Shown here: positions 1 through 64,000 of the stretch, one piece after another
How positions within the stretch are numbered: position 1 is the stretch's first letter
Layout of the letters: the number at the start of each line of letters is the position of its first letter
From: Gammaproteobacteria bacterium AqS3
Lineage (GTDB): Bacteria; Pseudomonadota; Gammaproteobacteria; MEIF01; AqS3
Reading direction: 5' to 3'
Assembly (NCBI GenBank): GCA_001750645.1
Contig: MEIF01000228.1
Span: 79,322-143,321, forward strand
DNA: 64,000 nt
Notes under the pieces: generated by a model
Told to the model about the DNA's origin: nothing
Databases searched by the model: none
What the model saw: the letters and a program-made list of their open reading frames with translations, nothing else
Program-made: the position numbers and the translations under genes

Positions 1-1690
1 GCTGCAGACCGAGGAGCGCCTGACCCTGGCGGCGGCTGCCGGCGATGCGGTTCAGGTGCGCTTCTACGCGAGACCCTCGGGCTTTGCCTTCGTCGATGCC
101 GACTGGCAGGAGCGCGGCAAGCTGAACATTCCCCTTGAGGCGGCGCCCGATCTGGACGGGTCGTCCAGGCGCATGATGATCGGCGGCAACCGCCAGCGCT
201 TCCTGTTTGTGCAGGCCGATGCCCGCTCGCTGGCGGTCTACGACCTGGCCGCCGACGCCCGCCTGCACGCCCTGACCCAGGTGGCCGGGGAGGGCGCCTC
301 AATCACCGCCCTGGAGCGCCTCAGCGGCGGGACTTCCCTGCTGATCGGCACCTCCGAGGGTGCGCTCTCGCAGTGGTTCACCAATGTCGATGCGGCCGAG
401 ACCTTTGTGCGCGCCCGAGAGTTTGACCCGCTTGAGGGCGGGCCGGTGCGGGGCATCGTCCCCGAGCAGGGGCGCCGCGGCTTTATCGCCTTCACCGACG
501 CCGACTGGGGCATCTATCACAGCACGGCCGGTCGGCGCGTGCTGCATCTCGAGGATGCCGGCATCGCCGCTGCGGCCATCAACTCCCGAAGCGACCGGCT
601 GCTGCTCAACACGGCCTCGGGGGTGCGCTACTACGGCATTGAGAATGAACACCCGGACGTGTCCTGGACCCTGATGTGGGGGCAGGTCTGGTACGAGGGC
701 TATGCCGAGCCCAGCTATCAGTGGCAGTCCTCCTCGGCCAGCAGCGACTACGAGCCCAAGCTGAGCCTGGTGCCGCTCTCGCTCGGGACGCTCAAGGCGA
801 CCTTCTACGCCATGCTGTTCGCCATTCCCCTGGGGCTGGCCGGGGCGGTCTACACGGCGGTCTTCATGGCCCCGGAAATGCGCCGCATGATCAAGCCGAC
901 GGTCGAGCTGATGGCGGCGCTGCCGACGGTGATCCTGGGGTTTCTCGGCGGTCTGATGCTGGCGCCCTTCATCGAGGCGCACCTGCCGGGGCTGGCGCTG
1001 TTTCTGGTTTTGTTCCCCCTGTTTGTGGTGCTGGTCAGCCTGCTCTGGCAGTGGCTTCCCGGGCCGGCGGGCTCGTGGGCGCAGCGGGGCTGGACGGCCC
1101 TGATCCTGCTGCCGCTGCCGGTGCTCATCGGCTGGGGCTGCATCGCCCTGTCGCCCGGCCTGGAGACCCGCTTTTTTGGCGGCGACGCCCCGGCCTGGAT
1201 CACGGCCAACCTGGGCATTTCCTTTGATCAGCGCAATGCCCTGGTGGTGGGCGTGGCCATGGGGTTTGCGGTGGTGCCGACGATCTTCTCGATCGCCGAG
1301 GACGCCCTGTTCGGCGTGCCCAAGCAGCTGATCTCCGGCTCGCTGGCGCTGGGCGCCAGCATGTGGCACACCACCATGCACGTCGTGCTGCCGACCGCCA
1401 GCCCGGGGATCTTCTCGGCGCTGATGATCGGCATGGGGCGCGCCGTCGGCGAGACCATGATCGTGCTGATGGCGACCGGCAACACGCCCCTGCTGAACTT
1501 CAACATGTTTGAGGGGATGCGCACGCTGTCGGCCAACATCGCCGTCGAAATGCCCGAGGCCGAGGTCGCCAGCACCCACTACCGCGTGCTCTTCCTGTGC
1601 GCGCTGGTGCTGTTCGTCTTCACCTTCATTCTCAACACGACCGCAGAGGCTGTGCGCCAGCGTCTGCGCGAGCGCTACGGGTCGCTGTAG
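1..1690 (+). CDS. pstC: Phosphate ABC transporter permease PstC, long form; 5' end probably upstream of the window (frame open from nt 2)
   Basis: C-terminal half is a typical ABC permease core (GTLKATFYAMLFAIPLGLAG...MATGNTP). Synteny pstC-pstA-pstB-phoU. No stop between window start and the first ATG at 56. Confidence 0.85.
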   Translation, partial: LQTEERLTLAAAAGDAVQVRFYARPSGFAFVDADWQERGKLNIPLEAAPDLDGSSRRMMIGGNRQRFLFVQADARSLAVYDLAADARLHALTQVAGEGASITALERLSGGTSLLIGTSEGALSQWFTNVDAAETFVRAREFDPLEGGPVRGIVPEQGRRGFIAFTDADWGIYHSTAGRRVLHLEDAGIAAAAINSRSDRLLLNTASGVRYYGIENEHPDVSWTLMWGQVWYEGYAEPSYQWQSSSASSDYEPKLSLVPLSLGTLKATFYAMLFAIPLGLAGAVYTAVFMAPEMRRMIKPTVELMAALPTVILGFLGGLMLAPFIEAHLPGLALFLVLFPLFVVLVSLLWQWLPGPAGSWAQRGWTALILLPLPVLIGWGCIALSPGLETRFFGGDAPAWITANLGISFDQRNALVVGVAMGFAVVPTIFSIAEDALFGVPKQLISGSLALGASMWHTTMHVVLPTASPGIFSALMIGMGRAVGETMIVLMATGNTPLLNFNMFEGMRTLSANIAVEMPEAEVASTHYRVLFLCALVLFVFTFILNTTAEAVRQRLRERYGSL

Positions 1691-3388
1691 ATGAGCGGTG
1701 CGGACAAGAACGCGCTGATCTGGAGCCGCTGGAGGGGCTCGCGCGAGGGCGGCGTCTGGCTGATCGCCAGCGCCATCTCGCTGTCGCTGGTGCTGGTGCT
1801 GGGCATGATCCTGCTGCTGGCGGTGCGCGGCATGGGGTATTTCTGGCCGTCCGAGATCATCGCCTTCGAATACCGGGAGTATCGGGAGGATCCCTGGATG
1901 CCGGTTCAGGGCGAGGTCGTCGGGCGCGAGGACGTCATTGCAGCACAGCTGATCTCGGCGGGCTATGAGCTGGAGTCGGACCAGGGCACGGTGGAGCGCT
2001 GGCTGATCAAGGTCGGCAACCGCGACGTCGGCCCGAGCGACTTTCTCTGGGTGCTCAGGCAGCACACCCGCGCTCTGAAAGTCCCCGAGGACGTCGCCGT
2101 CATCGAGCGCCTCGAGTGGGGCAATTTTTACGGAACCATCAGCGAGCTGCACCGGGGCGATGAACGGATTGGGCGCGCACAGGACGGCTCCGAGGCGCTG
2201 ATGGACGCCCTGCGGGAGAGCATCGAGCGCGCCGAGGCGCTGCGCATCCAGGTGCGCGAAATCGAAAAGCACGACATCGGCACGATCAATGCCGCACTCA
2301 ACGCCCTGCGCCTCGAGGAGCGGGGACTGAACCTGCGCGGAGAGTGGAGCCCCGAGCACGCCGCCCGGCTGGAGCGGGCGCGTCAGGTGCAGCAGCAGGC
2401 GTTTGAGCAGCTCTCCGGTCAGATTGCCGAACTGCGCGAACAGCTGATGCGCGATTCCATATCCGTTGTCGATGCCGAGGGCGCCCGGCACGAGATCGAG
2501 CTGGAGCAGATCGTGCGCGTTCTGGTCCCCAACCGCATGGGCGTGTTCTCCAAGCTGGCGGCATATCTCGAGCGCATCTGGGAATTTCTCAGCGACGAGC
2601 CGCGCGAGGCCAACACCGAGGGCGGCATCTTTCCGGCGCTGTTCGGCACCGTCATCATGGTGCTGCTGATGACGATCTTCGTCACCCCCGGCGGGGTCAT
2701 CGCCGCGATCTATCTGCGCGAATACGCCCACCAGGGGATGCTGACCCGCATCGTGCGCATCGCCATCAACAACCTGGCGGGGGTTCCCTCGATCGTCTAC
2801 GGCATCTTCGGTCTGGGGTTTTTCGTCTACTTCGTCGGCGGCGAGATCGACGAGGTGTTCTACAGCGAAAACCTCCCGGCCCCGACCTTCGGCAGCCCCG
2901 GGCTGGTGTGGGCCTCCCTGACCCTCGCCCTGCTCTCCCTGCCCGTGGTGGTGGTGGCCACCGAGGAGGGGCTGGCGCGCGTCCCCAAGAGCATGGCCGA
3001 GGGCAGCTATGCACTCGGGGCGACGCAGTTTGAAATGCTGCGCACGGTGCTGATGCCCATCATCAGCCCGGCGATCATGACCGGGCTGATCCTCGCCATT
3101 GCGCGCGCCGCCGGCGAGGTCGCCCCGCTGATGCTGGTCGGCGCCGTCAAGCTGGCCCCGTCGCTTCCGGTCGACTTCACCTTTCCGTTTGTGCACCTGG
3201 ATCGCCAGTTCATGCACCTGGGCTTTCACATCTATGACGTCGGCTTTCAGAGCCCCAATGTCGAGGCGGCCCAGCCCCTGGTCTACGCCACGGCGTTTCT
3301 GCTGGTGCTGATCATCATCGTCCTCAACCTGCTCGCCATACAAATCCGCAACAATCTGCGCGAGCAATACCGCAGTCTGGAGAGTTGA
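1691..3388 (+). CDS. pstA: Phosphate ABC transporter permease PstA, long form
   Basis: 565 aa multi-TM ABC permease. Start overlaps the pstC stop (TAGATG). Followed by pstB. Confidence 0.88.
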   Translation: MSGADKNALIWSRWRGSREGGVWLIASAISLSLVLVLGMILLLAVRGMGYFWPSEIIAFEYREYREDPWMPVQGEVVGREDVIAAQLISAGYELESDQGTVERWLIKVGNRDVGPSDFLWVLRQHTRALKVPEDVAVIERLEWGNFYGTISELHRGDERIGRAQDGSEALMDALRESIERAEALRIQVREIEKHDIGTINAALNALRLEERGLNLRGEWSPEHAARLERARQVQQQAFEQLSGQIAELREQLMRDSISVVDAEGARHEIELEQIVRVLVPNRMGVFSKLAAYLERIWEFLSDEPREANTEGGIFPALFGTVIMVLLMTIFVTPGGVIAAIYLREYAHQGMLTRIVRIAINNLAGVPSIVYGIFGLGFFVYFVGGEIDEVFYSENLPAPTFGSPGLVWASLTLALLSLPVVVVATEEGLARVPKSMAEGSYALGATQFEMLRTVLMPIISPAIMTGLILAIARAAGEVAPLMLVGAVKLAPSLPVDFTFPFVHLDRQFMHLGFHIYDVGFQSPNVEAAQPLVYATAFLLVLIIIVLNLLAIQIRNNLREQYRSLES

Positions 3389-3443
3389 GGGTGAGCAGTC
3401 GGATTGATCGCGACGGGATGGAGCGGCTCGGGAGGGCGTCCGG

Positions 3444-4214
3444 ATGAGCGGAGACAAAGAGAGCGCCATCAGCGTGCGCGACGTCAATTTCTACTACCCC
3501 GGGCGCCAGCAGGCGCTCAAGTCGATCAGCATGGAGATCCCGACCAGGCAGGTCACCGCCTTCATCGGCCCGTCCGGCTGCGGCAAGTCCACGCTGCTGC
3601 GCTGCTTCAACCGCATGAACGACCTGATCGAGGGCACCGAAATCGAGGGCGAGATCATCGTCCACGGCACCGACATTCACCATCCCGAAACGGACGTGTC
3701 CGAGCTGCGCCGCAACGTCGGCATGGTGTTCCAGAAGCCCAACCCCTTTCCCAAGAGCATCTTTGAGAATGTCGTCTACGGCCTGAGGCTGCAGGGCATC
3801 AAGCAAAAGTCCGAGCTGCAGGACCGCGCCGAGCGGGCGCTGAAGGGCGCGGCGCTCTGGGATGAGGTGTCCGATCGGCTGCACCAGAATGCGCTCGGGC
3901 TCTCGGGCGGCCAGCAGCAGCGGCTGGTCATCGCCAGGGCCATTGCGGTGGCGCCCCAGGTGCTGCTCCTGGACGAGCCGGCCAGTGCGCTGGATCCGAT
4001 CTCCACGCTGCGCATTGAGGAGCTGATCAACACCCTCAAGCAGGACTACACCGTGGTCATCGTCACCCACAACATGCAGCAGGCCGCGCGCATTTCGGAC
4101 TTCACCAGCTTTCTCTACCTGGGCGAGCAGATTGAATTTGGCCAGACCCAGCAGATCTTCACCAATCCCAGCGAAAAGCAGACCGAGGATTACATCACAG
4201 GCCGCTACGGCTAG
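3444..4214 (+). CDS. pstB: Phosphate import ATP-binding protein PstB
   Basis: Walker [10 protein letters not shown], signature LSGGQQQRL, Walker B LLLDEP. Classic PstB N-terminus ([13 protein letters not shown]). Confidence 0.95.
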
Positions 4215-4223
4215 GAGGGCGCC

Positions 4224-4916
4224 ATGACCGATCACATCCTGACCGAATTTGACAACGATCTAAAGGGGCTGCACGAATTGCTGGCCAGCATGTCGGCGCA
4301 CGTCGAGGAGCAGATGCGGGAGACCGAGCAGCTGCTCAAAGACCCGCACCTGGAGCTGGTCGACAGCGTGCTGGCCAAGGCCACGAACGTCAACCGCATG
4401 GAGATCCGCATTGACCGGACGTGTGCCCGCATCCTGGCCAGGCACCACCCGCTGGCCAGCGACCTGCGCACCATCATCACCGCCCAGAAGGTCATCGCCG
4501 ACATCGAGCGCATCGGCGATGAGTGCGAGCGCATCGCCAAGAGCGTCAACGACCGCCTTGAGGAGGGCTTCGATGCGGGACAGATGCCGGACAACCTGGT
4601 CGGGCTGGCCGGGCTGGTCAGCCAGTCCGTGCGGGGCAGCATCGACTCCTATCTGCGGGTCGACACCGACGGGGCACGGCAGGTCATCAGCGGCGACCAG
4701 GCGATTGACGAGTGCTATGCCGAAATTCTGGGGCAGATCTCCGAGCGGCTGAAAAAATCCGAGGCCGGGGTCGAGGCCGTGGCAATGGAGTGGCTCTGGG
4801 TGGTGCGCTCGCTGGAGCGCATCGGCGACCACAGCTGCAACGTGGCCGAGTACGCCATCTACCTGGACGAGGGCAAGGACGTCCGGCACAAGGGCAAGCT
4901 CAATCCCGGGGATTGA
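4224..4916 (+). CDS. phoU: Phosphate-specific transport regulator PhoU
   Basis: 230 aa. Two PhoU-like repeats with conserved D/E...R helices. Immediately downstream of pstB. Confidence 0.9.
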   Translation: MTDHILTEFDNDLKGLHELLASMSAHVEEQMRETEQLLKDPHLELVDSVLAKATNVNRMEIRIDRTCARILARHHPLASDLRTIITAQKVIADIERIGDECERIAKSVNDRLEEGFDAGQMPDNLVGLAGLVSQSVRGSIDSYLRVDTDGARQVISGDQAIDECYAEILGQISERLKKSEAGVEAVAMEWLWVVRSLERIGDHSCNVAEYAIYLDEGKDVRHKGKLNPGD

Positions 4917-5068
4917 CGGGATGGCGGCGGGGAGCTGTCACTGATGTTTCAACTTGACCGCTCTGCGTGTAAAATCCGCCCCGTGCAGGGACGATGCCGT
5001 ACTGATTGGAAGAATGTCTAGGCACTTGCTGAAAGAAAGGGCATCACTGTGCTTTAGGTGGGGCAATC

Positions 5069-6139
5069 ATGACTAGTCCCCAGCGAGATCTCATTCAAAA
5101 TCTTATTGAAGGAAAAGCCTTGACAATCGCCGACTTCCCTCCGCAATCTAGGCTCAAAAATACCCAATATAGGAAAGTCTCACGGCTCATTTCCGCAGCC
5201 GGCACTTCAGAAAATATCCCAAGGAACTTTCATTCCCTCTGTAGCTTCATTGAAAAAGAAGTTCTTGCGACAGGTGAATCTAATCTCAAAGCTAGGCCCG
5301 TCAGTCGCCCTTACTTTGGAGAAACCGCGCATTACCGCCGCACCGCATCAGCTTTCATTGGAGGAAAGAATTTGATGCATCGTGATTTGAAGTTGGAAGC
5401 TTTGGAAAAATATATCCACAAACAAGCCTACTACTTGCTTCTATCAGTCTTGGCTGGGATGGAAGAAGAAAAAACCACAATGCGTCGAAGTTTCATCAAA
5501 AGCCTCATTGAAAAAGAGGCTTTAATTTTTGGTGATTTCAAGCTGAAATCTGGGCGAAAAAGTCCTTACTTTTTTAACATCGGCAACCTTAGCCAGGGAA
5601 GTTTTGTCAACGTGTTGGGGAGACAGTATGCGGAGTCGATCCAAAACGAATTTGGTTCGCAATCGGAAGGTGACACTGTTCTTTTTGGACCAGCTTACAA
5701 AGGCATTCCGCTGGTCACCGCAACCGCTATGGTGTTGGGTTGGGAAATGGCTTATGACCGCAAAGAGGAAAAAGAGCATGGTGAGGGCGGGCGCCTGTGC
5801 GGCTCGGATCTAGACGGTCGCGAGGTGATTTTGATCGATGATGTTTTGACGGCTGGGACAGCTGTTAGACACTCCGCTGAACTGATTGAAGAGGCGGGCG
5901 GAAAGCTAAAAGGAGTTGTGCTGGCCTTTGATCGTCAGGAAAAGGTGGATAAGCACTCAGGTTTCTCGGCCACGCAGAAATTACAGGAAGACTTGGATGT
6001 GGCTGTAGAGTCATTGGCATGTATGGATGATCTATTGGATTATTTGTTGAACACCAGTGAAGGCGAGGAAGCACTTCCCGATCAACAGGTGAAAAGGATG
6101 TTGCGCTACCGCGAGCGCTACGGCGTCCGGGCCGCCTAG
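5069..6139 (+). CDS. pyrE: Orotate phosphoribosyltransferase-like protein, atypical low GC, with ~140-aa N-terminal extension that duplicates the PyrE N-terminus
   Basis: C-terminal 217 aa from MRRSFIKSLIEKEALIFGDFKLKSGRKSPYFFN through FGPAYKGIPLV to VILIDDVLTAGTA is an unmistakable OPRTase, colinear with E. coli PyrE. Residues 1-25 (MTSPQRDLIQNLIEGKALTIADF) resemble the PyrE N-terminus a second time. GC roughly 43% against ~65% in the flanks. Confidence 0.7.
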   Translation: MTSPQRDLIQNLIEGKALTIADFPPQSRLKNTQYRKVSRLISAAGTSENIPRNFHSLCSFIEKEVLATGESNLKARPVSRPYFGETAHYRRTASAFIGGKNLMHRDLKLEALEKYIHKQAYYLLLSVLAGMEEEKTTMRRSFIKSLIEKEALIFGDFKLKSGRKSPYFFNIGNLSQGSFVNVLGRQYAESIQNEFGSQSEGDTVLFGPAYKGIPLVTATAMVLGWEMAYDRKEEKEHGEGGRLCGSDLDGREVILIDDVLTAGTAVRHSAELIEEAGGKLKGVVLAFDRQEKVDKHSGFSATQKLQEDLDVAVESLACMDDLLDYLLNTSEGEEALPDQQVKRMLRYRERYGVRAA

Positions 6140-6154
6140 CCCCGGGGGCAGACG

Positions 6155-6763
6155 GTGTTCACCGGCATTGTCCAGGGCTGCGCCACACTGCGGAGCCGCA
6201 CCGTCAGCGAGGCCGGCGAGCGCTGGTGCATCGGCGGGCCGGCACATCTGTTTCAGAATCTGGAAATCGGCGCCAGCGTCGCCGTCAACGGCTGCTGCCT
6301 GACCGCAGTCGCCCGGGCGGCGGATTGGATGGAGGTCGACCTGGTCGGCGAGACCCTCGCGCGCACGCACTTCGGCGACCTGTCCGAGGGCGCCTCCCTC
6401 AACCTCGAGCGCTCGCTGAAATTCGGCGACGAGGTCGGCGGGCACATTCTCTCCGGGCACGTCCACTGCTGCGCCCAGCTGATCGCCAGGGACGGGGAGA
6501 CCTTCCGCTTCCGGGCGCCGCCGGAGTGGGCCAAGTACCTGATCTCCAAGGGCTTCATCGGCCTGGCCGGCTGTAGCCTGACGCTGGGAGCGCTCGGCCC
6601 CGCCGACGGCGAGTTCTGCGTCCATCTCATTCCCGAGACGCTGCGCCTGACCAACCTGGACGCACTGGCTGAGGGGGACAGGGTCAACATCGAATTCGAG
6701 CAGCAGACGGTCGCCGTGGTCGAGACCGTCGAGCGTGTTCTGGCGGTGCGCGGGGCGGGCTAG
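6155..6763 (+). CDS. ribE: Riboflavin synthase alpha subunit
   Basis: MFTGIVQG start, NGCCLT motif, CVHLIPETL motif. Colinear with E. coli RibC/RibE over the full length. Confidence 0.88.
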   Translation: MFTGIVQGCATLRSRTVSEAGERWCIGGPAHLFQNLEIGASVAVNGCCLTAVARAADWMEVDLVGETLARTHFGDLSEGASLNLERSLKFGDEVGGHILSGHVHCCAQLIARDGETFRFRAPPEWAKYLISKGFIGLAGCSLTLGALGPADGEFCVHLIPETLRLTNLDALAEGDRVNIEFEQQTVAVVETVERVLAVRGAG

Positions 6764-6937
6764 AAATCGCCCCCCGGGGGCTTTCATCCGATCCGATTGA
6801 CGGGGTTATTTCGCCCCCGATCAGGGGGCTGTTTCGGGGCGCTCATGTAAAATGCGCGGCCCGCGAATGGTGCCGACGCACCGACAGTGCGGCCTCGCCA
6901 ATAAGGTGCGCGCACGAGCAAAACTGGGGGAAGGGGA

Positions 6938-8950
6938 ATGGATGGATGGATGATACCGGCACTGGGAGTGGCCGGGCTGGCGTTTGCATATCTGCTCTAT
7001 TTTGTGATCACGCGCCGCAGCGAGGGCGAGGGCGAGATCAAGGCCATAGGCGATGAGATCCACCTGGGGGCGATGGTCTTCATGCGCCGGGAATATCTCA
7101 TGCTGCTGCTGTTTTCCTCTGTCGTTCTGGTGCTGATCTTCTTCGGGCTCGGAACCAACACCGCCATTGCCTTTGTCGTCGGAGCCTCCTGCTCGGCGCT
7201 GGCCGGCTACTTCGGCATGTTTTCAGCGACCCGGGCCAATGTGCGCACGGCTGTGGCCGCGCGCGACGAGGGGGCGGCAGGGGCGCTTTCGATCGCCTTT
7301 TACGGCGGCTCGATCATGGGTCTGTGCGTCGCCTCGCTGGGTCTGATCGGCCTGGGTGCGCTCTACCTGATGTTCGGCAGCAACCCCGAGCACGCCGAGG
7401 CGATTCACGGCTTCGGGGTCGGCGCCTCCTCGGTGGCGCTGTTCTCGCGCGTCGGCGGGGGGATCTTCACCAAGAGCGCCGACATCGGCGCCGACCTGGT
7501 CGGCAAGGTCGAGGCGGGCATCCCCGAGGACGACCCGCGCAACCCCGGGGTGATTGCCGACAACGTCGGCGACAATGTCGGCGATGTCGCCGGAATGGGG
7601 TCGGACATCTTCGAGTCCTACTGCGGCTCGATCATCGCCACCATGGCGATCGCCGCGACGCTGGCCATCGGAATGGCCGAAAAAACCAACTCAATGCTGC
7701 TGCCGCTGGCGCTCGCGGCCATCGGCCTGATCGCCTCGGTGCTGGGCATTCTGATTGTCCGCCTGCGCGCCGGGTCGGCTCCGGACGCCGCCCTGCGCAG
7801 CGGCATGCTGCTGGCTCCGGTGGTCTTCGTCGCCATGGCCTGGGTGGTGATGGGGCGGCTCGCCGTGGACGGCCGGCTGGCCGACAACCCGATGCTCGAT
7901 ATCTGGCTGAGCGTGCTCGCCGGGGCGGTCGGCGGCGTCGCCGTCGGGCTGATCACCGACTACTACACCTCGAAAAAGCCGGTGCGCGACATCGCCCAGG
8001 CCGGCGAGACCGGTCCGGCGACGGTGCTGATCGCCGGGCTGGCCGTCGGCATGCAGTCGGTGGTGCTGCCGCTGCTGGTGATCTGCGGGATCATATTCGT
8101 CTCGACTTACCTGGCCGGCCTCTACGGGGTCGGAATCGCCGCGGTCGGCATGCTGGCGACGGTGGGCATCACCATGGCGGTCGACGCCTACGGTCCGGTT
8201 GCCGACAACGCCGGCGGCATTGCCGAGATGGGCGGCATGGGCGCCGAGACGCGCGAGATCACCGACTCCCTCGACGAGCTGGGCAACACCACCGCCGCGA
8301 TCGGCAAGGGCTTTGCGATCAGCGCCGCCGCCCTGGCAGCGCTGGCCATCATTGCCGCCTTCATCCAGACCGTCGAAAAGAACGTCGACGGCTTTGCACT
8401 TGAGTTGAGCAATCCCATGGTGCTGATCGGGCTGTTTATCGGCGGGCTGCTGCCGTTTCTGATCGCCTCGATCACGATGACTGCGGTCGGCGATGCGGCC
8501 TTTGACATGATCAAGGAGATCCGCCGCCAGTTCAAGGAAATCCCCGGCCTGCTCGAGGGCACCGGCAAGCCCGACACCGCCCGCTGCGTCGACATTGCCA
8601 CCAGCGCCGCCCTGCGCCGGATGATGCTGCCGGGCGTGATTGCGGTCGGCTCCCCGGTTGTGGTGGGCTTCGTCCTCGGACCCGAGGCGCTCGGCGGCAT
8701 GCTCGGCGGAGCGCTGCTCAGCTGCGTCCTGCTGGCGCTGATGATGGCCAATGCGGGCGGGGCCTGGGACAACGCCAAGAAGTATGTCGAAAAGGGCAAC
8801 CTCGGCGGCAAGGGCAGCGAGGTGCACGCCGCCACAGTGGTTGGCGACACGGTCGGCGATCCTTTCAAAGACACCTCGGGGCCGTCAATGAATATTCTGA
8901 TCAACGTGATGGCGATCGTGAGTCTGGTGATTGCCCCGCTGCTGGGTTGA
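6938..8950 (+). CDS. hppA: Membrane-bound proton/sodium-translocating pyrophosphatase
   Basis: [18 protein letters not shown] and DNAGGIAEM signatures. 670 aa polytopic. Confidence 0.95.
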
Positions 8951-11357
8951 ACGTCTGCGGCGGCAGATTGAGCCCCTGAACCTGCGAGTCCTGCCGGCAC
9001 CCCAAACTCTGCGCACTGTCGGGCTGTTGGCAATCCTGCTGCTGTTCAGCTCGGGCGCCCGTGCCGAGATCGTCGTCGACGGGGTTATGGATGAAGCCGA
9101 ATGGGGCCGGGCGCAGCAGCTGGAGGCGCTGCGGGGCGTCATGCCCAAGCTGGGCGACGCCGCACCGTGGCCGACCGAGGTGCGGCTGATTTCACGCCCC
9201 GACGGGCTCTACATCGGCATCGCCAACTTCCAGCCCTACGACACGCACGTCGACAAGCTGCACCCGCGCGATGGCTGGAGTTTTGCCGATTTCAATCAGG
9301 TGGTCATAGACTTTGCCGCCTCGGGCGTGCAGGCCTATGAGTTCTTCGTTTCGCTCGGGGGCTCGATCAAAGACGGCACCTGGCGCAACCAGAACGAGCG
9401 CTCAACCGACTGGGACGGGCTCTGGCACGCCGCCACCAGCCGGCACCCCGACCGCTGGGAGATGGAGATGCTGATCCCCTGGGGCTCGGTCGCACTGCCG
9501 GCGGCGGACTCGGACATGCGCGAGATCCGCCTCTACGTCTCCCGGCGGGTGCTGCACACCAACCGAATGTACGGCGCGCCCTTTCTCAACATGCGCGATC
9601 AGAAATTCATCAGCGAATTCACCCCGATTCAGATCAGGGCCTACAGCGCGCGCCAGCTGATCTTCACCCCCTACGCCTCGGCCGACTCCGATCAGCTGCC
9701 CGGCGGCGAGGACGAGCGGCGCGCCGGAGTCGACATCAACTGGCGCTACGGGCCGGGCCAGATCAGCGCGACCCTCAACCCCGACTTCGGCACGGCCGAG
9801 AGCGACGACCTGGTGGTGAATTTTTCATCGGTCGAGACGCTGCTGTCCGACCGCCGGCCCTTCTTCACCGAGAATCAGGATCTGTTCAAGATCACCGGTC
9901 ACCGACTGACGCTGATCAACACCAGGCGCATCGGCTCCGAGCCGGACTACCGCTGCGGCGACTACGACGATGAGCCGAGCAAGCGCAATGCCTGCGAGGC
10001 CGAGGACGACGCCAATCAGACGCTCGCAGAGCTCGACTTCGGCATCAAGCTGAACCACCTGCTGAACAACCGCGAGGTGGGGCTGCTGGTCGCCTCGGAG
10101 GGTGACAGCCGCTACTCCGAGGGGCGCGACTTCTTCGCCCTGCGCGGGGTGATCAACCGCTCCCCCAACAAGATCGGCGCGCTGGTCACCCACACCCGCC
10201 GCCCGGTGATTGAGCGCGATGCCCGGGTGTACTCCCTCGACTATGAATACGTATTCAATTCCAAGTGGCGCATCACCGGCCTGAGCATGCAGTCCTCGGT
10301 GCAGGAGGCGGATGCAGACCCCGTCGAAGGCTTCGGCCAGCGCCTGATCTTTTGGCACACCCCCGATGATGAATGGCAGAACTTCTATGTGCTGGCGCAC
10401 TACGACGAGGGCTTTGACCTCAACGACATGGGTTATGTCAACCGCGACGAGTACAACGATTTCTACATCAGCACCAAGCGCATCCAGAGGCAGTTTGACA
10501 AGGACTCGCCGCTGCGCCGCCGGCAGTTTGAATTCAATGTGGATCACTCGCGCGGCTACGACAACCTCAACCTGCGCCGTTTTGTCGAGCTCAAGCTCAA
10601 CGGCCAGTTCAAAAACAGCTATCAGCTCAACTTCAGTCTGGTGCACAGGGACGCCGGCATCGACGACCTGATGACCTTCTCCGACCCGGCCGGTCCCTAT
10701 GCCAGGGTCGGCGAGTCGGGCGAGCTGGAGATCTTCGCCAAGACGCCCGACCAGAGAAGGGTGTTTTTCGAGGTTGCAGCCCTGGCGGGTCGGGAGCCGC
10801 TTGGCGGTCGGGTTCAGAGGCTGCGGGCCCGGGTGCATTTCAAGCTCTCGCTGACCAGCAACCTGTCGCTCCAGCTCATCGAGCGCCGCTCGAGCGGCTG
10901 GCTGGTGTCGTGGCACGGCGACCGCTTCATCACCCGCTTTTCCGACACCCTGCGCAACCGCATCAACATCAACTTTGACTGGCTGCCGGCGCCCGGCCAC
11001 GAGATCCGCCTGAAGGTGCAGTGGGCCGGGATACAGGCGCACAGCGGCCAGCTGCTGACGCCCGACCTTTCGGACGGCGGCGAGCTGCGTCCCGCGCAGG
11101 CCGATTTAGATGGTTCTCTCACCAACCGAGACAGCCTTGTGAACGGGCTGAGCTACTACTCGGTCAGCAGCCAGCTGCGCTATCGCTGGCGCTTTGCCCC
11201 GCTGAGCGATTTTTACCTGGTCTACCAGAGGGGCGGCAGCGGCTCAGAAAACGCCGAGACCGGCGATCCGGAATTCAGCCGCAGGGGGCTGATTCGCACG
11301 GCGTGGTCGCATCCCGACCAGGCCTTCCTGCTGGCCAAGCTGAGCTACCGCTTTTAG
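8931..11357 (+). CDS. Secreted/outer-membrane protein with CBM9-like (DUF5916-type) N-terminal domain; start codon uncertain
   Basis: Signal-peptide-like [14 protein letters not shown]. 800-aa protein ending in the aromatic terminal ...AKLSYRF typical of OM beta-barrels. Family recall is tentative. Confidence 0.4.
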
Positions 11358-11638
11358 CCCGCATCCGCCTCGGCGTGTTCCCGGCAGCAGTACCAGCGCC
11401 CCCCGGTGCGCACCCCTGTGGAGGCCTCGGCGTGCACGCCGCAGTGGCGGCACTCAAGCATTTCCCGGGTCTTGCCGGGTTTCGAGCGGGAGGGGCGCTC
11501 TTTGCGCCTTTGGCGGGTGCGCTGGCGGGTCCTGTGTCTGGGATCGGTCGGCTGCGCCTCATCATCGTCCCGGGGGCGCAGCAGCCGGTACATCAGCCAA
11601 GCGCCAAACGCCAGCACCAAGATTGCGAACAGGGCCAT
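11354..11638 (-). CDS. Small membrane-anchored Cys-rich protein (PP0621-like family, tentative)
   Basis: N-terminal TM helix (ALFAILVLAFGAWLMYRLL), basic linker, C-terminal CRHCGVHAEA...WYCCREH zinc-ribbon-like motif. Confidence 0.45.
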   Translation of the reverse strand: MALFAILVLAFGAWLMYRLLRPRDDDEAQPTDPRHRTRQRTRQRRKERPSRSKPGKTREMLECRHCGVHAEASTGVRTGGRWYCCREHAEADAG

Positions 11639-11639
11639 T

Positions 11640-12551
11640 TCAGTTTTCTTGGCGTCGGCTCGGTCGCTGGATGTCGTAGCGCAGCTTGGGAATATTGCCC
11701 TCGTTGCGATAGAAAAACCCCTGCGTCATCCGGTGCAGGATGCCGAAGGGTGTCGCCTTGGGCAAAATCAATTCGCCGTTTTCGTCCAGTGACGGGTGCT
11801 CGGGATGGTTCAGTTTCAGCAGTTCGACCGCCTTCAGCGCGCTCTCATCCTGATCCAGCTCGTAGTGAGCCGATGCGATCAGCACCAGGGCATCGCCGGT
11901 TTCAGGCGTCTGCGGATAGTCGACCAGAACGCCCTGTGCGCGCCGCAGCGCCCCGATGTAGGCCCGCCGCTTGAAGTAATAGGCGGCCACAGAGATCTCG
12001 TGCTTGGCCAGCAGGCTGCGAATGTAGATCATCCGCTGGCGGGCATCGGCCACCAGCAGGCTGTCGGGAAAGCGCTGGATGAATTCGGCCAGCAGAAAGA
12101 ATGAGCGCCGCCCGGCCTCGATGTCCCTCTGGTAGGCGAAGCGCTGGTTGGTGCGGTTCAGGGCGGTGTAGACCGCCGGAAAGATCGCGATCGCCTTCAT
12201 GTAATAGGCGTAGTCGGTGTTGGGGTGATTGGGGTGCAGTTCGGTGAAGCGCTCGGCGGCGGTTTCTGCTGCGGCGTAGTCGGTGCGCTTGAAATAGGCG
12301 AATATCAGATCGGCCTGTGCCTGCGTGGTGTACTGTCCAAAGGGATGGCGCCGCTCCAGCTCCTCAAGCAGCTGGATCGCCAGCTCGTAATTCCTCGCAT
12401 CCAGGGCATTTTGTGCGCGCTCAAAGTAGACGCGCTCGGACTGGCTCTCCTCGACGGCAGCGGCCTGCTGCTCCTCATCGCCGCCCTTGCTGCCGCATCC
12501 GGCCAGAGACAGGACGACGGCGAGCGCCAGTATCACGGTTAAACTGCGCAT
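11640..12551 (-). CDS. bamD: Outer membrane protein assembly factor BamD
   Basis: Lipobox LSLAGC. TPR-like repeats. Divergent from rluD as in E. coli (bamD / rluD-yfiH). Confidence 0.85.
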   Translation of the reverse strand: MRSLTVILALAVVLSLAGCGSKGGDEEQQAAAVEESQSERVYFERAQNALDARNYELAIQLLEELERRHPFGQYTTQAQADLIFAYFKRTDYAAAETAAERFTELHPNHPNTDYAYYMKAIAIFPAVYTALNRTNQRFAYQRDIEAGRRSFFLLAEFIQRFPDSLLVADARQRMIYIRSLLAKHEISVAAYYFKRRAYIGALRRAQGVLVDYPQTPETGDALVLIASAHYELDQDESALKAVELLKLNHPEHPSLDENGELILPKATPFGILHRMTQGFFYRNEGNIPKLRYDIQRPSRRQEN

Positions 12552-12595
12552 CGACCAGGTGCAGGCGGCAAAAAGCCGCGCATTTTAGCGGATTG

Positions 12596-13570
12596 ATGAG
12601 TTCGGACTGCACCCCCATCATCGACGAGACCGCCTCGGTTCCGCCTGAGCAGGACAGCCGGCGCGCCGATGTCATCGCCGCCTGGGCGTTCCCCGGCTAT
12701 TCCCGCACCCAGCTCACCAGGTGGATTCGAAGCGGCGAGCTGCGCGTTGACGGAGCCGGCGTCCGCCCGAGCCAGGCGCTGAAAGCGGGTCAGCGACTGC
12801 ATCTGCGCGCCCAGGCTCCCCGGGCTGTCGACTACCGGGGCGAGCCGGCCGAATACGCCTGCGTATACGAGGACGAGCACATCCTGGTGGTCGACAAGCC
12901 CGCAGGTCTGGTGGTTCACCCCGGTGCGGGCATCGCCTCGGGAACGCTCGCCAACGCGCTCATCCACGACCGGCCGGAGCTCAGGGGGCTGCCCCGTGCC
13001 GGCATCGTCCACCGGCTGGATGCGCACACCAGCGGGCTGATGGTCATCGCCAAGGATCTGAGGGTGCACTCGGCGCTGGTGCAGATGATGCAGGAGCGAT
13101 CTGTGGAGCGCCGCTATCTCGCCCTGGTGCACGGCGTGCTGATCGCCGGCGGCGAGATCGAGGCACCCATCGGGCGGCATCCCCGCCACCGCACCCGCCA
13201 GGCCGTCGTCAAGGGCGGGCGCTGGGCGCGCACGCACTACCGGGTGCGCGAGCGTTTTCGGCACCACACGCTGATTGAATGCCGACTGGAGACCGGCCGC
13301 ACGCATCAGATCAGGGTGCACTGCGCCCATGCCGGGTTTGCCCTGGTGGGCGATGCCACCTACGGTGCGCACGCAGTGCCCCGAAAGGATCATCTGCCCG
13401 CAGCGGGGGAGCTGTTGAGAGACTTTCGCCGCCAGGCGCTGTGCGCCCATCAGCTGGATCTCGAGCATCCGATCACCGGGCGGGAGTGCTCTTGGAGCAT
13501 TGAGCCGCCCGAGGATCTGCGACAGCTGATCGACGTGCTGCGCTGCGATGCCGACGGAAACCATGACTGA
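12596..13570 (+). CDS. rluD: 23S rRNA pseudouridine synthase RluD
   Basis: HRLDAHTSGLMVIAKD catalytic motif and S4-like N-terminus. The ORF track start at 12317 overlaps bamD, so the internal in-frame ATG at 12596 (MSSDCTPII) was chosen. Confidence 0.85.
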   Translation: MSSDCTPIIDETASVPPEQDSRRADVIAAWAFPGYSRTQLTRWIRSGELRVDGAGVRPSQALKAGQRLHLRAQAPRAVDYRGEPAEYACVYEDEHILVVDKPAGLVVHPGAGIASGTLANALIHDRPELRGLPRAGIVHRLDAHTSGLMVIAKDLRVHSALVQMMQERSVERRYLALVHGVLIAGGEIEAPIGRHPRHRTRQAVVKGGRWARTHYRVRERFRHHTLIECRLETGRTHQIRVHCAHAGFALVGDATYGAHAVPRKDHLPAAGELLRDFRRQALCAHQLDLEHPITGRECSWSIEPPEDLRQLIDVLRCDADGNHD

Positions 13571-14330
13571 GGCGACTGAGGCCTGGGTTGAGCGGGCGGG
13601 GCTGCGCTGGCTTGAGCCGAAGTGGAATGTCCCCGGGGTGTGCGCTGTCTCCCTCAGCCGAGCCGGCGGCAGCAGCGCCGGCGCCTGGGCGGGACTCAAC
13701 CTGTCCGATGCCGTCGGCGATGATCCCGAAGCCGTTGAGGTCAACCGCAGCCGGGTGCGGGACGTGCTGGGCGTGCAGTCGCCCGACTGGATCCGGCAGC
13801 GCCACGGCATTGCCGTTGCCAGAGCCGGCTCGGGGCCGGTCATTGCCGATGCGCTGCTCACCCAGCGCAGCCGGGCCTCTCGGACGCCCTGTGCCATTCT
13901 CAGCGCCGACTGCCTGCCGGTGGTGCTGGCCGCCCGGGACGGCAGAGCGGTCGGCATCGCCCATGCGGGATGGCGCGGCCTGCTCGCCGGTGTCGTCCCC
14001 AATCTGCTGCGCGCACTCGACCTCCCCTCCGGCGAGCTGAGCGCCTGGCTGGCGCCGTGCATCGGGCCCGAGGCCTTCTGGGTCGGCCCCGAAGTGCGCC
14101 GAGCCTATCTGATGCTCTGGGGTGAGATGGCCGAGGGCGAATTTGTCGCCTGCCATGTCGATCGCTGGCAGATGAACCTGGCCGGGCTGGCCGAGCGCCA
14201 GCTGCGGCTTCTGGGCGTGGAGCACATTCTGCGGGGCAGTCACTGCACGCACCGGGATGCCGACACCTTCTACTCGTACCGGCGGGAGCAAACCAGCGGC
14301 CGGCAGGCCACGCTGGCATGGCTGGAGTAG
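13548..14330 (+). CDS. pgeF: Peptidoglycan editing factor / purine nucleoside phosphorylase YfiH (DUF152, laccase-domain)
   Basis: Conserved rluD-yfiH synteny. Conserved His/Cys core (GIAHAGWRG, HCTH). Confidence 0.8.
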   Translation: MPTETMTEATEAWVERAGLRWLEPKWNVPGVCAVSLSRAGGSSAGAWAGLNLSDAVGDDPEAVEVNRSRVRDVLGVQSPDWIRQRHGIAVARAGSGPVIADALLTQRSRASRTPCAILSADCLPVVLAARDGRAVGIAHAGWRGLLAGVVPNLLRALDLPSGELSAWLAPCIGPEAFWVGPEVRRAYLMLWGEMAEGEFVACHVDRWQMNLAGLAERQLRLLGVEHILRGSHCTHRDADTFYSYRREQTSGRQATLAWLE

Positions 14331-14351
14331 CGAAATAGCGGGGTAACAGAT

Positions 14352-15074
14352 TTGCGCGGCAGCGGATACAATCCGCCCCGCCTTTGGCCTTGTCATCCTG
14401 ACCGAGCCGCAGAAAGGGAGCCATTGAACGTGAATGCACTTGAGACTTATCTGAACCTGGGCGGTGGGTTGTCGCCGGATTTTCAAAAGCGGCTGACGGC
14501 TGACGAGGCCGTTGAACTGCTCAAGGCGGGGTATCAGCGCTTTCGAAAGGGGGAGACCTTTAAGCGCCCCAGAGAGACGCTTCTGGCGGATGCCGGGGTC
14601 GGCCAGGCGCCCTATGCCGCCGTGCTCAGCTGCATGGACAGCCGCGTCCCGGTTGAGACCCTGTTTGATGCGGACATCGGGGATCTGTTCGCCATACGGA
14701 TTGCCGGCAACGTCGTCAACGACGACATCATGGCCTCGCTGGAATTTGCCGTGAAATACCTCGGCGCCAAGGCCATCCTGGTTCAGGGGCACACCGACTG
14801 CGGCGCCATCAAGGGGGTCTTCGCCGGGGTTGAGGACGGCCACGTCACCGGACTGCTGGAGCGGATCAAGCCGGCCCTTGAAAAGACCAAGGCAGAGCAC
14901 GGCGAAGAGGCGACCGATGCCTCGCTCCTGGCCTGCACCGAAAACCATGTCGACCACATCCTGGCGACGGTCCGCAGCGAGAGCTCAATCGTCGCCGACA
15001 TGGAAAAATCCGGCGACATCCGCATGCTCGGAGCCGTCTACAACGTCGGCACCGGCGAGGTTGCGTTTCGCTGA
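14352..15074 (+). CDS. can: Beta-class carbonic anhydrase (true start may be the GTG near 14430)
   Basis: CMDSRVP, HTDCGAIKG zinc-ligand motifs. Confidence 0.8.
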   Translation: MRGSGYNPPRLWPCHPDRAAEREPLNVNALETYLNLGGGLSPDFQKRLTADEAVELLKAGYQRFRKGETFKRPRETLLADAGVGQAPYAAVLSCMDSRVPVETLFDADIGDLFAIRIAGNVVNDDIMASLEFAVKYLGAKAILVQGHTDCGAIKGVFAGVEDGHVTGLLERIKPALEKTKAEHGEEATDASLLACTENHVDHILATVRSESSIVADMEKSGDIRMLGAVYNVGTGEVAFR

Positions 15075-15128
15075 TGAGCGGATTGCTTGACTCTGGGTGA
15101 TTTCTAGTAAAAAACAGAAGTCCGGGCT

Positions 15129-17006
15129 TCAAGCATCCAATATCTCAATTTGATCTTCTGAGAAATAACCTTTTTCTATAAGTTCCTCTCGCACTTTGCA
15201 TGGGTTGAGAGTAAACAGAATAATGACTAAATCTTTTTTAGCTCTGGAAAAGCTTACATAAGCCAGTTTTTTGGTTCGATCCTTTTGCTTTTCAGAAGAA
15301 CTTTCACCGGATGTTTCTGGTGACAGTAATTTAGCAAAATTGTAATTATTCCAATTTGTTTCAGTGTCATCATAGAAAACTAAAACTTTGTCATATTCTT
15401 CACCCTTCACACCATGCTGTGTGCTAAACGGAGTATTTTCATAAATAAAGTCGTAATACTTCTCCAATTGATCTGTCTTCATTTCAAAAAATCGATCAGC
15501 CAGCCATTCGCCCTTGTCTTTTTCATGTTCATTTTCGTCATATTCTTCAGACCTGACAGTTCGCTGAATCTGATCAGCAAGTCTGGTGGAAGCGGGAATT
15601 ATTTTGAGCTTGAGAGAGAGCTCAAGTATTTCTCTTAAGGAGCTCTTTTTCCATTCTTTAACTAGAGTCCTTACTGCTTTGCGCGCCTTTTTTCTGACGA
15701 AGCCAAGTGTTTCGTCAGAGCTTGGGCTTAAAAGAGGGCTGGATTCTTGAAGAATCTTAAAAACCTCCTGCTGATCATCTTTATCAAATGCTCGAACAAG
15801 TGGAATTAGCGGGTCAAAAAAGGGCCTTAATAAAAAATGCTCTCCTTTTTGGTAGTCATTTTTAGTTGACAGGCTGGCATAAGGCCCATTGAATAATTCA
15901 TGCAACTCCAGAAACCCCAATCGCCTTGCTATCATTTTATGAGTCAAAAATAAACTTTTAATTTTTGTGTCGTCTTGCCAATTCAGTTTGTCTAGTGCCG
16001 CATCAAACTTGGTGAGTGCGCGATCCATTTGATCACTGCTATAGGTTTTTCTATAGCCTTTTCCTTTTTCAGATTGCACCAGCATTACTTGAACACTGCC
16101 CTGGCAATTCTCTCCGGCTGGAACTTGCTGGACATCTTGTCTAAAGGAATTTAACAGCTGGATTACCGCTTTGGAGCAACGATAATTTTCCCGCTTGGTA
16201 ATTACTTTTAGGTGTGCACCTTCGCTAAAATTATCAGATCGCTCATCATAAATTTGCTGCATGGGATCCCCAAAATATCCAACGATGGGAGGTCCTTCTT
16301 TGGAAGTTAGTAGGTTTAGCGCACAGATAATGGAGGAATCAGTATCTTGTGCCTCATCGACAAAGATATAAGGGTATTTCTGTCCTATGATCTTTTGAAA
16401 GGCCGGAAATTTTTTGATCATCAGCCCTGAAAGCTCGATAACATCATCATGATCCAATTGCCCTTCTTCGTAATTTTTAGATGGGCTGTCATCATATTTG
16501 AATTTTTCGATTTCATTTATATTTTCCAGCACCTGTTCATATTTAGCGATTCTCTCTTGCGCATTTGTTGCGGCAGTACTTCTTCCATTGGCTCTGAGCT
16601 TGTTTTTCGCTATCTGGGATGGGATGATGCAATCTTTTATCATTGTTTTGATTTCTTGTTGAAAGCTTTTGATCTCTCCCCACAAAAATGAGTGAAGGGT
16701 AGAAACTATAAATAAATCATCGAAATTTAAACGTTTCAATATGACATTGACAGCTCTATTGGTGTATGTAATGCATACAACGCGCCGACCCTTTTTTCTA
16801 AGCAGAGCCCTTTTATGCTGTCGAATGTAATCTAGGGCATTAATCAAAGATCTGGTCTTGCCCGATCCTGCACCGGCAACCACAGCAAAGCTTTCATCCT
16901 TATCAATGCAATTTCGAATCTCCCTATCCGAATCCGAGAGAGCATTCCGTTTTGGTGACGTCAAGTCTTTCCTATTGTTCTTCAGCCCGTTGTTCGTTCT
17001 AGTCAT
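15129..17006 (-). CDS. gajB: UvrD/PcrA/Rep-like SF1 helicase, GajB-like (Gabija-like pair 1)
   Basis: Walker A AVVAGAGSGKTRSL, motif II FVDEAQD, C-terminal VSFSRAKKDL. 4-nt overlap with the upstream OLD-family gene. ~36% GC. Confidence 0.7.
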   Translation of the reverse strand: MTRTNNGLKNNRKDLTSPKRNALSDSDREIRNCIDKDESFAVVAGAGSGKTRSLINALDYIRQHKRALLRKKGRRVVCITYTNRAVNVILKRLNFDDLFIVSTLHSFLWGEIKSFQQEIKTMIKDCIIPSQIAKNKLRANGRSTAATNAQERIAKYEQVLENINEIEKFKYDDSPSKNYEEGQLDHDDVIELSGLMIKKFPAFQKIIGQKYPYIFVDEAQDTDSSIICALNLLTSKEGPPIVGYFGDPMQQIYDERSDNFSEGAHLKVITKRENYRCSKAVIQLLNSFRQDVQQVPAGENCQGSVQVMLVQSEKGKGYRKTYSSDQMDRALTKFDAALDKLNWQDDTKIKSLFLTHKMIARRLGFLELHELFNGPYASLSTKNDYQKGEHFLLRPFFDPLIPLVRAFDKDDQQEVFKILQESSPLLSPSSDETLGFVRKKARKAVRTLVKEWKKSSLREILELSLKLKIIPASTRLADQIQRTVRSEEYDENEHEKDKGEWLADRFFEMKTDQLEKYYDFIYENTPFSTQHGVKGEEYDKVLVFYDDTETNWNNYNFAKLLSPETSGESSSEKQKDRTKKLAYVSFSRAKKDLVIILFTLNPCKVREELIEKGYFSEDQIEILDA

Positions 17007-19060
17007 GACGAAGGATTATCCATCACAGACACTAACCATTGCAGGCCTTTGGATATATATTGAGGAGTAACCCATTCAACGTCGCTACTCATCACTTCAA
17101 GAGCAAATTCGGTTTTTTTGTAATTTGGTGACTTTACAGTTGAATAAACTTTTTTGTAATCCTCTGAAAAATTTTCGTCTTCACCAAGTTTTATAAAATT
17201 TTTAAGAAACGAATTTGCTCTAATCAAATTGATGTTGTGGTAAATAAAGGATTCTTCAAAAGTTCTGGGTATCATTTCTTGTTCCCCAGGATAGGGAGAT
17301 ATGGAGTTTTGAAAAGTGATCCCCAGGTCTTTCTGTTCCGGAGAGATATGCAGGTGGGGCTCTTCATTTGATATTTTCAGTAAATCTGAAATAGCTTTTT
17401 TGTTAACAAGAGATGTAATGGTTTTATTGCTGGAAACCGCACCAGATTGGCAGGCCATGCATGCTTTTCGATTCTTTCGAGGGTCGATTGAATCAAGGTC
17501 CGAAATAATGAGAGCTGGCAGGTTTAAGAATTTGATTAAAGGAACTAACTGATGTGCGTATGCCCCTCCTACTTCTAGAATTGTCAAATATTTGCTTGAA
17601 AGATCCCGAGCTTCTTTCTCGATAAATTTTGGCAAAAGCAGTTTCTCGGTGGCCCCTTCAACTAAGACTGCTCCATCTGAGAAAAACAAATCACAGTGAG
17701 TGAGTCTCAGATATTTTTTGAGAAAATTGACATTTTTCTCTGAATTTTCTTTGCTGGAAAAATCTTTTAGATCTAGAATTTTTGTGGCTATTTTTCGATC
17801 ATCAGATTCTTTTATTTCAGACCTGCATCTTTGAAAGTAACGAATGGAGGTGAAATCCCCCTCATCAATAATGTGGGGCGAGTGAGTGCTTATTAAAAGT
17901 TGAGGGTTGGATAATTCGTTATTTTCCGGGTTGCTGCCCCTCTCTATTACTTTTCTTATTTTTCGAATAAATGTTTGTTGCACCTGTGTGTGCAGGTGAA
18001 CTTCAGGCTCTTCGACGAAAATGAGGTGACAGGGCGGTTGAGTTTCTTCTATAGTCAGCCATTTTCTCTGGAAATGACTGATCTGGGCTGCTATATAAAT
18101 GAGGTTCTTGAAACCCAATCCATTGTAGGCTTCCGGCAGTTCATAGTCAGGATATTTGCTGTCTGCGTAAAGTAAAGTGGTACTTCCTTGAAGGGCGTCT
18201 TCTGGCTTCAGAGTTGACGATATTCTTAATTCTCTGTCATTTGCAGATGGAAAACCCAAGTCACTAATAATGTCAAATAATGGATTAAACTGCCTATCGT
18301 AATGTTCAGAAAGTTTTCTGTTGCTCTCATCAATGACTGCGAATGCTTCATCGTCAGCTTCTAATTTTTCCAGATTGGCTTTGTAATACTCATTTAGGAT
18401 GCTAGACAGTCTTGTGCTCCTCGCGGCTTCTTTGTCATCAATGTTCCTTTGAGCGTCGACAAAGTCGACCGCAATTAGGCTTCTTAAAGCTCGCCTTCCT
18501 TCTTCTCCTTCTAAGGCATGCGGCTTTGTCAAACTTTTGTTGAATGAATCACCAGTTTTTTCTAACTTGAAGTATTTCAGACTGAAGTGATTTTTCAGTC
18601 GATCTTTCTCAGATAAAAACCGTGATAGCTTTATATCCGGGCTGGATTTTCTACTGCTGTCAAATTCACTGATTAGTTCAGTTTGATCATTCACTGAAAA
18701 TGAAATTCTGATGCCTATTTCAGAATATTCTTTTTCTAGAGAGGTTAACAAGTTATAAACTTTTCCATATTCAGCTTCTGGATTGATGGAAAACCAAAGA
18801 TCCAAGTCGATCGATGGAATCTTGTTTTCTCTTTCTTTTTCCTCTTCGCCGATCTGATCTATTTTTTGCAATAGCGGTACTGAAAAATCATAAATTTGAA
18901 ATTCAGAGTTCCGCCCAGGAAGAAATAGCCTGAAAATCATGGATGCGGATGTTTTGCCGGAATTGTTCGGACCAACCAGTATGGTGTCCGTATCGCTGAG
19001 ATTGACCTCGACATTTTCCAGTCGCCTGAAATTTCTGACGCAGAATCTATCTAGTTTCAT
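17003..19060 (-). CDS. gajA: OLD-family ABC-type ATPase with C-terminal TOPRIM nuclease domain, GajA-like (Gabija-like pair 1)
   Basis: Walker A GPNNSGKTS. D-loop/Walker B LIFVEEPEVHLH. H-loop STHSPHII. TOPRIM-like VLVEGATEKLLL ... ALIISDLDSIDP. Immediately upstream of and coupled to the UvrD-like gene. Confidence 0.75.
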   Translation of the reverse strand: MKLDRFCVRNFRRLENVEVNLSDTDTILVGPNNSGKTSASMIFRLFLPGRNSEFQIYDFSVPLLQKIDQIGEEEKERENKIPSIDLDLWFSINPEAEYGKVYNLLTSLEKEYSEIGIRISFSVNDQTELISEFDSSRKSSPDIKLSRFLSEKDRLKNHFSLKYFKLEKTGDSFNKSLTKPHALEGEEGRRALRSLIAVDFVDAQRNIDDKEAARSTRLSSILNEYYKANLEKLEADDEAFAVIDESNRKLSEHYDRQFNPLFDIISDLGFPSANDRELRISSTLKPEDALQGSTTLLYADSKYPDYELPEAYNGLGFKNLIYIAAQISHFQRKWLTIEETQPPCHLIFVEEPEVHLHTQVQQTFIRKIRKVIERGSNPENNELSNPQLLISTHSPHIIDEGDFTSIRYFQRCRSEIKESDDRKIATKILDLKDFSSKENSEKNVNFLKKYLRLTHCDLFFSDGAVLVEGATEKLLLPKFIEKEARDLSSKYLTILEVGGAYAHQLVPLIKFLNLPALIISDLDSIDPRKNRKACMACQSGAVSSNKTITSLVNKKAISDLLKISNEEPHLHISPEQKDLGITFQNSISPYPGEQEMIPRTFEESFIYHNINLIRANSFLKNFIKLGEDENFSEDYKKVYSTVKSPNYKKTEFALEVMSSDVEWVTPQYISKGLQWLVSVMDNPSS

Positions 19061-19099
19061 ATTTTTGACTGTACTCGATTATTTCGCTCCAACAGCATT

Positions 19100-21796
19100 C
19101 TAGACGGATGCCCCGGTCGCCTCGTCCGCAGATCTGGGGGTGAAGGTCAGCTGCCCGCCCTCGGCGCCCACGTCGAGTGCGGTCCCGGACGGGTATTTGT
19201 CCTCCAGCAGCAGCTGCGAGAGCGGATTGAGCAGGTGGGTTTCGATGGCGCGGCGGATCGGTCGGGCGCCGTAGATCGGCGAGTATCCGGCCGAGGCCAG
19301 GAAGTTCTCGGCGTCCTCCGACAGCACGATGTCCAGATCCTGCTGCTGCAGCCGCCGGCGCAGGTGCCGGATCTGAATGCCGATGATGTCGCGCACGTGC
19401 TCGCGCGCCAATGGATCAAACAGCACGATCTCGTCGACGCGGTTGAGAAACTCGGGCAGAAAGTGCTGGCGCAGCCGCTCCTGGACTGCGCGCTGCACGG
19501 TCTCGCGCTCGACATTCTGCTCGACCATTCGGGTGATCTCATCGGCGGCCAGGTTGGAAGTCATCACCACGACCACGTTGCGAAAGTCCACGGTGCGACC
19601 CTGGCCGTCGGTCAGGCGCCCGTCGTCGAGCACCTGCAGCAGCACGTTGAAGACATCAATGTGCGCCTTTTCTATTTCATCGAGCAGCAGCACCATGTAG
19701 GGCTGGCGCCGCACCGCCTCGGTCAGATAGCCGCCGTCCTCGTGGCCGACGTAGCCGGGCGGGGCGCCGATCAGGCGTGAGACCGAGTGCTGCTCCATGA
19801 ACTCGGACATGTCAATGCGCACCATGGCCTGCTCGGAGTCGAACAGAAACTCGGCCAGCGCCTTGCACAGCTCGGTCTTGCCGACCCCGGTCGGGCCGAG
19901 AAACATGAACGAGCCGTTGGGACGGCCCGGATCAGCCAGGCCGACCCGGGCGCGCCGGACGACGTTGGCCACCGCAGTCAGGGCGGCCTCCTGTCCGACC
20001 ACGCGCTGCCGCAGGGCATCCTCGATGTGCAGCAGGCGCTCCCGCTCCCCCTGGCGCAGCCGCATCACCGGAATGCCGGTCCACTTGGCGATGACCTCGG
20101 TGACCTCGTCTTCGGTGACGCGGTCGCGCAGCAGCCGGCTGGGGGAGTCCCCGTCCTCGGCCGCATCGCTGTCGCTGTCGCTGTCGCTCTGCGCGGAGGT
20201 GCGCTCGGCCTGAAGCATCTGCTTCTCCAGCTCGGGAATGCGCCCGTACTTGAGCTCGGACATGCGGGTCAGATCGTTGTCCCGGCTGGCCTGCTCCAAC
20301 TCCAGCTTGGCCTGCTCGAGTGCGCTCTTGAACTGCGCGGCGCCCTCGACCTTGGCTTTTTCGGCGCGCCAGACTTCCTCCAGGCCGGCGTACTCGGCCT
20401 CGACCTCGGCGATCTCCGCCTCCAGCGACTGCAGCCGCTCGGCGGCCTCGGCCTCGGTTTCCTTGCTGAGCGCCTCGCGCTCCATCTGCAGCTGCACCAG
20501 CCGGCTGTGGAGGCGGTCCATCGGCTCCGGCAGCGAGTCGATTTCCATGCGGATCTGGCTGGCGGCCTCGTCGATGATGTCAATCGCCTTGTCGGGCAGA
20601 TTGCGCTCGGGGATGTAGCGCACCGACAGCCGCGTCGCTGCGATCAGTGCCGAGTCGGTGATCGACACGCCGTGATGCACCTCGTAGCGCTCCTTCAGCC
20701 CGCGCAGGATGGCGATGGTGTCCTCCTCGCTGGGGGTGTTGACCAGCACTTTCTGGAAGCGCCGCTCGAGCGCCTTGTCCTTTTCGATGTACTGGCGGTA
20801 CTCGTCGAGCGTGGTCGCCCCGATGCAGTGCAGCTCGCCCCGCGCCAGCGCCGGCTTGAGCATGTTGCCGGCGTCCATGGCTCCCGAGGTGCGGCCGGCC
20901 CCGACCACCGTGTGCAGCTCGTCGATGAAGATGATGTACTCGTCGCGGTGCTGCTCGAGCTCCTTCAGCACCGCCTTGAGGCGCTCCTCAAATTCGCCGT
21001 GGTACTTGGCGCCGGCGATCAGGGCCGAGAGATCCAGCGAGAGGATTTCGCGGCTGCGCATGGCCTCGGGGACCTGGCCGTTGACGATGCGCTGCGCCAG
21101 CCCCTCGACGATGGCGGTCTTGCCGACGCCGGGTTCGCCGTAGAGCACCGGGTTGTTCTTGGTGCGCCGCTGCAGCACCTGGATGGTGCGGCGGATCTCC
21201 TCGTCGCGTCCGATGACCGGATCCAGCTTGCCCTCGCGCGCCAGGGCCGTCATGTTGACGGTGTAGCGCTGGAGGGCATCGCGCTCGTCCTCGCTGGAGG
21301 GCGAGCTGACCGGACCCTGCCGGCTGCGCAGCTCGTCGATGCGCTGGTGCAGCTGGGTCAGGTCGACACCGGAGCGCTGCAGCAGCTGGCCGATGGCCTC
21401 GCCCTCGCCGCTCGCCGCCAGCAGAAAGTGCTCGCTGGCGATGAACTTGTCGCCCCGCCTGTGCGCCTGGCTGTGCGCCACCTGCAGATGGCGTCGCAGT
21501 TCCCGGTGCGGAACGATCTCGCCCTGCTCGGCATCCGCCGATTTCGGCAGCGCCTCGATGCGGGCCTCCAGCAGCTCTTTCAGGGTTTCGGTTGAGCCGC
21601 CGGCCTGCTGGATCAGGGGCGAGATGCTGTTGTCCAGCTGTCGCAGCAGCACCAGCAGAACGTGCTCGCTCTGCACCTGCAGCTGACCCGAGGTGCGCGC
21701 GAACAGCTGCGCCTCCTCAATGGCTTGGGTGAATCTTCTGGTGAAGTGTTCCTGCACGGTAATGAGGGGAGATGTCCACGCCCCTTTAATGGTCAT
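19100..21796 (-). CDS. clpB: Chaperone ClpB (AAA+ disaggregase); start at ATG 21796 or GTG 21757
   Basis: Two AAA+ modules ([16 protein letters not shown]), coiled-coil M-domain, [14 protein letters not shown]-domain. The ORF track's extra ~300 N-terminal codons are a high-GC artefact. Confidence 0.95.
20166..20189 (-). repeat. Hexanucleotide SSR (TCGCTG)x4 on the + strand inside clpB, encoding (SD)4
   Basis: Read directly: tcgctgtcgctgtcgctgtcgctc. In-frame (SD)n insert in the ClpB linker ([17 protein letters not shown]). Confidence 0.8.
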
Positions 21797-21868
21797 TGCC
21801 GCGCACTTTTTCAAGGAGGGGGGTTTGGGACGGGTGATATAGTCGGCCAGTTTTTCAGGGGGTCCGCT

Positions 21869-22366
21869 GTGCGACATCTGAGAGAAATCATCGTTTTTGC
21901 CGCAGTGATGCTCGCCCTCGCCGGCTGTGGCGAGCCCCCTGCTCCCCCTCCTCCGCCCGCTGCGGGACCGTATCCCGAGGGCGCCGACGCCCGTGCTGCC
22001 ATCGCGGTCGGATTGCAGCGCGCCAGGGAGAGCGGCAAGCGTGTCCTGCTGAAATTCGGCGCCAACTGGTGCCCTGACTGCCTGGCGCTGGAGCAATCCT
22101 TCACCGGGGACGGCCCGACCGGCGAGCTGATTCGCGCCAACTTTGAAGTCGTCAAGATCGATGTCGGTCGCTGGGATGTCAATATGGACGTGGCCGCCGA
22201 CTACGACGAGGCAGCCTCCAACGGAATCCCCTCGATAGCTGTTCTGGACAGCGAGGGCAAGCTGCTGCACGTGACCAAGGCCAGGGAGCTGGCCAGTGCG
22301 CGCGGCATGTCCGAGGACAACATTCACGAGTGGTTTGGCGACCTTCTGAAACAGCTGGATGGCTGA
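21869..22366 (+). CDS. Thioredoxin-fold lipoprotein (GTG start)
   Basis: Lipobox MLALAGC after GTG 21869 with AGGGGG RBS. CxxC-like WCPDC thioredoxin-fold motif. Confidence 0.6.
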   Translation: MRHLREIIVFAAVMLALAGCGEPPAPPPPPAAGPYPEGADARAAIAVGLQRARESGKRVLLKFGANWCPDCLALEQSFTGDGPTGELIRANFEVVKIDVGRWDVNMDVAADYDEAASNGIPSIAVLDSEGKLLHVTKARELASARGMSEDNIHEWFGDLLKQLDG

Positions 22367-23354
22367 GGGGCAGTATCCGGCAGTGCGTCTGCGCCGCCTG
22401 CGCAGCCAGGCGTTTCTGCGCCGGCAGGTCGCCGAGCATCGCCTTGACCCGGCCGGGCTGATCCTTCCGGTATTTGTGCATGGGCACTCTGAAAGCGAGC
22501 CGATCCCGGCGATGCCCGGAGTCAGCCGGCTCTCAACCGAAGACCTGCTGCGCACCGGAGCGCGCTGCCTCGAGCTCAACATTCCCTCGATCGCCGTCTT
22601 CCCGGCAATCGATCCGGCGCTCAAAACTCCGGACGGGCGGGAGGCGCTCAACCCCGACGGTCTGGCGCAGCGCAGCGTGCGCGCCCTCAAAACCGAATTC
22701 GGAGATCGACTCGGCGTCATTGCCGACGTCGCCCTGGATCCCTATACCAGCCACGGGCACGACGGCGTTCTCGATGAGGCGGGTCGGGTGCGCAACGACG
22801 AAAGCGTTGCACTCCTGGTCGACCAGGCCGTCTCGCTGGCTGAGGCCGGCGTCGACGTCGTCGCACCCTCGGACATGATGGACGGGCGCATCGGGGCGAT
22901 TCGCAGCGCACTTGAGTCCGCCGGCCACAGCGACGCCGTCATCCTGTCCTACGCCGCCAAATACGCCTCGAGCTTCTACGCCCCGTTTCGTCACGCCCTG
23001 GGCTCGGCCGGTGCGCTGCGGGGCGACAAGCGCACCTATCAGATGGATCCCGCCAATGCGCGCGAAGCCGAGCGGGAGGCGGCGCTGGATCTGGCCGAGG
23101 GTGCGGACATGATCATGGTGAAGCCCGGCATGATGTACCTGGACATCGTTCGCCGCCTTGCCGAGCGCTTTGAGGCGCCGGTGCTGGCCTATCAGGTCAG
23201 CGGCGAATATGCTATGTTAAAAAACGCGATCAACTCGGGCGCACTCGGATCCGAGGCTGTCTTGGAAACCTTGAGAGCCTTCTTTCGAGCCGGCGCCCGA
23301 GCGGTTCTGACCTACCATGCACTGGAGGCCGCCGAGGCCATCCGCAAACTGTGA
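22359..23354 (+). CDS. hemB: Porphobilinogen synthase (delta-aminolevulinic acid dehydratase)
   Basis: Full-length HemB colinearity (PSDMMDGRIGAIR, active-site Lys region SYAAKYAS, C-terminal GADMIMVKPG). Confidence 0.9.
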   Translation: MAEGQYPAVRLRRLRSQAFLRRQVAEHRLDPAGLILPVFVHGHSESEPIPAMPGVSRLSTEDLLRTGARCLELNIPSIAVFPAIDPALKTPDGREALNPDGLAQRSVRALKTEFGDRLGVIADVALDPYTSHGHDGVLDEAGRVRNDESVALLVDQAVSLAEAGVDVVAPSDMMDGRIGAIRSALESAGHSDAVILSYAAKYASSFYAPFRHALGSAGALRGDKRTYQMDPANAREAEREAALDLAEGADMIMVKPGMMYLDIVRRLAERFEAPVLAYQVSGEYAMLKNAINSGALGSEAVLETLRAFFRAGARAVLTYHALEAAEAIRKL

Positions 23355-23383
23355 TCCACCCCAAAACAAAGGAGTAAAGTCAG

Positions 23384-23710
23384 ATGAGCAACGTCGTTGA
23401 AATTAACCGGGACAACTTTGACCAACTGGTGCGGCAGGCCGGCATGCCCGTGCTGGTTGATTTTTGGGCGGCCTGGTGCGGGCCCTGCAAGCAGATCGCC
23501 CCGCTGATCGAACAGATGGCTGAAAGCCGAAGCGATCTTCGCATCGGCAAGGTCGATGTCGATGCCAACCCCGAGCTGGCCGCTGAATTCGGCGTGCGCA
23601 GCATCCCCACCCTGATGCTGTTTTCCAACGGCGAGGCGGTCAACACCCGTCTGGGCACATTGACCCAGAATGAACTCGATGAATTTGTCCAGTTGAATCA
23701 GGGTGACTGA
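23384..23710 (+). CDS. trxA: Thioredoxin 1
   Basis: WAAWCGPCK active site. 108 aa. Upstream of rho as in E. coli. Confidence 0.92.
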   Translation: MSNVVEINRDNFDQLVRQAGMPVLVDFWAAWCGPCKQIAPLIEQMAESRSDLRIGKVDVDANPELAAEFGVRSIPTLMLFSNGEAVNTRLGTLTQNELDEFVQLNQGD

Positions 23711-23876
23711 ATTTCGCGTTTTAACTATGTGCCTTGTGCTAAAATCACGCCGCTCTGGGCGCCTGGGTGAGCGGGCGCGGATGATGAGACCCCAGACTTC
23801 CCCTATGCATCGGGCTTGGAAAATTAGGCTGGCCTGAAAATCATTTACACCGACACTTCGCAAAGAAGGATCTTTT

Positions 23877-25364
23877 ATGTCGATTGACGAAAACAATAAT
23901 CTTGAGGTTGAGGCTACGGCCGGCGAGCGACCGGCGCGCAATTCGCGCAATCGCGGCAGGTCGAGGCGACGGTCCTATCGTCCCAGTGCCCCGGGCAGTC
24001 CTGAAAATCAGCAGGGCGAGGAAAGCCAGCAATACGAGGAGCGCGTTCCCCAGGAGCCTGAGCCGCTGCCTGACGGCATTGAAATCTCCTCTGAGCTCTC
24101 GGTTCTGCGCGGCGATTCAGTCGAGCGGCTGCACGAACTGTGTCAGCAGCTTGGGCTGGAGACCGGTCGGGCGCGCAAGGTTGACCTGATCTGCTCCATT
24201 GCCAGACGGCTGGCGCGTGCCGGCAATGAAATATTCGGCGAGGGCGTGCTCGATATTGTCTCGGGCCGGGACAACCGCCAGAACGGTTTTCTGCGTTCGC
24301 GCGAGGCCTCGTACACCAGCAGCCAGGATGACATCTACGTCGACGGTCGGCAGATCAACCGCCACCGCCTGCGCCCCGGCGATGTGATCCGGTGCAGCCT
24401 GCGGATCTCGCCCAAGAGCTTTTCGCTGGATCGCATTGAGACGGTCAACGGGGTGGCGATTGATGAGCTCAGGCGCCGGCCTGTTTTTGAGGAATTGACG
24501 CCGACCTTCCCCGACCAGGCCATGAAATTGGAGCAGGGCACCGGGAGCAGCGACGACATCTCGGCGCGCACGATTGATCTGATTGCTCCGATAGGCCGGG
24601 GCCAGCGCGGGCTGATTGTCTCGCCGCCCAAGGCCGGCAAGACCGTTCTGCTGCACGCCATTGCCCAGTCCATCCTGCGCAACAACGACGACATTGAGCT
24701 GATCGTGCTGCTGATCGATGAGCGTCCCGAGGAGGTCACCGAGATGGAGCGCACGGTGCGCAGCGACATCAATCCCGTCGAAGTCATCGCCAGCACCTTT
24801 GACGAGCCCGCCACCCGCCATGTCCAGGTCGCCAACATGGTGATTGAAAAGTCCAGGCGCATGGTCGAGAACGGCAAGCACGTGGTCATCCTGCTCGACT
24901 CGCTGACACGCCTGGCGCGCGCCTACAACACCGTCCAGCCGTCCTCAGGCCGGGTGTTGACCGGCGGGGTGGACGCCAATGCACTGGAGCGGCCCAAGCG
25001 TTTCTTTGGCGCTGCGCGCAATATTGACGGCGGCGGGAGCCTGACCATCCTGGCCACCGCGCTGATCGACACCGGCTCGAAAATGGACGAGGTCATCTAC
25101 GAGGAATTCAAGGGCACCGGCAACATGGAAGTACACCTGGATCGGCGCATCGCCGAGAAGCGCGTCTTCCCGGCCATCAATATCCGGCGTTCAGGCACGC
25201 GCCGCGAAGACCTGGTCATGGAGGCGGACGTGCTCAACAACATCTGGATTCTGAGGCGGCTGCTGCACGATATGGATGATTTGCCGGCGATGGAGCTGCT
25301 CAGCGGCCAACTCAAGCAGACCAGGACCAACGAGGCGCTTCTGAACAGCATGAAGGGCAAATAG
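23877..25364 (+). CDS. rho: Transcription termination factor Rho with ~75-aa R/S/E-rich N-terminal insertion
   Basis: RNA-binding OB ([20 protein letters not shown]). Walker A PPKAGKT. Q- and R-loops. 495 aa versus ~419 typical. Confidence 0.95.
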
Positions 25365-25881
25365 CCGGCCCTTGATTTGCGGGCGGCAGGCCCTCTCCAC
25401 ACCACCACTATCAGGACTTTGCCGGTCGCCGGTCGGGCTTTTCTTCCCCTGCGGCGGCGGGGTGAAAGATTCGAGCCTGCGACCTTTTGACCCCTGACAG
25501 ACTGCCGGGCGCTGCACCGCTAGGCCCGCTCCTGAGGGGAGCGCGGATCATTGGCGCAGCACTTCGGCGGCTCGCCACTCGCGGGCCGGCGAATCCGCAG
25601 CGGGGTCAGATTGTGATCGTTTCCAGCGCAGCGGGGGCAGTGGTCGGGGTTGGTCGCCCGGTATGCCCGCAGCGCATCAAAGTCGGTCTCGGCGATCACG
25701 GCGGCGAGGCAGCTCATCTGCGCACCTCCCCGAACACCCCAACCGGCAGATCGATGGCGGACAGCAGACTGGCCATCTGTCAGAAGAGAACAGCGCCGCC
25801 GCCGATCAGCAGCGTCAAGCCGGCGATAAATCTATGTATCCGAATGCTGGAATGTGCCTTTCGGGAAAAGCCGTCAAAGCA

Positions 25882-27714
25882 TCACCACCCGCAGGAGCGA
25901 CCGGCGTTCTGCTCATCGAGCCATATCTTCAGCGGTGCAAAGTACTCCTGAATGACGCTGGCATCCATGCTGCGCTGACCGGCGAGCACTTCCATGGTGT
26001 CCTGCCACGGACGGCTCAATCCCATCTCCAAGGCCTTGATCAGGCGCTCACCGGCCTCCTTGCTGTCGTAGACGGTGCACAGGTGCAGGGGGCCTTCGTA
26101 ACCGGCGCTCTTGCACAGCGCCTTGTGGAACTGGAACTGCTGAATGTGCGCCAGAAAGTAGCGCATGTAGGGCGTATTTCCGGGGATGTGGTATTTGGCG
26201 CCGGGGTCGAAGTTGTCCTCGGTGCGCTCCACCGGCGGGACGATGCCCTGGTACTTCAGGCGCAGATCCCACCAACCCTGATTCCATTTGCTCTCGGGCA
26301 ATTCACCGCTGAACACCTGCCAGCGCCACTTGTCGATCAGCAGACCGAACGGCAGAAAAGCGATCTTGTCCAGCGCCTGCCGCAGCAGCATGGAAATGTC
26401 GTCGCGCTGGCGGGGCGCCTCCTCGAGCATTCCGATCTTGACCAGGTAGTCGGGCGTGATCGACAGGGCAATGGTGTCGCCAATGGCCTCGTGAAAGCCG
26501 TCGTTGGCTCCGCCTCTCAGCAGCAGCGGCAGGTGTTTGTAGGCGCGCTGATAGAAGTTGTGGCCGAGCTCGTGGTGGATGGTTGAGAAATCCTCGGCAT
26601 CCGGCTTGATGCACATCTTGATGCGGATGTCATCCTGATCGTCCAGATTCCAGGCGCTCGCATGGCAGACCACGTCGCGATCACGCGGCTTGAGGAACAG
26701 GGAGCGATCCCAGAAAGTCTTGGGAAGGGGCTCAAACCCGAGGGAGGTGAAGAATTTTTCGGCGATTCGCACCATCTCGACCTCATCGGTATCCGCCAGC
26801 AGGGCGTCAAGGTCGTAGCCCGCCCCCACTCCGGAGCCGGCGGGCTTGATCAGGTCGTAGACATTGCCCCACTGCTGCGCCCACATGTTGCCCAGCAGAT
26901 GCGCCGGGATCGGCTTGTCCAGGGGGACCTGATCGTCGCCGTAGCGCTCGTTCAGCTTGGCGCGCACGTGGCAGTGCAGTGCGGTGTAGAACGGCTTGAC
27001 CTGATCCCAGAGACGATCCATCTCCTGGACGAAGGTATCGGGTCTCATGTCATACCCGCTGCGCCACAGATGCCCGATATCCTCATAGCCCAGATCGCGC
27101 GCACCCTCGTTGCCGAGCTGCACCAGCTCCTGGTATTCGCTCCGCATCGGCGGGGAGATGGTGCGCCAGCCCTTCCAGGCCTCCAGCAGATCGTTGTAAT
27201 TGCGGCTCTTGGCCATCACCTCGGACAGCTCGCCGAGATTGCGGCAGCTTTCGGTCCCGTCGGGCTGCTCTTGGCAGTAGGTGCCCTTGCCGTACGTCCC
27301 CTCCAGGCTGGCCTCGATTTCTGAGAGTCGCTTGCTCTTTTCCGGGTCGCCCGGCGGCGGCAGGGTCAGCCCGCCCTTGAGGATTTCCAGCTGCCGGCGA
27401 ACCTCCAGGGGCAGTGCGATGCCGTCAAAGTAGGGAGCCTTGACCGCGTACTCCTTGACGATCGACTTGACCTGCTCGGAGGTGTAGGCGCTCAGCTCCT
27501 GGCTGTCGTAGGTGATGAAGTTGGCGGCAATCCAGGCTGCGTGGGCAGCGGCCTTGCCGGGCCCCTCCAGATCTTTTTCAAGATCTTGGAGAAACTGCCT
27601 GGCCCCGGCCTCGTTCCGGGAATACTCCTCCTGAGAGCAGGAACCGAGCAGCAGTGCGACCGACCACAGGGCGGCCAGAGCGACCGCCTTGGAAAAACCC
27701 CTGATTTTGTCCAT
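25882..27714 (-). CDS. M2-family peptidyl-dipeptidase (bacterial ACE-like zinc metallopeptidase), lipoprotein
   Basis: HHELGH zinc motif plus downstream E. ~610 aa. Lipobox LLLGSC. Confidence 0.75.
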   Translation of the reverse strand: MDKIRGFSKAVALAALWSVALLLGSCSQEEYSRNEAGARQFLQDLEKDLEGPGKAAAHAAWIAANFITYDSQELSAYTSEQVKSIVKEYAVKAPYFDGIALPLEVRRQLEILKGGLTLPPPGDPEKSKRLSEIEASLEGTYGKGTYCQEQPDGTESCRNLGELSEVMAKSRNYNDLLEAWKGWRTISPPMRSEYQELVQLGNEGARDLGYEDIGHLWRSGYDMRPDTFVQEMDRLWDQVKPFYTALHCHVRAKLNERYGDDQVPLDKPIPAHLLGNMWAQQWGNVYDLIKPAGSGVGAGYDLDALLADTDEVEMVRIAEKFFTSLGFEPLPKTFWDRSLFLKPRDRDVVCHASAWNLDDQDDIRIKMCIKPDAEDFSTIHHELGHNFYQRAYKHLPLLLRGGANDGFHEAIGDTIALSITPDYLVKIGMLEEAPRQRDDISMLLRQALDKIAFLPFGLLIDKWRWQVFSGELPESKWNQGWWDLRLKYQGIVPPVERTEDNFDPGAKYHIPGNTPYMRYFLAHIQQFQFHKALCKSAGYEGPLHLCTVYDSKEAGERLIKALEMGLSRPWQDTMEVLAGQRSMDASVIQEYFAPLKIWLDEQNAGRSCGW

Positions 27715-27720
27715 TTGAAA

Positions 27721-29514
27721 TTAATTCCCCCCGTTGGCAACCCATTCATCGATCAAACTCTCGAGAATGTCCAGAGGCACGGCGCCGTTTTGCAGCACCA
27801 CCTCGTGAAACTTGCGGATGTCAAAATTTTCGCCCAGCTGCTCGCGCGCGCCCTCGCGCAGCTCGAGGATCTTCATCATTCCGATCTTGTAGGCGGTGGC
27901 CTGGCCGGGCATGACGATGTAGCGCTCGATGGATTTGGCTGAGTCGTTCTCGGGGTTCGGGGTGTTTTCAATCAGCCAGTCGATGGCCTGCTGGCGGGTC
28001 CACTTCTTGCTGTGCAGGCCGGTGTCCACCACCAGGCGGGCGCTGCGCCAGAGCTCCATGGCCAGTCGACCGAAATCCGAGTACGGATCCTGATACATGC
28101 CGACCTCCTTCGGCAGATATTCCGAATACAGCCCCCAGCCCTCGATGTAGGCCGTGAAGTTGCTCAGCTTGCGGAACTCGGGAACCCCCTCCAGCTCGGC
28201 TGCGACGGCCAGCTGCAGGTGGTGGCCGGGAACGCCCTCGTGATAGGCCAGCGCCTCCATCTGATATTTCGGCATGTCGGCCATGACGGACAGGTTGGCG
28301 TAGTAGATCCCCGGGCGCGATCCATCCGGGGCGGGGCGCGAGTAGAACGCCTTGCCGGCGGCCTTCTCGCGGAACTTCTCGACCCGCTTGACCTTCAGCT
28401 TGGAAGTCGGAATGGTGATGAACTGCTCGCCCAGCTTGGCCTCCATGGCATCGATGATCTTCTGGGTGTCGTCCAGATAAGCCTGCCTGCCGGCATCGGT
28501 TTCCGGGTAGTAGAACTGCTTGTCGCTGCGCATGAACTTGAAGAAGGCCTGCAGGTCGCCGCGGAAATTGACTTGCTTGCGCAGCTCGTCCATCTCGGCG
28601 TGAACGCGCTTGACATCCTCCAGACCCTTTTGGTGGATCTCATCCGCCGTCATGTCGGTTGTGGTGTAGCTGCGCAGCTGGAAGTTGTAGTACTCCTCGC
28701 CGTCGGGCAGCTTCCAGACCCCGTCGTCCTCGGTGGCCTTGCTTTCAAGGTCGCGCAGCACGCCGATCAGCTGTCGATAGCCGGCGCTGAACTGCAGCAG
28801 CAAGGCATTGGAGGCGCGCTCGATGAGTTTGTCAGTTTTGGCCTGGTCAAGGTTCAGCGCCTTCACCTTCTTGACGAAGTCGGCGTAGACGGCGTTGTCA
28901 AAATCGTCCTTCTTGTTCAGAGGCTTGCCCGACAGCACGCGCTCGCTGGTTCCGATCACCAGAGGGTAGACGAACTTGGGCGGGAAGATGCCCTCCTTCT
29001 GCTGTTTCTGCAGGAGCACATTGACCTGCTTGAGCAGCTTCTCGACTCCCCTGATGCGCTCGATGTAGGCGAGGGCATCCTCCTCGGAGTCGATTCTGTG
29101 GAAGTTGATCAGCAGGGCGGGTATCCCTGCCTGGACGCCGAACATCTGGTTGACCGGATAGGTGTGCAGGCGCCAGCGGTTGCGCTCGATCTGGCGCTCC
29201 AGCATGCGCTCGAACAGATCGTAGTTCAGGCGGTTTTCGGGGGTGAGCTGGTCATAGCTGAGACCGCGCAGCTCTTCTAACTGACGCTGAGCCATCCTGT
29301 AGCTCATATCCATGTCGCGCTCGGCGTAGCTGTCCCACTCCCCGTAGCGTTCCCTTCGTCCCAGAGCCGTCAGCGTCTCCGGCGAGGTCATCAGCTGCTC
29401 CTCGTAAGCCTTGGCGAAGAATTCCTCGGCTGATTCATTGGCGAGCTGATTCAGATACTCACAGCCCCCCAGCAGAAAAGCCATGAGAACGACAGTGAAT
29501 AGGCGATAGTGCAT
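27721..29514 (-). CDS. DUF885-family putative metallopeptidase lipoprotein
   Basis: HEGVPGHHLQ motif. Lipobox FLLGGC after the ATG at 29514. Confidence 0.6.
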   Translation of the reverse strand: MHYRLFTVVLMAFLLGGCEYLNQLANESAEEFFAKAYEEQLMTSPETLTALGRRERYGEWDSYAERDMDMSYRMAQRQLEELRGLSYDQLTPENRLNYDLFERMLERQIERNRWRLHTYPVNQMFGVQAGIPALLINFHRIDSEEDALAYIERIRGVEKLLKQVNVLLQKQQKEGIFPPKFVYPLVIGTSERVLSGKPLNKKDDFDNAVYADFVKKVKALNLDQAKTDKLIERASNALLLQFSAGYRQLIGVLRDLESKATEDDGVWKLPDGEEYYNFQLRSYTTTDMTADEIHQKGLEDVKRVHAEMDELRKQVNFRGDLQAFFKFMRSDKQFYYPETDAGRQAYLDDTQKIIDAMEAKLGEQFITIPTSKLKVKRVEKFREKAAGKAFYSRPAPDGSRPGIYYANLSVMADMPKYQMEALAYHEGVPGHHLQLAVAAELEGVPEFRKLSNFTAYIEGWGLYSEYLPKEVGMYQDPYSDFGRLAMELWRSARLVVDTGLHSKKWTRQQAIDWLIENTPNPENDSAKSIERYIVMPGQATAYKIGMMKILELREGAREQLGENFDIRKFHEVVLQNGAVPLDILESLIDEWVANGGN

Positions 29515-29702
29515 AACCGACCCTCTTTGGGTGGAAATTAAGCCGAGCATTGTAATGGCAACTCAGCCGAATATTCATAGCGGGCGGGTTGAATGGGTTC
29601 GCCGCCAAGCAACGGACTTTTATTGGGATGAGTGGATGGTTGACCCAATCCGCCCTTTTCAGTTGAGTTGGGGTGCATATTGGCCCACGCAGAGGCCTGT
29701 TC

Positions 29703-31640
29703 TTATGCAATGTCTACCTCTTCCTCGGCAAACCAGTCATTTCTCAAGACGTAATCTTTCACCTTGTCGGGGTTTTCAGCATAAGCCACCAAAGCCAGGC
29801 TGCTTTTGCTGCGGCTGCAGGCAACATAGAAAAGCCGCCGGGTTCGATCAATTGAGCTGTCTCTGCCCTCGTCAAGGTTGCTTATGTCAGTCCGCGAATA
29901 CGCCCTGTCGCCGAGCAGCTTGCCGTAGCTGAACATGAAGCCGCGCGACTCGGAATCGTCCATGATCACCATGACACGCTCAAACTCCAAGCCCTTCACG
30001 CCTTGGTGGGTGTCAAACGCTGTCAGCCCGTCAATATATTTCTGATAGATGTCGATCTCGGAGAATGGAGCCTCCAAGAAGGAAAGCACGGCTGCTGTGC
30101 GTTCATCAAGCGGATCGGCTTGCATGTCTTCCTGGGAGGAGTCCGCAGAGCTGTCTAAGACCGCGTGGGCAGACAGCAAGACCTCTGGGATCTCGAACAA
30201 TTCGTGTTCAAGAATGCAGCGCAAAACGTCGGCGCATGTCGGTGTGCCTTTGCCGCAAAGCGACATCAGGGCATCAACGCCGGCCTGAGCCTGCATCATC
30301 AATTGCTTTGGGTCGGAAGCCTCTTTGAGAGCGTCTCGAGTCAACAGCGGAGACGACTGCCGGATCAGCCTGAAAACTGTGAATCGGTCGTTTTTCTGTT
30401 GGGCCTGAACAAGCGGAAAAGCCAATTGAGTGAAGAACCGAAGCAGGGGGAGGCTGCCATCGAGCAGTCCGGTGCGCCAGCCATCGATTTTGTAGAGAGG
30501 CTTGAAGACCGCTTCAAACTTCAGGCGCCTTGCAGCCATGTGATGCTCAAGCGTGAGAATCTTGCACTGATCTCGATTGCCCCAGCCGGCATCACCGGAA
30601 TATTCAGCCATTTGGCTTCGGATATCCTCTTCGATTGCCGTATGGTCTGTTACATCGGCGCGTCGGATAAACAGCCTCACCTTCCCATTAAGTGCATCCG
30701 ATCTGGCTTCCTGAGTGTGCTCATCCGCTGTCTCCCGAATCTTATTGATGAGTCGCACAACCCGCTTGGGGCAGCGATGATTGAGTCTTTTGGAGGGCCT
30801 TCCCCAACGCTCGGGAAGCTCCTCTTCGATATGCTCTTTGCCGTCCTGATAAATTCGCTGCATGACATCGCCGATCAGTCCCAGGCAAAACCGGTCTGAA
30901 TGCCTTTGATCAACCGTGAAGAGGGCGCCAATCAGATGGCGGTTGGTGTCCTGACTTTCGTCAATTAGCAGGATGGGAAATCGACCAACCAGTATCCAGC
31001 CCATGAGGGGTTTCTGAGATAGAAAATCTGCGCAGATTTGAATGACTTCTGCATGGTTGAGTGCATTGGATTCGGAGTTTTCACCGTTGGGGCTGTAGAT
31101 GAAAGACTGAATGGCATCAAGCCGCTCTAACTGCTTTCCTTTGGATTTGATTTTGGCTTGCCGTTCTATCGATGCCTTGGTTCTAGAGCGGCCTTTATCT
31201 TCCTTTATTTGGAGTTCATCTATTTCCTCTTGCAAATTTTTGCGGAGCCATTCTCTAATGTCGTGATCAAAACCCTTAATCAGCTCCCAGGCAAAGCTGT
31301 GAATGGTCGCTACGTAGAAGAGAGGATGGGAATCTGTCCGCCGAATGATTTCATCACGGGCGGCATTGGTATAGGTGATCACACCGACACGATGGCCGTG
31401 CAATGTCAGTTCGCGTTCATATTTTGAGCGAATATGATCCAGTGAATTGACCAAGGTCCGCGTCTTTCCTGAGCCGGCACCTGCAAAAAGAAAGAAGCTT
31501 CTCGGCTCTTTGGGATTGAGATAGCCGGCGATTTCCTCATCTACGGGGTCGTCTAAGGTGCTGTTTACAGTCAGGGACGGACTAATGGTCATGGCCTTTT
31601 TGAGGCTTTGTATCTTCAGCTGGCTTTGGATTAACGACAC
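29703..31640 (-). CDS. gajB: UvrD-like SF1 helicase, GajB-like (Gabija-like pair 2); start may be the internal Met near 31592
   Basis: Walker A FLFAGAGSGKTRTL, motif II LLIDESQD, C-terminal VACSRSKSSL. Paralogous to the 15129..17006 product. Confidence 0.7.
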   Translation of the reverse strand: MSLIQSQLKIQSLKKAMTISPSLTVNSTLDDPVDEEIAGYLNPKEPRSFFLFAGAGSGKTRTLVNSLDHIRSKYERELTLHGHRVGVITYTNAARDEIIRRTDSHPLFYVATIHSFAWELIKGFDHDIREWLRKNLQEEIDELQIKEDKGRSRTKASIERQAKIKSKGKQLERLDAIQSFIYSPNGENSESNALNHAEVIQICADFLSQKPLMGWILVGRFPILLIDESQDTNRHLIGALFTVDQRHSDRFCLGLIGDVMQRIYQDGKEHIEEELPERWGRPSKRLNHRCPKRVVRLINKIRETADEHTQEARSDALNGKVRLFIRRADVTDHTAIEEDIRSQMAEYSGDAGWGNRDQCKILTLEHHMAARRLKFEAVFKPLYKIDGWRTGLLDGSLPLLRFFTQLAFPLVQAQQKNDRFTVFRLIRQSSPLLTRDALKEASDPKQLMMQAQAGVDALMSLCGKGTPTCADVLRCILEHELFEIPEVLLSAHAVLDSSADSSQEDMQADPLDERTAAVLSFLEAPFSEIDIYQKYIDGLTAFDTHQGVKGLEFERVMVIMDDSESRGFMFSYGKLLGDRAYSRTDISNLDEGRDSSIDRTRRLFYVACSRSKSSLALVAYAENPDKVKDYVLRNDWFAEEEVDIA

Positions 31641-33900
31641 CCAAACTCTCTTGCTGGTTATTTAGTTGCTTAATCAGCCACCGTAGCCCTTCACGAATAT
31701 AAGAAGGCGGCTGTAATTTTATGGGTTCTGAGATATATAGAAGATCAAGTGCGAATTCTGCTTTTCCTCCAGCTTCCAATGCTTGAAATATTTGGTTGCG
31801 CAATGCTTCTAGATCAGAGCTTGTATCAATTGCTGTCTTAAATTTCTCCCCTAGGCTGTTACTTGGAAGATGATTTTGAAAGAGTTTTAGGTTCTCCATT
31901 ATCAATGCGTCTTCAAAAGTGTTGCACAAGGCCTCTTCGCGCTTTCCTTTAAATTCCACGCTGACTGGCCGTTGGTATGCGACGCGAATGGAAAAATGCT
32001 GGCTTTCATATTTTTTACTCTTTAACTTTTCATCAAGATCCAAGAGGACATCCAGTTCTTCAACACCGGGACACCACGACTTGAGGGTGTAGTTGCGTGT
32101 TTTAAGGCTGCTATCGCGCCTTGGTATTTCTTTTGCTCGGTCTGTGTTAGAAGCATCAAGATCGGTGATGATGAGAGTTGTCAGGCCCAGGTGTTCAACC
32201 AAATCTTTGAACCTATGAGCATGACTTCCGCCAATCTCAAGCCATGAGATGTAGCACTGCTGCAAAGCATTGAGTTCTGGCTGGTGTTCGACAAAGAACG
32301 GAATCAAGATTCTTTCAGCCGGGCCTTCCACAAATACCGCCGCATCGGCAAAAAGCAGGTCACAGTGAGTCACCTTGATATATCGAGTGACAAAGCGCTT
32401 GGTCTCATCTTCTGCCCCGAATATATTACTCAGATTGATGACGCATGAGAGGGGAACAGATGCTGCATCGATGGGAAGACGGCGAAAATATCGCAGGTCA
32501 TCAAATTCACATTCATGGGCGATATGGCTGGAGTGCGTGCTCACGATCACCTGGGTTTTCAATTCCTCTGATTGCCCTAATTCACTGTGGCTTCGAAGAA
32601 ATTTATAGGCCTGTCTGATAAATACCTGTTGAACCTGTGTGTGAAGGTGGGCTTCAGGTTCTTCAATGAGCACAAGATGCAAAGGCGGAATATGCACATC
32701 AGATTCTTCCTCTGATTGAATATTGGCTTTGCCAACGCGCATCCGCGCATCGCGAAAGCTCATTAACCGGAAAATCATGGATATAAGGTTTTGATAACCC
32801 AGACCGTTGGAGTCTTCAGGGAGGCTAAGTTCAACTGTGTTCCCGTCATCTTGTGTGGTTACAGCATATTGGACGGCAGTGGGATGATTAAGACCATCAA
32901 CCGGCTTGATGCGTGTGGAAATTTTGAGCTTTGGATCGGTGATGCCCGGATACCCCATTTTTTCCACTTCTTGGATGGCTGCTGAGAATCCATTCATAAG
33001 TTTCTCATCAAAAGTCTCTTGAGCCGTTTTGATGGCAGCCAACGCTCTGATGTCTTGTTCGCTTGAATGTTTAAGCGGGTCGAGGTGCCTATTCCAATAG
33101 CGCTGAAGTTGATGGGACATGCGCCGACTGGAGCTTGATCCGGCAAGTGTGCCGTCATCATCGGGATCGCCGGACTCAGTGGTTTGGCCAAAACCCCGCT
33201 GGGCGCCGATCTCATCAATTTGGATGAGACCTTTGAGGGGGTTGCTGCCGATGGGCTCTGCGTTATCTGGCAGCGGTTGAGGCTGTGACTCGCCACGATC
33301 AGCCTTGCTGAATTTTGCGGGATCAAGAATGTACGCCTCAATGGAGAAGAGGTCGCTCAATCTGCGCTTTAGAAAATCGGTAAGTGAAAGGGGCCAAAGC
33401 AAATCTGATAGATCACCTTCAGTTCGTTTCTTGGTCGTTTCCAAAGAATGCGATTGGGCACGAGCGACTACATAGGCCTTTTGGAGTTTGGATTCGTCTT
33501 TCGGTTGAAGCCGAAAGCGAACGCCAAGCCGTCCGCCATCCCAATCAAGCGTCGGGATTATCTTTTGGACTAAATGAGCCTCTTCCTTGTCGGCGTGAAG
33601 CCAGACATCCAGAAAGGGCAGGATGGGGGCCCAATCGGGCTCAGGAAGAGGCTGATCTTCTGTATTCGCCCTCTCCCAGGCAGCCCCCATTTCGTCAATT
33701 TTCGGCCAATTGGACAGCGTGAAGTCATCGAGAGAAAAAGGATTTCTGCCTTTTTCGATAAGAAAGTACTGAAGGGCGCGCATTGCCGAAGTCTTTCCGC
33801 TGTTATTCGCCCCGACAAAAACTGTGGTCTCCCCAGAAAATTCGATCCGCACTGATTTGAGCTTTCTAAAATTTGCAATCTCAATACATTCAATGTGCAT
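31582..33900 (-). CDS. gajA: OLD-family ATPase + TOPRIM nuclease, GajA-like (Gabija-like pair 2)
   Basis: Start chosen at ATG 33900 (AGGGAA RBS; aligns with the N-terminus of pair 1). GANNSGKTS Walker A, LVLIEEPEAHLHTQVQQVFIR, STHSSHIAHE, TOPRIM VFVEGPAERILIP ... LIITDLD. Confidence 0.75.
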   Translation of the reverse strand: MHIECIEIANFRKLKSVRIEFSGETTVFVGANNSGKTSAMRALQYFLIEKGRNPFSLDDFTLSNWPKIDEMGAAWERANTEDQPLPEPDWAPILPFLDVWLHADKEEAHLVQKIIPTLDWDGGRLGVRFRLQPKDESKLQKAYVVARAQSHSLETTKKRTEGDLSDLLWPLSLTDFLKRRLSDLFSIEAYILDPAKFSKADRGESQPQPLPDNAEPIGSNPLKGLIQIDEIGAQRGFGQTTESGDPDDDGTLAGSSSSRRMSHQLQRYWNRHLDPLKHSSEQDIRALAAIKTAQETFDEKLMNGFSAAIQEVEKMGYPGITDPKLKISTRIKPVDGLNHPTAVQYAVTTQDDGNTVELSLPEDSNGLGYQNLISMIFRLMSFRDARMRVGKANIQSEEESDVHIPPLHLVLIEEPEAHLHTQVQQVFIRQAYKFLRSHSELGQSEELKTQVIVSTHSSHIAHECEFDDLRYFRRLPIDAASVPLSCVINLSNIFGAEDETKRFVTRYIKVTHCDLLFADAAVFVEGPAERILIPFFVEHQPELNALQQCYISWLEIGGSHAHRFKDLVEHLGLTTLIITDLDASNTDRAKEIPRRDSSLKTRNYTLKSWCPGVEELDVLLDLDEKLKSKKYESQHFSIRVAYQRPVSVEFKGKREEALCNTFEDALIMENLKLFQNHLPSNSLGEKFKTAIDTSSDLEALRNQIFQALEAGGKAEFALDLLYISEPIKLQPPSYIREGLRWLIKQLNNQQESLGVVNPKPAEDTKPQKGHDH

Positions 33901-34045
33901 TGTGAAATCATTCCCTGATGACAGTTTCTGTTGAACTGCCGGCACCTGGTTGATAGGGGGGTTGACAGGAAGACGCAAAAACGAGCGAAGCCATGGCTGT
34001 CAGGATGTGAATACGCAGCATTTCATTAGCCCTCCTCAATCCAGC

Positions 34046-34122
34046 TGGCGCGCCCGGCAGGATTCGAACCTGCGACCAACGGCTTCGGAAGCCGCTACTC
34101 TATCCAGCTGAGCTACGGGCGC
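34046..34122 (-). tRNA. tRNA-Arg (anticodon CCG)
   Basis: Reverse complement folds as a canonical cloverleaf: acceptor GCGCCCG/CGGGCGC, D-arm GCTCAGCTGGATAGAGT, anticodon loop TTCCGAA, T-arm GCAGGTTCGAATCCTGC, 3' GCCA. Confidence 0.85.
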
Positions 34123-34136
34123 GTGTGCGGGGGATT

Positions 34137-34901
34137 TTAAGACGACTCGGAAGCTTCGGACGATTCATCCGCTTCCGATGCCTCGGCCTCCCCCCGTTCA
34201 CGTCGGATGAGCGCGAGCAGATGATCGGCGATCCTGAGGATGCGCTCGATCGGCATGGAGGAGTTGATCAGATACCGCTCGCCGATCACCAGGGATGGGG
34301 TCGCCGGGATGCGCATCGCCTTGGCGATGCTGCGCGCCTCCCGCACCTGCTGCGTCACGAAGAACGAATCCAGCACCTGATTGATGTCGCCCTCGGAGGC
34401 GCCCTGCCGCTTCAGAAAGGCGCGCACCGCACCGCCGTCGGCGAGGAAGTTGCGCTCCTGGTGAATGGCTCGGTAGACCGCCGCCGAGCCGGCTTCCCGG
34501 TCAATGCCCAGGCGCTGCATGGCAAAGTAGAGGCGCGCGTGATTTTCGTGCTGAGCGCTGAACACGGCCGGCGTGTGCAGCCATTCGATCTGGTCCTGAT
34601 GACGCTCGGCCCAAACCGCGAAGAAGGGATCGGTTCGATAGCAGGCCGCGCATCCGTACCAGAAGAACAGGCGCGCCGGGATGCGGTCGGTGTCGCCGGC
34701 GTATGACTCCGTGATGCTGGCATCGAGCTCAAAATAGTCGCGACCGGCGCGATACTCGCTGCGCTCGCCGGAGCCGCTGCCCGAGGAGGACGTGGCGGCG
34801 GACAGAAGCTGCGGTCCGAAGGTCAGCCCCGCCCAGAACAGCGCAGCCGCTCCCGCAGCGATGACGGCGGCGCTGATCAGGCGGCGCTGAACCGCTTTCA
34901 C
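34137..34901 (-). CDS. dsbA: DsbA-family thiol:disulfide oxidoreductase with acidic C-terminal tail
   Basis: Signal peptide and WYGCAACY CxxC motif in a thioredoxin fold. Confidence 0.65.
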
Positions 34902-35518
34902 CGTTTGCGCAGCCCGCTGACGTAACTGGCCACGGCGTCGATCTCCTGTTCGGTGAGGCGCGCGCTGATCGTGGCCATGATCTGGTTTTCACCGCCGATG
35001 CGGCGCTTGAAGCGGTAGTTGCGCAGCGCCTTGGCGACGTATTGGGAGCTCTGCCCGCTCAGTGCCGGATATGCCGCAGCGGGCGTCCCGGAGCCGGTGG
35101 GCGAGTGGCAGGCGGTGCAGGCCGGGATGCCGCGCTCGTGGCTGCCGCCCATGTAGATGCGCCTGCCCTGATCGAGCAGCTCAGGGTCGGTGCTGCCGGT
35201 GGCCATCGGCTGGTCGCTGAAGTACTTTGCCAGGGCTTTCAGATCCTGATCGGAGAGCTTGTCAAGCTGGCCGGTCATCTCGGGTATTGAGCGGTCTCCG
35301 GACTGAATCCACTTGAGCTGTTCGTGCAGGTAGCGAAAGCCCTGACCCCCCAAGTTGGGGAAGGCCGGCCCCGTACCGGCGCCGCTGGCGGTGTGGCAGG
35401 CGATGCAGGCCTTGGCCAGCTCGGCCCCCTGCTCATAGAGATCAACTTTGGCTCCGTGATCATCAGCACTCGCCAGGGCGGCGAAAACGATCAGGGCTGT
35501 CGCGGCGAAAAGTCGCAT
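34898..35518 (-). CDS. Dihaem cytochrome c4
   Basis: Two CxxCH sites (CIACH, CTACH), signal peptide, ~200 aa. Confidence 0.8.
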   Translation of the reverse strand: MRLFAATALIVFAALASADDHGAKVDLYEQGAELAKACIACHTASGAGTGPAFPNLGGQGFRYLHEQLKWIQSGDRSIPEMTGQLDKLSDQDLKALAKYFSDQPMATGSTDPELLDQGRRIYMGGSHERGIPACTACHSPTGSGTPAAAYPALSGQSSQYVAKALRNYRFKRRIGGENQIMATISARLTEQEIDAVASYVSGLRKR

Positions 35519-35590
35519 AATGGAAATGCTTTGAGCTCAGTCACCCGCCGAGGGCGGCGATTATACGTGTTCCCCGCCGCCGCCCGGTTC

Positions 35591-36184
35591 ATGCTCAGTG
35601 CATTTGACGCGCAACATTTCCCTGCCGACGAGGGCGTCGAGATCGCCTGCTGCGGACGTTCCAACGCCGGCAAGTCGAGTGCGCTCAATGCCCTGATGGG
35701 GCGCAAAAACCTGGCCCGCACCAGCAAGACGCCGGGGCGCACGCGGGAGATCAATTTCTTTTCCCTCGATGCCGGGGATCAGCGCCGGCTGGTCGATCTG
35801 CCCGGCTACGGCTATGCGCGCGTGTCCAAATCAGAGCGGCGCTCGTGGGGGGTTCTGGTCGACGACTACCTGGACATGCGCGCCAGCCTGTCGGGCGTCC
35901 TCATGGTGGTCGACATCCGCCGCGGTCTGCTGGATTTTGATCGGCAGATGCTCGCCTGGTGCGGCGCCGCCGAGCTGCCCGTGCTGATTCTGCTGAGCAA
36001 GGCGGATCGGCTGTCGAAATCGCACCGCAGCAATGCGGTTCGCGAGCACCGGGGCGATGCCGAGGTGGTCCGCTCGGAGGCCGCCGTGCTGGCTTTTTCA
36101 AGCACCACCCGTCTGGGGCTGGATGAGGCCAGACAGTGGCTGAGTGATCATCTGACCGGGACAGCCGACGGGCGGGCGCCCTGA
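35591..36184 (+). CDS. engB: Ribosome biogenesis GTPase EngB/YihA
   Basis: G1 GRSNAGKSSALN, G3 DLPGYG, G4 SKADR. Internal ATG chosen because the upstream part of the ORF overlaps cyt c4. Confidence 0.85.
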   Translation: MLSAFDAQHFPADEGVEIACCGRSNAGKSSALNALMGRKNLARTSKTPGRTREINFFSLDAGDQRRLVDLPGYGYARVSKSERRSWGVLVDDYLDMRASLSGVLMVVDIRRGLLDFDRQMLAWCGAAELPVLILLSKADRLSKSHRSNAVREHRGDAEVVRSEAAVLAFSSTTRLGLDEARQWLSDHLTGTADGRAP

Positions 36185-36209
36185 CATCAAGGGCGACCGA
36201 AAGCCGGCG

Positions 36210-36863
36210 ATGTCCTCACAGGCCGTGCTTCGGTCGCTGCGGCAGATGCGATTTGACAATGTCTTCAATCCATACACAGACCGCTGTCCGGTATATGACC
36301 GCATCAACGCACCCCTGATCCGAGGGCGATGCCTCGGGCGCGTGCTCAGGCGGGCGGCGGCGACCCGGCTGGATGCAATCTGGGTGGGGCGCGACCTCGG
36401 CCATCGGGGCGGACGGCGCACGGGGCTGGCTTTTGCGGATGATGTGAATCTCCCGGGTCATCTCGCCCGCTGGGGTCTGCGTACGCAGCGGGCCACCTCG
36501 GGGGAGCCGATGGCCGAAACCACTGCGGCGGTGATCTGGGACGTGCTGCGGCAAATCGAGTCCCCGATTTTTCTCTGGAACATCTTTCCGCTGCACCCGC
36601 ACCGCCGGGGGGAGCCGTTTTCAAATCGCACCCACAACGCTCAGGAGGGACGCGCGGGGGAGGAGCTTCTGATCAGAATGATCGAGTGGCTCGCACCCCG
36701 CCGGGTCATCGCCGTCGGCGGCGACGCCTTTGCCGCACTGTCAAGGCGATCCGCAGGTGTCGAGGTTGTCAGGGTGCGGCATCCGAGCTATGGCGGGCGC
36801 AGCGAGTTTCTGAATTCAATGCGGGGGCTCTACGGGTTGGAGCATCCCGAGGCGCCGGGCTGA
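36210..36863 (+). CDS. Uracil-DNA glycosylase superfamily protein (family uncertain)
   Basis: C-terminal HPSYGG resembles UDG motif B (HPSxxxxN). Gly-rich motif-A-like GRDLGHRGGRRTGLAF. Confidence 0.4.
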   Translation: MSSQAVLRSLRQMRFDNVFNPYTDRCPVYDRINAPLIRGRCLGRVLRRAAATRLDAIWVGRDLGHRGGRRTGLAFADDVNLPGHLARWGLRTQRATSGEPMAETTAAVIWDVLRQIESPIFLWNIFPLHPHRRGEPFSNRTHNAQEGRAGEELLIRMIEWLAPRRVIAVGGDAFAALSRRSAGVEVVRVRHPSYGGRSEFLNSMRGLYGLEHPEAPG

Positions 36864-37062
36864 ACCGGGAGCCGTCAGCCAAAAATCTAAAAGGGGGATT
36901 CCCAAAAACTTGGGGAGTCCAGCGGGGATGTCGCCGAACTCCCCGAGGCGCCAAGTAGGGAGGGAAGAGGCGCCTCACAGAAGAAACAGTAAATAGGGGG
37001 AGGGTGTTTCTGTCTGCACCAACTATGAGTGCGCAATTTTCGAATAAGTTCCCGCCCCGGGT

Positions 37063-37839
37063 TCAGGGGCTTTCGCCGCTTCGCCCCCGGCGTTTTGATC
37101 GCCCCGCCAGGGCATTTTGAATGGCGCTCAGAAAGCCGCGCAGCATGCCCAGCTCATGCGCATCCGGGGAGAGCTGCGTGAACAGCTTGCGAACGCGCAC
37201 CGGAACCAGCCCCGGGTTGTCCGGATCGTAGAACTCGACGTCGAGGAGCACCTGCCGCAGATGTTCGTGCATGTATTCCAGCTCGGCGCTGCTGGGCCAC
37301 TCGCGCGTGTCCTCGGCCATCTCGCCCTGCTGTGCCCTGGCGCTGCAGAGGATTTCATAGGCCACCAGCTGCACCGCCATGGCCAGGTTGAGCGAGCTGT
37401 AATCCTCGTTGCTGGGGATGTTCAGCTGCCAGTGGCAGCGCTGCAGCTCGCTGTTCAGCAGGCCGCGATCCTCGCGCCCGAACAATACCGCAGCGGGTGT
37501 GCGCCCGGCTGCGGCTGCGGTGATCATTTCGACCGCACTGTCTCGGGCATCAAGGCATGGCCAGTCGACCTTTCGGGTGCGCGCACTGGTGCCGACCACA
37601 AGGGTGCAGTCGGCAATGGCCTCATCCAGCGTGTCGACCACCCGGGCGTTCTCGAGCACCGAGAGACCGCCCTTGGCGCGGTGCCCGGCCTCGGGATCGG
37701 GGAAGCGCTTCGGAGCCACCAGAACCAGCCGGCCCAGCCCCATATTGACCATGGCGCGCGCGGCGGCGCCGATGTTGCCCGGGTGTGTGGTGTGAACCAG
37801 CACGATGCGGATCTGATCCAGAACAGGGGGCAGGCTCAC
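37063..37839 (-). CDS. trmJ: tRNA (cytidine/uridine-2'-O)-methyltransferase TrmJ (SPOUT)
   Basis: IRIVLVHTTHPGNIGAAARAM N-terminus. GTG start at 37839 with AAGGA RBS. Divergent from suhB as in E. coli. Confidence 0.85.
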   Translation of the reverse strand: MSLPPVLDQIRIVLVHTTHPGNIGAAARAMVNMGLGRLVLVAPKRFPDPEAGHRAKGGLSVLENARVVDTLDEAIADCTLVVGTSARTRKVDWPCLDARDSAVEMITAAAAGRTPAAVLFGREDRGLLNSELQRCHWQLNIPSNEDYSSLNLAMAVQLVAYEILCSARAQQGEMAEDTREWPSSAELEYMHEHLRQVLLDVEFYDPDNPGLVPVRVRKLFTQLSPDAHELGMLRGFLSAIQNALAGRSKRRGRSGESP

Positions 37840-37898
37840 AGGGCAATATCCTTGAGGGTGCGAGAATTTTAGCCGCGGGATGCAGAGGGCGGGCGCTA

Positions 37899-38812
37899 GA
37901 ATGCCGCCGCCCCGCGCAATTCGCCCCGGAGACGCCTTCGTGCCGTCTGCTGTTCGTTCTGACGAAGCGCTTCTGAACGTTGCAGTGAAGGCCGTGCGCA
38001 AGGGTCATCGAGTCCTGAACCGCTGCGCCCAGAGGCTCGACCGGCTGAATGCGGCCGCAAAGCAGGACAATCCGACCAACCTGGTGACCCAGGCCGATAC
38101 CGAGGTCGAGGCGGCGGTGATCGAGGAGATCCGCACCTTCTTTAAGCACGACGCCATTCTGGCCGAGGAGCTCAGCGGGGAGGAGCCCGATGTCGCCGCC
38201 CTGATGCAGCGCGACGCACCGCGCACCTGGGTCATTGACCCGATCGACGGAACCACCAACTTTGTGCACGGCTATCCGCACTACGCCGTCGCGCTGGCCT
38301 ATGTCGAGGACGGCAGGGTGCGCCTGGGCGTGATCAGCAGCGCGGCCACGGGAGAGCTGTTTACCGTGGTTCGGGGCGCCGGCGCCCTGCTCGACGGACA
38401 CGCCATGCGGGTCAGCGGGCGCACCCAGCTGAGGGGGGCGCTGCTGGCCAACTGCTCGCACGGGCGCGAAACCGACGCCCTGCAGCACGACAACCTTGCC
38501 ACATACCGCGACCTCTACAGCAAGCGCCTGACGATTCGCCGAACCGGGTCAGCGGTGCTGGATATGGCCTACGTCGCCGCCGGGCGGCTCGACGGCTTTT
38601 GGGGCTCGGGCCTGCAGCCCTGGGACATGGCCGCCGGAGGGCTGATGATTGCCGAGGCCGGCGGTCTGATCAGCGACTACTCCGCCGCCGACAATTGGAT
38701 GCAGACCGGGCAGGTGGTCTGCGGTGCACCGCAGTGCTACGCCGGCATTCTTCATTCGGTGATGCAGCGCAGCCGCCCCGCCGAGGAGCCGGCCGGGGAG
38801 TCGCCGGACTAG
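37899..38812 (+). CDS. suhB: Inositol-1-monophosphatase SuhB (start uncertain)
   Basis: WVIDPIDGTTNF and VHGYPHYAVALA motifs. Confidence 0.85.
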
Positions 38813-39768
38813 CTGTTTTCGGTGTCCTCGTCGGAGTCGAGCAGGTCTTCGCTGCGCAGGTTGAGGGAGATCATCACCGGGGCGGCGACGTAGACCGACG
38901 AATAGGTTCCGACAATGATTCCGATGATCATCGCCTTGGCAAAGCCGGCGATCAGTTCGCCGCCCATCAGCAGCAGCGCCGCCAGCACCAGCATGGTGGT
39001 CAGCGAGGTGATCAGGGTGCGATCCAGGGTCTGGTTGACCGACTCGTTGATGATCTGAACCGGGCTGGTGGCGCGCCGGTGCAGCAGGTTTTCCCGTATG
39101 CGGTCGGACACCACGATGGTGTCGTTGAGCGAGTAGCCGATGATCGCCAGGACTGCGGCGAGCACGGTCAGGTCAAAGTCCCAGCGCATGAGCGAGAACA
39201 CGCCGACGATGAGCAGCACGTCGTGCATCAGCGCCGCCACCGCTGCGACGGCAAACTTGAACTGAAACCGCAGGGCGATGTAGACCATGACCACGCCGAG
39301 GGCCAGCAGCAGGCCGAGCCCGCCCTGATCAAACAGCTCATCGCCGACCTGGGGGCCGACAAACTCGGTCAGCTTGACTTCCGATGGGTTGTCCGGGGTC
39401 TCGCCGACCGCGGAGATCACTCGCTCTGAGACATCCTCGCTGCTCTCCCGCACACGGATCAGCAGGTCCTGATCGGAGCCGAAATGGGTCACGGTGGGGC
39501 TGTTGAAGCCGACCGAGCGCAGTCGATCACGCGCCCACTCGACCTCAACCGGCTGCTCCCAGCGCATCTCGATCTGGGTCCCGCCGGTGAAGTCCAGGCC
39601 GAACACCAGACCCTGCAGCACCAGCGACAGCACGCTGGAGAGCAGCACTGCGAGGGACAGCCCCATCGCCCAGTGGCGCCAGCGCATGAAGTCGAGAATG
39701 GGTCGGCCCAGCTTGAGCGCCGCGGAGGGCTGCGGCTGCTCGGTCTTCTTGGGGCTGCCCTGGCTCAT
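38809..39768 (-). CDS. secF: Protein translocase subunit SecF
   Basis: Six-TM SecF core. 4-nt overlap with secD. Confidence 0.9.
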   Translation of the reverse strand: MSQGSPKKTEQPQPSAALKLGRPILDFMRWRHWAMGLSLAVLLSSVLSLVLQGLVFGLDFTGGTQIEMRWEQPVEVEWARDRLRSVGFNSPTVTHFGSDQDLLIRVRESSEDVSERVISAVGETPDNPSEVKLTEFVGPQVGDELFDQGGLGLLLALGVVMVYIALRFQFKFAVAAVAALMHDVLLIVGVFSLMRWDFDLTVLAAVLAIIGYSLNDTIVVSDRIRENLLHRRATSPVQIINESVNQTLDRTLITSLTTMLVLAALLLMGGELIAGFAKAMIIGIIVGTYSSVYVAAPVMISLNLRSEDLLDSDEDTENS

Positions 39769-41627
39769 GAACTTGCCGGACGCACCCAGCCGATGGACAG
39801 GGTGCGCCCGCGGTTGCCGTAGATGGCATTGGTCATGGCGCGGCTGAACATCACTGCGGTGAAGATCGAGGTCAGGATGCCGACGCTCAGGGTGACGGCA
39901 AAACCCTTGACCGAGCCGGTGCCGACGGCGTAGAGAATGATGGCGACGAGCAGCGTCGTGATGTTGGCGTCGAGGATCGAGATCAGGGCGCGCCCGTAGC
40001 CGCGGTCAATCGCCGCGGCGGGCGGCGTCCCGGCGCGCAGCTCCTCCCGAACGCGGGAGAAGATCAGCACGTTGGCATCCACCGCCATGCCGACGGTCAG
40101 CACAAAGCCGGCGATGCCCGGCAGCGTCAGGGTGGCCTGCAGGATCGACATCACCGCCGCCATCAGCAGCAGGTTGAGCGACAGGGCGAGCGTGCTGACG
40201 ATGCCGAAGACGTGGTAGTAGAAGATCATGAACACCAGGACCAGGGCGAAGCCGATCTGCACGGACAGCAGCCCGGCATTGATGTTCTCCTGCCCCAGGC
40301 TGGGGCCGATGACGCGCTCCTCGGCGTAGCGCATCGGCGCCGCCAGGGAGCCGGCGCGCAGCAGCAGCGCCAGCTCCGAGGATTCCGCCGGGCTGTCCAG
40401 CCCGGTGATGCGAAAGTCGCTGCCCAGCTGTGCCTGAATGGTCGCCCAGCTGATGACGTTGCGATCGCGCACGGTCACCTGCTGCGGCTCGCCATTTTCG
40501 TCGGGCTCATAGATCGTGCGCTCCTCGATGAAGATCACGGCCATGGGGCGTCCGATGTTGCCCCGCGTGTTGCGCCCCATCGTGCGGCCTGCGCTGCTGC
40601 TGAGCGAGATGTTGACCTGCGGCACGCCGCTCTCGTCGTAAGACGGGGTGGCATTGATCACCTGCTCGCCGGTGACGATGACGTCCCTCAGGACGGGGTG
40701 CATCAGGCCCGGCTGGCTGCGCGAGGGCAGGCGCTCGACATCGTAGCTGGGGGTGTTGTCCAGAGCCGAGAGTCGAAACTCCAGATTGGCGGTTTTGCCG
40801 ATGATGTTTTTGGCGTGGGCGGTGTCCTGGACGCCGGGCAGCTGCACCACGATGCGGTTGCTGCCCTGGCGCTGAACCACCGGCTGTGCCACCCCCAGCT
40901 CGTTGATGCGGTTGCGCAGGGTGATGAGGTTCTGCTCCAGCGCCCGGCTGATCACCTGCTCGCGCGCCTGATCGCTGAGCAGCATGCGCACGGCGTCGCG
41001 CCCGTCGATGCGGTCGGCCACAACCACGTAGTCGGTGTACTGGGGCCTCAGCAGGGAGACGGCCCGGTCGCGGTCGGCCTCATTGCCGAACATCAGCACC
41101 AGTCCGCTGCTGATGGTGGTCGCGCGGCGATAGCGAATCTCCTCTTCGCGCAGCTGCCGCTTGACGGCGGACAGCACCGTGCCCAGCGCGTTTTCAAGGG
41201 CTGCGGGGGCGTCGACTTCCAGCAGAAAATGCACGCCCCCGCGCAGGTCGAGGCCCAGGCTCATGGGCTGTGCCCCCAGAGCGCGCAGCCACTCGGGGGT
41301 GGTCGGAGCCAGGCTGAGCGCCAGCACCAGATTCTGATCCAGCTGCGGAGCCAGAACCTCGCGCGCGCGCAGCTGGTCATCGGCCGAGTGCAGGTGGATC
41401 AGCAGATTGCCGTTTTCCTGTCGCTTGAATTTCTTGACCTCAATGTCGGCGGCGCCCAGCATGGCGGTGACCTCGTCCTCCAGCCCGGCGGGGGCCGCAG
41501 CCCCGGCAGTGCGCGATGAAATCTGCAGGGCGGCGTCGGGGGCGTAGAGATTGGGCAGGGCGTAGATCACGCCGATGGAGATGACCAGCCCGATCAGAAG
41601 CAGCTGCCAGAGCGGGGTGTGATTCAT
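39765..41627 (-). CDS. secD: Protein translocase subunit SecD
   Basis: Start at ATG 41627 (MNHTPLWQLLLIG matches the SecD N-terminus). Large periplasmic domain plus C-terminal six-TM bundle. Confidence 0.9.
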   Translation of the reverse strand: MNHTPLWQLLLIGLVISIGVIYALPNLYAPDAALQISSRTAGAAAPAGLEDEVTAMLGAADIEVKKFKRQENGNLLIHLHSADDQLRAREVLAPQLDQNLVLALSLAPTTPEWLRALGAQPMSLGLDLRGGVHFLLEVDAPAALENALGTVLSAVKRQLREEEIRYRRATTISSGLVLMFGNEADRDRAVSLLRPQYTDYVVVADRIDGRDAVRMLLSDQAREQVISRALEQNLITLRNRINELGVAQPVVQRQGSNRIVVQLPGVQDTAHAKNIIGKTANLEFRLSALDNTPSYDVERLPSRSQPGLMHPVLRDVIVTGEQVINATPSYDESGVPQVNISLSSSAGRTMGRNTRGNIGRPMAVIFIEERTIYEPDENGEPQQVTVRDRNVISWATIQAQLGSDFRITGLDSPAESSELALLLRAGSLAAPMRYAEERVIGPSLGQENINAGLLSVQIGFALVLVFMIFYYHVFGIVSTLALSLNLLLMAAVMSILQATLTLPGIAGFVLTVGMAVDANVLIFSRVREELRAGTPPAAAIDRGYGRALISILDANITTLLVAIILYAVGTGSVKGFAVTLSVGILTSIFTAVMFSRAMTNAIYGNRGRTLSIGWVRPASS

Positions 41628-41694
41628 CTGCCCGCTGCTGTCTTCGCGACGCGAACGGGAACCTGCGCGCTGCGGGACCAGCATTTTGGACGGT

Positions 41695-42090
41695 CTAGGA
41701 CAGGGTGCCGTGCGGCAGCGCTGCAACCACAGCGCTGCGCTGCAGTTTGAATGAGCTCTCGCCGCTGGTCAGGGTGACGACGTTTTCGTCAACCTGCGTG
41801 ATGCGCCCGACGATGCCGCCCGAGGTCACCACTTCATCGCCCTCCTTGATCGAGCTGATCAGCTCGCGGTGCGCCTTGGCGCGCTTCTGCTGCGGGCGGA
41901 TGGTCAGAAAATACATCAGTGCAAAGATGCCCAGCAGCATCAGCAGAATCGGGTCGAAGAAGTTAAAGCCGCCGCCGGCTTCGGGAGAGCCGGCGCCGGA
42001 GGCTGCTGCCGGAGCGGCGCCCTCCTGCACCTGAATCAGCAGCGGGAAAATGGAGGGGGGCAAAAGATCGGATAGTGAGCTCAAGGTCAT
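41695..42090 (-). CDS. yajC: Preprotein translocase accessory subunit YajC
   Basis: FFDPILLMLLGIFALMYFLTIRPQQKR and GDEVVTSGGIVGRI. Order queA-tgt-yajC-secDF. Confidence 0.85.
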   Translation of the reverse strand: MTLSSLSDLLPPSIFPLLIQVQEGAAPAAASGAGSPEAGGGFNFFDPILLMLLGIFALMYFLTIRPQQKRAKAHRELISSIKEGDEVVTSGGIVGRITQVDENVVTLTSGESSFKLQRSAVVAALPHGTLS

Positions 42091-42094
42091 CGGA

Positions 42095-43204
42095 TCAACT
42101 CTCGGGCGGATTTTCGCAGCGCAAATTATAGAACTCGTCCCGAAAAGCCCCGAGCGCACCCGAGGCGATGGCGGAGCGCATCTGCCGCATCAGTTCGGCA
42201 TAGTAGTGCAGGTTGTGCAGACTGGCCAGCTGTGCTCCCAGCATTTCGCCGCAGCGGTGCAGGTGGTGCAGATAGGCGCAGCTGTGGTTCGCACAGCAGG
42301 GACAGGAGCACTCCGGATCGGGCGCAGCGGTCTCGGTGCGCCATCGGGCATTGCGCAGGTTGATCTCGCCCCGGCGGGTGTAGAGGCGGCCGTGCCGGCC
42401 CGCGCGCGTCGGCAGAACGCAGTCAAACAGATCCATTCCCAGATGCACCGCCTCAACCAGATCCTGAGGTCGTCCGACCCCCATCAGATAGCGCGGCTGG
42501 TCTTCGGGCAGCAGCGGTGCGGTGACGCGCAGCGTCTGGCGCATCTGCTCGGGGGGCTCCCCCACCGCCAGCCCGCCGATGGCGTAGCCGGCAAAGCCCA
42601 GGTCACGCAGTCCTGCGGCGGACTCGGCGCGCAATTCGGGGTGGTGACTTCCCTGGACAATGCCGAACAGCGCCGAGGTGTGGTCGCCGTGGGCATCCCG
42701 GCATCGTGCTGCCCAGTCCAGCGACAGCCGCATCGAGCGGGCCGCATCGTCGAACCCGGCCGGGTAGGCGGTGCAGTCGTCGAGCTGCATGATGATGTCG
42801 GCATCCAGATCGTGCTGCAGCTGGATGCACCTCTCCGGTGAGAGAAACACTTCGGAGCCGTCAATGGGCGAGCGGAAGCGGGCTCCGTCGGGCTCGATGC
42901 GCGCCCTCAGGCTGAACACCTGATAGCCGCCGGAGTCGGTCAGGATGTTGCCCCTCCAATTCATGAATCGGTGCAGCCCGCCGTGGGCGGCGACCACGTC
43001 GGCCCCCGGCCGCAGCATCAGGTGGTAGGTGTTGGCCAGAACGACCTCGGCCCCGGTTGCGGCCAGCTCATTCGAGGAGATGCCGCGCACGCTGGCGCGC
43101 GTTCCGACCGGCATGAAGGCGGGCGTTTGGATCGGACCCGCGCGCGCCTGCACCGCACCGGTGCGCGCCGCACCGTCCCGGGCCGTGCAGTCAAGTCTCA
43201 GCAC
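42095..43204 (-). CDS. tgt: Queuine tRNA-ribosyltransferase
   Basis: TPAFMPVGT, LGGLAVGE, and zinc site CxCxxC...H (CSCPCCANHSCAYLHHL). Confidence 0.92.
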   Translation of the reverse strand: MLRLDCTARDGAARTGAVQARAGPIQTPAFMPVGTRASVRGISSNELAATGAEVVLANTYHLMLRPGADVVAAHGGLHRFMNWRGNILTDSGGYQVFSLRARIEPDGARFRSPIDGSEVFLSPERCIQLQHDLDADIIMQLDDCTAYPAGFDDAARSMRLSLDWAARCRDAHGDHTSALFGIVQGSHHPELRAESAAGLRDLGFAGYAIGGLAVGEPPEQMRQTLRVTAPLLPEDQPRYLMGVGRPQDLVEAVHLGMDLFDCVLPTRAGRHGRLYTRRGEINLRNARWRTETAAPDPECSCPCCANHSCAYLHHLHRCGEMLGAQLASLHNLHYYAELMRQMRSAIASGALGAFRDEFYNLRCENPPES

Positions 43205-44276
43205 GGTACATCAGGGTGGCGTCGCCGTAGCTGTAAAACCTGTAGCCGGAGGCGGCGGCGGTTCGGTAGGCGCGCATCACCCGCTCGTGGCCGGCAAAGG
43301 CGCAGACCAGCATCAGCAGGCTCGATTCGGGCAGGTGAAAGTTGCTGATGAGGCCGTCCACCACGGCGAAGCGAAATCCCGAGCCGGGGTAGATGAACAG
43401 GTCGGTCTCGCCCGTCCAGGGCTTCAGGGCACCCCCGTGAACCAGCGAGCAGGCCTCCAGGGCTCGCACGCATGTGGTGCCGACGGCGATCACCCGCCCC
43501 CCGCCGCTGCGGGTGTCCTCGACCGCGCGGCACAGCGGACGGTCAATTTCGACCGACTCGCTGTGCAGATGGTGCGCACTCGGATGGGATGTCTTGACCG
43601 GCAGGAAGGTTCCGGCCCCGACGTGCAGCGTCAGTTCAGCGGTGCGCACGCCGCTCTCGGTGCGCAGGTGCTGCAGCAGCTTCTCGGTAAAGTGCAGGCC
43701 GGCGGTCGGCGCCGCCGCCGAGCGCTCCTGATCGGTTCGGGCGTAGACGGTCTGGTAGCGCTCCCGATCCTCGGGCCCGGCCTGACGGCGGATGTAGGGC
43801 GGCAGCGGCACCGTTCCCTGCTCGGACATCAGCGCCCGCCATGGCGTCTGGCTCCGCAGCAGGAAGAGCCGGCCATCGCGCGCGACGATCTCGGTGCGCT
43901 CATCGCCGAGTGCGATTTCAGTTCCGACTTTGGGCGTGCGCGAGGCGCCCAGCTGCACCCAGGCTTCGCGCGGTTCGCCGGTGACACGCTCAACCAGAAT
44001 CTCCACACTGCCGCCGGTTGTCTTGCGACCGAAGAGCCTCGCCGGCATCACGCGGGTATTGTTGAGCACCAGCAGATCGCCGGCGCGCAGCAGTTTGGTC
44101 AGGTCGTCAAAGCGACGGTGCTCGTCACCGGCCGGGCCCAGATGCAGCAGCCGGCTGTCGCCGCGCTCGCAGCTGGGGCGCTCGGCGATCAAGCGCTGCG
44201 GCAGTTCATAGCGGTAGCAGGCGGTGTCCAAAAGCGGCGGCGACCCCATCAGGGCGTAGCGGTTCAAGCGTATCAC
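43191..44276 (-). CDS. queA: S-adenosylmethionine:tRNA ribosyltransferase-isomerase QueA (start uncertain, 44276 or 44249)
   Basis: YRYELPQRLIAERP N-terminus, LLVLNNTRVMPARLFG, full-length colinearity. Confidence 0.9.
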   Translation of the reverse strand: MIRLNRYALMGSPPLLDTACYRYELPQRLIAERPSCERGDSRLLHLGPAGDEHRRFDDLTKLLRAGDLLVLNNTRVMPARLFGRKTTGGSVEILVERVTGEPREAWVQLGASRTPKVGTEIALGDERTEIVARDGRLFLLRSQTPWRALMSEQGTVPLPPYIRRQAGPEDRERYQTVYARTDQERSAAAPTAGLHFTEKLLQHLRTESGVRTAELTLHVGAGTFLPVKTSHPSAHHLHSESVEIDRPLCRAVEDTRSGGGRVIAVGTTCVRALEACSLVHGGALKPWTGETDLFIYPGSGFRFAVVDGLISNFHLPESSLLMLVCAFAGHERVMRAYRTAAASGYRFYSYGDATLMYRAET

Positions 44277-44307
44277 CTGTCGGTGTACAATCCGCGCCGT
44301 TAAATGA

Positions 44308-44337
44308 TTGACAAACGCTTGGCTGCGGGTCTATAAA
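44308..44337 (+). promoter_or_regulatory. Near-consensus sigma70 promoter for hupB (TTGACA-18-TATAAA)
   Basis: ttgaca at 44308-44313 and tataaa at 44332-44337. AAGGAGGG RBS at 44373-44380. Confidence 0.5.
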
Positions 44338-44387
44338 TGCAGGCAGGACGAGGCAATCGTCATCCGTTTTCAAAGGAGGGAAACAAA

Positions 44388-44660
44388 TTGAATAAATCTG
44401 AACTGATTGAGTCCATTGCAGACCAGGCTAATCTCAGCAAAGCTGATGCGGGTCGTGCACTTGATGCCTTCATCGATTCCGTGGGTGGGTCGCTGGGCAA
44501 CGGTGATACGGTTTCGATTCCTGGTTTTGGCACTTTCGCCGTGCGTCAAAACAAGCAAAGAGAGGGGCGCAACCCGCAGACCGGCGAAAAGATCACCATC
44601 AAGGCTTCGAAGTCCGCCACTTTCAAGGCGGGCAAGGGCCTGAAAGATCGGCTCAAGTAA
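44388..44660 (+). CDS. hupB: DNA-binding protein HU (TTG start)
   Basis: [11 protein letters not shown]...GFGTF...RNPQTG. Exactly 90 aa from TTG 44388, preceded by AAGGAGGG. The ORF track's 17 extra codons were rejected. Confidence 0.9.
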
Positions 44661-44684
44661 GTCCGACTTTTCACATTCATGCAG

Positions 44685-44724
44685 CCTGTCTGCCTTGTTA
44701 TCTGAGGCAGACAGGTTTTTTATT
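44685..44724 (+). terminator. Rho-independent terminator of hupB
   Basis: Stem cctgtctgcc / ggcagacagg with 11-nt loop, followed by ttttttatt. Confidence 0.65.
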
Positions 44725-44768
44725 GGGGACGGAATGCTCCGTCCCATAACGGGTCTGAGGAAGACACA

Positions 44769-46691
44769 GTGCTGCAGCGGATAAGAAGCAAATTCAAGGG
44801 GGTCACGGCAGCGGTGGTGCTCGGCTTTATCGCCGTTCCCTTCGTCCTGTTCTTCGGCGCCGAGTCCTATTTCTTCGGCGACGACCCCAATCTCATCGCC
44901 CAGGTTGACGGCGAGGCCGTCACCAGTTTTGACCTCGACGCCGAGGCCAATAGCCTGCGTCTGGAGCTTGCAGAGTCAGAGGAAGAGCAGGATGTCGATG
45001 AAAACACGCTGCGGGAGGACGCGCTGCGCTCGCTGCTGCTGCGCATCATTGAGCGTCAGAATCTGGACGGCGCCGGCCTGCGCGTGACCGACCGCATCGT
45101 TGCGCGCTACATCGCCGGCCAGAGCGAGTTCAAGGACGAGACGGGGCGCTTCTCATCGGAGCTTTACAACCGCGCGCTGCTGAACAGCGGGCGCAGCGAC
45201 CCTGAATTCCGCTCCGTGCTCGGCAGCGGCCTGCGGCAGCTGCAGGTTTCCGCAGCCTATCTGCACGGGGCCGGGCTGCCCCCGGATCAGCTCGAGCGGC
45301 TGGCGCGGATTGCCGGCGAGCAGCGCAGCTTTCGCTACATCCCGCTCTATGCGGAGGAGCTGTCAGCCGATTACAAACCCACCCCGGAGGAGCAGAAGGC
45401 CCATTACGAGGCCGACCCCGAGCGCTATACGGCGCCCGAAGAGCGCGTGCTGCGCTACATCGATCTGAACTACCGCACCCTCGCCAGCCAGGTGCCGTTC
45501 GAGGAAGATCAGCTGCGCGATGCCTATGAGCGCCGCGTCGATCAGGCGCGCTCTGAGGCGCGGGTGCGGGCGTCGGCCATTGTGCTGCTCTACGGCTCCG
45601 GCCCCGATGCCCCGCGCAGCGCCGAGGCCGCCGCCGAGCTGGCCGACGAACTGAAGGCCAAGCTTGAGGAGGGAGCGGACTTCGCCGAGCTGGCGCGCGA
45701 GCATTCCGATGACGACTCCACCGCCGAGGAGGGCGGCGACCTGGGCTGGTCCGACGAGGGCGGCTACACCCGCTCTTTTCTGAACGCACTGCAGGATCTC
45801 AAACCCGGCGAGCTGGGCAGCGTCGACACCAGCGATGCCCAGGTTCTGCTGCGCCTGGAGGAGCGCGAGTCTGAAGAGGTGGGCAGCTATGAAGAGGAAT
45901 TGCCCCGCATTCGCCAGCGCCTGGTCGAGGCCGAGGGGCGGCGCATGTTTGACGAACAGTACGAGATCCTCCAGGACCTGGCCTTTGAGTCCGACAGCTT
46001 CACGGAGATTGCCGGCGGCGTGGGGCTGGCGGTGATCACGAGCGATCCCATCACCGAGGAGAGCAGCACGGAATTGGCCGCCCTGTCCGGCGTGGTGGAG
46101 ACCACCTTCGCACTTGAGCAGGGCGAGATGAGCCGGCTGCTGGAAGTTGAGGAGGGCCGCGTGCTGCTGCTTGAGCTGGCCGAGATCACCGAGGAGCGCC
46201 CGATGAGCGAGGAGGAGGCCCGCGATCAAATCATTGAGGATCTGACCACGGCATTTGCGGAAGCCGAGCGCGACCGCACCATTGAAAGCATCCGCGAGCT
46301 GCTGGTTGACGAGGGCCTGTCATTCACCGCCGCTGTCGCCCGTCTCGGATTGACCTGGGAGTCGATCGACGATGTCGACCGCTTTCGGCTGAGTGATCCC
46401 GCACTGGCCGAGGCGGTATTCGGTCTTGAGGCTCCCGAACCCGATGCGCCCGCCTATGACAGTGTCGTGATGGCCGATGGCAGCGCTCTGGTGTTTGAGC
46501 TGACATCGGTCAAGGTGCCGGAGATTGAGGACACCGACGATTCAGAGATCCTGGCGCTGATCGAGAGCGGTCGGGCGCGCTATGCGCAGGCCTACTATGA
46601 AATGCGCACGCGCCTGCTGATGTCCGACGCCGAGGAGGATATTCAGTGGTTCAATCAGGGGCGCCCGGCGGCCCCGAGCCAGCAGCAATGA
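44769..46691 (+). CDS. ppiD: Periplasmic chaperone PpiD (parvulin-like PPIase domain protein)
   Basis: N-terminal TM anchor (VVLGFIAVPFVLFFGA). hupB-ppiD synteny. ~640 aa. Confidence 0.8.
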   Translation: MLQRIRSKFKGVTAAVVLGFIAVPFVLFFGAESYFFGDDPNLIAQVDGEAVTSFDLDAEANSLRLELAESEEEQDVDENTLREDALRSLLLRIIERQNLDGAGLRVTDRIVARYIAGQSEFKDETGRFSSELYNRALLNSGRSDPEFRSVLGSGLRQLQVSAAYLHGAGLPPDQLERLARIAGEQRSFRYIPLYAEELSADYKPTPEEQKAHYEADPERYTAPEERVLRYIDLNYRTLASQVPFEEDQLRDAYERRVDQARSEARVRASAIVLLYGSGPDAPRSAEAAAELADELKAKLEEGADFAELAREHSDDDSTAEEGGDLGWSDEGGYTRSFLNALQDLKPGELGSVDTSDAQVLLRLEERESEEVGSYEEELPRIRQRLVEAEGRRMFDEQYEILQDLAFESDSFTEIAGGVGLAVITSDPITEESSTELAALSGVVETTFALEQGEMSRLLEVEEGRVLLLELAEITEERPMSEEEARDQIIEDLTTAFAEAERDRTIESIRELLVDEGLSFTAAVARLGLTWESIDDVDRFRLSDPALAEAVFGLEAPEPDAPAYDSVVMADGSALVFELTSVKVPEIEDTDDSEILALIESGRARYAQAYYEMRTRLLMSDAEEDIQWFNQGRPAAPSQQQ

Positions 46692-46912
46692 GTCGCCCTG
46701 ATTCTGAGCAAAATTCTGAGGAGACCAAGGGGCTCACCGTGCTTCAGGTCGTCATGTCGGTGCTGAGCGCATTTTTTGGCGTGCAGTCGGAGAGCAACCG
46801 CCGGCGCGACTTTGAGCACGGCAAACCGCTCCATTTCATCATCGCAGGGCTGATTCTTGCGGCGGCATTTGTAGGTGCAATCGCCTTGGTTGTGGTCCTG
46901 ATCACACCGTGA
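46688..46912 (+). CDS. Small membrane protein, DUF2970-like
   Basis: VLSAFFGVQS...RRRDFEHGKPLHFIIAGLILAAAF. ATG overlaps the ppiD stop. Confidence 0.45.
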   Translation: MSRPDSEQNSEETKGLTVLQVVMSVLSAFFGVQSESNRRRDFEHGKPLHFIIAGLILAAAFVGAIALVVVLITP

Positions 46913-47129
46913 AGTGCAGCGAGCCGCTGCCGACATGATTGACAGCAATCACGCCATCCCTTACCCTGAGCCGCTTTTTAAGCGGCTCGGGCAAGTGTGG
47001 TTTGATCTGAGTCTAATTAGTAGCTAGCTTGCTCTTGTCCAGTAGGCTTTCCGTGATCTGTGATCCATTAAAAAACCCGTTTGATCTGGGTGGCTGCTGG
47101 CTATGTCTACTTAAAGGAGGCAGTTGGGT

Positions 47130-48290
47130 ATGGGGTTGAACTGGGGCAATGACGATCAAAGCAATCAACGGGCAGTAGCACCGCCGCCCCCTGAACGAAG
47201 TCAAGCCAACCCCGTACTCGAGCAGCAGCAGACCCTGCTCGATCAGCTGCCCCAGACCGACAGCAGTCGGGTTCGGGTCGACGACAAGCGCATGATCAAC
47301 TGCCGGGCCGACCTCAATCAGCTGGTTCCGTTCAAGTACAAGTGGGCTTGGGAGAAATACCTGGCCGCCTGCCGCAACAACTGGTCCCCGCAGGAAGTCA
47401 ACATGCAGGACGACATCCGAGAGTGGAACACGCCCGGGGCGCTGACCGATGATGAGCGCCGCATCGTCAAGCGCAGCCTGGGGTTCTTCTCCACGGCTGA
47501 TTCGCTGGTCGCCAACAACCTCGTGCTGGCGGTCTATCGCCTGATCACCAACCCCGAGTGTCGCCAGTATCTGCTGCGCCAGGCCTTCGAGGAGGCCATG
47601 CACACCGAGGCCTACCAGTACTGCATCGAAAGCCTGAGCATGGACGAGGGCGAAATCTTCAACATGTACCACGAGGTCTCCTCGGTCGCCGCCAAGGCCG
47701 AGTGGGCGATTCGCTACACCCGGGCGATCAGCGACCCCAATTTCGCCACCGGAACGGTTGAAAAAGACCGCGAATTTCTCAAGAACCTGATCGCCTATTA
47801 CTGCGTCACCGAGGGCATGTTCTTCTACTGCGGCTTCACGCAGGTTCTCTCAATGGGTCGGCGCGGGCGGCTGAAGGGGATCACCGAGCAGTTTCGCTAC
47901 ATCATGCGCGATGAGTCGATGCACGTCGATTTCGGGGTTGCGGTGATCAACACCATCGTCCGCGAGAACCCGCAGTTGTGGGACGATGAGATGCGCCGTG
48001 CCAGCCGCGAGATGATCCGCGAGGGCACCGAGCTGGAGATTGCCTACGCACACGACACCATGCCCCAGCCGATTCTCGGCTTCAGCGCCGACTCGATGGC
48101 GCAGTACCTGCGCTACATCGCCGACCGCCGCTGTGAAAAGATCGGTCTTGAGCCGCTTTACTCCGGCAGGGTCGAAAATCCTTTTCCCTGGATGTCCGAG
48201 ATGATTGACCTGCGCAAGGAAGCCAACTTCTTCGAGCGCCAGGTGACCGACTACAAGGCCAACGCCGGGCTCAGCTGGTCGGAGGGCTAG
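47130..48290 (+). CDS. nrdB: Class Ia ribonucleotide reductase beta subunit
   Basis: Ferritin-like diiron ligands (EAMHTEAY, E...H). AAAGGAGG RBS 9 nt before ATG 47130. Confidence 0.9.
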   Translation: MGLNWGNDDQSNQRAVAPPPPERSQANPVLEQQQTLLDQLPQTDSSRVRVDDKRMINCRADLNQLVPFKYKWAWEKYLAACRNNWSPQEVNMQDDIREWNTPGALTDDERRIVKRSLGFFSTADSLVANNLVLAVYRLITNPECRQYLLRQAFEEAMHTEAYQYCIESLSMDEGEIFNMYHEVSSVAAKAEWAIRYTRAISDPNFATGTVEKDREFLKNLIAYYCVTEGMFFYCGFTQVLSMGRRGRLKGITEQFRYIMRDESMHVDFGVAVINTIVRENPQLWDDEMRRASREMIREGTELEIAYAHDTMPQPILGFSADSMAQYLRYIADRRCEKIGLEPLYSGRVENPFPWMSEMIDLRKEANFFERQVTDYKANAGLSWSEG

Positions 48291-48312
48291 GCCGCCTGCG
48301 GCTGCGGATTCT

Positions 48313-49704
48313 GTGCAGGACGCTCGACCCACACAGCAGCCGCTCAGCGTCAGTGCATTGAACCAGGGAGTCCGTCGGTTGCTGGAGCAGAACTACGGAT
48401 TTGTCAATGTCGCCGGTGAGATCTCCAACCTGCGCAGCTATCCCTCCGGACACTGGTACTTCACGCTCAAGGACGAGCGCGCCGAGGTCTCGTGCGTGAT
48501 GTTTCGCGGCCAGAATCAGCGCATTGCGCGCAGGCCGGAGAACGGTGACAGCATCCGCCTCGAGGGTCGATTGAGCCTCTACGAGGCCCGCGGAACCTAC
48601 CAGATCATCGTCTCCTCGATGCACGCCATGGGCGAGGGTGCGCTGATGCTGGCCTACGAGCGGCTCAAGCGCCGGCTGCATCAGGAGGGGCTGTTTGACG
48701 AGGGCCGCAAAGTTCCCATACCGACCGCACCCGGTCGGGTCGCGCTGGTCACTTCGCTGCGGGGCGCTGCGCTGCAGGACATGCTGACCCTGCTCAGGAG
48801 ACGCTCCCCGCAGACCGAGGTCATCGTTGTCGGCAGCGCCGTTCAGGGTGATGCGGCTCCGGGCGAGCTGGTTGAGGCGCTGGAGCGGATTCAGCGAACC
48901 GATCTGGAATTCGACTGCATCGTCATCGGTCGGGGCGGCGGATCGATCGAAGATCTGTGGGCCTTCAACGATGAGCGCCTCGCGCGCACCATTGCCGACT
49001 GCACCATTCCGACGGTCAGCGCCGTCGGGCATGAGACCGATTTCACCATCGCCGACTTCGTCGCTGACGCCCGTGCCCCGACCCCCTCGGCCGCGATCGA
49101 GATGATCACCGCCGACTCGGTGCTCTACCCCCAGCTGTTAAATTACATCGGCGCCCGTCTGCCGCAGCTGATGCAGCAGCATCTGGTGCGGGCGAGGCGC
49201 TCGCTGGAGCGTCAGCGTCTGCGCCCCCCGACGCGGCTGCTGCAGCACCACGCCCAGCGGCTGGACGATGTCGAGCGGCGCATGCACGCCGCCATCGGAA
49301 AACAGCTGCACCGCCAGCGCAGCCGGCTGCAGTGGATGCACGGGCGCATGCGCCACCCCGGCATGGCGCTGCGACTGGTGCGGCAGCGGCTTGACATCCT
49401 GAGGCACCGGCTGCGGAACAACTCGCTGGCGGGGCATCTTCAGCGCCGGCGCCGGGAGCTCGAGGAAGCGCCCGCCCGCATGGCGGCTGGAGCCGGTCGG
49501 CGGCTGCGCACATTCAGGGCGGGTCTGGATGCCGCCTCGGCCCGCCTTGAGGCCGTCAGCCCCCAGGCGGTGCTGAAACGCGGCTATGCCCTGGTGTGGC
49601 GGGACGGAGAACTGATCCGCATGCAGGCCGATGTCAAACCGGACGACATCCTGCAGATCCAATGGGCTGACGGTGAGCGCCCGGTGCGCGCAGAGGATTC
49701 ATGA
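48313..49704 (+). CDS. xseA: Exodeoxyribonuclease VII large subunit
   Basis: OB-fold N-terminus (VAGEISNLRSYPSGHWYFTLKD), catalytic core (RGGGSIEDLWAFN), long C-terminal coiled coil. Confidence 0.9.
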   Translation: MQDARPTQQPLSVSALNQGVRRLLEQNYGFVNVAGEISNLRSYPSGHWYFTLKDERAEVSCVMFRGQNQRIARRPENGDSIRLEGRLSLYEARGTYQIIVSSMHAMGEGALMLAYERLKRRLHQEGLFDEGRKVPIPTAPGRVALVTSLRGAALQDMLTLLRRRSPQTEVIVVGSAVQGDAAPGELVEALERIQRTDLEFDCIVIGRGGGSIEDLWAFNDERLARTIADCTIPTVSAVGHETDFTIADFVADARAPTPSAAIEMITADSVLYPQLLNYIGARLPQLMQQHLVRARRSLERQRLRPPTRLLQHHAQRLDDVERRMHAAIGKQLHRQRSRLQWMHGRMRHPGMALRLVRQRLDILRHRLRNNSLAGHLQRRRRELEEAPARMAAGAGRRLRTFRAGLDAASARLEAVSPQAVLKRGYALVWRDGELIRMQADVKPDDILQIQWADGERPVRAEDS

Positions 49705-50552
49705 GCTCGACTGTGCGGTGCCAGGCTGCTCTGTTGGTGCTGCTGATCTGCACCGCAGCGGCGGCGCCTGCCGCCAGAGCGGAGCCGGCCAGCCTGCCGA
49801 GTGAGGCGCGCATTCCCGGCGGCATCGCCCTGATCGAACTGCCCAGCAGGCGCATCGCCCGCCGGGCGACCTTTCAGGATCGCCCGGTGCTCGCCGTCGG
49901 CCGCACCGCCGTGGTCGCGATCCCGCTGAACACCGCCCCTGGCGACTACGCCCTCAAAAGCGGCAAGCGCGAGTATCGGTTCAGCGTGTCCGAGCATGTC
50001 TACCCCGAATCGCGCATTACCTTGCAGGGTGAAAAGCGCGAAATGGTCGACGTCCCCGAGGAGCGCCTGGTGCGCATTCGCTCCGATCATCGCGCCATTC
50101 GCGGGGCTTATGCCACCCGGGACGAGAATGTTCCGCTGCTGCGCCTGAACCTGCCGGCCGAGGGGCCCTGGTCATCGCGCTACGGCCTCAAGCGCTTCTT
50201 CAACGGCAAGCAGCGCAGCCCGCACACCGGCCTGGACATCGCCGCCCCCACCGGGACCCCCGTCTACGCCGCCGCCGCCGGCGAGGTTGTCGCCAGCGAT
50301 GACTACTACTTCAACGGCCACACCGTCATCGTCCACCACGGCGGCGGACTGGTCACGCTGTACTGCCACCTCAGCGAGCGGCTGGTTGAGGCCGGTGCGA
50401 CAGTTGAGGCCGGCCAGCTGATCGGCAGAGTCGGCTCCAGCGGCCGGGCCTCAGGTGCGCATCTGCACTGGAGCGTCAGCCTCAGCAACGTCCGCGTCGA
50501 CCCCGAGCTGTTTGTGGATCCCGAGGTTCGAGCGGCACAGTCTGCGGATTAG
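49701..50552 (+). CDS. M23-family peptidase (LytM/NlpD-like), secreted
   Basis: Signal peptide. M23 motifs HTGLDIAAPTGTPVYAAAAG and HLHW. Confidence 0.75.
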   Translation: MSSTVRCQAALLVLLICTAAAAPAARAEPASLPSEARIPGGIALIELPSRRIARRATFQDRPVLAVGRTAVVAIPLNTAPGDYALKSGKREYRFSVSEHVYPESRITLQGEKREMVDVPEERLVRIRSDHRAIRGAYATRDENVPLLRLNLPAEGPWSSRYGLKRFFNGKQRSPHTGLDIAAPTGTPVYAAAAGEVVASDDYYFNGHTVIVHHGGGLVTLYCHLSERLVEAGATVEAGQLIGRVGSSGRASGAHLHWSVSLSNVRVDPELFVDPEVRAAQSAD

Positions 50553-50690
50553 CGAATGGCGGTATGCGGCTGAAGTTTGATGGGTGCGGACTTGAAATGT
50601 TGAAAGGGCATACCATATAAGGCCCAGATGAGTTGGTCGGGGCCTGGGCTTGTTCAGGTTCCGCAGTTTTGAATCATGGAGGACGCTGTT

Positions 50691-51257
50691 ATGTCTGATG
50701 ACGGTACCAAGGGCAAATTTACTGCCCGCATTAAATGTGATGATCGCGAATGCCGCGTGGCGTGCGACACACAAAACCCCGCTGTTCGAGAAATTTTGGA
50801 TAAAGCCGCAGAGAGTGACCTTCTGCGGCCGTCGGACAATATCGACGACTTTGAGCTGGTGGACGAGCAGAATGGCAGACAGATTGACGGCGATGAAGTT
50901 GACATAGCTGAAAATCCCAATTTGGTTCTTCGGCCCAAAAAGCCTGAGCTGCCGGATTCAGAAAAACCGGAAGAGACAGACAAATCGAAGCCGCCCGCCC
51001 CTCCCGTCCCGCCCTTCCAAGGGCCTTACAAATTTCAAGTCAACGGCCAGGAAATGGAAAGCGATCAGGAAAAATTGAAGGCATCGGAGATTATCCGGCT
51101 GGCTCAGGACAGGGGCTTTGCCAGTTCGGGCAAGCCGGAAGAATTCGTCCTGCAGGTGTCGGGCGAGGATAAGGAATTCAAATACGATGAAACTGTCGAT
51201 TTAAGCCGGGATAATGCTTTTCTGATCATTCCGAGAAAGCCCACCCCTGTTGCATAG
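50691..51257 (+). CDS. Tandem beta-grasp (ubiquitin-like) protein: two ~75-aa Ubl-like modules joined by a K/P/E-rich linker; no C-terminal Gly-Gly
   Basis: GGAGG RBS 8 nt before ATG 50691. Secondary-structure-like periodicity of two beta-grasp modules (KFTARIKCDD...LVLRP and YKFQVNGQEM...FLIIPRK). First gene of a coupled E2 / JAB-E1 cassette. Fold assignment is an inference. Confidence 0.4.
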   Translation: MSDDGTKGKFTARIKCDDRECRVACDTQNPAVREILDKAAESDLLRPSDNIDDFELVDEQNGRQIDGDEVDIAENPNLVLRPKKPELPDSEKPEETDKSKPPAPPVPPFQGPYKFQVNGQEMESDQEKLKASEIIRLAQDRGFASSGKPEEFVLQVSGEDKEFKYDETVDLSRDNAFLIIPRKPTPVA

Positions 51258-51649
51258 TGATGGACGAGTGCCTGGAGCGAATCTTTGAGGAACTGAAGGG
51301 TCTGGGCTATGACCCTTATTACGCGGACTGGCCGCAGGGGAAAAAGGTGGTCATCAAATACAGGATTCTCACGGGCAAATACGCCAATCAAACGGTCTTG
51401 CTGGGGGTCTCAAACCCGGATGGCCCCTATCCTGAATACCCTCCGCATTGGATTCACATTAGCCCGCTGCACGACGATGGATTGGGAGGGCCAGTAGAAA
51501 TCTATTCAAGTGAAAATGAAAAGGGGCAGACCTGTGAATGGGGCGCATTGAGCCGCCCTCCTCGCGATATTTGGGATCAGCTGCCGGAAAAAAGCATGAA
51601 GTCATTTCTTAATGAACATGTTGGCCGCTTTTGCAAAGCCCTGAAGTGA
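51257..51649 (+). CDS. Prokaryotic E2 (UBC-like) conjugating enzyme candidate
   Basis: 130 aa. HPN-like segment YPPHWIHISP followed by a conserved Cys (GQTCEWG). Start overlaps the upstream stop. Overlaps the downstream E1 gene by 19 nt. Confidence 0.5.
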   Translation: MMDECLERIFEELKGLGYDPYYADWPQGKKVVIKYRILTGKYANQTVLLGVSNPDGPYPEYPPHWIHISPLHDDGLGGPVEIYSSENEKGQTCEWGALSRPPRDIWDQLPEKSMKSFLNEHVGRFCKALK

Positions 51650-53124
51650 ATATATACGAGGCAGTCTTTTTGGGCGAGACCAATGAAGAAATATGCGCTC
51701 ACTTATTGCAGCACTTCAACAAGGGGGAGTATCAGGAGGATCTTTGCTTTGCCCTTTGGCGCCCCAGCACGGGTCAAAATCGCTACAGCGCTTTGATTTA
51801 CAAAGCCATTCTCCCCCATGAGGGTGAAAGAAACCTCCATGGAAATGTGGAGTTCAATCCAAATTATTTGTCCCGCGCCATTAACCTGGCCTGCCGGGAG
51901 GGTGCAGGACTTGCCTTTATGCACAGCCATCCGTCCGATGGCTGGCAGGCCATGAGCCAGCCGGATGTCGTCGCTGAAAAGGAGGCGATTTTTTATCCGG
52001 CACAGGCCACACAATTGCCGTTGCTGGGGTTAACGGTGGGAACCGACGGTTATTGGAGCGCTCGATTTTGGATCAGGGAGGGCAGGAAAAATCAGATTCA
52101 TTGGTGTCAAAAGGTCCGGGTGGTCGGCGAGAAAAAATATCAGCTCTACCATAACGATGCCCTTGCACCCGCTCCGAAGAGAAGAAATATCCTGCGGAGA
52201 ACTTATGACACCTGGGGGGCAGAAAAGCAGAACGATATTGCGCGTCTCAAGATCGGCGTGGTGGGCTTGGGCAGTGTCGGCTGCATTGTTGCCGAGGCGC
52301 TCGCCCGAGGCGGCATTCAGGAAATTGTTCTGATCGATCCGGATCGGGTGGAGGAGCACAATCTGGATCGGCTGCTGTATGGAACGCAGAGCGAGATCGG
52401 CCAATATAAAGTGGACGTGGCTGAGAGGCGCCTCCGGCTCAATTCCACCGCAGAGAGGGTTGCCGTTCAAAAAATCCCGCTCTCCCTCCGCGATGAGCGG
52501 GCTTATCTGGCGGCGCTGGACTGCGATCTCCTGCTGAGCTGTGTCGACCGTCCGGTTGCCAGGGATGTGCTTAATTTCATTGCCTTTGCGCATTTGATAC
52601 CGGTGATTGACGGGGGCATTGCCATTGAGCATGCGGAAAATCTGGATTCATTCTTTGCCCATTGGAGGGCGCACCTTGTCACCCCATACCACCAGTGCAT
52701 GCGCTGCAATGGCCAGTACACGACCAGTGACGTGTCTGTGGAATTGGATGGATCGCTGGACAACCCTGCCTATGTCAGCAGTCTGCCGCCCGAGGAGCGG
52801 GGCCGCAACCAGAATGTTTTTCCGTTCAGCCTGCATGTTGCAGCCATGGAAGCCGGCGCCATGTTTCGGTACTTGGTGGCGCCTGATTGGTGGCCTCCGG
52901 TTCAGCAGCAGGACTATGATTTTTTAAGGGGTACGACAACCATTCAGAACGACAAGTGCAGGCCACATTGCGTATTTCAAAATGAGCGAATTGCCCGGGG
53001 CGATGCAATCAACCCCAATCTCAAAAGCCTGATTATTCGGACAGGTGAACCAGACAGAGACGAACGGAAAAGCTGGCTCCGCGGTTTATTGTCTAAATTC
53101 ACCAGAGCTTTCGGTAAGGAATAG
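51631..53124 (+). CDS. JAB/MPN metalloprotease domain fused to E1-like (ThiF/MoeB) adenylyltransferase (TTG start)
   Basis: N-terminal JAMM motif E...HSHPS...S..D (FMHSHPSDGWQAMSQPD). C-terminal Rossmann KIGVVGLGSVGCIVAEALARGGIQEIVLIDPDRVEEHNLDR. Cys pairs CMRCNG ... CRPHC. Confidence 0.75.
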   Translation: MQSPEVNIYEAVFLGETNEEICAHLLQHFNKGEYQEDLCFALWRPSTGQNRYSALIYKAILPHEGERNLHGNVEFNPNYLSRAINLACREGAGLAFMHSHPSDGWQAMSQPDVVAEKEAIFYPAQATQLPLLGLTVGTDGYWSARFWIREGRKNQIHWCQKVRVVGEKKYQLYHNDALAPAPKRRNILRRTYDTWGAEKQNDIARLKIGVVGLGSVGCIVAEALARGGIQEIVLIDPDRVEEHNLDRLLYGTQSEIGQYKVDVAERRLRLNSTAERVAVQKIPLSLRDERAYLAALDCDLLLSCVDRPVARDVLNFIAFAHLIPVIDGGIAIEHAENLDSFFAHWRAHLVTPYHQCMRCNGQYTTSDVSVELDGSLDNPAYVSSLPPEERGRNQNVFPFSLHVAAMEAGAMFRYLVAPDWWPPVQQQDYDFLRGTTTIQNDKCRPHCVFQNERIARGDAINPNLKSLIIRTGEPDRDERKSWLRGLLSKFTRAFGKE

Positions 53125-54034
53125 AGGAGGCCACAAATCTTGGCCCTCTCAAACCTTTTTGCTTGCCCAGCTGCTCAAACAGTGTCCGCACTCTTTCCAG
53201 GTCCGGCACTCGGGGCCCGATCGTAATGATGCTTCCGCTTTGCAAAAGATTTTTGGTCTTTAGGGCATCTGTGTCAACATATTTCCTTATGTGAGATGTA
53301 GCCGGTTTATAGTCAAAGGAGTGTTCTTTCTCCCCTATATCTTGATATGGAATTAAAATTCGACTTTCTCTTTCATGCTTATAGGCGCTATCCTTGTATA
53401 AAAATCGCAAAACAACAAAATACTCCAAAATTTCTTCGATAAAGGCGTTTTTATTCTCCTCACTCAACTTATCTTTCCAATAACCCTTATATCTTTGCAG
53501 GATTCCCCCAAACTCTTCCGCGCATTTCTCGAGGGCTCTTTTTTCATAGGCTACTTTGTATATTTTTTCCGGCCTGATAATTTTAGGTAAAGCTATAGAG
53601 CAGCCCAGCCCATCCTGCCCGTATGATTGCCAATACATCAGCTCATCTTCAACACCCTTTTTTCCCCCTATGAAGGAGCATGAAAACGGGGGGTTTTTTC
53701 TGGGAGTGATTATTTCTTCGGGCAATTCATATTTTTTTTGAATTTCGTTGAGGAAATATTTTCCTTCATTGGGATCATTCGTGGCTGAAATATCGTAACA
53801 CCTTAATCCCCTGCTCTCATGGTGCGGGGGTTCATCTGTCTCGCAGGGAAGATTATTGAGCATTGAATAAACTGTTTCCATATTGGTGTAATGAACAAAA
53901 TATTCCAGACTTTCGTCAGTGTCGGTCACGAGATAATTATCAGCAAGATAATGATCTATTGACCCTCGAATCTCTGCCATCAAGGCCTTCCAATCCAGAG
54001 TGCCGGGTTCCAGCTTATTTGCCATCGTGATCAC
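53099..54034 (-). CDS. Hypothetical protein, DUF2971-like (tentative), convergent with the Ubl cassette
   Basis: Motifs FVHYTNMETVYSMLNN ... LRCYDISATNDPNEG fit my recollection of DUF2971 (HYT ... NDP.E). Same low-GC island. Confidence 0.35.
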   Translation of the reverse strand: MITMANKLEPGTLDWKALMAEIRGSIDHYLADNYLVTDTDESLEYFVHYTNMETVYSMLNNLPCETDEPPHHESRGLRCYDISATNDPNEGKYFLNEIQKKYELPEEIITPRKNPPFSCSFIGGKKGVEDELMYWQSYGQDGLGCSIALPKIIRPEKIYKVAYEKRALEKCAEEFGGILQRYKGYWKDKLSEENKNAFIEEILEYFVVLRFLYKDSAYKHERESRILIPYQDIGEKEHSFDYKPATSHIRKYVDTDALKTKNLLQSGSIITIGPRVPDLERVRTLFEQLGKQKGLRGPRFVASSIPYRKLW

Positions 54035-54092
54035 CCCAATAAAGCAAAATCAACGGCGGATTATACCGGGCATATTCGCCGCTTTGGCTGAC

Positions 54093-55259
54093 CTACCGCC
54101 CTGCCCTCAGACTCCATTTCTCGGCGCCCCATTGCAGCAGGATCAGCGCTGTGAGGACATTGCTGAAGAAGAAAAATCTCAGCGACAGATCGTGAAGCAA
54201 TACGATGTGGGCGGCGGCGAACAGCACGGCGGCCATCAGAAAACCGTTCTCGCTTTTCCAGAAATTTCCTTGGCGAAAATTCTGGATCAATTTATAGCCA
54301 ACCACTCCAAGCAAAACCAGGCGAAACAGGGTTCTGCGCCAAGCCGCAAGGATGTATTCAATGGTCCTCGCGTAGGGCGGCCAGTAATCGGAGAGCTGGG
54401 CTGAGATCGGAATGTCTCCGCCGCCGGCAAAAACACGCAGCAGCTCAGGTGTGTTATGCACGATGAATATGAAATTGAACAGGGCCAAATATCCGGGATG
54501 TTCGGAGAGGGTATTCGCCATCAAATAAGAGAGCAATGCCCCGGCATAAGCCAGATACTCCCACTTGGGCGATGCCTTTTGACTGTTTCTGACTTTGACC
54601 CAGTCGTCGCACAGCTGCCAGAGCATTAGCAGGGTGATGAAAATAATAAAATTGGTGCGAATCAATGGCAGCAGCACAATCAGAGCCAGCGCCCAATTCC
54701 GCCTTTTATTCCAGCACAGCACAATTCCCAAGGCGGCCACTGCGGCCAGCAAATCCGGGGTGGCAAGGGCGGCCACTTTGGGGAGCTGGAACACCAGCAG
54801 CGCAACCGGAAAAAGCGCGAATATGCGCCAGTTGCTGCCCAGCAGCGCCCCGCCAAACAGCAGGGCAAAAACGGCTCCGGCCAGTGCGCCAGTCAAGGCG
54901 ATGGCTGAACTGATGGTGTCGGTGAATAGCGACAGCGCCCGCACCGTCGCCAGATACAGATATCGGCCCTGATAAAACGCAACTTGGCGCTCGAAAAATT
55001 GCGGATCTTGGTGCGTCAATGTTCGGTACAAAATATCTTCTGTCAGCTCTCGCCACTTTTCATCATCAACGCTGGCCCGCACATCTGCATAAGTGGCCTC
55101 GTGCAGCTGAGCTCCGCGCGCACCCTCGAGATGCAAAATGGATGCGGTGTAGCCGATCATGTCCCAATTTTGGCGAGGATTCACCAAGCCGTTGGCCAGA
55201 ACCAGGGCGGAGAAAATCAGGATCGTCAGAGCCTGCCAGGGGTGTTGTTTGAGAATCAA
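54093..55259 (-). CDS. Polytopic inner-membrane protein, last gene of the arabinose-like operon; candidate GT-C-type arabinofuranosyltransferase (inference from position)
   Basis: ~10 predicted TM helices. 4-nt overlap with the dprE2-like gene. Occupies the aftA position of the mycobacterial Rv3789-Rv3792 cluster. Confidence 0.4.
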   Translation of the reverse strand: MILKQHPWQALTILIFSALVLANGLVNPRQNWDMIGYTASILHLEGARGAQLHEATYADVRASVDDEKWRELTEDILYRTLTHQDPQFFERQVAFYQGRYLYLATVRALSLFTDTISSAIALTGALAGAVFALLFGGALLGSNWRIFALFPVALLVFQLPKVAALATPDLLAAVAALGIVLCWNKRRNWALALIVLLPLIRTNFIIFITLLMLWQLCDDWVKVRNSQKASPKWEYLAYAGALLSYLMANTLSEHPGYLALFNFIFIVHNTPELLRVFAGGGDIPISAQLSDYWPPYARTIEYILAAWRRTLFRLVLLGVVGYKLIQNFRQGNFWKSENGFLMAAVLFAAAHIVLLHDLSLRFFFFSNVLTALILLQWGAEKWSLRAGR

Positions 55260-56011
55260 AATCGAATTCTTTTGAATAGAGCTTCAGGCAGGTGGCGCAT
55301 GATCCACATGATCGGCGCCCAAAGCTTCCCGACGTAGATCCGGTTTTTGCACCGCAGCACGCTGCGGTATATCGCCCGGCCGACCGCTTCGGGGGAGGCG
55401 GTCAACGGCTTGGGCGTTTGCAGATGGCTGATCATTTTGGTGGCGACAAATCCGGGCAGAACGGTCACAACATGCACGCCGGAACCGACCAGGCGCGCGC
55501 GCAGCCCGGACAGGAATGCGGTGAAACCGGCTTTGGCGGAACCGTAAATGTAATTGGATGCCCGTCCCCGATCACCGGCGACCGAGCTGACACCGACCAG
55601 CGCGCCGGAGCCGCGCTGTGCAAAACGTCCGGCCAACGCCTCCAGGATTTGCGCCGGCCCCTCGTAATTGGTTCGCATGATGCGGACGGCATCGGCGGGA
55701 TGGGCTTGATCATGCTCCTGGTCGCCCAGAGCGCCGACGCAGCAGATCGCAGCATCGGGCAGCTCCGGCAGGGCCTCAATAAAGCGGAGGTGGTCCGATA
55801 TGGCCAGGACATCAAATTCACACAGCGTCACTGAGACGCCGAACTGTTCTTCGAAAAACCCTCTGTTTTCCTGCAGGGTTTCGGCATTTCTGGCCGCCAG
55901 CTGCAGGTTCCAGCCGGCCCGGGCAAAAACCTCTGCGGTCGCCAGGGCGATGTTCGAGCGCGCCCCCAGCAGCAGCACGACGGGTCGGCGATCAGAGGGG
56001 TTTGAACTCAC
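55256..56011 (-). CDS. Short-chain dehydrogenase/reductase, DprE2-like
   Basis: TGxxxGxG-type Rossmann VVLLLGARSNIALATA. YxxxK region. ATGA overlap with the DprE1-like gene. Confidence 0.7.
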   Translation of the reverse strand: MSSNPSDRRPVVLLLGARSNIALATAEVFARAGWNLQLAARNAETLQENRGFFEEQFGVSVTLCEFDVLAISDHLRFIEALPELPDAAICCVGALGDQEHDQAHPADAVRIMRTNYEGPAQILEALAGRFAQRGSGALVGVSSVAGDRGRASNYIYGSAKAGFTAFLSGLRARLVGSGVHVVTVLPGFVATKMISHLQTPKPLTASPEAVGRAIYRSVLRCKNRIYVGKLWAPIMWIMRHLPEALFKRIRF

Positions 56012-57342
56012 AGCCCCAGTCGCTCCGATTGCATTGAGGAAAACCGCTCCGCCGCAGAGCAGCTGGATCGGAACTGCCGGAACGCCTCCAGCCGGTGTTC
56101 ACTCCGGGCAAACGACTGCGCACTCATGCGCGCGTCTTTGGCCAGGTAAAAATGCCCGCCGCAGGACAGCACGATTTCATCCAGCTGATTCAGCAGTTTC
56201 AGCACCCCGGGGGTCGCCGGAAAATCCAGCGCCAAGGTGTAGCCAGACATCGGAAAAGACAGGGTATTTTCGGCGCCATCTTTTTTTCCGGATCCGAAGC
56301 GCTTGAGCACGGACAAAAACGAACCCTGTCCGCTGGATGCAATGGCTTGCAGCAATTCGGCGAGTCCGGCTCGGGACTGCTCCAGCGGCAGCACACACTG
56401 AAACTGAACCAGCTTTGCGGAGCCGTACAGGCGGTTCCAGTTATGCAGCGCATCAAGCGGGTAAAAATAGCGATCCCAGTCGATCCATTGTGCCCGCCCG
56501 CCGGCGTGAAAATAAAGGGCATTGAAAGCCTTCAGCGTCAGGCGATTCAGGGTGATTTTGGGCAGATTGAACGGCACCGAAAGATGGCTCCGCCCGGGAA
56601 CATCGAAGGGCCGCCTGCCCAGCGAATCCGGCAGCTCATCTCGGCGGGCATGCTCCCCCAGAAGCAGCACCGAACGCCCCAGATGAGCTCCGCAGCCGAG
56701 GCTGTCAATCCAGGCGACCGAATAGGTGCTGTCGTCATGCGCGTCAAAGGCATCCAGAGTCTCCCCAAGGTTTTTTGAGCGAATGCATTTTTGTCGAATC
56801 CAGCCGGTTTCGACCGGCTGCAGCCTCACCGCCAGGCGCGCGATGATGCCGGTCAGCCCCATTCCGCCGAGGGTCCACTCAAACAGCCGGGGGTTTTCGC
56901 TGGGGGATGCGCGGATGAGGCGGCCATGCGCATCGATCAATTCGATCCATTCAACGAAACGGCCCAGCGAGCCGACTCGGTGATGATTTTTTCCGTGTAC
57001 ATCGGCGGCAGCCATTCCGCCCAGCGTGACAAATTTGGTCCCCGGCGTCACCGGAAAAAACCATCCATGCGGCAGAAACTGCGCAATAAGATCACCGAGC
57101 ATCGCACCGGCCTCGGCAGTGAGCAGACCGCTGTCCTGCTCAAAGCTCAGCACCCGATTCAATCGCCGCATATCGATGGTGCAGGCAGGATTGATCGCAC
57201 TGTCACCGTAGGCCCTTCCGCAGCCCCTGGCGATCAGTGAATCGCCGCTTCGGACAAGCCGGATGAGCTCTTGCTCTGATGCGGGTGCATGCACCTGGCA
57301 GTCCCACTCCTGAAAGCGACCCCAGCCATGAAGCTTGGTCAC
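56008..57342 (-). CDS. FAD-dependent oxidoreductase, DprE1-like (decaprenylphosphoryl-beta-D-ribose 2'-oxidase family)
   Basis: GWGR, RGCGRAYGDSA, VTLGGMAAADVHGKNHH. GTG start overlapping the GtrA stop (GTGA). Colinear with mycobacterial DprE1. Confidence 0.8.
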   Translation of the reverse strand: MTKLHGWGRFQEWDCQVHAPASEQELIRLVRSGDSLIARGCGRAYGDSAINPACTIDMRRLNRVLSFEQDSGLLTAEAGAMLGDLIAQFLPHGWFFPVTPGTKFVTLGGMAAADVHGKNHHRVGSLGRFVEWIELIDAHGRLIRASPSENPRLFEWTLGGMGLTGIIARLAVRLQPVETGWIRQKCIRSKNLGETLDAFDAHDDSTYSVAWIDSLGCGAHLGRSVLLLGEHARRDELPDSLGRRPFDVPGRSHLSVPFNLPKITLNRLTLKAFNALYFHAGGRAQWIDWDRYFYPLDALHNWNRLYGSAKLVQFQCVLPLEQSRAGLAELLQAIASSGQGSFLSVLKRFGSGKKDGAENTLSFPMSGYTLALDFPATPGVLKLLNQLDEIVLSCGGHFYLAKDARMSAQSFARSEHRLEAFRQFRSSCSAAERFSSMQSERLGL

Positions 57343-57746
57343 TGCACCGCCCGGGTTGTGAATACATAGTGTTTGTCGAGAAAATATTTGGTCACATATC
57401 CCGCAGCCAAGCCCAGCACGGCGCCCATTTCGCGCATGACATGCGTTCCCCAGATTGACCAAAACAGGGATTCGGTCAGCCAGAACAGCAGCGTGGGCGG
57501 GATGCCCATCGCCGAATACAGCAGGAACTTTCGGCTGTTGCCGCGCAGCGTCAGCTCGCGGTCGGAAAATATCCACCACTTGTCGAGGACAAACTTCAGA
57601 ATCAGTCCGGCGGCGGTGCCGCAGATCAGGGCTGCGATGAATCCCGGGCGGTCGGGGATGTAAAACAGCACGGCGCGCTGCGTCGCCAGATTGGCCAGCA
57701 CGGCCAGCAGGCAGAAAAGCGAATATTTCACGGCCAGAGTTGTCAA
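57339..57746 (-). CDS. GtrA-family small membrane protein (putative polyprenyl-phosphate sugar flippase), TTG start
   Basis: 135 aa, 4 TM. TTG overlaps the UbiA stop (TTGA). Same position as Rv3789 relative to dprE1. Confidence 0.6.
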   Translation of the reverse strand: MTTLAVKYSLFCLLAVLANLATQRAVLFYIPDRPGFIAALICGTAAGLILKFVLDKWWIFSDRELTLRGNSRKFLLYSAMGIPPTLLFWLTESLFWSIWGTHVMREMGAVLGLAAGYVTKYFLDKHYVFTTRAVQ

Positions 57747-58555
57747 GGCAGCGCTCCGGCCAGGCCCAGCGTACCGATGATCGCCAGGCAGATCAGGCTG
57801 GGTCGGTCGCGGATGGCAAACACCACCGGGTCGTCGTGCATCTCGCCCCTCAGCGTCAGCATCGCCAAGCGGGTAAACCAGTACAGCATCACCAGGCAAA
57901 CCCCCCAGAGCAGCTCCGGATGCGAGTACAGCAGCGTGACTTCGGGAGAATTGATGTAGAGCACCAGCACCAGAATGGCGATGTATCCCGAGGCGATGGC
58001 CACCATGGACAGGACGGGTCGGTCGCTGATCAGATAGGCTCTCCCGGGAACCTGAACCTCGCTGCGGCCGTATAAGTCGATCAATTCGGCCAGGCGCTTG
58101 AGCACCGCCAGAGCCAGAAAAATGAACATTGAAAAAGCCAGCAGCCAGAGGGAGACGTCAATCTCGCCGGCCGCACCGCCGCAAATGATGCGCAGCGTGT
58201 AGAGCAGGCTCAGTGCGGCGATGTCCAGCACCAGCTGACGCTTGATACCGCAGGAATACGAAATGGACAGCAGCGCATAGATCGCGGCGACCAGCCCGGT
58301 CGGCGTGTTGACCGAGAAGGCCAGAAGCAGGCCGGCAGCCACCAGGGACGGCGGCAGCCAGAGACCGTGTGCAATGCGCAGCTGGCCAGAGGCAAATGGT
58401 CGACCGCTCTTGCGCGGGTGGGAGCGGTCGGCGGAAAGATCCAGCAGGTCGTTGAAAAGATAAATTCCGGAGGCGATCAGGCAGAACGCTGCAAATGCCT
58501 CGAACACCGGCAGCCCCGCCGCCGGCGTCAATTGATGCCCGAGCACCATCGGCAC
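57743..58555 (-). CDS. UbiA-family prenyltransferase, DPPR-synthase-like (polyprenyl-phosphate 5-phosphoribosyltransferase)
   Basis: Asp-rich motif FNDLLDLSADRSHPRK, second motif region, 7-8 TM. N-terminus looks short; the ORF is in the same frame as the upstream HAD gene, separated only by TAG. Confidence 0.7.
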   Translation of the reverse strand: MPMVLGHQLTPAAGLPVFEAFAAFCLIASGIYLFNDLLDLSADRSHPRKSGRPFASGQLRIAHGLWLPPSLVAAGLLLAFSVNTPTGLVAAIYALLSISYSCGIKRQLVLDIAALSLLYTLRIICGGAAGEIDVSLWLLAFSMFIFLALAVLKRLAELIDLYGRSEVQVPGRAYLISDRPVLSMVAIASGYIAILVLVLYINSPEVTLLYSHPELLWGVCLVMLYWFTRLAMLTLRGEMHDDPVVFAIRDRPSLICLAIIGTLGLAGALP

Positions 58556-58615
58556 GAATATCAGAAAATTCTTCAGCCATTGATGCGGGCGCAGTGCGCG
58601 CAGTGCGGCGCGGAT

Positions 58616-59212
58616 CTACGCAGGCGGATTTTTGAGGTGCTGAACCTGAATGCCCGGGATGCCCTCCACCTGGCGGCGCAGCCGGTGCGATGCCCCCACC
58701 GTAATGGCGGCCGCAGACCGGCGCCAGACCGGCAGATCGCGGCGGTGATCGCCGACGTAGGCAAATCGCTCGCTGCCGTAGCGCCCGGCCAGAAATTCGG
58801 CCTTGCGGTGTCCGGACAGGTTGAGTTTTCCATCGGAGGCGTACACCTCGTCAAAGATCTCCAGATGATCGGCCACGGCCTGGGCGCACCGGTGATCGGA
58901 TCCGGTCGCCAGCACAATGCGGGCGCCCTTGGATTTCCACAGCCGCACCAGGTCGAGCACCTCGGTGTTGTAGGGCAGCCGGTCGTAATTGATGGACGAG
59001 TGCGCAGCCAGATGCTGCTTCAGCTGCGGACGCCCGCCCCTCATCAGAGCCCAGAGTGCACTCAGCGGAATATGCCAGCAGCGGGACAGCGAGGAAAAAA
59101 AGCTTTCCGCCAGCAGATCGGTGCGCACCAGACTGTGATCCAGGTCGACCACCAGAATATTCAGATCGGGCGAGGGGCTGACGGGCGTCGGAACCTGATC
59201 GGGTTGATTCAT
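58616..59212 (-). CDS. HAD-superfamily phosphatase
   Basis: Motif I VVDLDHSLV (DxDxT/V type), motif III K, motif IV GDHRRD. Confidence 0.6.
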   Translation of the reverse strand: MNQPDQVPTPVSPSPDLNILVVDLDHSLVRTDLLAESFFSSLSRCWHIPLSALWALMRGGRPQLKQHLAAHSSINYDRLPYNTEVLDLVRLWKSKGARIVLATGSDHRCAQAVADHLEIFDEVYASDGKLNLSGHRKAEFLAGRYGSERFAYVGDHRRDLPVWRRSAAAITVGASHRLRRQVEGIPGIQVQHLKNPPA

Positions 59213-59364
59213 TTGCGCCCCCGGTGAACCCGCTGCCGAGCCCTTATGGTGCAGCTGACGGCGGGATTTTACAGGAGGAACGACGATGCAAGCCCCGGAT
59301 CTTGAGCCAAGAGGGTGACCTGATATGCTTCTGACGGCTGATAGAAGTTCTGACAGGGGGAGAT

Positions 59365-62146
59365 TTGATGAATCTGTCGTGGAATGAGATTCGCCATCGG
59401 GCAGGAAAATTTTCCGATGACTGGAGAGATGCGCATTATGAAAAAGGCGAGACTCAGAGTTTTTATAACGATTTCTTTCAGATTTTTGGACTGCAGAGAA
59501 GAAGTGTCGCCCGCTATGAGCAGCATGTCCAAAAATTAGGCGACCAGGCCGGCTTTATTGATCTGTTTTGGCCTGGCACACTGCTGGTTGAGCAAAAGAG
59601 CGCCGGTCGCAATCTTGAAAAAGCCAGGGAACAGGCGGGAGAATATTTTGACGGATTGCCCGACCACCAGCGCCCCCGCTACATTCTTTTGAGCGATTTC
59701 CAGACTTTTGAATTGCATGATTTGGAGGAGAAATCTGGAAATATCTGTTTTGAGCTTGCAAATCTGCACGAACATGTCGAGAAATTCAGCTTTATGATCG
59801 GGATTCAGCGCAGGGTTTTTCGCGATCAGGATCCGGTCAATATTTATGCAGCCGAGCAGGTCGGCAGACTCTATGACGCCCTCAAGCATGCGGGCCATGC
59901 CGAATATGACCTGGAGCGATTTTTGGTGCGCATTGTGTTCTGTCTTTTCGCCGACAACACCGGCATTTTTGAGTCCAGGCACAGCCTGCTTGACTTTATC
60001 GAAACGAGGACCCGGGAGGACGGCTCTGATCTGGGACAGCAATTGGCGCAATTATTCGAGGTCCTGGACACGCCCCCAGACAAGAGGGCCGGCACTCTGG
60101 ATGAAGATTTGGCTAAATTTCCCTATGTTAACGGAGAGCTTTTTAGGGATCATTTGAGAATATTTTCCTTTGATTCAAGAATGCGCAAAATGCTGCTGGA
60201 GGTCTGCCATTTCAATTGGTCCAACATATCGCCGGCCATATTCGGGGCACTGTTCCAATCGGTGATGGATCCGGAGATGCGCCGCACGCAGGGAACTCAT
60301 TACACGACCGAGCAGAATATTCTGAAGGTGATCGAGCCGCTGTTCATGGATGATTTGCGGGCGGAGTTTCAAAGGCTGAAGTCTCTTCGCAGGGGGCGCA
60401 TTCGGGCTCTCAGGCATTTTCAGAAAAAATTGGGGACCATGAAATTTCTGGACCCCGCATGCGGCTGCGGCAACTTTCTCATCATCGCCTATCGGGAATT
60501 GCGCCAGCTGGAAATTGAGGTGCTCAGAGAGATCTATCCCAAAGCCCAGGGTGTCCGGCAGTCGGCGTTATCCGTGCAGATTTTGTCGCTGATCGACGTC
60601 GACCAGTTCTACGGAATTGAAATCGGGAAATTCCCTGTTCGCGTTGCCGAAACGGCGCTGTGGATGATGGACCACATCATGAACAACAAGCTCAGCATTG
60701 AATTTAGCAAGAACTATGCGCGCATCCCGCTTGAGAAATCACCCTCTATTTTTCAGGGCGATGCGCTGGAAAATGATTGGGCTGATGTGCTCCCTCCCAA
60801 AGAGTGCTCCTTTGTATTGGGCAACCCCCCTTTTGCCGGATCAAAGCTTCAATCCGCCGAGCAGCGGATTCAGGTGCGTCAGATTGCAAGGGGGGGGAAC
60901 GCTCGATTACGTCTCGGCCTGGTTTGTTAAGGCTGGCGAGTACATAAAACGCTGCAATGCTCGAATGGGCTTTGTTGCGACCAATTCGATCACTCAGGGC
61001 GAGCAGGTGGCGCAATTGTGGCCAATCCTTTTCGATAGATGCAAACTGGAAATTAGCTTTGCGCATCGCACTTTTGCCTGGGGCTCGGACGCGCGCGGCA
61101 AGGCAAATGTGCATGTCGTGATTTTGGGCTTGGACAACTGTGAGAAAGCGCCAAAGGAAAAACGCCTGTTTAACTATCCCGATATTCGCGGCCAACCGGA
61201 AGAGAGCAGCCCCAAGGCGATATCGCCTTATTTATTTGATGCCGGTGATTTGTCTGATCCGCACACCGTGATCACAGAGGAAAGCCAGTCGATCAATGGA
61301 ATGAGCAAATTGGTTATGGGCTCCAAGCCCATCGATGGTGGGCACTATATTTTCAGCGAGACAAAACGTGACAACTTTCTCAAACTGGAACCGGGAGCAG
61401 AAACATTTCTCCGCCCCTATATCGGCGCTCGGGAATTTTTGCAGGGAGAGAAACGATGGATTTTGTCCCTGCATAACGCCTCTCCGGAACAATTGGCGCA
61501 CCTGCCGAATGTGAAAAAAAGAATCGCTCGGGTTCGCGCTTATCGAGAAGCGAGCAGAAGTTCACCAACGCGGAATTTGGCGGAAACGCCGAGGCTTTAT
61601 CACCTCAATGTGATTCCTGAAAAACCTTTTCTATTTATCCCAAGAGTAAGTTCACAGCGTCGCGAATACCTTCCCATTGGCTGGCTGGAGCCTCCTATCA
61701 TTCCCAGTGATGCGGCGCTTATTTTGGAAAATGCCACGCTGACTGACTTTGCCCTGCTGATCTCTGCAATGCATAACGCATGGCTGCGTCAGATAGGCGG
61801 TCGTCTGAAAAGCGACTATCGCTACTCGGCGGGTTCTGTTTACAACACCTTTCCGATGCCGCCTGCGACGGCAAAACTTGAAAAACTGGAGCCCCTGGCT
61901 CAGGCGGTGCTGGATGCCCGAGCCGCTCATTCAGGCTCAACGCCGGCCAATCTATATGATCCTGACCTGATGCCCGGTGACCTGCACCAAGCCCATAAGA
62001 ATCTGGACCGGGCCGTTGACCGCCTCTACCGCCGCGGCGGGTTTGCATCGGAGCACGAGCGCATCGGTCATTTGTTTGAGCGCTATGAAAAAGTGCGCAG
62101 TCCGCTGGAGGCGGGGAAGCGCAAAACAAGGCGTCGCCGTCGTTGA
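59365..62146 (+). pseudogene. MmeI-family type IIL restriction-modification enzyme (nuclease + gamma-class N6A methyltransferase + TRD in one ~925-aa polypeptide), interrupted by a frameshift at a G8 tract
   Basis: N-terminal D-X9-E-X-K nuclease motif (IDLFWPGTLLVEQK). Motif I DPACGCGNFL. Motif IV LGNPPFAGS. Downstream frame continues TLDYVSAWFVKAG ... C-terminal LFERYEKV. Reading frame 1 switches to frame 2 across gggggggg at 60910-60917. Confidence 0.75.
60910..60917 (+). repeat. Homopolymeric G8 tract inside the MmeI-like gene; 7 or 10 G would restore the frame
   Basis: Sequence ttgcaa-gggggggg-aacgc. Frame analysis done by hand. Confidence 0.85.
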
Positions 62147-62241
62147 ATTCGGGACGATCGCCAAGCCGGGCAGAAGGGATTCACACCGCTCGGAAAATCG
62201 CCGTCGGGATTTTCGATTGATTGGCGGCGCCTCAAGCCGGC

Positions 62242-63177
62242 CTAGGAGCCGGGTTTCCTTCCGGAGGCCAGGTCTTCCTGCAACAGTTTCGTGTATCTTT
62301 TGTTCGGCTTTTGGTATTTGTCGCGCAGACGCTTAATGAGGGTGTCCTGACGCCGCCGAATGTACTTGATCTTGGTGGCGAATTCGGCGCTGTAAATGTA
62401 AGGAACAGTCCGGGTTCTTGGCTTTGGGTCAGTCAGCAGGTTTGGAAAGTAGCTGCTCATCTTGTCGCCATTTTTGCGGTCCTCGGATGGCTCCTGCTTA
62501 TCTGGGGATTCAGATGAATTGAAGCCCCAGTCCTCATCCTTCCAAAGCGGGGGAATTTCCTTGAAATAGGGCTCAATGTGGTGCGCCTTGATCGGGGAGG
62601 GTGTTTTGGCCAGCTCCTCGACTTTTTCGAGGTCGTAGTTGCCGGGTCCCTTGCGGAGTTCCCGCTTGATTCGCCGCCAGGCCTTCGGGTTGATCCAGGT
62701 TTCATCAATGTCCTCGGGCCCCAGATACTTGGCCCGCTCCAGGGTGTAGGTGACGGTCACGCCGGTCTTTGAGCAGGTCAGTTCCGATTCCTGATTGGGA
62801 TAGATGTCCAGATCCTTCCCTTTCAGCCCCTGCCACAGCGCCAGATAGTTGAGCGAGCCGTAGATTTTGTTTGACTGTTCTTTGCTCACGCGACCGAGTT
62901 TTTTTCTCGCCCCGGGTTTTTCGGCGGGCGGTTTTTTCTTTGGCGGCGGCTTTTGGGGATCAATGCCGCCCTTCCAGGCCAGCATCGGCAGTTCTCCCCG
63001 CTCGACCTGCCTGGCCAGGTCCGGACTCTTTGTGCGCAGCGAGCGACCGATTTCCCAGCAGGAGATGATCCCGAGATCCTCTCCGTACCAGCGTTCGTGC
63101 CATGACGAATATTGAGTTCGGGGTTCGTCAAACGAGCGAGACAGGTGCAAGTCCCTGCTAGGCGGCCTTTTGGGCAT
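62242..63177 (-). CDS. Hypothetical K/R-rich protein of unknown function
   Basis: ATG 63177 preceded by AGGAGGGAG RBS. 311 aa with PKKKPPAEKPGARKK basic stretch. No recognisable catalytic motif. Confidence 0.35.
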   Translation of the reverse strand: MPKRPPSRDLHLSRSFDEPRTQYSSWHERWYGEDLGIISCWEIGRSLRTKSPDLARQVERGELPMLAWKGGIDPQKPPPKKKPPAEKPGARKKLGRVSKEQSNKIYGSLNYLALWQGLKGKDLDIYPNQESELTCSKTGVTVTYTLERAKYLGPEDIDETWINPKAWRRIKRELRKGPGNYDLEKVEELAKTPSPIKAHHIEPYFKEIPPLWKDEDWGFNSSESPDKQEPSEDRKNGDKMSSYFPNLLTDPKPRTRTVPYIYSAEFATKIKYIRRRQDTLIKRLRDKYQKPNKRYTKLLQEDLASGRKPGS

Positions 63178-63318
63178 GGTTTCTACTCCCTCCTGTTTCC
63201 TCTCTGGCTGACAGCAAGCCGGGCAGAACAAAATCATACCAGCAGTCGAATCAGAGGGCTCAATCAGCCGGCGGGTTGAGCGATTGGGCAGACTGAGGAT
63301 GCGGGCGGGCCGCTCAAA

Positions 63319-64000
63319 TCAGGTCACCGAGCCGGAGGCGAACAGCTCGTCGATCTCCTCTGCGGCAAAGCCGGCCTCCTGAAGCACTCGGCGCGAATGC
63401 GCCCCGGGCGCGGCGAGGTCCTCGCGCAGACGGGTGCGGCGTCCGTCGATCTCCAGCGGCAGGCCGGGCAGCCTGGTCTTGGTGTCGCTGTCCGGCAGCG
63501 TGACCTCGACCAGTCCGCCGCTGTTGAGATGCTCGTCCTCAAACAGTTCGCTGGGTCTGGCGATCGGCGCAAACGGCAGGCCGATGCGTTCAATGCGTTC
63601 GATCGCAGCGGTGCGGGTCATGCCGGCGAACAGCGCGCGGACTTCGTCGAGCAGCCAGCCTCGGGCGGCGACCCGGTCGTTGTTCTCGGCCAGCCGGGCG
63701 TCGCCCAGCCAGTCGTCGCGACCGAATTCCCGGCAGAAGGCCTGCCACTGGGCATTGCTGACGACGGCGACAAACAGCGGCAGCGCATCGGCGCACTGGA
63801 ATACGTCGTAGATCGCCCAGGCCGGGGCGCGCTCGGGCATTGGCGGGGCGGGCTCGCCGGTGACGGCCTCCTGCGCCATGTGCTGCCCGACCAAAAACGC
63901 GGTCGATTCGAACAGCCCGCTGGACAGGTGCTGCCCCTGGCCGGTGCGCCTGCGCTCGTGCAGCGCCGCCAAAATCCCCAGGGCGCCGAAGGTTCCGCCG
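63319..64000 (-). CDS. CoA-transferase family III (CaiB/BaiF-like), C-terminal part; N-terminus beyond the window
   Basis: C-terminal domain pattern of family III CoA-transferases (GLPFAPI, LPGLPLEIDG). ORF open to the window edge. Confidence 0.6.
   Translation of the reverse strand, partial: GGTFGALGILAALHERRRTGQGQHLSSGLFESTAFLVGQHMAQEAVTGEPAPPMPERAPAWAIYDVFQCADALPLFVAVVSNAQWQAFCREFGRDDWLGDARLAENNDRVAARGWLLDEVRALFAGMTRTAAIERIERIGLPFAPIARPSELFEDEHLNSGGLVEVTLPDSDTKTRLPGLPLEIDGRRTRLREDLAAPGAHSRRVLQEAGFAAEEIDELFASGSVT

Follow-up and report, generated by a model that had tools for sequence, protein, structure and literature searches.

The stretch of DNA analysed here (the window) is 64,000 nucleotides long and comes from Gammaproteobacteria bacterium AqS3, a vertically inherited symbiont of the sponge Amphimedon queenslandica. 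Between 50.6 and 54.0 kb lies a low-GC islet of four tightly packed genes, encoding a tandem β-grasp ubiquitin-like protein (Ubl, ORF1), an E2 with a UBC fold (ORF2), a JAB-E1 fusion (ORF3) and, convergently, a DUF2971 protein (ORF4). GC content falls from about 0.69 upstream to 0.50–0.56 across ORF1–3 and 0.39–0.43 across ORF4, and is 0.50 for the cassette against 0.60 in the remaining window. The ORF calls and the GC profile agree with the four ORFs and the low-GC block proposed at this position by a sequence-only reading, and the M23 peptidase gene that it named is indeed the upstream neighbour. The public record of the same organism annotates ORF2, ORF3 and ORF4 at 100% identity. A promoter and terminator scan at the cassette stayed at chance level, with no promoter match above chance in the upstream intergenic region. 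The window's other low-GC islets hold Gabija-like pairs and an MmeI-type RM gene.

Table 1 Features of the cassette, in window coordinates (ORF limits from the ORF list; ORF3 residues are numbered in the 497-aa frame).
Feature	Position	Strand	Details and basis
Upstream intergenic region	50553..50690	+	Shine-Dalgarno-like GGAGGA 50679-50684, 6 nt before ATG 50691
ORF1, Ubl gene	50676/50691-51257	+	188 aa from ATG 50691; ORF opens ATG 50676, 193 aa; two β-grasp-like modules and Pro-rich linker
Ubl N-terminal degenerate β-grasp-like module	50715..50942	+	hhalign against Ubl family profile; collinear with relatives' first module
Ubl C-terminal Multi_ubiq-type β-grasp module, predicted conjugatable	51018..51254	+	PF14452 match; family alignment
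Mature C-terminus, Thr-Pro-Val-Ala codons	51243..51254	+	TAG stop directly after; family comparison
ORF2, E2-like gene	51257/51260-51649	+	UBC fold without catalytic Cys; 130 aa from GTG 51257, 129 aa from ATG 51260 (public annotation)
Ser99-Arg100 (WSRP) codons, proposed catalytic serine	51551..51556	+	invariant; family alignment, n=57
ORF3, JAB-E1 fusion gene	51631/51646-53124	+	492 aa from GTG 51646; ORF opens TTG 51631, 497 aa
JAMM active site, N-terminal JAB domain	51736..51966	+	invariant in 25 homologues; aligned with BubCD
JAMM residues	Glu36 51736-51738; His98-Ser-His100 51922-51930; Ser109 51955-51957; Asp112 51964-51966	+	
E1 (ThiF/MoeB-type) adenylation domain	52183..53124	+	PF00899; BubCD best PDB match
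E1 landmarks	GLGSVG 52264-52281; Arg247 52369-52371; Asp306 52546-52548	+	invariant columns
E1 cysteines	Cys356/Cys359 52696-52707; Cys443/Cys447 52957-52971	+	invariant; probable Zn site
E1 tyrosines, crossover region between Cys pairs	Tyr363 52717-52719; Tyr381 52771-52773	+	invariant
Convergent 3'-end overlap, JAB-E1/DUF2971 genes	53099..53124	.	26 nt, from sequence
ORF4, DUF2971-family gene, predicted ADP-ribosyltransferase-like effector	53099-54034	-	311 aa; PF11185 and PDC-S31 matches of relatives
Invariant ORF4 residues, part 1	His48-Tyr49-Thr50 53885-53893; Asn86-Asp87..Glu90 53765-53779	-	
Invariant ORF4 residues, part 2	Tyr138 53621-53623; Tyr163 53546-53548; Glu221-x-Glu223-x-Arg225 53360-53374	-	

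The frames of ORF1 and ORF3 both open upstream of the start codons adopted here. For ORF1 the likely start is the ATG preceded by GGAGGA, in agreement with the 188 residues given earlier. For ORF3 the GTG is the likely start, because the resulting N-terminus, MNIYEAVF, matches those of the homologues. The genes had been described as coupled by a stop/start overlap followed by a 19-nt overlap of ORF2 and ORF3. The former stands, but the latter is likely to be a 4-nt GTGA overlap of the ORF3 start with the ORF2 stop.

Related loci number 462 among 185,579 species genomes (GTDB), of which the best 80, all from metagenome-assembled genomes (MAGs), were examined. Within these 80, relatives recur in the same order, those of ORF2 in all 80, of ORF1 (upstream of the E2) in 75 and of ORF4 in 62, and the ORFs are therefore not chance ORFs. 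Nor is the cassette itself an artefact, since it recurs in MAGs of at least 12 named bacterial lineages, at 48–64% identity. Those that carry the DUF2971 gene include Chloroflexota, Latescibacterota, Acidobacteriota and Proteobacteria. No relatives were found on viral contigs.

The C-terminal module of ORF1 matches Multi_ubiq (PF14452) with an E-value of 9.6e-5, its 22.9 bits lying under the cut-off of 24.5, and the same model is matched by 21 of 50 ORF1 relatives (best 4.1e-7). The N-terminal module is degenerate, aligning with the Ubl family profile over 79 columns in hhalign (E 0.0017, probability just 15%). Its position is collinear with that of the clear first module in the relatives at loci L001, L003, L004 and L016, which align over the full length of ORF1. 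The two-module β-grasp architecture is thus supported by the Multi_ubiq match and by the clear duplication of the module in the closest relatives. The absence of a terminal Gly-Gly had also been noted correctly, the mature end of the whole family being T-x-V-Ala. Among 81 related Ubls, 65 end exactly in T-x-V-(A/S/T), with Ala in 63 of these. A further 10 carry tails of 2–9 residues beyond this motif, and one is fused to an E2 immediately after TPVA, which is also present at the junction in fused relatives.

ORF2 has the UBC fold that had been assigned to it, and its closest structure is BubB. The HPN-like segment and Cys of the same assignment do not survive: there is no conserved Cys column among 57 E2 sequences, and Cys93 sits in a four-residue insertion common only to the closest relatives. 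Ser99-Arg100 is invariant in all 57 and across Prok-E2_E relatives. In the model Ser99 ends a strand (92–99) that is followed by a short helix, and we propose that it is the catalytic serine. His64, Asp74 and Trp65, Trp95 and Trp106 are also invariant, and His67 almost so.

ORF3 was correctly recognised as a fusion of a JAMM-type JAB domain to an E1. It matches ThiF (PF00899) at 6.5e-30, and its best PDB match is BubCD (1.5e-18 as a single sequence, 4.7e-26 as a family profile). Glu36, His98-Ser-His100, Ser109 and Asp112 of the JAB domain are invariant in 25 homologues, Glu36, His98, His100 and Asp112 being aligned with the catalytic E28, H91, H93 and D104 of BubCD (chain numbering, which is +2 relative to the paper). 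Pfam Prok-JAB gives a weak match in just two of the 25. In the E1 domain, the adenylation residue Arg247 is invariant and aligned with BubCD R227, and the two cysteine pairs probably form a Zn site.

ORF4 itself scores under the Pfam threshold against PF11185 (E 0.38). However, 47 of its 48 relatives match that model (best 1.3e-7), upholding the DUF2971-like identity suggested for it, and 41 of the 48 match PADLOC PDC-S31; a precomputed Pfam call on locus L081 agrees. DUF2971 proteins are predicted to be ADP-ribosyltransferases (PMC12522546, PMC11381338), related to DarT/AbiGi-type toxins (PMC12522546). The conserved H-Y...Y...E-x-E pattern of ORF4 fits the predicted H-Y-E motifs of such enzymes, and ORF4 is here predicted to be a toxin of this type.

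The companionship of ORF4 with the other genes, pointed out from the single locus, proves to be conserved. In the best 80 loci the DUF2971 gene adjoins the E1 gene in 62, mostly convergently, with a 3' overlap of 35 nt in 28 loci and of 16–50 nt in 16 more; in nine it is co-directional and directly follows the E1. The remaining 18 keep an intact Ubl-E2-E1 set, and the slot after the E1 may then hold TIR, AAA_15, HNH, patatin, STAND NTPase or MTase+PIN+ResIII genes. Apart from DUF2971, no flanking family occurs in more than 11 of these loci. About 10 have an HTH gene and an M78 peptidase gene upstream, resembling CapH/CapP; no regulator of this type is found at the window copy. Type I RM, DarT, TIR and recombinase genes often lie nearby, and GC is below that of the flanks in 73 of the 80. 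The neighbourhood census thus finds a mobile and defence context, not a housekeeping one.

On the basis of these observations, we hypothesise, with somewhat better than even confidence, that this island represents a mobile cassette for Ubl conjugation, Bub-like (6E-type) and coupled to a DUF2971 effector, whose function is most likely in defence against phage or in the response to stress. On the best reading the effector would be NAD-dependent. ORF4's own weak PF11185 score, the absence of relatives from viral contigs and the missing CapH/CapP-type regulator at the window copy count against this view. From the domain identities and conserved residues we infer the following steps. The Ubl would be synthesised in its mature form, with Thr-Pro-Val-Ala at the end; where a relative has a short tail or fuses Ubl to E2, the JAB domain would cut after the Ala. 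The E1 domain of the fusion would grip the last β-grasp module and adenylate the terminal Ala with ATP, using GxGxxG, Arg247 and Asp306. The Ubl would then pass from an invariant tyrosine (Tyr381 or Tyr363 of the E1, in its crossover region) to E2 Ser99, assisted by His64, His67 and Asp74, and on to a target lysine. Because no Cys is conserved in the E2, the intermediates would be oxyesters, as in Citrobacter Bub, although the companions of the E2 serine (S-R-P, against S-x-H in Type I Bub) speak against the parallel. The E1 may also use a cysteine-based step, because its C-terminal half fails to align with BubCD and has an invariant CxxC beside the crossover region. The JAB domain is probably a deconjugase as well, because there is no DUF6527/BubE and its JAMM residues are invariant though some 80% of the Ubls require no trimming.

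The DUF2971 protein, as a predicted NAD-using ADP-ribosyltransferase from the DarT/AbiGi-like H-Y-E group, would supply the output, either toxic or directed at phage. Its activity could be gated by the conjugation machinery, the protein being tagged or released, or acting on tagged targets. ORF4 lies on the opposite strand and so does not share a transcript with the Ubl genes, which counts against such coupling. A promoter of its own, together with the convergent arrangement and the conservation of the 3' overlap, points to transcription of the Ubl operon as a brake on ORF4 expression.

That same overlap would suit an addiction module resembling a toxin-antitoxin pair, in which a DUF2971 toxin is neutralised by Ubl tagging or silenced by convergent transcription and the whole is a selfish mobile element. 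The small, self-contained cassette, its foreign composition and spread over many phyla, and the kinship to DarT/AbiGi-type toxins are consistent with this, and published work has not yet demonstrated phage protection by any Bub operon, a point that also weighs against the main hypothesis. The 18 loci without the putative toxin count against it, because an antitoxin would not be expected without its toxin. In addition, typical defence effectors fill the vacant slot, and the CapH/CapP-like regulators upstream are damage-responsive. We consider this explanation unlikely, and note that toxin-antitoxin behaviour and abortive-infection defence can coexist.

The 18 loci also mean that ORF4 could be an independent neighbour, namely a separate defence system like Aristaios that travels beside a three-gene Bub-like system without interacting with it. 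It has its own transcription unit, Aristaios functions as a single gene, and defence genes cluster in islands, the flanks of the related loci being full of them. However, the same neighbour holds the same position in 62 of the best 80 loci, across distant lineages, far from the recurrence of any other flanking family. The coding ends overlap by 16–50 nt in 44 loci, so that the JAB-E1 and ORF4 genes are physically tied, and the co-directional arrangement in nine is further evidence of linkage. This reading too is improbable.

A role in symbiosis would have the cassette act not on phage but on proteins of the sponge host or of the symbiont, perhaps as an escape from phagocytosis or from ubiquitin-dependent clearance by the host. 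Besides the habitat of AqS3 itself, it can draw on the origin of the best 80 loci, several of which belong to sponge symbionts (Spongiihabitans, which appears in sponge metagenome papers, Spongiisociaceae and Entotheonella) and the others to lineages typical of sponge microbiomes. This sample may be biased towards sponges, given that the query is itself a sponge symbiont's and that the loci viewed were the best 80 of 462. The neighbours are RM, DarT, TIR and recombinase genes, with no recurring secretion-related gene in those 80, and we regard the proposal as quite improbable. An E1-like system of biosynthesis, whether for a sulfur carrier of MoaD/ThiS type or for MccB/PaaA-type modification of a peptide C-terminus, would fit the scores of the E1 domain against ThiF/MoeB/MccB models and structures and its invariant Cys4 pattern, reminiscent of the Zn site of MoeB-type enzymes, but is already disfavoured as very unlikely given NCBIfam ThiF/MoeB scores far under the cut-offs (e.g. 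69 bits against 275), the UBC-fold E2 and active-looking JAB domain, a carrier ending in Ala and not Gly-Gly, the lack of conserved rhodanese, sulfurtransferase or biosynthetic neighbours in the best 80 loci, the patchy distribution and the foreign composition.

The Bub-like cassette can be set beside several known systems. The '6E' neighbourhoods predicted by comparative genomics (Iyer, Burroughs and Aravind), with multi-ubiquitin, Prok-E2_E and E1-JAB, have the same domain set. Bub operons were earlier labelled '6E' or 'DUF6527' (bioRxiv 10.1101/2024.11.21.623953). The present clade lies under the Pfam thresholds for Multi_ubiq, Prok-E2_E and Prok-JAB and has no DUF6527 marker, and for these reasons is probably absent from existing catalogues.

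Aristaios, a single-gene DUF2971 protein giving abortive-infection-type phage defence (PMC12522546, PMC11381338), and the PADLOC candidate PDC-S31 resemble ORF4, whose relatives match both PF11185 and PDC-S31. Unlike Aristaios, the DUF2971 gene here is fixed beside a Ubl/E2/JAB-E1 set, and the fold and activity of its product are predictions. Type II CBASS, with Cap2 (E2-E1) and Cap3 (JAB), likewise uses conjugation machinery to control an immune enzyme and has swappable effectors (TIR, patatin, HNH), and the PADLOC 'E1-E2' models match our E1 domain over the ThiF core. The conjugated C-termini of its CD-NTases can end in Gly or Ala. The cassette differs in having no CD-NTase, a dedicated Ubl, a separate E2 and a JAB fused to the E1.

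Bil (BilABCD), which acts against phage by Ubl conjugation (Hör et al., 2024; Chambers et al., 2024), shares the four-gene Ubl/E2/JAB/E1 logic. Its stand-alone JAB, Cys-type E2, Gly terminus and large E1 (adenylation domains both inactive and active, along with a Cys domain) have no counterpart in the cassette. Type II Bub (6E.2; BubA, the E2-E1 fusion BubBD, and BubE) has a separate Ubl gene and cysteine-free E1/E2 chemistry, as we predict for the cassette, whereas here E2 and E1 are unfused, and the cassette has a JAB domain and lacks DUF6527.

The closest parallel is Type I Bub (6E.1) of Citrobacter sp., with BubAB, BubCD and BubE (PDB 9ea4, 9eae and 9eav), Tyr and Ser oxyesters, and a JAB domain that cuts the Ubl-E2 fusion (Ye, Gong, Chambers and Corbett, bioRxiv 10.1101/2024.11.21.623953). 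The JAB-E1 fusion had been put forward as a difference from Bub; this is wrong, since the BubCD fusion, of which crystal structures are known, defines Type I and has the same catalytic residues. Also shared are a Multi_ubiq-type Ubl of one to three β-grasp modules, a UBC-fold E2 with an invariant Ser in place of Cys, a site for JAB cleavage where the Ubl ends (Ubl-E2 fusions being rare in our clade), and a mobile or defence context, in some cases with CapH/CapP-like regulators. In contrast to Type I Bub, nearly all members of the cassette family have separate Ubl and E2 genes, the Ubl in its mature form ends in Ala (TxVA) and not Gly, the E2 serine lies in WSRP and not S-x-H, and the last position is taken not by the DUF6527/BubE serine protease but by a DUF2971 gene, usually convergent and overlapping. 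Identity to BubCD is low, the alignment spanning only residues 24–333, and the C-terminal half of the E1 carries CxxC...CxxxC. The cassette would thus be a horizontally acquired, cysteine-free Ubl tagging machine, a divergent and as yet uncharacterised relative of Bub and a probable immune system.

The cassette consists of four genes, encoding a ubiquitin-like protein (Ubl, ORF1), an E2-like protein (ORF2), a JAB-E1 fusion (ORF3) and a DUF2971 protein (ORF4). In the ORF list they fill positions 50691-54034 with no free space. ATG 50691 of ORF1 has GGAGGA 6 nt upstream and gives a protein of 188 aa, and reading of the next junction places ATG 51260 of ORF2 directly after the ORF1 stop codon TAG. 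For ORF3 the sequence makes GTG 51646 the most likely start, because it yields MNIYEAVF, the N-terminus of the homologues, together with a GTGA stop/start overlap; residue numbers below refer to the 497-aa frame from TTG 51631. ORF3 and ORF4 converge and have 26 nt in common at their 3' ends (53099-53124).

Main features of the window, with cassette coordinates from the ORF list
Feature	Coordinates	Strand	Remark
Phosphoribosyltransferase-domain protein, 356 aa	5069-6139	+	isolated low-GC kilobase
UvrD-like helicase	15129-17006	-	first Gabija-like pair
OLD-family AAA_15 + TOPRIM ATPase	17003-19060	-	first Gabija-like pair
UvrD-like	29703-31640	-	second Gabija-like pair
AAA_15 + OLD TOPRIM	31582-33978	-	second Gabija-like pair
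tRNA-Arg(ccg)	34046-34122		abuts second Gabija-like pair
M23 peptidase gene	49701-50552		PF01551 4.5e-31; upstream neighbour of cassette
ORF1 (Ubl)	50676/50691-51257	+	cassette
ORF2 (E2)	51257/51260-51649	+	cassette
ORF3 (JAB-E1)	51631/51646-53124	+	cassette
ORF4 (DUF2971)	53099-54034	-	cassette
Membrane-protein gene	54093-55259	-	other flank of cassette
MmeI-type N, helicase-spacer, first part of methyltransferase	59365-60930	+	split MmeI-type gene
MmeI-type rest of methyltransferase, TRD, C domain	60698-62146	+	split MmeI-type gene

The GC content falls from about 0.69 to 0.50-0.56 across ORF1-3 and then to 0.39-0.43 across ORF4, the cassette as a whole having 0.50 against 0.60 for the remaining window. 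A search for direct or inverted repeats flanking the island borders gave short, chance-like matches alone, a promoter and terminator scan of the cassette gave matches at the level of shuffled sequence, and the only tRNA in the window lies 16 kb away. The public record for Gammaproteobacteria bacterium AqS3 contains ORF2, ORF3 and ORF4 at 100% identity. In the sponge Amphimedon queenslandica three symbionts are dominant and vertically inherited, and AqS3 is among them; dual RNA-seq data sets are available for this holobiont (PMC9385839).

The C-terminal part of ORF3 is a ThiF-type adenylation domain (PF00899, 6.5e-30), a single domain of about 300 aa. The NCBIfam models for ThiF and MoeB score it at 60-70 bits, all far under their cut-offs of 159-450, so that a housekeeping role as MoeB or ThiF is ruled out; the PADLOC E1-E2 models match the ThiF core alone (residues ~200-320). 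The best PDB match is BubCD of the Citrobacter Type I Bub system (1.5e-18 for the sequence alone, improving to 4.7e-26 when a profile built from 25 homologues is used). When the N-terminal 175 aa are searched alone, BubCD is the sole PDB match, not significant by itself (E 0.67). Residues Glu36, His98, His100 and Asp112 align with E28, H91, H93 and D104 of BubCD, and Arg247 with R227, and all five are invariant in the family; in BubCD the first four are catalytic and R227 is an adenylation residue (bioRxiv 10.1101/2024.11.21.623953). Pfam Prok-JAB gives weak matches in just two of 25 family members; the JAB assignment rests on the BubCD alignment and the invariant motif. The sequence-only reading took the JAB-E1 fusion to be the main novelty here, but the same fusion is already known in BubCD, and is structurally solved.

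From about residue 330 to its end at 497, ORF3 is not alignable with BubCD by single sequence or by profile, and BubCD Y370 cannot be mapped onto it. This C-terminal half contains invariant Cys356-x-x-Cys359 and Cys443-x-x-x-Cys447 pairs, which may form a MoeB-like structural Zn site. Between them, and preceded by the CxxC pair, residues 360-442 include no invariant Cys and two invariant tyrosines, Tyr363 and Tyr381, one of which could be the counterpart of BubCD Tyr370.

The E2-like protein is not recognised by Pfam, NCBIfam, PADLOC or PDB sequence searches; searches of the PDB with both the Ubl and the E2, as single sequences and as profiles, gave nothing significant, and the link between the E2 and BubB comes from fold comparison only. 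Across 57 family members Tyr35, Gly40, Pro63-His64-Trp65, Asp74, Trp95, Ser99-Arg100 and Trp106 are invariant, and His67 nearly so. The sequence-only reading of an HPN-like segment and Cys in the E2 is not supported: no Cys is conserved in the family, and Cys93 of the window protein lies within a 4-residue insertion. The invariant serine sits in a W-S-R-P motif with Arg, not His, at +1/+2, and with His64, His67 and Asp74 upstream. A search of 1.84 billion representative proteins with the family profile returned 106 clusters in all, about a dozen of them Ubl-E2 fusions, and every match keeps the W-S-R-P serine. The weakest matches pass the Pfam threshold for Prok-E2_E, one of them being a Multi_ubiq-Prok-E2_E fusion. 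The Prok-E2_E model (PF14462, cut-off 25 bits) does not match the window E2, and weakly matches 14 of the 57 relatives (best 0.0011). The profile nevertheless retrieves three library proteins above the PF14462 cut-off (P0223, P0232 and P0240, library-wide E 1e-6 to 7e-5), and the E2 family is therefore a sister to Prok-E2_E, not a member of it. In published Bub systems the E2s use serine and the E1s tyrosine, so that the intermediates are oxyesters rather than thioesters (bioRxiv 10.1101/2024.11.21.623953). A family with an invariant Ser and no conserved Cys fits such chemistry.

The C-terminal 79 residues of the Ubl score 22.9 bits (E 9.6e-5) against Multi_ubiq (PF14452), just under its cut-off of 24.5, and with E<=1 the same model matches 21 of 50 Ubl relatives (best 4.1e-7). 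For the N-terminal part, alignment to the Ubl family profile is weak (79 columns, E 0.0017, probability 15%), but four of the closest relatives (L001, L003, L004 and L016) have an obvious first module with which it is collinear; from these two observations the window Ubl is likely to be a tandem beta-grasp protein. In the majority of relatives there is just one module, with a length of 76-110 aa.

The absence of a terminal Gly-Gly, noted from the sequence, is borne out. T-x-V-(A/S/T) is the exact C-terminal end in 65 of 81 related Ubls, with Ala as the last residue in 63, and a further 10 carry 2-9 residues beyond it, L001 for example ending in ...TPVA-GCDLKCRV. In one related locus (L010) the Ubl continues into the E2 as ...STPVA-TIPE-MSDN..., and ...TPVA is also found at the junction of fused relatives from the protein library. 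The ends in T-x-V-A, with tails and fusion junctions following the Ala, thus indicate that the mature, activatable end is Ala. ORF1 and ORF2 are in different frames, with the TAG stop right behind ...TPVA. It could be supposed that the pair is a frameshifted pseudogene of BubAB, the Ubl-E2 fusion of Type I Bub, but this is ruled out because separate genes with a stop after TPVA are the norm: of the 75 loci with a detected Ubl, 74 keep the two genes apart and one has them fused.

The window copy of ORF4 matches DUF2971 (PF11185) at E 0.38, under the Pfam reporting level. The model matches 47 of 48 ORF4 relatives (best 1.3e-7), which bears out the DUF2971-like companion named from the sequence; the precomputed annotation of a related JGI metagenome contig (L081) independently gives DUF2971, and the PADLOC defence candidate PDC-S31 matches 41 of the 48. 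Invariant residues include Tyr49-Thr50 (His48 nearly so), Asn86-Asp87-x-x-Glu90-Gly91, Trp135..Tyr138-Gly..Gly-x-Gly-Cys-Ser146, Tyr163 and Lys214..Tyr218..Glu221-x-Glu223-x-Arg225. DUF2971 has been predicted to be an ADP-ribosyltransferase (ART) of the H-Y-E clade, near DarT/AbiGi, with a conserved Tyr and E-x-E (PMC12522546), and judged by pattern only, the H, Y and E-x-E residues of ORF4 would be ART motifs I, II and III. When the ORF4 family was compared, profile against profile, with the DarT proteins of neighbouring loci, no similarity emerged (probability 0.6%), so that the ART assignment rests on Pfam and the literature. Aristaios, a single-gene lactococcal DUF2971 protein, gives phage resistance of the abortive-infection type (PMC11381338).

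With each GTDB species represented by one genome, a scan turned up 462 loci with ORF3 relatives, of which the best 80 were analysed. These 80 are all from MAGs, with 48-64% identity, and come from at least 12 named lineages, with labels including Dehalococcoidia, Latescibacterota, Binatia, Bdellovibrionales, Thermodesulfobacteriota, Nitrospirales, Entotheonella/Tectimicrobiota, Caldilineaceae, Gemmatimonadota, Acidobacteriota-type, Acidimicrobiia, Spirochaetia, Paracoccaceae, Chromatiales, Candidatus Spongiihabitans and Spongiisociaceae. Named sponge symbionts among the best 80 of 462 are Spongiihabitans, Spongiisociaceae and Entotheonella. Judged by these labels the hosts look like a high-microbial-abundance sponge community, in a ranking that favours kin of a sponge-symbiont query, and sponge holobionts may account for most of the cassette's range, again on the labels of the best 80 of 462. 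No relative was found in the viral contigs scanned.

The dominant order in the 80 loci is Ubl, E2, JAB-E1 and a convergent DUF2971 gene. The E2 is present in all 80, the Ubl in 75 and DUF2971 in 62, the last being co-directional in nine loci. Aside from a shadow ORF, no other gene family is common to more than 11 of the loci. Where the genes converge, 28 loci have an overlap of 35 nt and 16 others one of 16-50 nt. In the 35-nt overlaps (around locus position 9430-9470), as in the 26 nt of the window, the same bases encode ...F-G/D-K at the end of the E1 and, on the opposite strand, ...Y-R-K at the end of the DUF2971 protein. Some loci have more than one carrier or E2: Ubl-E2 pairs are duplicated in tandem in L002, L007 and L013, there are two Ubl genes in L009, L011 and L025, and a second E2 gene lies on the minus strand beyond a co-directional DUF2971 in L042, L052, L055, L061, L071 and L075. 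Such arrangements point to a single E1 serving paralogous sets of carrier and E2.

Where DUF2971 is missing, the gene following the E1 encodes a TIR protein (L014, 9539-10459), an AAA_15 ATPase (L076 and L080, where it overlaps the stop of the E1), an HNH nuclease (L074, in the same convergent, overlapping position), a patatin (L066), a STAND NTPase (L059) or a methylase-PIN-ResIII set (L044, L046, L050, L053, L057). TIR/SEFIR-domain proteins take the place of DUF2971 in L014 and are found alongside it in L026 and L028, upstream on the minus strand. TIR domains commonly cleave NAD and DUF2971 is a predicted NAD user, a hint that the outputs may be of one kind.

Cassette GC is below that of the flanks in 73 of the 80 loci (median -7.5 points, and -12 for ORF4), and frequent neighbours are Type I RM genes, DarT and serine recombinases; the non-housekeeping context expected from the sequence-only reading is thus found across the related loci. 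An M78 peptidase gene lies directly upstream in about 10 of the 80, and in about six of these is adjacent to an XRE-type HTH gene.

The window has other low-GC segments. The first Gabija-like (GajB/GajA-type) pair forms a low-GC islet (0.37-0.41) at 15129-19060 on the minus strand, adjoining a ClpB-like gene. A second such pair lies within a low-GC stretch (0.45-0.51) at 29703-34122, also on the minus strand, where the tRNA-Arg(ccg) is a likely integration site. At 59365-62146 a MmeI-family type IIL RM enzyme (GC about 0.52) is split into two overlapping ORFs, probably by a frameshift or sequencing error. The phosphoribosyltransferase-domain gene, at 0.47 GC in surroundings of about 0.65, is possibly another acquired gene.

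The cassette has recognisable domains, conserved catalytic residues, fixed synteny, foreign composition and defence-rich surroundings. On analogy with Citrobacter Bub, the terminal Ala of the Ubl would be adenylated by the E1, and the Ubl would pass by way of a crossover-loop tyrosine to Ser99 of the E2 and on to a lysine, with tails and fusions trimmed by the JAB. The JAB is probably a deconjugase too, stripping conjugates, since about 80% of the Ubls are born mature and yet the active site is kept invariant, and there is no BubE. The DUF2971 protein may be an NAD-dependent effector, its activity or expression coupled to the cascade: the effector could itself be tagged, could act on tagged targets, or could be silenced by convergent transcription.

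Bub systems were described only in 2024, as a ubiquitin-like cascade without any catalytic cysteine, and their authors saw no phage protection by any operon tested (bioRxiv 10.1101/2024.11.21.623953). Here the Bub core (JAB-E1, Ser-type E2, Multi_ubiq Ubl) is kept, and the DUF6527 protease is replaced by a protein whose family has a proven single-gene abortive-infection system among its members, so that the cassette offers a probable toxic read-out for a Bub-type pathway. The Ala end is a natural experiment on the C-terminal specificity of E1s, and the cassette provides a case in which the JAB must act beyond pre-protein processing. A distinctly doubtful further proposal is that it represents a third Bub-like type, in which Cys-free, Ala-activating Ubl conjugation is wired to an NAD-dependent ART, spread horizontally in sponge holobionts specifically as niche-specific immunity. 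If true, there would be cross-talk between bacterial ubiquitin and ADP-ribose, the ART being tagged and gated by the Ubl machinery, or itself modifying the Ubl, the E2 or tagged targets. Because a recognisable toxic output lies in the cassette, it could then be the first system of the Bub type whose phenotype can be scored, and the purpose of Bub conjugation could emerge. If metadata confirm the apparent sponge centring, the distribution would clearly exemplify how a defence module can be shared horizontally within one holobiont type.

Among known systems, Bil (BilABCD) has a stand-alone JAB, an E1 with one inactive and one active adenylation domain in tandem as well as a Cys domain, and a Cys-type E2; it is ruled out, as the JAB here is fused, there is one ThiF domain and the E2 family has no conserved Cys. 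In Type II CBASS, Cap2 is an E2-E1 fusion acting on the operon's CD-NTase; the cassette has neither, no CD-NTase is found among its conserved neighbours, and the PADLOC E1-E2 match is to the ThiF core, which rules out CBASS. A MoaD/ThiS-MoeB/ThiF sulfur carrier is excluded by the Ala end, the sub-cut-off NCBIfam scores and the presence of an E2 and a JAB.

The cassette is homologous to Type I Bub and most likely works like it. Both have a JAB/JAMM domain at the N-terminus of a single-domain E1, and an E2 with an invariant active-site Ser and no catalytic Cys. Two further features correspond in part at most: the Bub E2 has S333 with invariant H335 two residues on and D299 upstream, where the E2 here has W-S-R-P with His64, His67 and Asp74 upstream, and the Bub E1 crossover loop has invariant Y370 and no Cys, where ORF3 has invariant Tyr363 and Tyr381 with the invariant CxxC ahead of them. 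Type I Bub often comes with CapW/BrxR or with CapH and CapP, a CapH/CapP-like pair accompanying 31% of published operons (bioRxiv 10.1101/2024.11.21.623953). The window has neither, having the M23 peptidase upstream instead; the HTH and M78 pair of some related loci is CapH/CapP-like. Two defining features of Type I Bub are missing. BubAB is a Ubl-E2 fusion cut after Gly, the terminal residue also in Bil and ubiquitin, whereas here the genes are separate and the end is Ala. Secondly, "all Bub operons possess bubE", a DUF6527 serine protease (bioRxiv 10.1101/2024.11.21.623953), and no Pfam match to DUF6527 is found on the cassette ORFs, the two flanking genes or the JGI contig (precomputed Pfam); with no further family in more than 11 of the 80 loci, BubE is absent from the related loci too. 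We found no published description of this clade in the literature. What distinguishes it from Bub is the Ala terminus, the split genes, the loss of DUF6527, the Cys4-containing E1 tail and the host range, together with a fixed DUF2971 partner with overlapping convergent ends.

Follow-up and report, generated by a model that had tools for sequence, protein, structure and literature searches.

A tandem ubiquitin-like protein ending in Val-Ala as the probable modifier of a sponge-symbiont cassette related to the cysteine-free Bub systems

To our knowledge, every characterised beta-grasp modifier that is activated by an E1 enzyme ends in glycine, and this has been treated as a near-defining rule for ubiquitin-like proteins (Ubls). 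We also know of only one cysteine-free (oxyester) ubiquitination-like chemistry, that of the Bub systems, which come in two types. In the Bil systems (Types I and II), the E1 has the IAD-AAD-CYS architecture, the E2 carries a catalytic Cys and the JAB DUB is a separate protein, while the Ubl, BilA, has a conserved Gly followed by up to nine variable residues. Type I Bub ("6E.1") operons encode BubAB, BubCD and BubE (Ye et al., bioRxiv 10.1101/2024.11.21.623953). BubAB is cleaved by the JAB domain after G229, BubCD uses Y370 in place of a catalytic Cys, and the cysteine-free E1 and E2 of Bub are catalytically active. Protection against phages has yet to be demonstrated for the characterised Bub operons, and 31% of the published operons are associated with CapH plus CapP. 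A description of a "6e" class, dating from 2006, listed JAB-E1 fusions, tandem Ub-like repeats and Cys-less "RWD-like" E2s. In Type II CBASS, the C-terminus of cGAS is naturally Gly or Ala, both of which are conjugated by Cap2; Gly-to-Ser and Gly-to-Val substitutions in the E. coli cGAS abolished conjugation, and Cap2/Cap3 conjugation serves anti-phage defence (PMC10097602).

We analysed a 64,000-nucleotide stretch of DNA (the window) from Gammaproteobacteria bacterium AqS3, which lives in the sponge Amphimedon queenslandica as one of its three symbionts with vertical inheritance. It carries a gene, ORF1, whose product is probably the modifier of a horizontally acquired, four-gene Ubl-conjugation cassette related to the cysteine-free Bub (6E) systems, with a likely role in defence or stress. 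ORF1 (positions 50691 to 51257, forward strand) encodes a tandem beta-grasp ubiquitin-like protein of 188 residues plus stop, the presumed modifier. It starts with ATG at 50691, and its stop codon, TAG, occupies 51255 to 51257. A Shine-Dalgarno sequence, GGAGGA, can be read directly at 50678 to 50683 on the forward strand, 7 nt upstream of the start codon, and it favours ATG 50691 over ATG 50676. The same 188-residue product has been called by NCBI in AqS3. The earlier note on this DNA had placed the gene at exactly these coordinates, and the two sequences it quoted are both present in the protein, the linker KKPELPDSEKPEETDKSKPPAPPVPP at residues 84 to 109 and the C-terminus IPRKPTPVA. ORF1 is a genuine gene and not a chance reading frame, because each of the 80 genome loci has a homologous Ubl ORF directly 5' of its E2 and JAB-E1 genes. 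Neither ORF1 nor ORF2, the following gene, had any match in PADLOC or NCBIfam, and scans for promoters and terminators gave scores no better than those of shuffled sequence.

An AlphaFold2 model of the ORF1 protein, built on 57 family sequences, has a mean pLDDT of 88.5 and contains two beta-beta-alpha-beta-beta units, at residues 10-82 and 113-181. Together with Foldseek comparisons, the model assigns the protein to the beta-grasp (ubiquitin-like) fold. The top matches of the model in the PDB are bacterial multi-ubiquitin proteins (8u38, 9d5b, 9d59 and 9cd2), followed by linear di-ubiquitin, ISG15 and FAT10; the E-values of the matches to multi-ubiquitin proteins, di-ubiquitin and ISG15 range from 6e-9 to 1e-5. 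The first domain (residues 10-82, positions 50718 to 50936, forward strand) was delimited by secondary structure, pLDDT, the family HMM and the alignment. It carries a Cys-containing insertion (C16, C21 and C25) that the relatives in the alignment lack, and it is matched weakly but significantly by the family beta-grasp HMM (residues 25-85, i-E 1.3e-5). The second domain (residues 113-181, positions 51027 to 51233, forward strand) is the conserved module common to every family member, and the same HMM scores 100.3 bits over residues 112-188. Between the two lies a P/E/K-rich linker of about 30 residues (83-112; positions 50937 to 51026, forward strand), a low-confidence region of the model with a mean pLDDT of 60-71. 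This linker is far longer than the junctions of 2 to 8 residues in other two-domain relatives, and in the family alignment it is an insertion specific to the window protein. These results bear out the proposal of the earlier note that two beta-grasp modules are joined by a K/P/E-rich linker.

As the family HMM matches both domains, and as domain 1 stops at ...NLVLRPKKP where domain 2 runs on as ...FLIIPRKP-TPVA, the ORF1 protein contains an internal duplication, and the TPVA tail has been kept in its second copy alone. The Pfam model Multi_ubiq (PF14452) matches ORF1 in domain 2 only, with 19.9 bits (E 8e-4), below the gathering cutoff of 24.5; at E-values up to 0.01 it matches 18 of the 57 family members, with a best E of 4.6e-8.

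The C-terminal tail, R-K-P-T-P-V-A (residues 182-188, positions 51234 to 51254, forward strand), is followed immediately by the stop codon and carries a conserved P-T-[P/Q]-V-[A/S] motif, as a census of homologues made clear. It is the presumed site of adenylation and conjugation. A word-index search with ORF1 returned nothing beyond the ORF1 protein itself, whereas 58 sequences were recovered when 1.8 billion representatives were searched exhaustively with HMMER. Nearly all of these carry [P/S]-T-[P/Q]-V-A, which stands at the extreme end or is followed by a short unrelated tail (for example ...PTPVAKF, ...STPVALRT and ...TQVANKPDHDRAV). For a wider census, 80 genome loci were fetched via the well-conserved JAB-E1 protein, whose homologues at about 60% identity number in the thousands, and these loci yielded 87 Ubl ORFs. 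The terminal residue is Ala in 78 of them, Val in four, Ser in three and Thr in one. The motif stands directly before the stop codon in 75 of the 87, is followed by a tail of 1 to 10 residues in 10, and in one is joined, after ...STPVA, to an in-frame E2. The remaining ORF, apparently frameshifted (locus L040), is an outlier in its terminal residue and has a longer read-through. A broader clade was sampled from JGI metagenome contigs with 42-50% identical JAB-E1 proteins. Its Ubls end in ...P-T-P-V-S, with Ser in 28 of 36 and Ala in 8; short tails recur, and three Ubl-E2 fusions are joined after V-S. More divergent members end in ...NVS, ...KPVS or ...MPVS.

Across about 180 relatives, conservation is highest in P-T-[P/Q]-V-[A/S], and the penultimate Val is among the few columns of the family alignment that are at least 90% conserved. 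Wherever extra residues or an in-frame E2 are present, they come after Val-Ala or Val-Ser. The conserved C-terminal Gly or Gly-Gly of canonical conjugated Ubls, terminal or ahead of a cleavable tail, is absent: the last Gly of the ORF1 protein, read directly from the translation, is Gly149, which leaves the final 39 residues without one, and no Gly occurs in the last four residues of any of the 87 genome-locus or 36 metagenome-locus Ubl ORFs. Since the dipeptide belongs to the best-conserved segment, no Gly is conserved and all extensions come after Val-Ala or Val-Ser, the alignments indicate that Val-Ala is the mature, functional end, in the position that Gly holds in other Ubls. Val-Ala or Val-Ser is conserved in this family like the reactive Gly of BilA and BubAB, and the Val-Ala end of ORF1 is probably reactive. 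With Ala188 as the mature end, the ORF1 protein would therefore need no processing. We also considered a Gly at the junction of domains 1 and 2 as a polyubiquitin-like cleavage site, but the window protein has none there, and only about one in two of the two-domain relatives does.

These findings decide between several statements of the earlier note. That ORF1 ends in ...IPRKPTPVA without Gly-Gly is confirmed. The suggestion that the JAB domain must expose a hidden reactive C-terminus does not hold, as neither the linker nor the C-terminal region of the homologues contains a conserved Gly, and PTPVA does not behave as a cleavable extension, being the most conserved segment and coinciding with the stop codon in the 75 ORFs counted above. 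The note had paired two findings as grounds for giving up its proposal, homologues without a conserved Gly and a fold other than beta-grasp; the former was found and the latter was not. Its other suggestion, a non-canonical mechanism if the protein is conjugated at all, agrees with the non-Gly terminus and with an E1 and an E2 that lack catalytic cysteines.

ORF2 (positions 51260 to 51649, forward strand) starts 2 nt past the ORF1 stop codon and encodes a UBC-fold, E2-like protein of 129 residues. It has no conserved Cys. Its residues H63, H66, D73, S98, R99 and W105 are invariant, and D106 and H120 are conserved at 97%. PDB sequence searches returned nothing useful for ORF1, ORF2, the family profiles or the E2 profile of the broader clade. 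By analogy, Ser98 is a candidate counterpart of the catalytic S333 of BubB. We also asked if ORF1 and ORF2 might be a frameshifted or otherwise broken BubAB fusion, and this was rejected: the two genes are in different frames with tight stop/start coupling, upstream of its start the ORF2 frame closes after 42 nt, and the same layout of separate genes is found in 79 of the 80 genome loci.

ORF3 (positions 51646 to 53124, forward strand) encodes a fusion of a JAB/JAMM peptidase with an E1-like adenylation domain. Its start was placed at TTG 51631 by the ORF finder, but GTG 51646, overlapping the stop codon of the E2 gene as GTGA, is the probable one; the residue numbers used here follow the 497-residue TTG translation. 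Pfam ThiF matches ORF3 with E 6.5e-30; the NCBIfam ThiF and MoeB models score far below their cutoffs (69 bits versus 266-376). Its best PDB relative is the Citrobacter BubCD, over both domains (phmmer, 9ea4, E 1.5e-18, residues 24-333; E 5e-26 in a profile search). Residues E36, H98, H100 and D112, the JAMM residues of ORF3, align with the BubCD active site, which upholds the fused JAB domain that the earlier note had described. In the adenylation domain, the ATP-site residues G212, G214, G217, R226, D236, D238, N244, R247, K260 and D306 are invariant in a 24-sequence alignment, and the region stays conserved across 80 sequences; these JAMM and ATP-site residues are conserved in at least 95% of relatives. 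R247, in the NLDR motif, aligns with the arginine of the BubCD NLNR motif and by count corresponds to the published R227. The crossover loop (residues 360-395) contains no Cys in any of 80 sequences, whereas a Tyr is present at position 381 in all 80 and at position 363 in 79. As the sequence alignments with BubCD stop before this loop, either Y363 or Y381 is the candidate match for BubCD Y370. MoeB, ThiF and MccB are further proteins that the E1 domain of ORF3 resembles, and this domain retains the CxxC...CxxxC Zn site found in MoeB and ThiF.

The fourth gene, ORF4 (positions 53099 to 54034, reverse strand), encodes a DUF2971-like protein of 311 residues. It is convergent with ORF3, and the 3' ends of the two genes overlap by 26 nt. 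An ORF4 homologue adjoins the JAB-E1 gene in 62 of the 80 genome loci, on either strand: it is mostly convergent with JAB-E1, the two genes overlapping by up to 31 nt or standing about 10-170 nt apart, and in ten loci it lies on the JAB-E1 strand. As the linkage is independent of orientation, a functional association with the cassette is indicated. Pfam DUF2971 (PF11185) matches 36 of 43 syntenic relatives at E-values up to 0.1 (best E 1.1e-7), and the window ORF4 only weakly (E 0.38, 12.6 bits versus a cutoff of 22). The protein contains the motifs HYT, W-x-x-Y-G and Y-x-x-E-x-E-x-R; conservation of HYT is at least 94%, and Y138 and E221-x-E223 do not vary. A published prediction places DUF2971 among the ADP-ribosyltransferases (ARTs) of the HYE clade, related to DarT and AbiGi (PMC12522546), and ORF4 is, by analogy, predicted to be an ADP-ribosyltransferase-like partner of the system. 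No DUF6527/BubE protease was found in ORF4, in ORF5 or among the neighbours in relatives.

The order Ubl, E2, JAB-E1, with coupled stop and start codons, is found in all 80 genome loci, which bears out the position of ORF1 as the first gene of such a cassette in the earlier note. The cassette forms a low-GC island (39-55%, versus 60-70% in the flanking housekeeping genes) and was most likely acquired horizontally. Nothing convincing was found in a search for mobility genes and flanking direct or inverted repeats at the edges of the island, and a scan of viral contigs returned no relatives. Neighbours in related loci include TIR/SEFIR, AAA_15, DNA methylase, AbiEii, Pycsar effector and cyclase, and YhcG nuclease genes, and 21 of 160 loci (4 of the 80 from genomes, 17 of the 80 from metagenomes) are flanked by ImmA/CapP-like metallopeptidases. 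The closest clade, with 52-66% identical E1 proteins, consists almost entirely of MAGs that, by name or lineage, can be taken for sponge symbionts, among them Ca. Spongiihabitans, Spongiisociaceae, Entotheonella, Tectimicrobiota, Latescibacterota, Binatia, Dehalococcoidia, Caldilineaceae, Bdellovibrionales and Nitrospirales. As these belong to many phyla, horizontal spread within sponge microbiomes is indicated, with sponge origin judged by name and lineage.

BubCD and BubB are the closest solved relatives of the machinery in the window. As in BubCD, the JAB/JAMM domain of ORF3 is fused N-terminally to a single-domain E1, and its crossover loop has no Cys and an invariant Tyr, as in Type I Bub. 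The E2 of Type I Bub is a Cys-less UBC fold, with an invariant Ser accompanied by a His at S+2 and an Asp; ORF2 instead has S-R-P and lacks the S-x-H arrangement of Type I BubB. Sequence identity to Type I Bub is low, ORF1 and ORF2 having no PDB sequence match at all. Type I Bub makes a Ubl-E2 fusion (BubAB) that is cut after a conserved Gly, whereas the window has separate genes, and among its relatives a fusion, with VA or VS at the joint, is confined to one of the 80 genome loci and a few of those from metagenomes. The Type I Bub Ubl has the conserved Gly where the window Ubl ends in Val-Ala and its sister clade in Val-Ser. Finally, all types of Bub have the DUF6527/BubE serine protease, in place of which the window system has the conserved DUF2971 ART-like fourth gene. 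Because it lacks the conserved Gly, the BubAB fusion and DUF6527, the window system lies outside Type I/II Bub as currently defined, even though it would be Bub-like in its working, with a proposed mechanism that matches that of Bub, and fits the "6e" description.

Other known systems share features with the cassette. The multi-ubiquitin proteins (Ubl2/Ubl3 of Bil and Bub operons), the top structural matches of ORF1, also have tandem beta-grasp domains, but these are tightly packed and end in Gly, unlike the window protein with its disordered 30-residue linker and Ala end. ISG15, di-ubiquitin-like modifiers and the Type I Bil protein BilA have two beta-grasp domains with a reactive tail on the C-terminal one only, a layout shared by ORF1 with its presumed reactive tail; they differ in their Gly or Gly-Gly end, thioester E1/E2 and separate DUBs. 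The window system also departs from Bil in its single, JAB-fused adenylation domain and in the lack of a catalytic Cys in the E1 loop and the E2. UBA5, the E1 of UFM1, is a minimal homodimeric E1 of the kind that BubCD resembles, and mature UFM1 ends in Val-Gly, that is, with one small residue after Val; its terminal residue is still Gly, however, and UBA5 and UFC1 use catalytic cysteines, unlike the window system. ThiS/MoaD-ThiF/MoeB pairs have a single beta-grasp domain, a Gly-Gly end, no E2 or JAB and a cofactor context, none of which describes the cassette. In CBASS, an E1-type enzyme activates a Gly or Ala terminus and a JAB peptidase (Cap3) reverses or edits the product, but the conjugated protein is a CD-NTase and not a beta-grasp Ubl, and Cap2 is an E2-E1 fusion with catalytic cysteines. 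As Ser and Val termini are not tolerated in CBASS, relatives of ORF1 with such ends should require a differently shaped E1 pocket. In the literature searched, we found no Ala- or Ser-terminated bacterial Ubl family and no link of DUF2971 to a ubiquitin-like system, and a search for the PTPVA/PTPVS motif in the supplementary tables of two Bub/Ubl preprints, tables which may hold no sequences, gave no hit. The family is apparently a previously undescribed, widespread relative of the cysteine-free Bub systems.

We propose that: the E1 domain of ORF3 would bind domain 2 of ORF1 and adenylate the carboxylate of Ala188; the acyl group would pass to the crossover-loop Tyr (Y381 or Y363) as an oxyester; it would then be transferred to the invariant Ser98 of the E2-like ORF2; and it would finally reach an amine, presumably that of a Lys, on a target. 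An Ala terminus is feasible as a substrate, because CBASS Cap2 conjugates natural Gly or Ala ends (PMC10097602). The N-terminal beta-grasp domain and the long linker are probably accessory, for example by adding bulk or serving in oligomerisation or target binding. In the minority of relatives with short tails or a fused E2, the JAB domain would remove these after Val-Ala or Val-Ser, and it probably also reverses conjugates, since most Ubls of the family are made in mature form and DUF6527/BubE is absent. The DUF2971 protein, with its predicted DarT/AbiGi-like ART fold, is most likely either the effector or a regulated target of the system. Anti-phage defence or a stress response seems the most likely overall role.

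Several other readings deserve consideration. In a pre-protein, PTPVA or part of it would be a pro-peptide and the JAB domain would cut upstream to expose another reactive residue, in keeping with the intact JAB active site of ORF3 and with the pre-processing of BilA and BubAB by JAB peptidases. However, a pro-peptide is expected to vary, like the residues that follow the conserved Gly of BilA; in this family no segment is better conserved than the tail, upstream of it there is neither a conserved Gly nor another candidate site, and extensions and E2 fusions begin after Val-Ala or Val-Ser and not before. We consider such a pre-protein highly improbable. It is unlikely, to a lesser degree, that ORF1 is never conjugated and acts as a scaffold, adaptor, regulator or substrate that binds the E1, the E2 or the DUF2971 protein, in the manner of Hub1-type or UBX/UBL-domain proteins. 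Such a role would agree with the missing Gly terminus, with the history of the Cys-less E2s of the 6e class as "inactive RWD-like" proteins and with the interaction functions that the N-terminal domain and linker suggest. Yet the Bub E1 and E2, equally cysteine-free, are active enzymes; a strictly conserved free terminal dipeptide, E1 ATP-site and JAMM site are hard to explain without C-terminal chemistry; and the tail and fusion variants imply an end that must be liberated. The adaptor or substrate alternative thus fits poorly with a terminus conserved exactly like the termini of Ubls.

Activation of the C-terminus might also occur without tagging, by a ThiF/MoeB-like thiocarboxylate route or a MccB/PaaA-like peptide modification, with a modified Ubl or small molecule as the product. 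MccB activates a non-Gly terminus, and the E1 domain resembles MoeB, ThiF and MccB and retains the MoeB/ThiF-like Zn site, but conjugation systems are typically marked by an E2-fold partner and a JAB peptidase, neither the cassette nor its relatives contain genes for a rhodanese, a sulfurtransferase or cofactor biosynthesis, BubCD and BubB stand closest among solved structures, and the genomic context is that of defence islands. This makes activation alone quite unlikely in our view. About equally doubtful is the idea that sponge symbionts use the same machinery for host interaction or symbiont physiology and not against phages. The closest clade comes almost only from genomes that point, by name and lineage, to sponge symbionts of many phyla, and AqS3 itself is a vertically inherited sponge symbiont; against this, by-eye inspection revealed no obvious secretion signal or eukaryote-targeting domain, classic defence genes neighbour the cassette in relatives, and the broader clade occurs in many JGI metagenome contigs. 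The DUF2971 partner and the Val-Ala/Val-Ser terminus together open one more possibility, a chemistry other than ordinary lysine tagging. Eukaryotic DELTEX E3s link Gly76 of ubiquitin to ADP-ribose or to ADP-ribosylated DNA or protein, and a hybrid Ubl/ADP-ribose chemistry could be imagined in which the Ubl carboxylate is esterified to ADP-ribose or to ADP-ribosylated DNA or protein that the ART has made, or Ubl conjugation could switch an ART toxin on or off. Either variant is a rather long shot; if true, it would be a new logic for bacterial immunity, widespread among sponge symbionts.

The large family to which ORF1 belongs, represented in hundreds of species-level genomes and metagenome contigs, keeps Val-Ala or Val-Ser at exactly the position where characterised modifiers have Gly, and it also retains the E1 adenylation residues, the E2 fold and the JAB peptidase. 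Its closest clade is strongly enriched in sponge symbionts from phyla that are not related to each other, an example in which the sharing of defence genes inside a holobiont can be traced. If conjugation is true, then the rule for E1 substrates would widen, cysteine-free oxyester chemistry would extend past the two Bub types, searches for prokaryotic Ubls could drop the C-terminal Gly filter, and a toxin predicted to ADP-ribosylate DNA or protein would be tied to a Ubl pathway.

The cassette forms an island of low GC content (window positions 50560-54090), where GC is 50-57% across the genes for the ubiquitin-like protein (Ubl), the E2-like protein and the JAB-E1 fusion (ORF1-3) and falls to 39% across ORF4, as compared to 60-73% in the flanking DNA. 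An M23 peptidase gene lies on one side of the island and a group of minus-strand genes on the other, and no integrase, tRNA or flanking repeats were found at it.

Within the cassette, the genes are tightly coupled. The TAG stop codon of ORF1 is separated from the ATG of ORF2 by only 2 nt, and ORF3 probably starts at the GTG at 51646, which overlaps the E2 stop codon as GTGA (start region 51631-51649). This GTG was preferred to two alternatives: a TTG at 51631, and the start further downstream to which NCBI's 484-aa product would point. On the minus strand, ORF4 (53099-54034) encodes a DUF2971-like protein of 311 aa that is predicted to be ADP-ribosyltransferase-like; it is convergent with the JAB-E1 gene, and the 3' ends of the two genes overlap by 26 nt. 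A homologue of ORF4 was adjacent to the E1 gene, on either strand, in 62 of the 80 related genome loci, and ORF4 appears to be a fourth component of the Ubl system, one that goes unmentioned in the note.

The minus-strand run downstream of the cassette (54093-58555) was read by eye as encoding a polytopic membrane protein, a short-chain dehydrogenase, an FAD-linked oxidase, a GtrA-like protein and a UbiA-type prenyltransferase. Judging from these by-eye identities, the run could form a cell-envelope glycolipid cluster. Its first ORF (54093-55259), the one searched, had no match in Pfam, PADLOC or NCBIfam.

The Ubl of the window differs from all of its two-domain relatives in carrying a short insertion in domain 1 (residues 15-26; 50733-50768) with three cysteines, C16, C21 and C25, and its 30-aa P/E/K linker is likewise unique among them. 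Some loci (L002, L007, L009, L011, L013, L025 and L071) each contain two Ubl genes with TPVA-type ends, and at least in L007 a second Ubl-E2 pair is present upstream of the JAB-E1 gene; therefore, one E1 may serve several modifiers. In L040, the Ubl ORF (5254-5841) has left the TPVA frame ('...IFITLPQRQHKWHNL...') and a TQVA motif is present in another frame, probably due to a frameshift, pseudogene formation or an assembly error.

In a sister clade of metagenome loci (L089-L160; E1 42-50% identical), the Ubl ends in Val-Ser (PTPVS, NVS or KPVS), several Ubl-E2 fusions occur, and DUF2971 is absent. The genes that flank these loci often encode CapP-like peptidases or belong to other defence functions, such as Pycsar, AbiEii and a YhcG nuclease. 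Among the genome loci retrieved by means of the JAB-E1 alignment (L001-L080), the nearest relatives (E1 52-66% identical) come almost exclusively from MAGs that, judged by name or lineage, belong to sponge-associated groups spanning roughly ten phyla, which suggests that the cassette is shared horizontally within sponge microbiomes.

Follow-up and report, generated by a model that had tools for sequence, protein, structure and literature searches.

Bub pathways, DUF2971 proteins and the AqS3 locus

The Type I Bub (bacterial ubiquitination-like; formerly 6E.1/DUF6527) operon consists of BubAB, BubCD and BubE (Ye, Gong, Chambers & Corbett, bioRxiv 10.1101/2024.11.21.623953; Iyer et al. 2006, row 6e). 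Bub conjugates a ubiquitin-like protein (Ubl) via unprecedented oxyester intermediates, its Ubl-lysine products have been demonstrated in vitro, and no phage-defence phenotype has so far been obtained for these pathways. Proteins of the DUF2971 type are known in single-gene form: Aristaios is a single-gene lactococcal Abi system, PDC-S31 is a single-gene candidate in PADLOC, an ExE motif has been described for DUF2971 (PMC12522546), and stand-alone DUF2971 defence proteins, Aristaios among them, have been proposed to carry out NAD+-dependent ADP-ribosylation. DarT, the toxin of the toxin-antitoxin pair DarTG, is a DNA thymidine ADP-ribosyltransferase.

We analysed a stretch of 64,000 nucleotides from Gammaproteobacteria bacterium AqS3 (the window), in which a Ubl, an E2/RWD-like protein and a JAB-E1 fusion are encoded on one strand (together, the cassette) and a DUF2971-related protein, here called ART-like after its predicted ADP-ribosyltransferase (ART) fold, is encoded on the other (Table 1). 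A sequence-only reading of this DNA had proposed the fourth protein as a possible effector or sensor partner of the cassette. Two observations go beyond that reading: the cassette is of the Bub/6E type, and DUF2971 has a predicted ADP-ribosyltransferase fold.

Table 1. Positions in the window of the four genes and of conserved motifs of the ART-like protein (residue numbers follow the 308-aa version)
Feature	Position	Strand	Remarks
Ubl, 193 aa	50676..51257	+	two beta-grasp-like halves, Pro-rich linker; C-terminus ...PTPVA without Gly-Gly
E2/RWD-like protein, 129 aa	51260..51649	+	from ATG 51260 (ORF listing: GTG 51257); motif YPEYPPHWIH
JAB/JAMM peptidase fused to E1 adenylation domain, 492 aa	51646..53124	+	from GTG 51646 (ORF listing: TTG 51631)
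Overlap between the convergent 3' ends of the JAB-E1 and ART-like genes	53099..53124		26 nt; E1 ...FTRAFGKE(stop) opposite ART ...PYRKLW(stop)
Longest ORF of the ART-like gene	53099..54034	-	311 aa from GTG
ART-like protein, likelier start ATG 54025	53099..54025	-	308 aa; divergent DUF2971-superfamily, ART-fold-like
His45-Tyr46-Thr47, strand beta-1, candidate ART motif I	53885..53893	-	H45 and Y46 invariant, T47 nearly invariant (103 sequences)
Asn83-Asp84-Pro85-x-Glu87-Gly88 loop after strand beta-2	53762..53779	-	N83, D84 and G88 invariant; P85 and E87 at least 90% conserved (103 sequences)
Tyr131-Trp132-x-x-Tyr135-Gly136 ... Gly141-Cys142-Ser143, candidate motif II (conserved Tyr) and next strand	53597..53635	-	
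Lys211 ... Tyr215 ... Glu218-x-Glu220-x-Arg222, candidate ExE catalytic motif III, strand start	53360..53395	-	

Type I Bub as the closest characterised relative of the cassette

Sequence comparison identifies Type I Bub (6E.1) as the closest characterised relative of the window's cassette. The best PDB match of the JAB-E1 protein by phmmer is Citrobacter BubCD (9ea4, E 1.5e-18), with query residues 24-333 aligned to chain residues 18-315 and both domains spanned. The protein also matches ThiF in Pfam (E 6.5e-30), retains the JAB motif residues E31, H93, H95, S104 and D107, and contains a GLGSVG loop and a CxxC...CxxxC pattern; its invariant Tyr376 lies about 54 residues past VIDGG, in a position like that of BubCD Y370 and in the same region as an invariant CxxC. 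Of this E1, the PADLOC E1-E2 (Cap2-type) models match the ThiF core and nothing more. Close relatives of the JAB-E1 protein number more than 3,000.

The Ubl has a weak Pfam match to Multi_ubiq (E 9e-4), and homologues of 77-193 aa are found at the corresponding place in 13 further loci, with a C-terminal TPVA in 14/14. It is fused to the E2 in one locus (L033) and extended past TPVA in another (L031), and this fusion and this C-terminally extended pro-Ubl imply JAB processing, as for BubAB. The E2-like gene, whose stop codon overlaps the JAB-E1 start as GTGA, encodes a protein 38-57% identical to the product of the gene in the same position in the other loci compared. Across 13 sequences it lacks an invariant cysteine, while Ser99 is invariant, along with H64, W65, H67, P70, D74, G77, G78, W95, R100, P101, P102, W106 and D107. 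Searches of Pfam, of NCBIfam and of the PDB (the last with the single sequence and with a profile, A4) gave no match for it, and we infer its E2 identity from operon position and the YPxxPP signature.

The module formed by these genes and the ART-like gene resembles Type I Bub in several respects: homology between the JAB-E1 fusion and BubCD extends through both domains, the E2/RWD-like protein is without a conserved cysteine, the Ubl consists of one or two beta-grasp units, a Ubl-E2 fusion or an extended pro-Ubl occurs among relatives, and the settings are mobile or defence-island ones. It differs in that Ubl and E2 are separate genes in the window and in most loci rather than a BubAB fusion, that the mature Ubl ends in Ala (TPVA) rather than Gly, that the E2 shows no recognisable counterpart of the catalytic S-x-H motif of BubB, and that regulators of the CapW or CapH/CapP kind were not seen with it. 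The BubE serine protease (DUF6527/PF20137) is also missing, with no match on the window proteins scanned or on Pfam-annotated genes in the retrieved loci with called genes; the module instead has the DUF2971/ART-like gene, on the opposite strand, which fills the operon position that BubE holds in canonical Bub operons. Type II CBASS (Cap2/Cap3) and Bil (BilABCD) are further parallels, in which E1/E2 enzymes and a JAB peptidase likewise regulate or constitute the antiviral output of a compact defence operon; however, CBASS conjugates the C-terminus of its own CD-NTase, without a separate Ubl, and Bil, which lacks a toxin-like effector, works with cysteine thioesters and a multidomain E1.

DUF2971 relationship and predicted fold of the ART-like protein

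The open reading frame called by the sequence-only reading is present on the reverse strand at its full length, and an internal ATG, with a Shine-Dalgarno-like GGGGTGA upstream of it, is the likelier start; the version read from this ATG is identical to an NCBI entry ('hypothetical protein ISN29_03835, Gammaproteobacteria bacterium AqS3'). Both motifs from which membership of DUF2971 had been proposed are found in the protein, FVHYTNMETVYSMLNN at residues 43-58 and LRCYDISATNDPNEG at residues 74-88 (308-aa numbering). In a Pfam scan the sole match is DUF2971 (PF11185), which at 12.6 bits and E 0.38 falls below the gathering threshold of 22 bits, with an alignment that starts at the Tyr131-Ser143 region and runs through the model end to end (positions 2-89 of 89). 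The same model matches 101 of 103 family members weakly (best E 2.3e-5), and a precomputed Pfam domain is present in 0 of the 120 relatives listed for the protein.

By tblastn, a gene with a DUF2971 annotation was found on a Vibrio plasmid; its product, the Vibrio echinoideorum p1 protein WP_167853061, is a bona fide member, at 43 bits against the Pfam model. When the ART family profile (A3) was aligned to this protein with hhalign, the two matched with a probability of 98.0% and E 2.7e-13 over 204 columns, which brought together the motifs HYTS, NDPxEG (the Asn83-Gly88 loop, against NDPNEG), W.xY..G.G.S, YK..Y.E.E.R (the Lys211-Arg222 motif) and GP. On the strength of this match, and despite the sub-threshold Pfam score, the ART-like protein is placed by sequence in a divergent, large and previously unannotated clade of the DUF2971 superfamily; for this clade, a library clustered at 50% identity contains at least 206 representatives (E<1e-30). 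The earlier assignment is only in part borne out by the Pfam scan and is upheld as homology by the profile comparison.

Aristaios and PDC-S31 share with the ART-like protein homologous core motifs, a size of about 260-320 aa, an association with defence islands and a predicted ART fold, but the ART-like protein scores under the Pfam gathering threshold and belongs to a clade that is paired with a Ubl cassette in every informative locus. The PDC-S31 family model of PADLOC is matched by 77 of the 103 members (best E 9e-9), with only weak similarity for the window's own protein (E 1.6e-4); a PHROGs search returned one weak match of unknown function and nothing else, and NCBIfam gave no match for the ART-like protein or the Ubl. 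The DUF2971 relatives on the Vibrio plasmid and on viral contigs stand alone, unlike the cassette-paired clade. Cys142 was considered as a diagnostic, clade-specific catalytic residue and dropped, as a stand-alone viral-contig relative also has G-C there.

Residues 42-47 form a strand in the structure model, and in the same model H45, Y135, E218 and E220 are located on predicted strands or beside them, in the order expected for H-Y-E ARTs. Across the 103 family sequences W132, Y135, G136, G139, G141 and C142 are invariant in the motif II region, and K211, E218, E220 and R222 in the candidate motif III. The predicted fold is nearest the NAD+-using DarT/Tpt1 branch of ADP-ribosyltransferases, the evidence for an ART fold is moderate, and the protein is probably an ADP-ribosyltransferase-like enzyme. 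Unlike DarT and Tpt1/KptA it carries large helical inserts and has no sequence-level similarity to them: there is no Pfam DarT (PF14487) match, and an hhalign comparison of the family profile with DarT was negative, a weak test in that the template was one sequence. The module also differs from DarTG in having no macrodomain antitoxin gene. Foldseek, run with the model, returned no match at E<=0.001 in the PDB or BFVD, and sequence and profile searches of the PDB with the family (A1, A3) gave nothing meaningful.

Given this moderate fold evidence, the protein could be a replacement for BubE that is not an ART at all, such as a hydrolase or deconjugase (e.g. using His45 and Cys142), a non-catalytic adaptor, an E3-like specificity factor or a substrate for Ubl conjugation. 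Its gene does hold the fourth slot of a Bub-like operon without DUF6527, and Cys142 and His45 are invariant across the 103 sequences; we regard such a role as quite unlikely.

Linkage of the ART-like gene with the cassette and its possible meaning

The ART-like gene is convergent to JAB-E1 in 21/21 informative distinct loci, so that the co-occurrence with Ubl, E2 and JAB-E1 genes noted in the sequence-only reading recurs far beyond chance. Loci were seeded in three ways, with the ART-like protein, with E2 and with E1, and gave the same arrangement whichever seed was used; L004, L006 and L007, which look like noisy or tandem mis-assemblies, were left out of the count, and a narrow-pattern scan of genome contigs returned three loci. 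Pairwise identity averages 36% among ART-like proteins, 53% among E2 proteins and 61% among JAB-E1 proteins, and the pairwise identities are correlated (Mantel r 0.86 for ART against JAB-E1 and 0.90 for ART against E2, p<=2e-4). Adjacency is kept at ART identities down to about 25%, amid unrelated flanking contexts, and no cassette lacking the ART-like gene was found among the loci examined. The plasmids searched contained no E2, and the viral contigs searched held neither E2 nor the module, only a distant stand-alone DUF2971-like gene. These comparisons strongly support a functional link between the ART-like gene and the cassette, and at the level of sequence they show four genes inherited as one unit, a conserved module.

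The earlier claim of a convergent overlap with the 3' end of the E1 gene was right as to orientation and short by one nucleotide, with 26 nt in place of 25; the corresponding overlap is 23-38 nt in 10 of the 12 other loci measured, the two exceptions being L005 (0 nt) and L012 (a gap of 88 nt). The block was also described as one of low GC, which holds with the nuance that the ART-like gene (42.3%) is lower than the Ubl, E2 and JAB-E1 genes (51.7-53.9%), these in turn being below the window as a whole (59.9%); the neighbouring genes measured range from 54.7 to 68.3%. Modules lie mostly in defence islands, often within type I R-M operons, and the island setting that had been suggested is borne out by neighbours that include type I R-M, DarT-Macro, GmrSD, SIR2, CBASS and TA genes. 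For the window's island, no flanking direct or inverted repeats, tRNA genes or Rfam families were found that might mark its boundaries, and a promoter and terminator scan of 50300-54400 stayed at chance level.

Some of these features could be read as a sign that a self-sufficient DUF2971 gene of the Aristaios/PDC-S31 type merely sits beside an unrelated Ubl cassette. Single-gene DUF2971 systems exist, with PDC-S31 as a single-gene candidate, and the ART-like gene is on the opposite strand, has its own start region and has a GC content consistently below that of the cassette across the loci compared. Against this stand the adjacency in every informative locus at such low ART identities and with unrelated flanks, the overlap of 3' ends in most loci, the congruent distance matrices and the failure to find a cassette on its own. 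Independent neighbours are thus a very improbable explanation, one that the comparative sequence data already largely refute.

We instead consider, with a probability of roughly 0.55, that the four genes make up one anti-phage or stress system in which an ART-like effector is controlled by Bub-like machinery. The mechanism we favour, inferred from the likenesses above, would place the effector under Ubl-conjugation control. The ART-like protein would ADP-ribosylate nucleic acid or protein in an NAD+-dependent manner, as proposed for Aristaios; the JAB domain would process the Ubl so that it ends in TPVA, adenylation would be the task of the E1, and E1 and E2 would transfer the Ubl further, probably via non-cysteine (oxyester) intermediates as in Bub. 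The recipient could be the ART-like protein itself, its trigger or its target, so that the effector would be switched on or off, in a manner analogous to the action of Cap2/Cap3 on the CD-NTase in type II CBASS.

The module is a widespread Bub-like variant in which BubE is replaced by a predicted NAD+-using ART-like enzyme, from a family already tied to abortive infection. It supplies a candidate effector for the poorly understood Bub pathways and a concrete candidate output, toxicity or ADP-ribosylation, by which Ubl conjugation could be assayed. We could not find a Bub-plus-ART or DUF2971-plus-Ubl system in the searchable literature, a scope outside which many subscription-journal papers fall, and within it the four-gene ART and Ubl/E2/JAB-E1 module is apparently undescribed.

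The module also joins two post-translational and nucleic-acid modification systems, between which crosstalk has to date been described chiefly in eukaryotes and Legionella. The precedents, in eukaryotes and pathogens, are ubiquitylation of ADP-ribose by DELTEX/PARP9, ADP-ribosylation of ubiquitin Arg42 by SidE, and CteC. By analogy, the ART-like enzyme and the Ubl machinery might act on one molecule, in either of two forms: the ART could put ADP-ribose on phage DNA, RNA or protein and E1/E2 esterify the Ubl C-terminus onto it, or the ART could ADP-ribosylate Ubl, E2 or E1 and so gate conjugation. Strict co-inheritance of the ART-like gene and the Ubl machinery, the oxyester intermediates of Bub as closest characterised relative, the E2 without an invariant Cys, the unusual invariant TPVA terminus and the lack of a macrodomain or other ADP-ribose eraser in the module are all consistent with such coupling. 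However, it rests purely on analogy, with no physical or chemical connection to be read from the sequences; DUF2971 proteins are also found on their own and function, or at the least occur, without a Ubl; and Bub forms Ubl-lysine products in vitro. We therefore hold coupled chemistry to be unlikely, if conceivable.

A bolder version, which we would call a long shot, is a bacterial hybrid ADP-ribose/Ubl mark, in which a DUF2971 ART would tag invading nucleic acid or protein with ADP-ribose and Bub-like E1/E2 would esterify TPVA-Ubl onto the ADP-ribose, or the ART would ADP-ribosylate Ubl and thereby license conjugation. If true, this would be a prokaryotic counterpart, perhaps an antecedent, of the crosstalk that links ADP-ribosylation to ubiquitylation in the eukaryotic PARP9/DELTEX and the SidE-type cases.

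A protein family now without a Pfam or NCBIfam assignment also gains an annotation. Returning to the favoured mechanism, the variable N-terminal helix, loops and helical insert of the ART-like protein, together with its faster evolution, would fit a phage-facing component.

A divergent DUF2971-like gene in a low-GC block

Inspection of the sequence alone had suggested a DUF2971-like protein encoded convergently with the 3' end of an E1 gene, and both of the motifs cited for it are present (aa 43-58 and aa 74-88). Its convergent partner is a 497-aa ThiF-family ORF ending at 53124, as proposed, although the coding overlap measures 26 nt rather than 25 nt. The likelier start of the ORF, hereafter ART-like for putative ADP-ribosyltransferase (ART), is the ATG at 54025, which has a Shine-Dalgarno-like GGGGTGA upstream and yields a 308-aa product identical to NCBI 'hypothetical protein ISN29_03835' of the MAG Gammaproteobacteria bacterium AqS3.

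Features of the window discussed in the text
Feature	Coordinates	Strand	Description
Protein with C-terminal phosphoribosyltransferase domain	5069-6139	+	356 aa; isolated low-GC (47%) kilobase
Gabija-like pairs (two)	15129-19060 and 29703-33978	-	low-GC blocks
tRNA-Arg(ccg)	34046-34122		immediately adjoins second Gabija-like pair
Ubl	50676-51257	+	193 aa; weak Multi_ubiq match
E2-like protein	51260-51649	+	129 aa; YPEYPPHWIH motif
JAB-E1	51646-53124	+	JAB-ThiF fusion; Pfam ThiF, E 6.5e-30
ART-like ORF	53099-54034	-	311 aa counted from GTG
One-strand gene cluster beside ART-like gene	54093-59212	-	
Split MmeI-family gene	59365-60930 and 60698-62146	+	two overlapping ORFs

The block formed by this gene and the Ubl, E2-like and JAB-E1 cassette is compositionally foreign, because the GC of its genes (42.3% for the ART-like gene, 51.7-53.9% for the three cassette genes) lies below that of measured neighbour genes (54.7-68.3%) and the entire window (59.9%); the low-GC block recognised earlier therefore holds, with the ART-like gene its most AT-rich member. 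Across loci, the JAB-E1 partner is 4-13 GC points above the ART-like gene in 13/13 cases, whatever the host GC. The AT-richness of the ART-like genes might reflect their amino-acid composition, selection to keep a toxic gene silenced or weakly expressed, or their faster evolution.

Pfam returned DUF2971 as the sole match to the ART-like protein, at E 0.38 and 12.6 bits, short of the 22-bit cut-off, with an alignment covering the 89-position model end to end; PADLOC gave a weak match to PDC-S31, a candidate single-gene defence family (E 1.6e-4), and NCBIfam gave no match. A word-indexed search found six relatives only (32-39% identity), while an HMM scan with their alignment against 1.84 billion cluster representatives gave 3,389 matches at E<=1e-3, 842 of them at E<=1e-10 and 206 at <=1e-30. 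Given these counts, and since none of the 120 relatives listed by an indexed search with an 84-sequence profile carries a precomputed Pfam domain, the clade is a sizeable unannotated family. Scanned singly, 101/103 family members match DUF2971 weakly (best E 2.3e-5) and 77/103 match PDC-S31 (best E 9e-9). A tblastn search of plasmids recovered a Vibrio echinoideorum gene annotated DUF2971 (E 2e-5), which itself reaches 43 bits with the Pfam DUF2971 HMM, and hhalign of our family profile against its protein gave a probability of 98% (E 2.7e-13, 204 columns), aligning the motifs HYTS, NDPxEG, W..Y..G.G.S, YK..Y.E.E.R and GP. Judged from these alignments, the protein belongs to a divergent DUF2971-superfamily clade, homologous to Pfam DUF2971; the original assignment thus stands as homology but not as membership by Pfam's own threshold. 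Some more distant superfamily members, those of the Vibrio plasmid and of viral contigs, stand alone with no cassette beside them.

A Bub-like cassette conserved with the ART-like gene

The cassette shares homology with the BubCD-type machinery of the bacterial ubiquitination-like (Bub) operons: the closest solved relative of JAB-E1 is Citrobacter BubCD (E 1.5e-18), with JAB and E1 domains both aligned. In an alignment of the proteins of 13 loci, the JAB site residues (E, H-x-H, S, D) are intact, and the E1 keeps both its glycine loop and a CxxC...CxxxC pattern; its Tyr376, about 54 residues past the VIDGG strand, is invariant and placed comparably to catalytic Y370 in BubCD. The E2-like protein, which had no match in the databases searched, has invariant Ser99, His64 and His67 and no invariant cysteine in the same alignment. 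The Ubl C-terminus is TPVA in 14/14 sequences. One related locus, L033 (6366-7004), encodes a Ubl-E2 fusion in which ...STPVA runs directly into TIPEMSDN..., and in another, L031 (6127-6627), the Ubl extends eight residues beyond TPVA; together these imply that the Ubl would be matured by the JAB domain, as shown for BubAB. Elsewhere the Ubl has one or two beta-grasp units, and L016 (9952-10472) carries two tandem single-domain Ubl genes; the TPVA end is unchanged in all architectures. By the BubCD match, the alignment features and the fused and extended Ubls, the cassette resembles Type I Bub (6E.1; row 6e of Iyer), from which it differs in lacking BubE (DUF6527), in mostly having split Ubl and E2 genes, and in a Ubl C-terminus of Ala where that of Bub is Gly.

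Each of the six non-self relatives recovered by the first search is encoded convergently with a 473-504-aa ThiF gene that it abuts or overlaps, and in 5/6 loci genes of 128-130 aa and 79-156 aa precede the ThiF gene; in the sixth, L001, the contig stops within it. The same arrangement recurs in three Bdellovibrionales MAG loci from a genome scan, four remoter ART-like members (28-33% identity) on megabase contigs, five distinct loci of an E2-seeded metagenome scan (a further contig, ending 216 nt past E1, was left out as uninformative) and two E1-seeded loci. The co-occurrence claimed by the sequence-only reading is therefore borne out in other genomes, the pairing being present in 21/21 informative distinct loci, the window counted, with neither an ART-like clade gene without the cassette nor the reverse among them. 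In three contigs of ENA ERZ26869290 (L004, L006, L007), the ART-like and JAB-E1 genes recur as several partial copies, in tandem or inverted; these are most likely a long-read assembly artefact, not real amplification, and were therefore left out of the locus counts. The 3'-end overlap is 23-38 nt in 10/12 other loci measured.

Over 17 loci, the pairwise identity matrices of the ART-like, E2 and JAB-E1 proteins agree with one another (Mantel r 0.86 and 0.90, p<=2e-4), which demonstrates that the module genes are co-inherited as a unit, as distinct from physical co-evolution. With mean pairwise identities of 36% (ART-like), 53% (E2) and 61% (JAB-E1), the ART-like protein evolves fastest. Conservation of the four-gene module is established, and these comparative data make it very unlikely that the ART-like gene and the cassette are mere neighbours.

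Predicted fold and candidate mechanism

An AF2 model of the ART-like protein reached pLDDT 63 with a 7-sequence alignment, and pLDDT 88.8 with pTM 0.87 with 103 sequences. Fold comparison matched the model to yeast Tpt1 (7yw4, score 6.8), Thermus DarT (7omv, 6.5), M. tuberculosis DarT (7yk3, 6.0), Salmonella SopF (7dn9, 6.0), E. coli DarT1 with NAD+ (8baq, 5.9) and Thermosipho DarTG (7omu, 5.8); other matches of similar or lower score are helical designs or bundles, fitting the protein's helical inserts, and Foldseek returned no match to the model at E<=0.001 in the PDB or BFVD. Invariant in the 103 sequences are H45, Y46, D78, N83, D84, G88, S117, W132, Y135, G136, G139, G141, C142, Y160, L209, K211, E218, E220, R222, Y249, S300 and Y304. 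In the model these lie on or beside predicted core strands in the order of H-Y-E ARTs, with HYT on beta-1, W..YG ahead of a strand and E-x-E at a strand start, and are consistent with an active enzyme. Core segments are most conserved (1.3-1.6 bits entropy); entropy rises to 2.3-3.1 bits in the variable parts, namely the N-terminal helix, the helical insert at 161-207 and two loops. A 2025 survey (PMC12522546) independently predicts DUF2971 to be an H-Y-E clade ART that has large helical inserts, conserves a Tyr and an ExE motif, and resembles DarT, AbiGi and Tox-ART-HYD1, and Aristaios, a 316-aa DUF2971 protein, provides abortive-infection-type phage defence in Lactococcus (PMC11381338). On the fold, the invariant residues, the conservation pattern and this literature, the ART assignment of the 308-aa protein is well motivated but not proven.

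The module adds an ART-like protein, as fourth component, to a Bub-like pathway. We favour a mechanism in which the ART-like protein would be its NAD+-dependent effector, controlled by a Ubl cascade that is probably non-thioester as in Bub; following Ubl maturation by JAB, conjugation might target the effector itself, or its trigger or target. Less likely alternatives are a chemistry that couples ADP-ribose and Ubl and, slightly behind it, a non-ART role of the protein, BubE-like or as an adaptor. The searchable literature, outside which many subscription-journal papers lie so that absence is not proof, holds no paper coupling Bub with DUF2971; there, DUF2971 appears only as a predicted ART and a single-gene Abi system, and Bub only with BubE.

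Genomic setting and other features of the window

Flanks vary between loci, with defence and mobile functions predominating, in agreement with the defence-island setting anticipated for the DUF2971-like gene. Type I R-M genes enclose or directly flank the module in L003, L016, L017, L018 and L033, where it repeatedly sits inside the operon, between hsdM/hsdS and hsdR. Other neighbours are DarT-Macro genes (L016, L017), GmrSD (L015), SIR2 (L002), CBASS with several TA pairs (L031), and an MmeI-like enzyme with RhuM (L001).

In the window, a gene for an MmeI-family type IIL R-M enzyme lies 5 kb from the module and is frameshifted, the break in its methyltransferase domain falling at model positions 165/171; either the gene is a pseudogene or possibly phase-variable, or the frameshift is a sequencing error. 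In each Gabija-like pair, the gene for an OLD-family AAA_15+TOPRIM ATPase precedes that for a UvrD-type helicase, and the tRNA-Arg(ccg) adjacent to the second suggests an integrated islet. The gene at 5069-6139 could be another acquired defence-type gene. The cluster beside the ART-like gene, of intermediate GC (55-62%, three genes measured), specifies in order a 388-aa protein without a Pfam match (apparently hydrophobic by eye), a short-chain dehydrogenase, an FAD_binding_4 oxidase, a GtrA-like protein, a UbiA prenyltransferase and a HAD hydrolase, which we take to resemble a lipid-linked sugar pathway of the DprE1/DprE2/UbiA type.

Follow-up and report, generated by a model that had tools for sequence, protein, structure and literature searches.

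A gene for a single-chain Type IIL restriction-modification enzyme of the MmeI family in Gammaproteobacteria bacterium AqS3 is broken into two reading frames at a run of eight guanines (G8). Comparison with its relatives indicates that the lesion is a net loss of 11 nt from a linker of the methyltransferase, a change that slippage by a single base does not explain. We favor, at about even chances, the explanation that the gene has truly and recently lost its function and is now a pseudogene still without a second lesion rather than a maintained switch. The sponge Amphimedon queenslandica harbors three extracellular symbionts that are inherited vertically, and AqS3 is one of them (bioRxiv 10.64898/2026.08.05.743132). 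The 64-kb stretch of its DNA that was analyzed is referred to below as the window.

Reading frames and domain organization

The gene spans positions 59368 to 62146 of the forward strand and comprises two overlapping open reading frames. The first starts at 59365 (TTG) or 59368 (ATG) and runs in frame 1 to 60930; the second extends in frame 2 from 60698 to 62146. A putative Shine-Dalgarno sequence, GGGGGAG, can be read on the same strand at 59356-59362, 5 nt upstream of the ATG at 59368, and a scan for promoters and terminators returned nothing exceeding shuffle expectation. ORF1 (59368-60930, forward strand, 520 aa) encodes the nuclease domain and helical spacer, then the methyltransferase as far as motif IV, and ends with 10 out-of-frame residues, NARLRLGLVC, followed by a stop. 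The continuation in frame 2 (60899-62146, forward strand) reads from TLDYV to the stop codon at 62144-62146; the remaining methyltransferase extends to 61171 and is followed by the target recognition domain at 61259-61864 and the C-terminal domain at 61871-62101. The uninterrupted frame of about 900-950 aa of the MmeI family is not found in the gene as sequenced, ORF1 ending at 60930 and the rest lying in the other frame. The product of the current 8 G allele is a 520-aa fragment without half of the methyltransferase and without the entire target recognition domain.

The frame change was mapped by homology to the 10-nt interval 60889-60898, between the end of QVRQIA at 60888 and the start of TLDYV at 60899. 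This interval contains the G8 run, which a reading of the sequence and a homopolymer scan place at 60890-60897 of the forward strand. The preliminary description had located a single frame change at G8, which is borne out, but had set the run at 60910-60917, 20 nt too far downstream. It had also foreseen an intact protein of about 925 aa with 7 or 10 G; in silico, 7 G indeed gives a single ORF of 925 aa from the ATG and 10 G one of 926 aa, neither with an internal stop.

MmeI-family Type IIL enzymes cleave about 20/18 nt away from an asymmetric site, and the host is protected by m6A on one strand. Judged by every sequence feature tested, save the lack of one open frame, the AqS3 gene is a member of this family. 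Residues 2-918 of the 7 G protein align with the chain of the MmeI crystal structure (5HR4, from Methylophilus methylotrophus, the Type IIL prototype) with an E-value of 1e-258, and all five MmeI Pfam domains (MmeI_N, MmeI_hel, MmeI_Mtase, MmeI_TRD and MmeI_C) are matched with E-values from 1e-82 to 5e-25. Both proteins consist, in the same order, of a PD-(D/E)XK nuclease, a helical spacer, a gamma-class m6A methyltransferase, a target recognition domain and a C-terminal bundle. They differ in that the AqS3 frame is broken 3' of motif IV, and in the linker from motif IV to LDY, which has 27 residues in the 7 G protein and 31 in MmeI.

The nuclease motif D-X9-E-X-K (DLFWPGTLLVEQK, 59560-59598, forward strand) aligns with D70...E80-X-K82 of MmeI, and the nuclease domain is matched by PF20464 (MmeI_N, E 2.9e-45). 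Methyltransferases of the family are recognized by motif I FxDPACGCGxFL, motif IV NPPF and the equivalents of MmeI His314 and Trp570 (PMC4833311). By these definitions, the AdoMet-binding motif I DPACGCGNFL is found at 60451-60480 and the catalytic motif IV NPPF at 60823-60834, both on the forward strand, and the alignment with 5HR4 reveals equivalents of His314 and Trp570 in the 7 G protein. The PF20473 match (E 1.1e-82) agrees with a gamma-class m6A methyltransferase. PF20466 (E 8.7e-65) and PF20467 (E 8.7e-26) are matched in frame 2 only, 3' of the shift, and the target recognition and C-terminal domains join the same chain only with 7 or 10 G. All the single-chain hallmarks listed in the preliminary description (D-X9-E-X-K, DPACGCGNFL, NPPF and a target recognition domain) could thus be located. 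Assignment to BREX PglX or another methyltransferase family was rejected, as NCBIfam matches were far below threshold and the nuclease and MmeI domains oppose it.

The putative specificity residues of the target recognition domain lie at 61637-61825 (forward strand), as placed by alignment with MmeI and by the published recognition code linking such residues to bases in the MmeI family (PMC2731914). In this alignment the equivalents of MmeI E751/N773 are R/D, those of A774/R810 are A/R and those of E806/R808 are K/D. The code predicts the site NNGRAG, in which positions 3, 4 and 6 are G, R and G, respectively, whereas MmeI recognizes TCCRAC. NNGRAG would be the motif to seek in a methylome.

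A shortened linker at the break point

The distance from GNPPF to LDY could be measured in 72 of 80 genomic relatives. It is 93 nt in 70 of them, and the other two have 90 nt and 96 nt; in AqS3 it is 82 nt. The shortened segment (60883-60898, forward strand) reads ATT GCA A G8 A where the relatives have ATT GCN GCN CTN GGN AAR AGY GGN GGN, a net difference of -11 nt. At the protein level, alignment with the 60 best relatives gives IAALGK-SGGTLDYV for these and IA----RGGTLDYV for the repaired AqS3 protein, and across 120 relatives this gap of four residues at the tract is the one site where the AqS3 protein lacks what at least 95% of them have. Linkers of 31-38 residues occur in all 83 of the 83 locally most similar fragments. 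The repaired protein would have a linker of 27 residues with 7 G, four fewer, or of 28 residues with 10 G, three fewer than the clade. Read in the downstream frame, the tract encodes Q-GGG-T (CAA GGG GGG GGA ACG), which resembles the KGGGT of three relatives and the KGAGGT found in the DNA of a sister gene, P0001. A single 11-nt deletion explains the present sequence as well as slippage does.

No G run of at least six is present in the linker segment of any of the 72 genomic relatives measured, and the comparison of tract length among orthologs that had been proposed as a check on phase variation thus yielded no counterpart to G8. Additional inactivating lesions, proposed as the mark of a true pseudogene, were looked for as well: the 120-relative alignment and the 7 G ORF revealed no other internal stop or length anomaly in the gene. 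Substitutions at 95%-conserved columns number 37 in AqS3 against a mean of 6.5, and 66 in the outgroup P0001. Since AqS3 is itself an outgroup to a tight clade, its position confounds this count, which was dropped as an uninformative test of decay.

Composition, neighbors and assemblies

The MmeI-type gene looks horizontally acquired, because its GC content is 51.8% compared with 59.9% for the 64-kb window and 62-69% for the flanking core genes. The earlier deduction of acquisition from GC contrast stands, but not the values of 45% for the gene and 65% for the genome on which it was based. The gene is part of a low-GC island of about 4.1 kb (59230-63318, about 49-57% GC), delimited using the composition profile, the GC of the ORFs and the gene calls of the record. 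The island consists of the MmeI-type gene and one unknown 311-aa ORF, and is bordered by a HAD-family gene (58616-59212, reverse strand) and a CoA-transferase gene starting at 63319 (reverse strand). No homologs of the 311-aa ORF were found beside the MmeI-like genes of the relatives.

Long G/C runs are depleted in the window, where the G7 pattern has two matches, both within G8, against 14.5 +/- 4.9 expected from dinucleotide shuffles. The sole exception is the break point, the G8 at 60890-60897 being the only G/C homopolymer of at least seven in the 64 kb. Six other homopolymers of at least seven, all of 7-8 A or T, are located within long ORFs and show no visible frame break.

In the AqS3 assembly GCA_015278115.1, the run appears as C8 at JADHEJ010000044.1:47857-47864, window position x corresponding to position 108754 - x on that 311,513-bp contig. 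The gene calls of this assembly include no protein product between the CoA-transferase and HAD genes, hence none for the MmeI-type gene or its neighbor ORF, which is what a pseudogene call would give. A second NCBI assembly, on a contig of 172,753 bp, encodes identical products for the 520-aa ORF1, a 420-aa ORF2 (TTG at 60884) and the neighboring 311-aa ORF. AqS3 assemblies combine older draft contigs, which were scaffolded using Illumina and Chicago short-read data (bioRxiv 10.64898/2026.08.05.743132). The two assemblies with 8 G are probably not independent evidence, because they are likely to share base-level contigs through this scaffolding. Thus 8 G is the only tract state on record, from two probably non-independent assemblies.

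Relatives and the possible activity of a repaired allele

The AqS3 gene resembles a sponge-associated clade of MmeI-like genes (L001-L080 and P0001-P0120) with 64-72% amino acid identity over the full length and the same architecture; like AqS3, the hosts of this clade are sponge symbionts. It is an outgroup to the clade, about 70% identical to all members, whereas these average 83% identity to each other. It also differs from them by its lower GC content (52%), its linker shorter by 11 nt and its G8, which is absent from the relatives measured. Identical frameshifted fragments aside, protein searches with the full-length, N-terminal and junction sequences revealed no closer allele or tract-length variant above about 77% identity. 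About 15 billion public proteins included neither a tract-length variant nor an ON allele, and two DNA-pattern scans of JGI metagenomes gave no match.

Separately, one MmeI-like clade, with 70-84% identity, is common to sponge-associated bacteria of many phyla. This cross-phylum clade may be a more useful lead than the frameshift.

The wider family was surveyed with 150 representatives at 35-68% identity, in 128 of which the distance from NPPF to D(Y) was measurable. The linker has 31 residues in 76 of these, 27 in nine, 25-26 in four and other lengths in 39. Those with 27 residues have their gap in the same alignment columns as AqS3 (RIT------GSGxLDYV), and several of the nine are full-length (909-982 aa); no relative above about 50% identity has a linker of this length. 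From these alignments, a 27-residue linker appears compatible with an intact enzyme elsewhere in the family, and the 7 G allele could be functional. The AlphaFold2 model of the 7 G protein (mean pLDDT 57, pTM 0.29) is too poor for a structural argument; at this low confidence it suggests a helix at 497-506, a loop at RGGT and a helix at 511-527.

Origin of the frameshift

We propose that AqS3 acquired a Type IIL gene by horizontal transfer, with nuclease, N6-adenine methyltransferase and target recognition domain in one chain, and that this gene was then broken in the linker between motif IV (NPPF) and the next helix (LDYV...), at G8. Two histories could have led to the break. One 11-nt deletion from ATT GCA GCN CTN GGN AAA GGG GGG GGA ACG (IAALGKGGGT) would yield the present sequence exactly. 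Alternatively, an older in-frame 12-nt deletion may have left AGG GGG GGA (R-G-G, G7), to be followed by slippage from G7 to G8. Codon usage was tried as a means to separate the one-event from the two-event history and set aside, both being equally plausible with AGG at 14% of Arg codons and GGG at 14.5% of Gly codons.

Translation would stop after 520 residues, and restriction and modification would be lost together because half of the methyltransferase and the entire target recognition domain are missing from the truncated product. This joint loss should be harmless to the cell, and the earlier argument that an OFF state is non-lethal in a single-chain R-M-S enzyme is sound reasoning in this respect. 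Loss of one G could restore the 925-aa protein with its 27-residue linker. The OFF state may be revertible, since the lesion lies within G8 and a 27-residue linker is found in some intact distant members of the family. The lack of a second lesion is also compatible with a maintained switch and with an assembly error, and these alternatives have to be weighed against a recent pseudogene.

The preliminary description proposed a phase-variable locus, alongside a sequencing error or a true pseudogene. In such a locus, slipped-strand mispairing would alter the length of the G tract and turn the gene OFF at 8 G and ON at 7 or 10 G. The population would then mix restricting and methylating cells with naive ones, as for cj0031 of C. 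jejuni and JHP1272 of H. pylori. We regard this as unlikely, although it is the strongest of the alternatives. What holds of it is that G8 lies within an ORF and that 7 or 10 G reopens the frame, as expected of a mutable repeat. Elsewhere the gene is undamaged and no catalytic residue is missing, the short linker of the ON form has a natural precedent in nine of the 128 distant representatives, and G8 is the sole long G/C run where such runs are depleted. Phase-variable Type IIG/IIL enzymes are known (PMC4889913; PMC3936762): cj0031 of strain NCTC11168 switches at G9/G10 (PMC4889913), and H. pylori JHP1272 and HP1353-54 are homopolymer-split Type IIG/IIL genes with ON/OFF switching (PMC3936762). 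As in AqS3, these single-chain enzymes are split into two ORFs by a mid-gene poly-G or poly-C tract, and the OFF state abolishes both activities. Reversible switching of G/C tracts of 7-8 is reported from other high-GC bacteria (PMC10334774). In those Campylobacter and Helicobacter systems, however, ON and OFF variants have been isolated, methylation has been shown and tracts are numerous, with 12-29 per C. jejuni genome (PMC4889913). The AqS3 gene has a single known tract state and the only such tract in 64 kb, and its host is a high-GC symbiont in which homopolymers are very few. Neither the public proteins nor the JGI metagenomes yielded a length variant or an ON allele. The ON allele requires the extra assumption that a linker shorter by 3-4 residues is functional in this clade, and switching ON in an unmethylated cell would risk self-restriction. 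Neither a tract shared by orthologs (0/72) nor many tracts per genome (one run in 64 kb) was found; this is weak evidence against a switch, because the tract is likewise absent from homologs of cj0031, a proven switch (PMC4889913). Overall, an evolved switch has little support, given that there is no variant or ON allele, no G run of at least six among the 72 relatives and no other long G/C tract in the window. In particular, we find it doubtful that G8 works as a contingency switch in a sponge symbiont that is high in GC and inherited vertically, with Amphimedon AqS3 mixing ON (7 or 10 G) and OFF (8 G) cells.

An assembly or sequencing error, by which a true tract of 7 G and an intact 925-aa enzyme with a short linker would be hidden, is in our estimate rather improbable. 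Homopolymers are the commonest sites of indel errors, the gene has no other defect, and the same state in the second assembly probably reflects reused contigs. Coverage may also have been modest, AqS3 being of low abundance in the holobiont (0.87% of RNA-seq reads; bioRxiv 10.64898/2026.08.05.743132). An error is nevertheless less likely than a true frameshift, because the data are Illumina short reads and not from a homopolymer-prone long-read platform, because the six A/T runs of 7-8 leave their long ORFs unbroken, and because even with 7 G the linker is four residues below that of every close relative, so that a real indel occurred here whatever the tract length. Least probable, and by a wide measure, is a rescue at decoding, in which the 8 G allele would still yield some full-length enzyme through +1 slippage of tRNA-Gly on GGG GGG or through transcriptional slippage. 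In AGG GGG GGG A, the P-site tRNA-Gly could re-pair perfectly one base downstream to give the 7 G protein, and poly(A) tracts of insect endosymbionts are a known case of rescue by polymerase slippage. G8 is, however, shorter than the tracts known for efficient transcriptional slippage, and conservation offers no support, the relatives lacking such a G run.

Significance

Taken at face value, the recent pseudogene that we favor is one more inactivated defense gene of a symbiont, mainly of annotation interest. Even the phase-variable reading would not be new in kind, since homopolymer-split Type IIG/IIL switches are already documented. If true, it would constitute a Type IIL phasevarion that trades phage defense against openness to gene flow, outside the pathogens in which such switches are known. 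Mixed tract lengths, if read data showed them, would add a marine animal symbiont to the bacteria in which homopolymers switch single-chain restriction-modification enzymes. The Amphimedon holobiont would then be a tractable case, as both DNA and RNA data exist.

Defence cassettes and other genes in the window

Two separate and apparently intact Gabija systems lie on the minus strand, at 15129-19060 and 29703-33978. Each pairs a GajA protein (AAA_15 and OLD-like TOPRIM domains; 17003-19060 in the first system and 31582-33978 in the second) with a GajB UvrD-type helicase (15129-17006 and 29703-31640, respectively), with PADLOC E-values of 1e-168 to 1e-281. Both islands are low in GC (0.39 and 0.48-0.52), and the second adjoins a tRNA-Arg(CCG) gene (34046-34122, minus strand). 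Together with the frameshifted MmeI-type restriction-modification gene (59368-62146, plus strand), the two Gabija systems bring the number of acquired defence cassettes in these 64 kb to three.

Elsewhere, a ThiF-family ORF (51631-53124, plus strand) adjoins two minus-strand ORFs of unknown function, at 53099-54034 (42% GC) and 54093-55259 (55% GC). The former contains an 8-T run (53732-53739), and its sole match is a weak one in PADLOC, to the candidate system PDC-S31 (E = 1.6e-4). An isolated 356-aa ORF with a phosphoribosyltransferase domain (5069-6139, plus strand) has 48% GC among genes of about 65% GC and may be another acquired gene.

The island of the MmeI-type gene

The MmeI-type gene shares a low-GC island of about 4.1 kb (59230-63318) with an adjoining Lys/Pro-rich ORF of 311 aa (62242-63177, minus strand). 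An imperfect 14-nt inverted repeat, GGTGACCTGATATG / CAAATCAGGTCACC, with 13 of 14 positions complementary, is found at both edges of the island (59314-59327 and 63315-63328). Chance alone would give about two pairs of this kind in that stretch; nevertheless, the fact that the two repeat copies fall at both GC transitions hints at a mobile cassette. Two identical copies of a 14-nt direct repeat, CAAGCCGGGCAGAA (62162-62175 and 63215-63228), lie 1053 nt apart on either side of the 311-aa ORF. This ORF has no match in Pfam, PHROG, NCBIfam or PADLOC, and no homologues were found beside the MmeI-type genes of the relatives. It is called in the second NCBI assembly but has no product in the annotation of the AqS3 source record, GCA_015278115.1.

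Relatives of the MmeI-type gene

Many database homologues from the clade of ORF1, the 520-aa first part of the gene (59368-60930), are truncated or frameshifted at scattered sites past the NPPF motif (P0134, P0162, P0165, P0170, P0174, P0186 and P0193, for example), and no common break point was seen among these homologues (P0122-P0240). Judging from these sequences, broken copies of the family are common, whether they represent real pseudogenes or assembly errors.

The closest genomic relatives (L001-L080) come mostly from MAGs whose names or sample labels indicate a sponge origin. They include Proteobacteria, Chloroflexota, Acidobacteriota, Gemmatimonadota, Latescibacterota and Nitrospirota, as well as Cyanobacteria (Ca. 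Synechococcus spongiarum), Bacteroidota, Spirochaetota, Binatia and Thermodesulfobacteriota. Amino-acid identity among fourteen genes sampled across these groups is 70-84%. A literature search found no published description of inter-phylum transfer of this MmeI-like clade in sponge microbiomes. The spread over many phyla, combined with this level of identity, suggests that one MmeI-like clade has been transferred between phyla inside sponge microbiomes.
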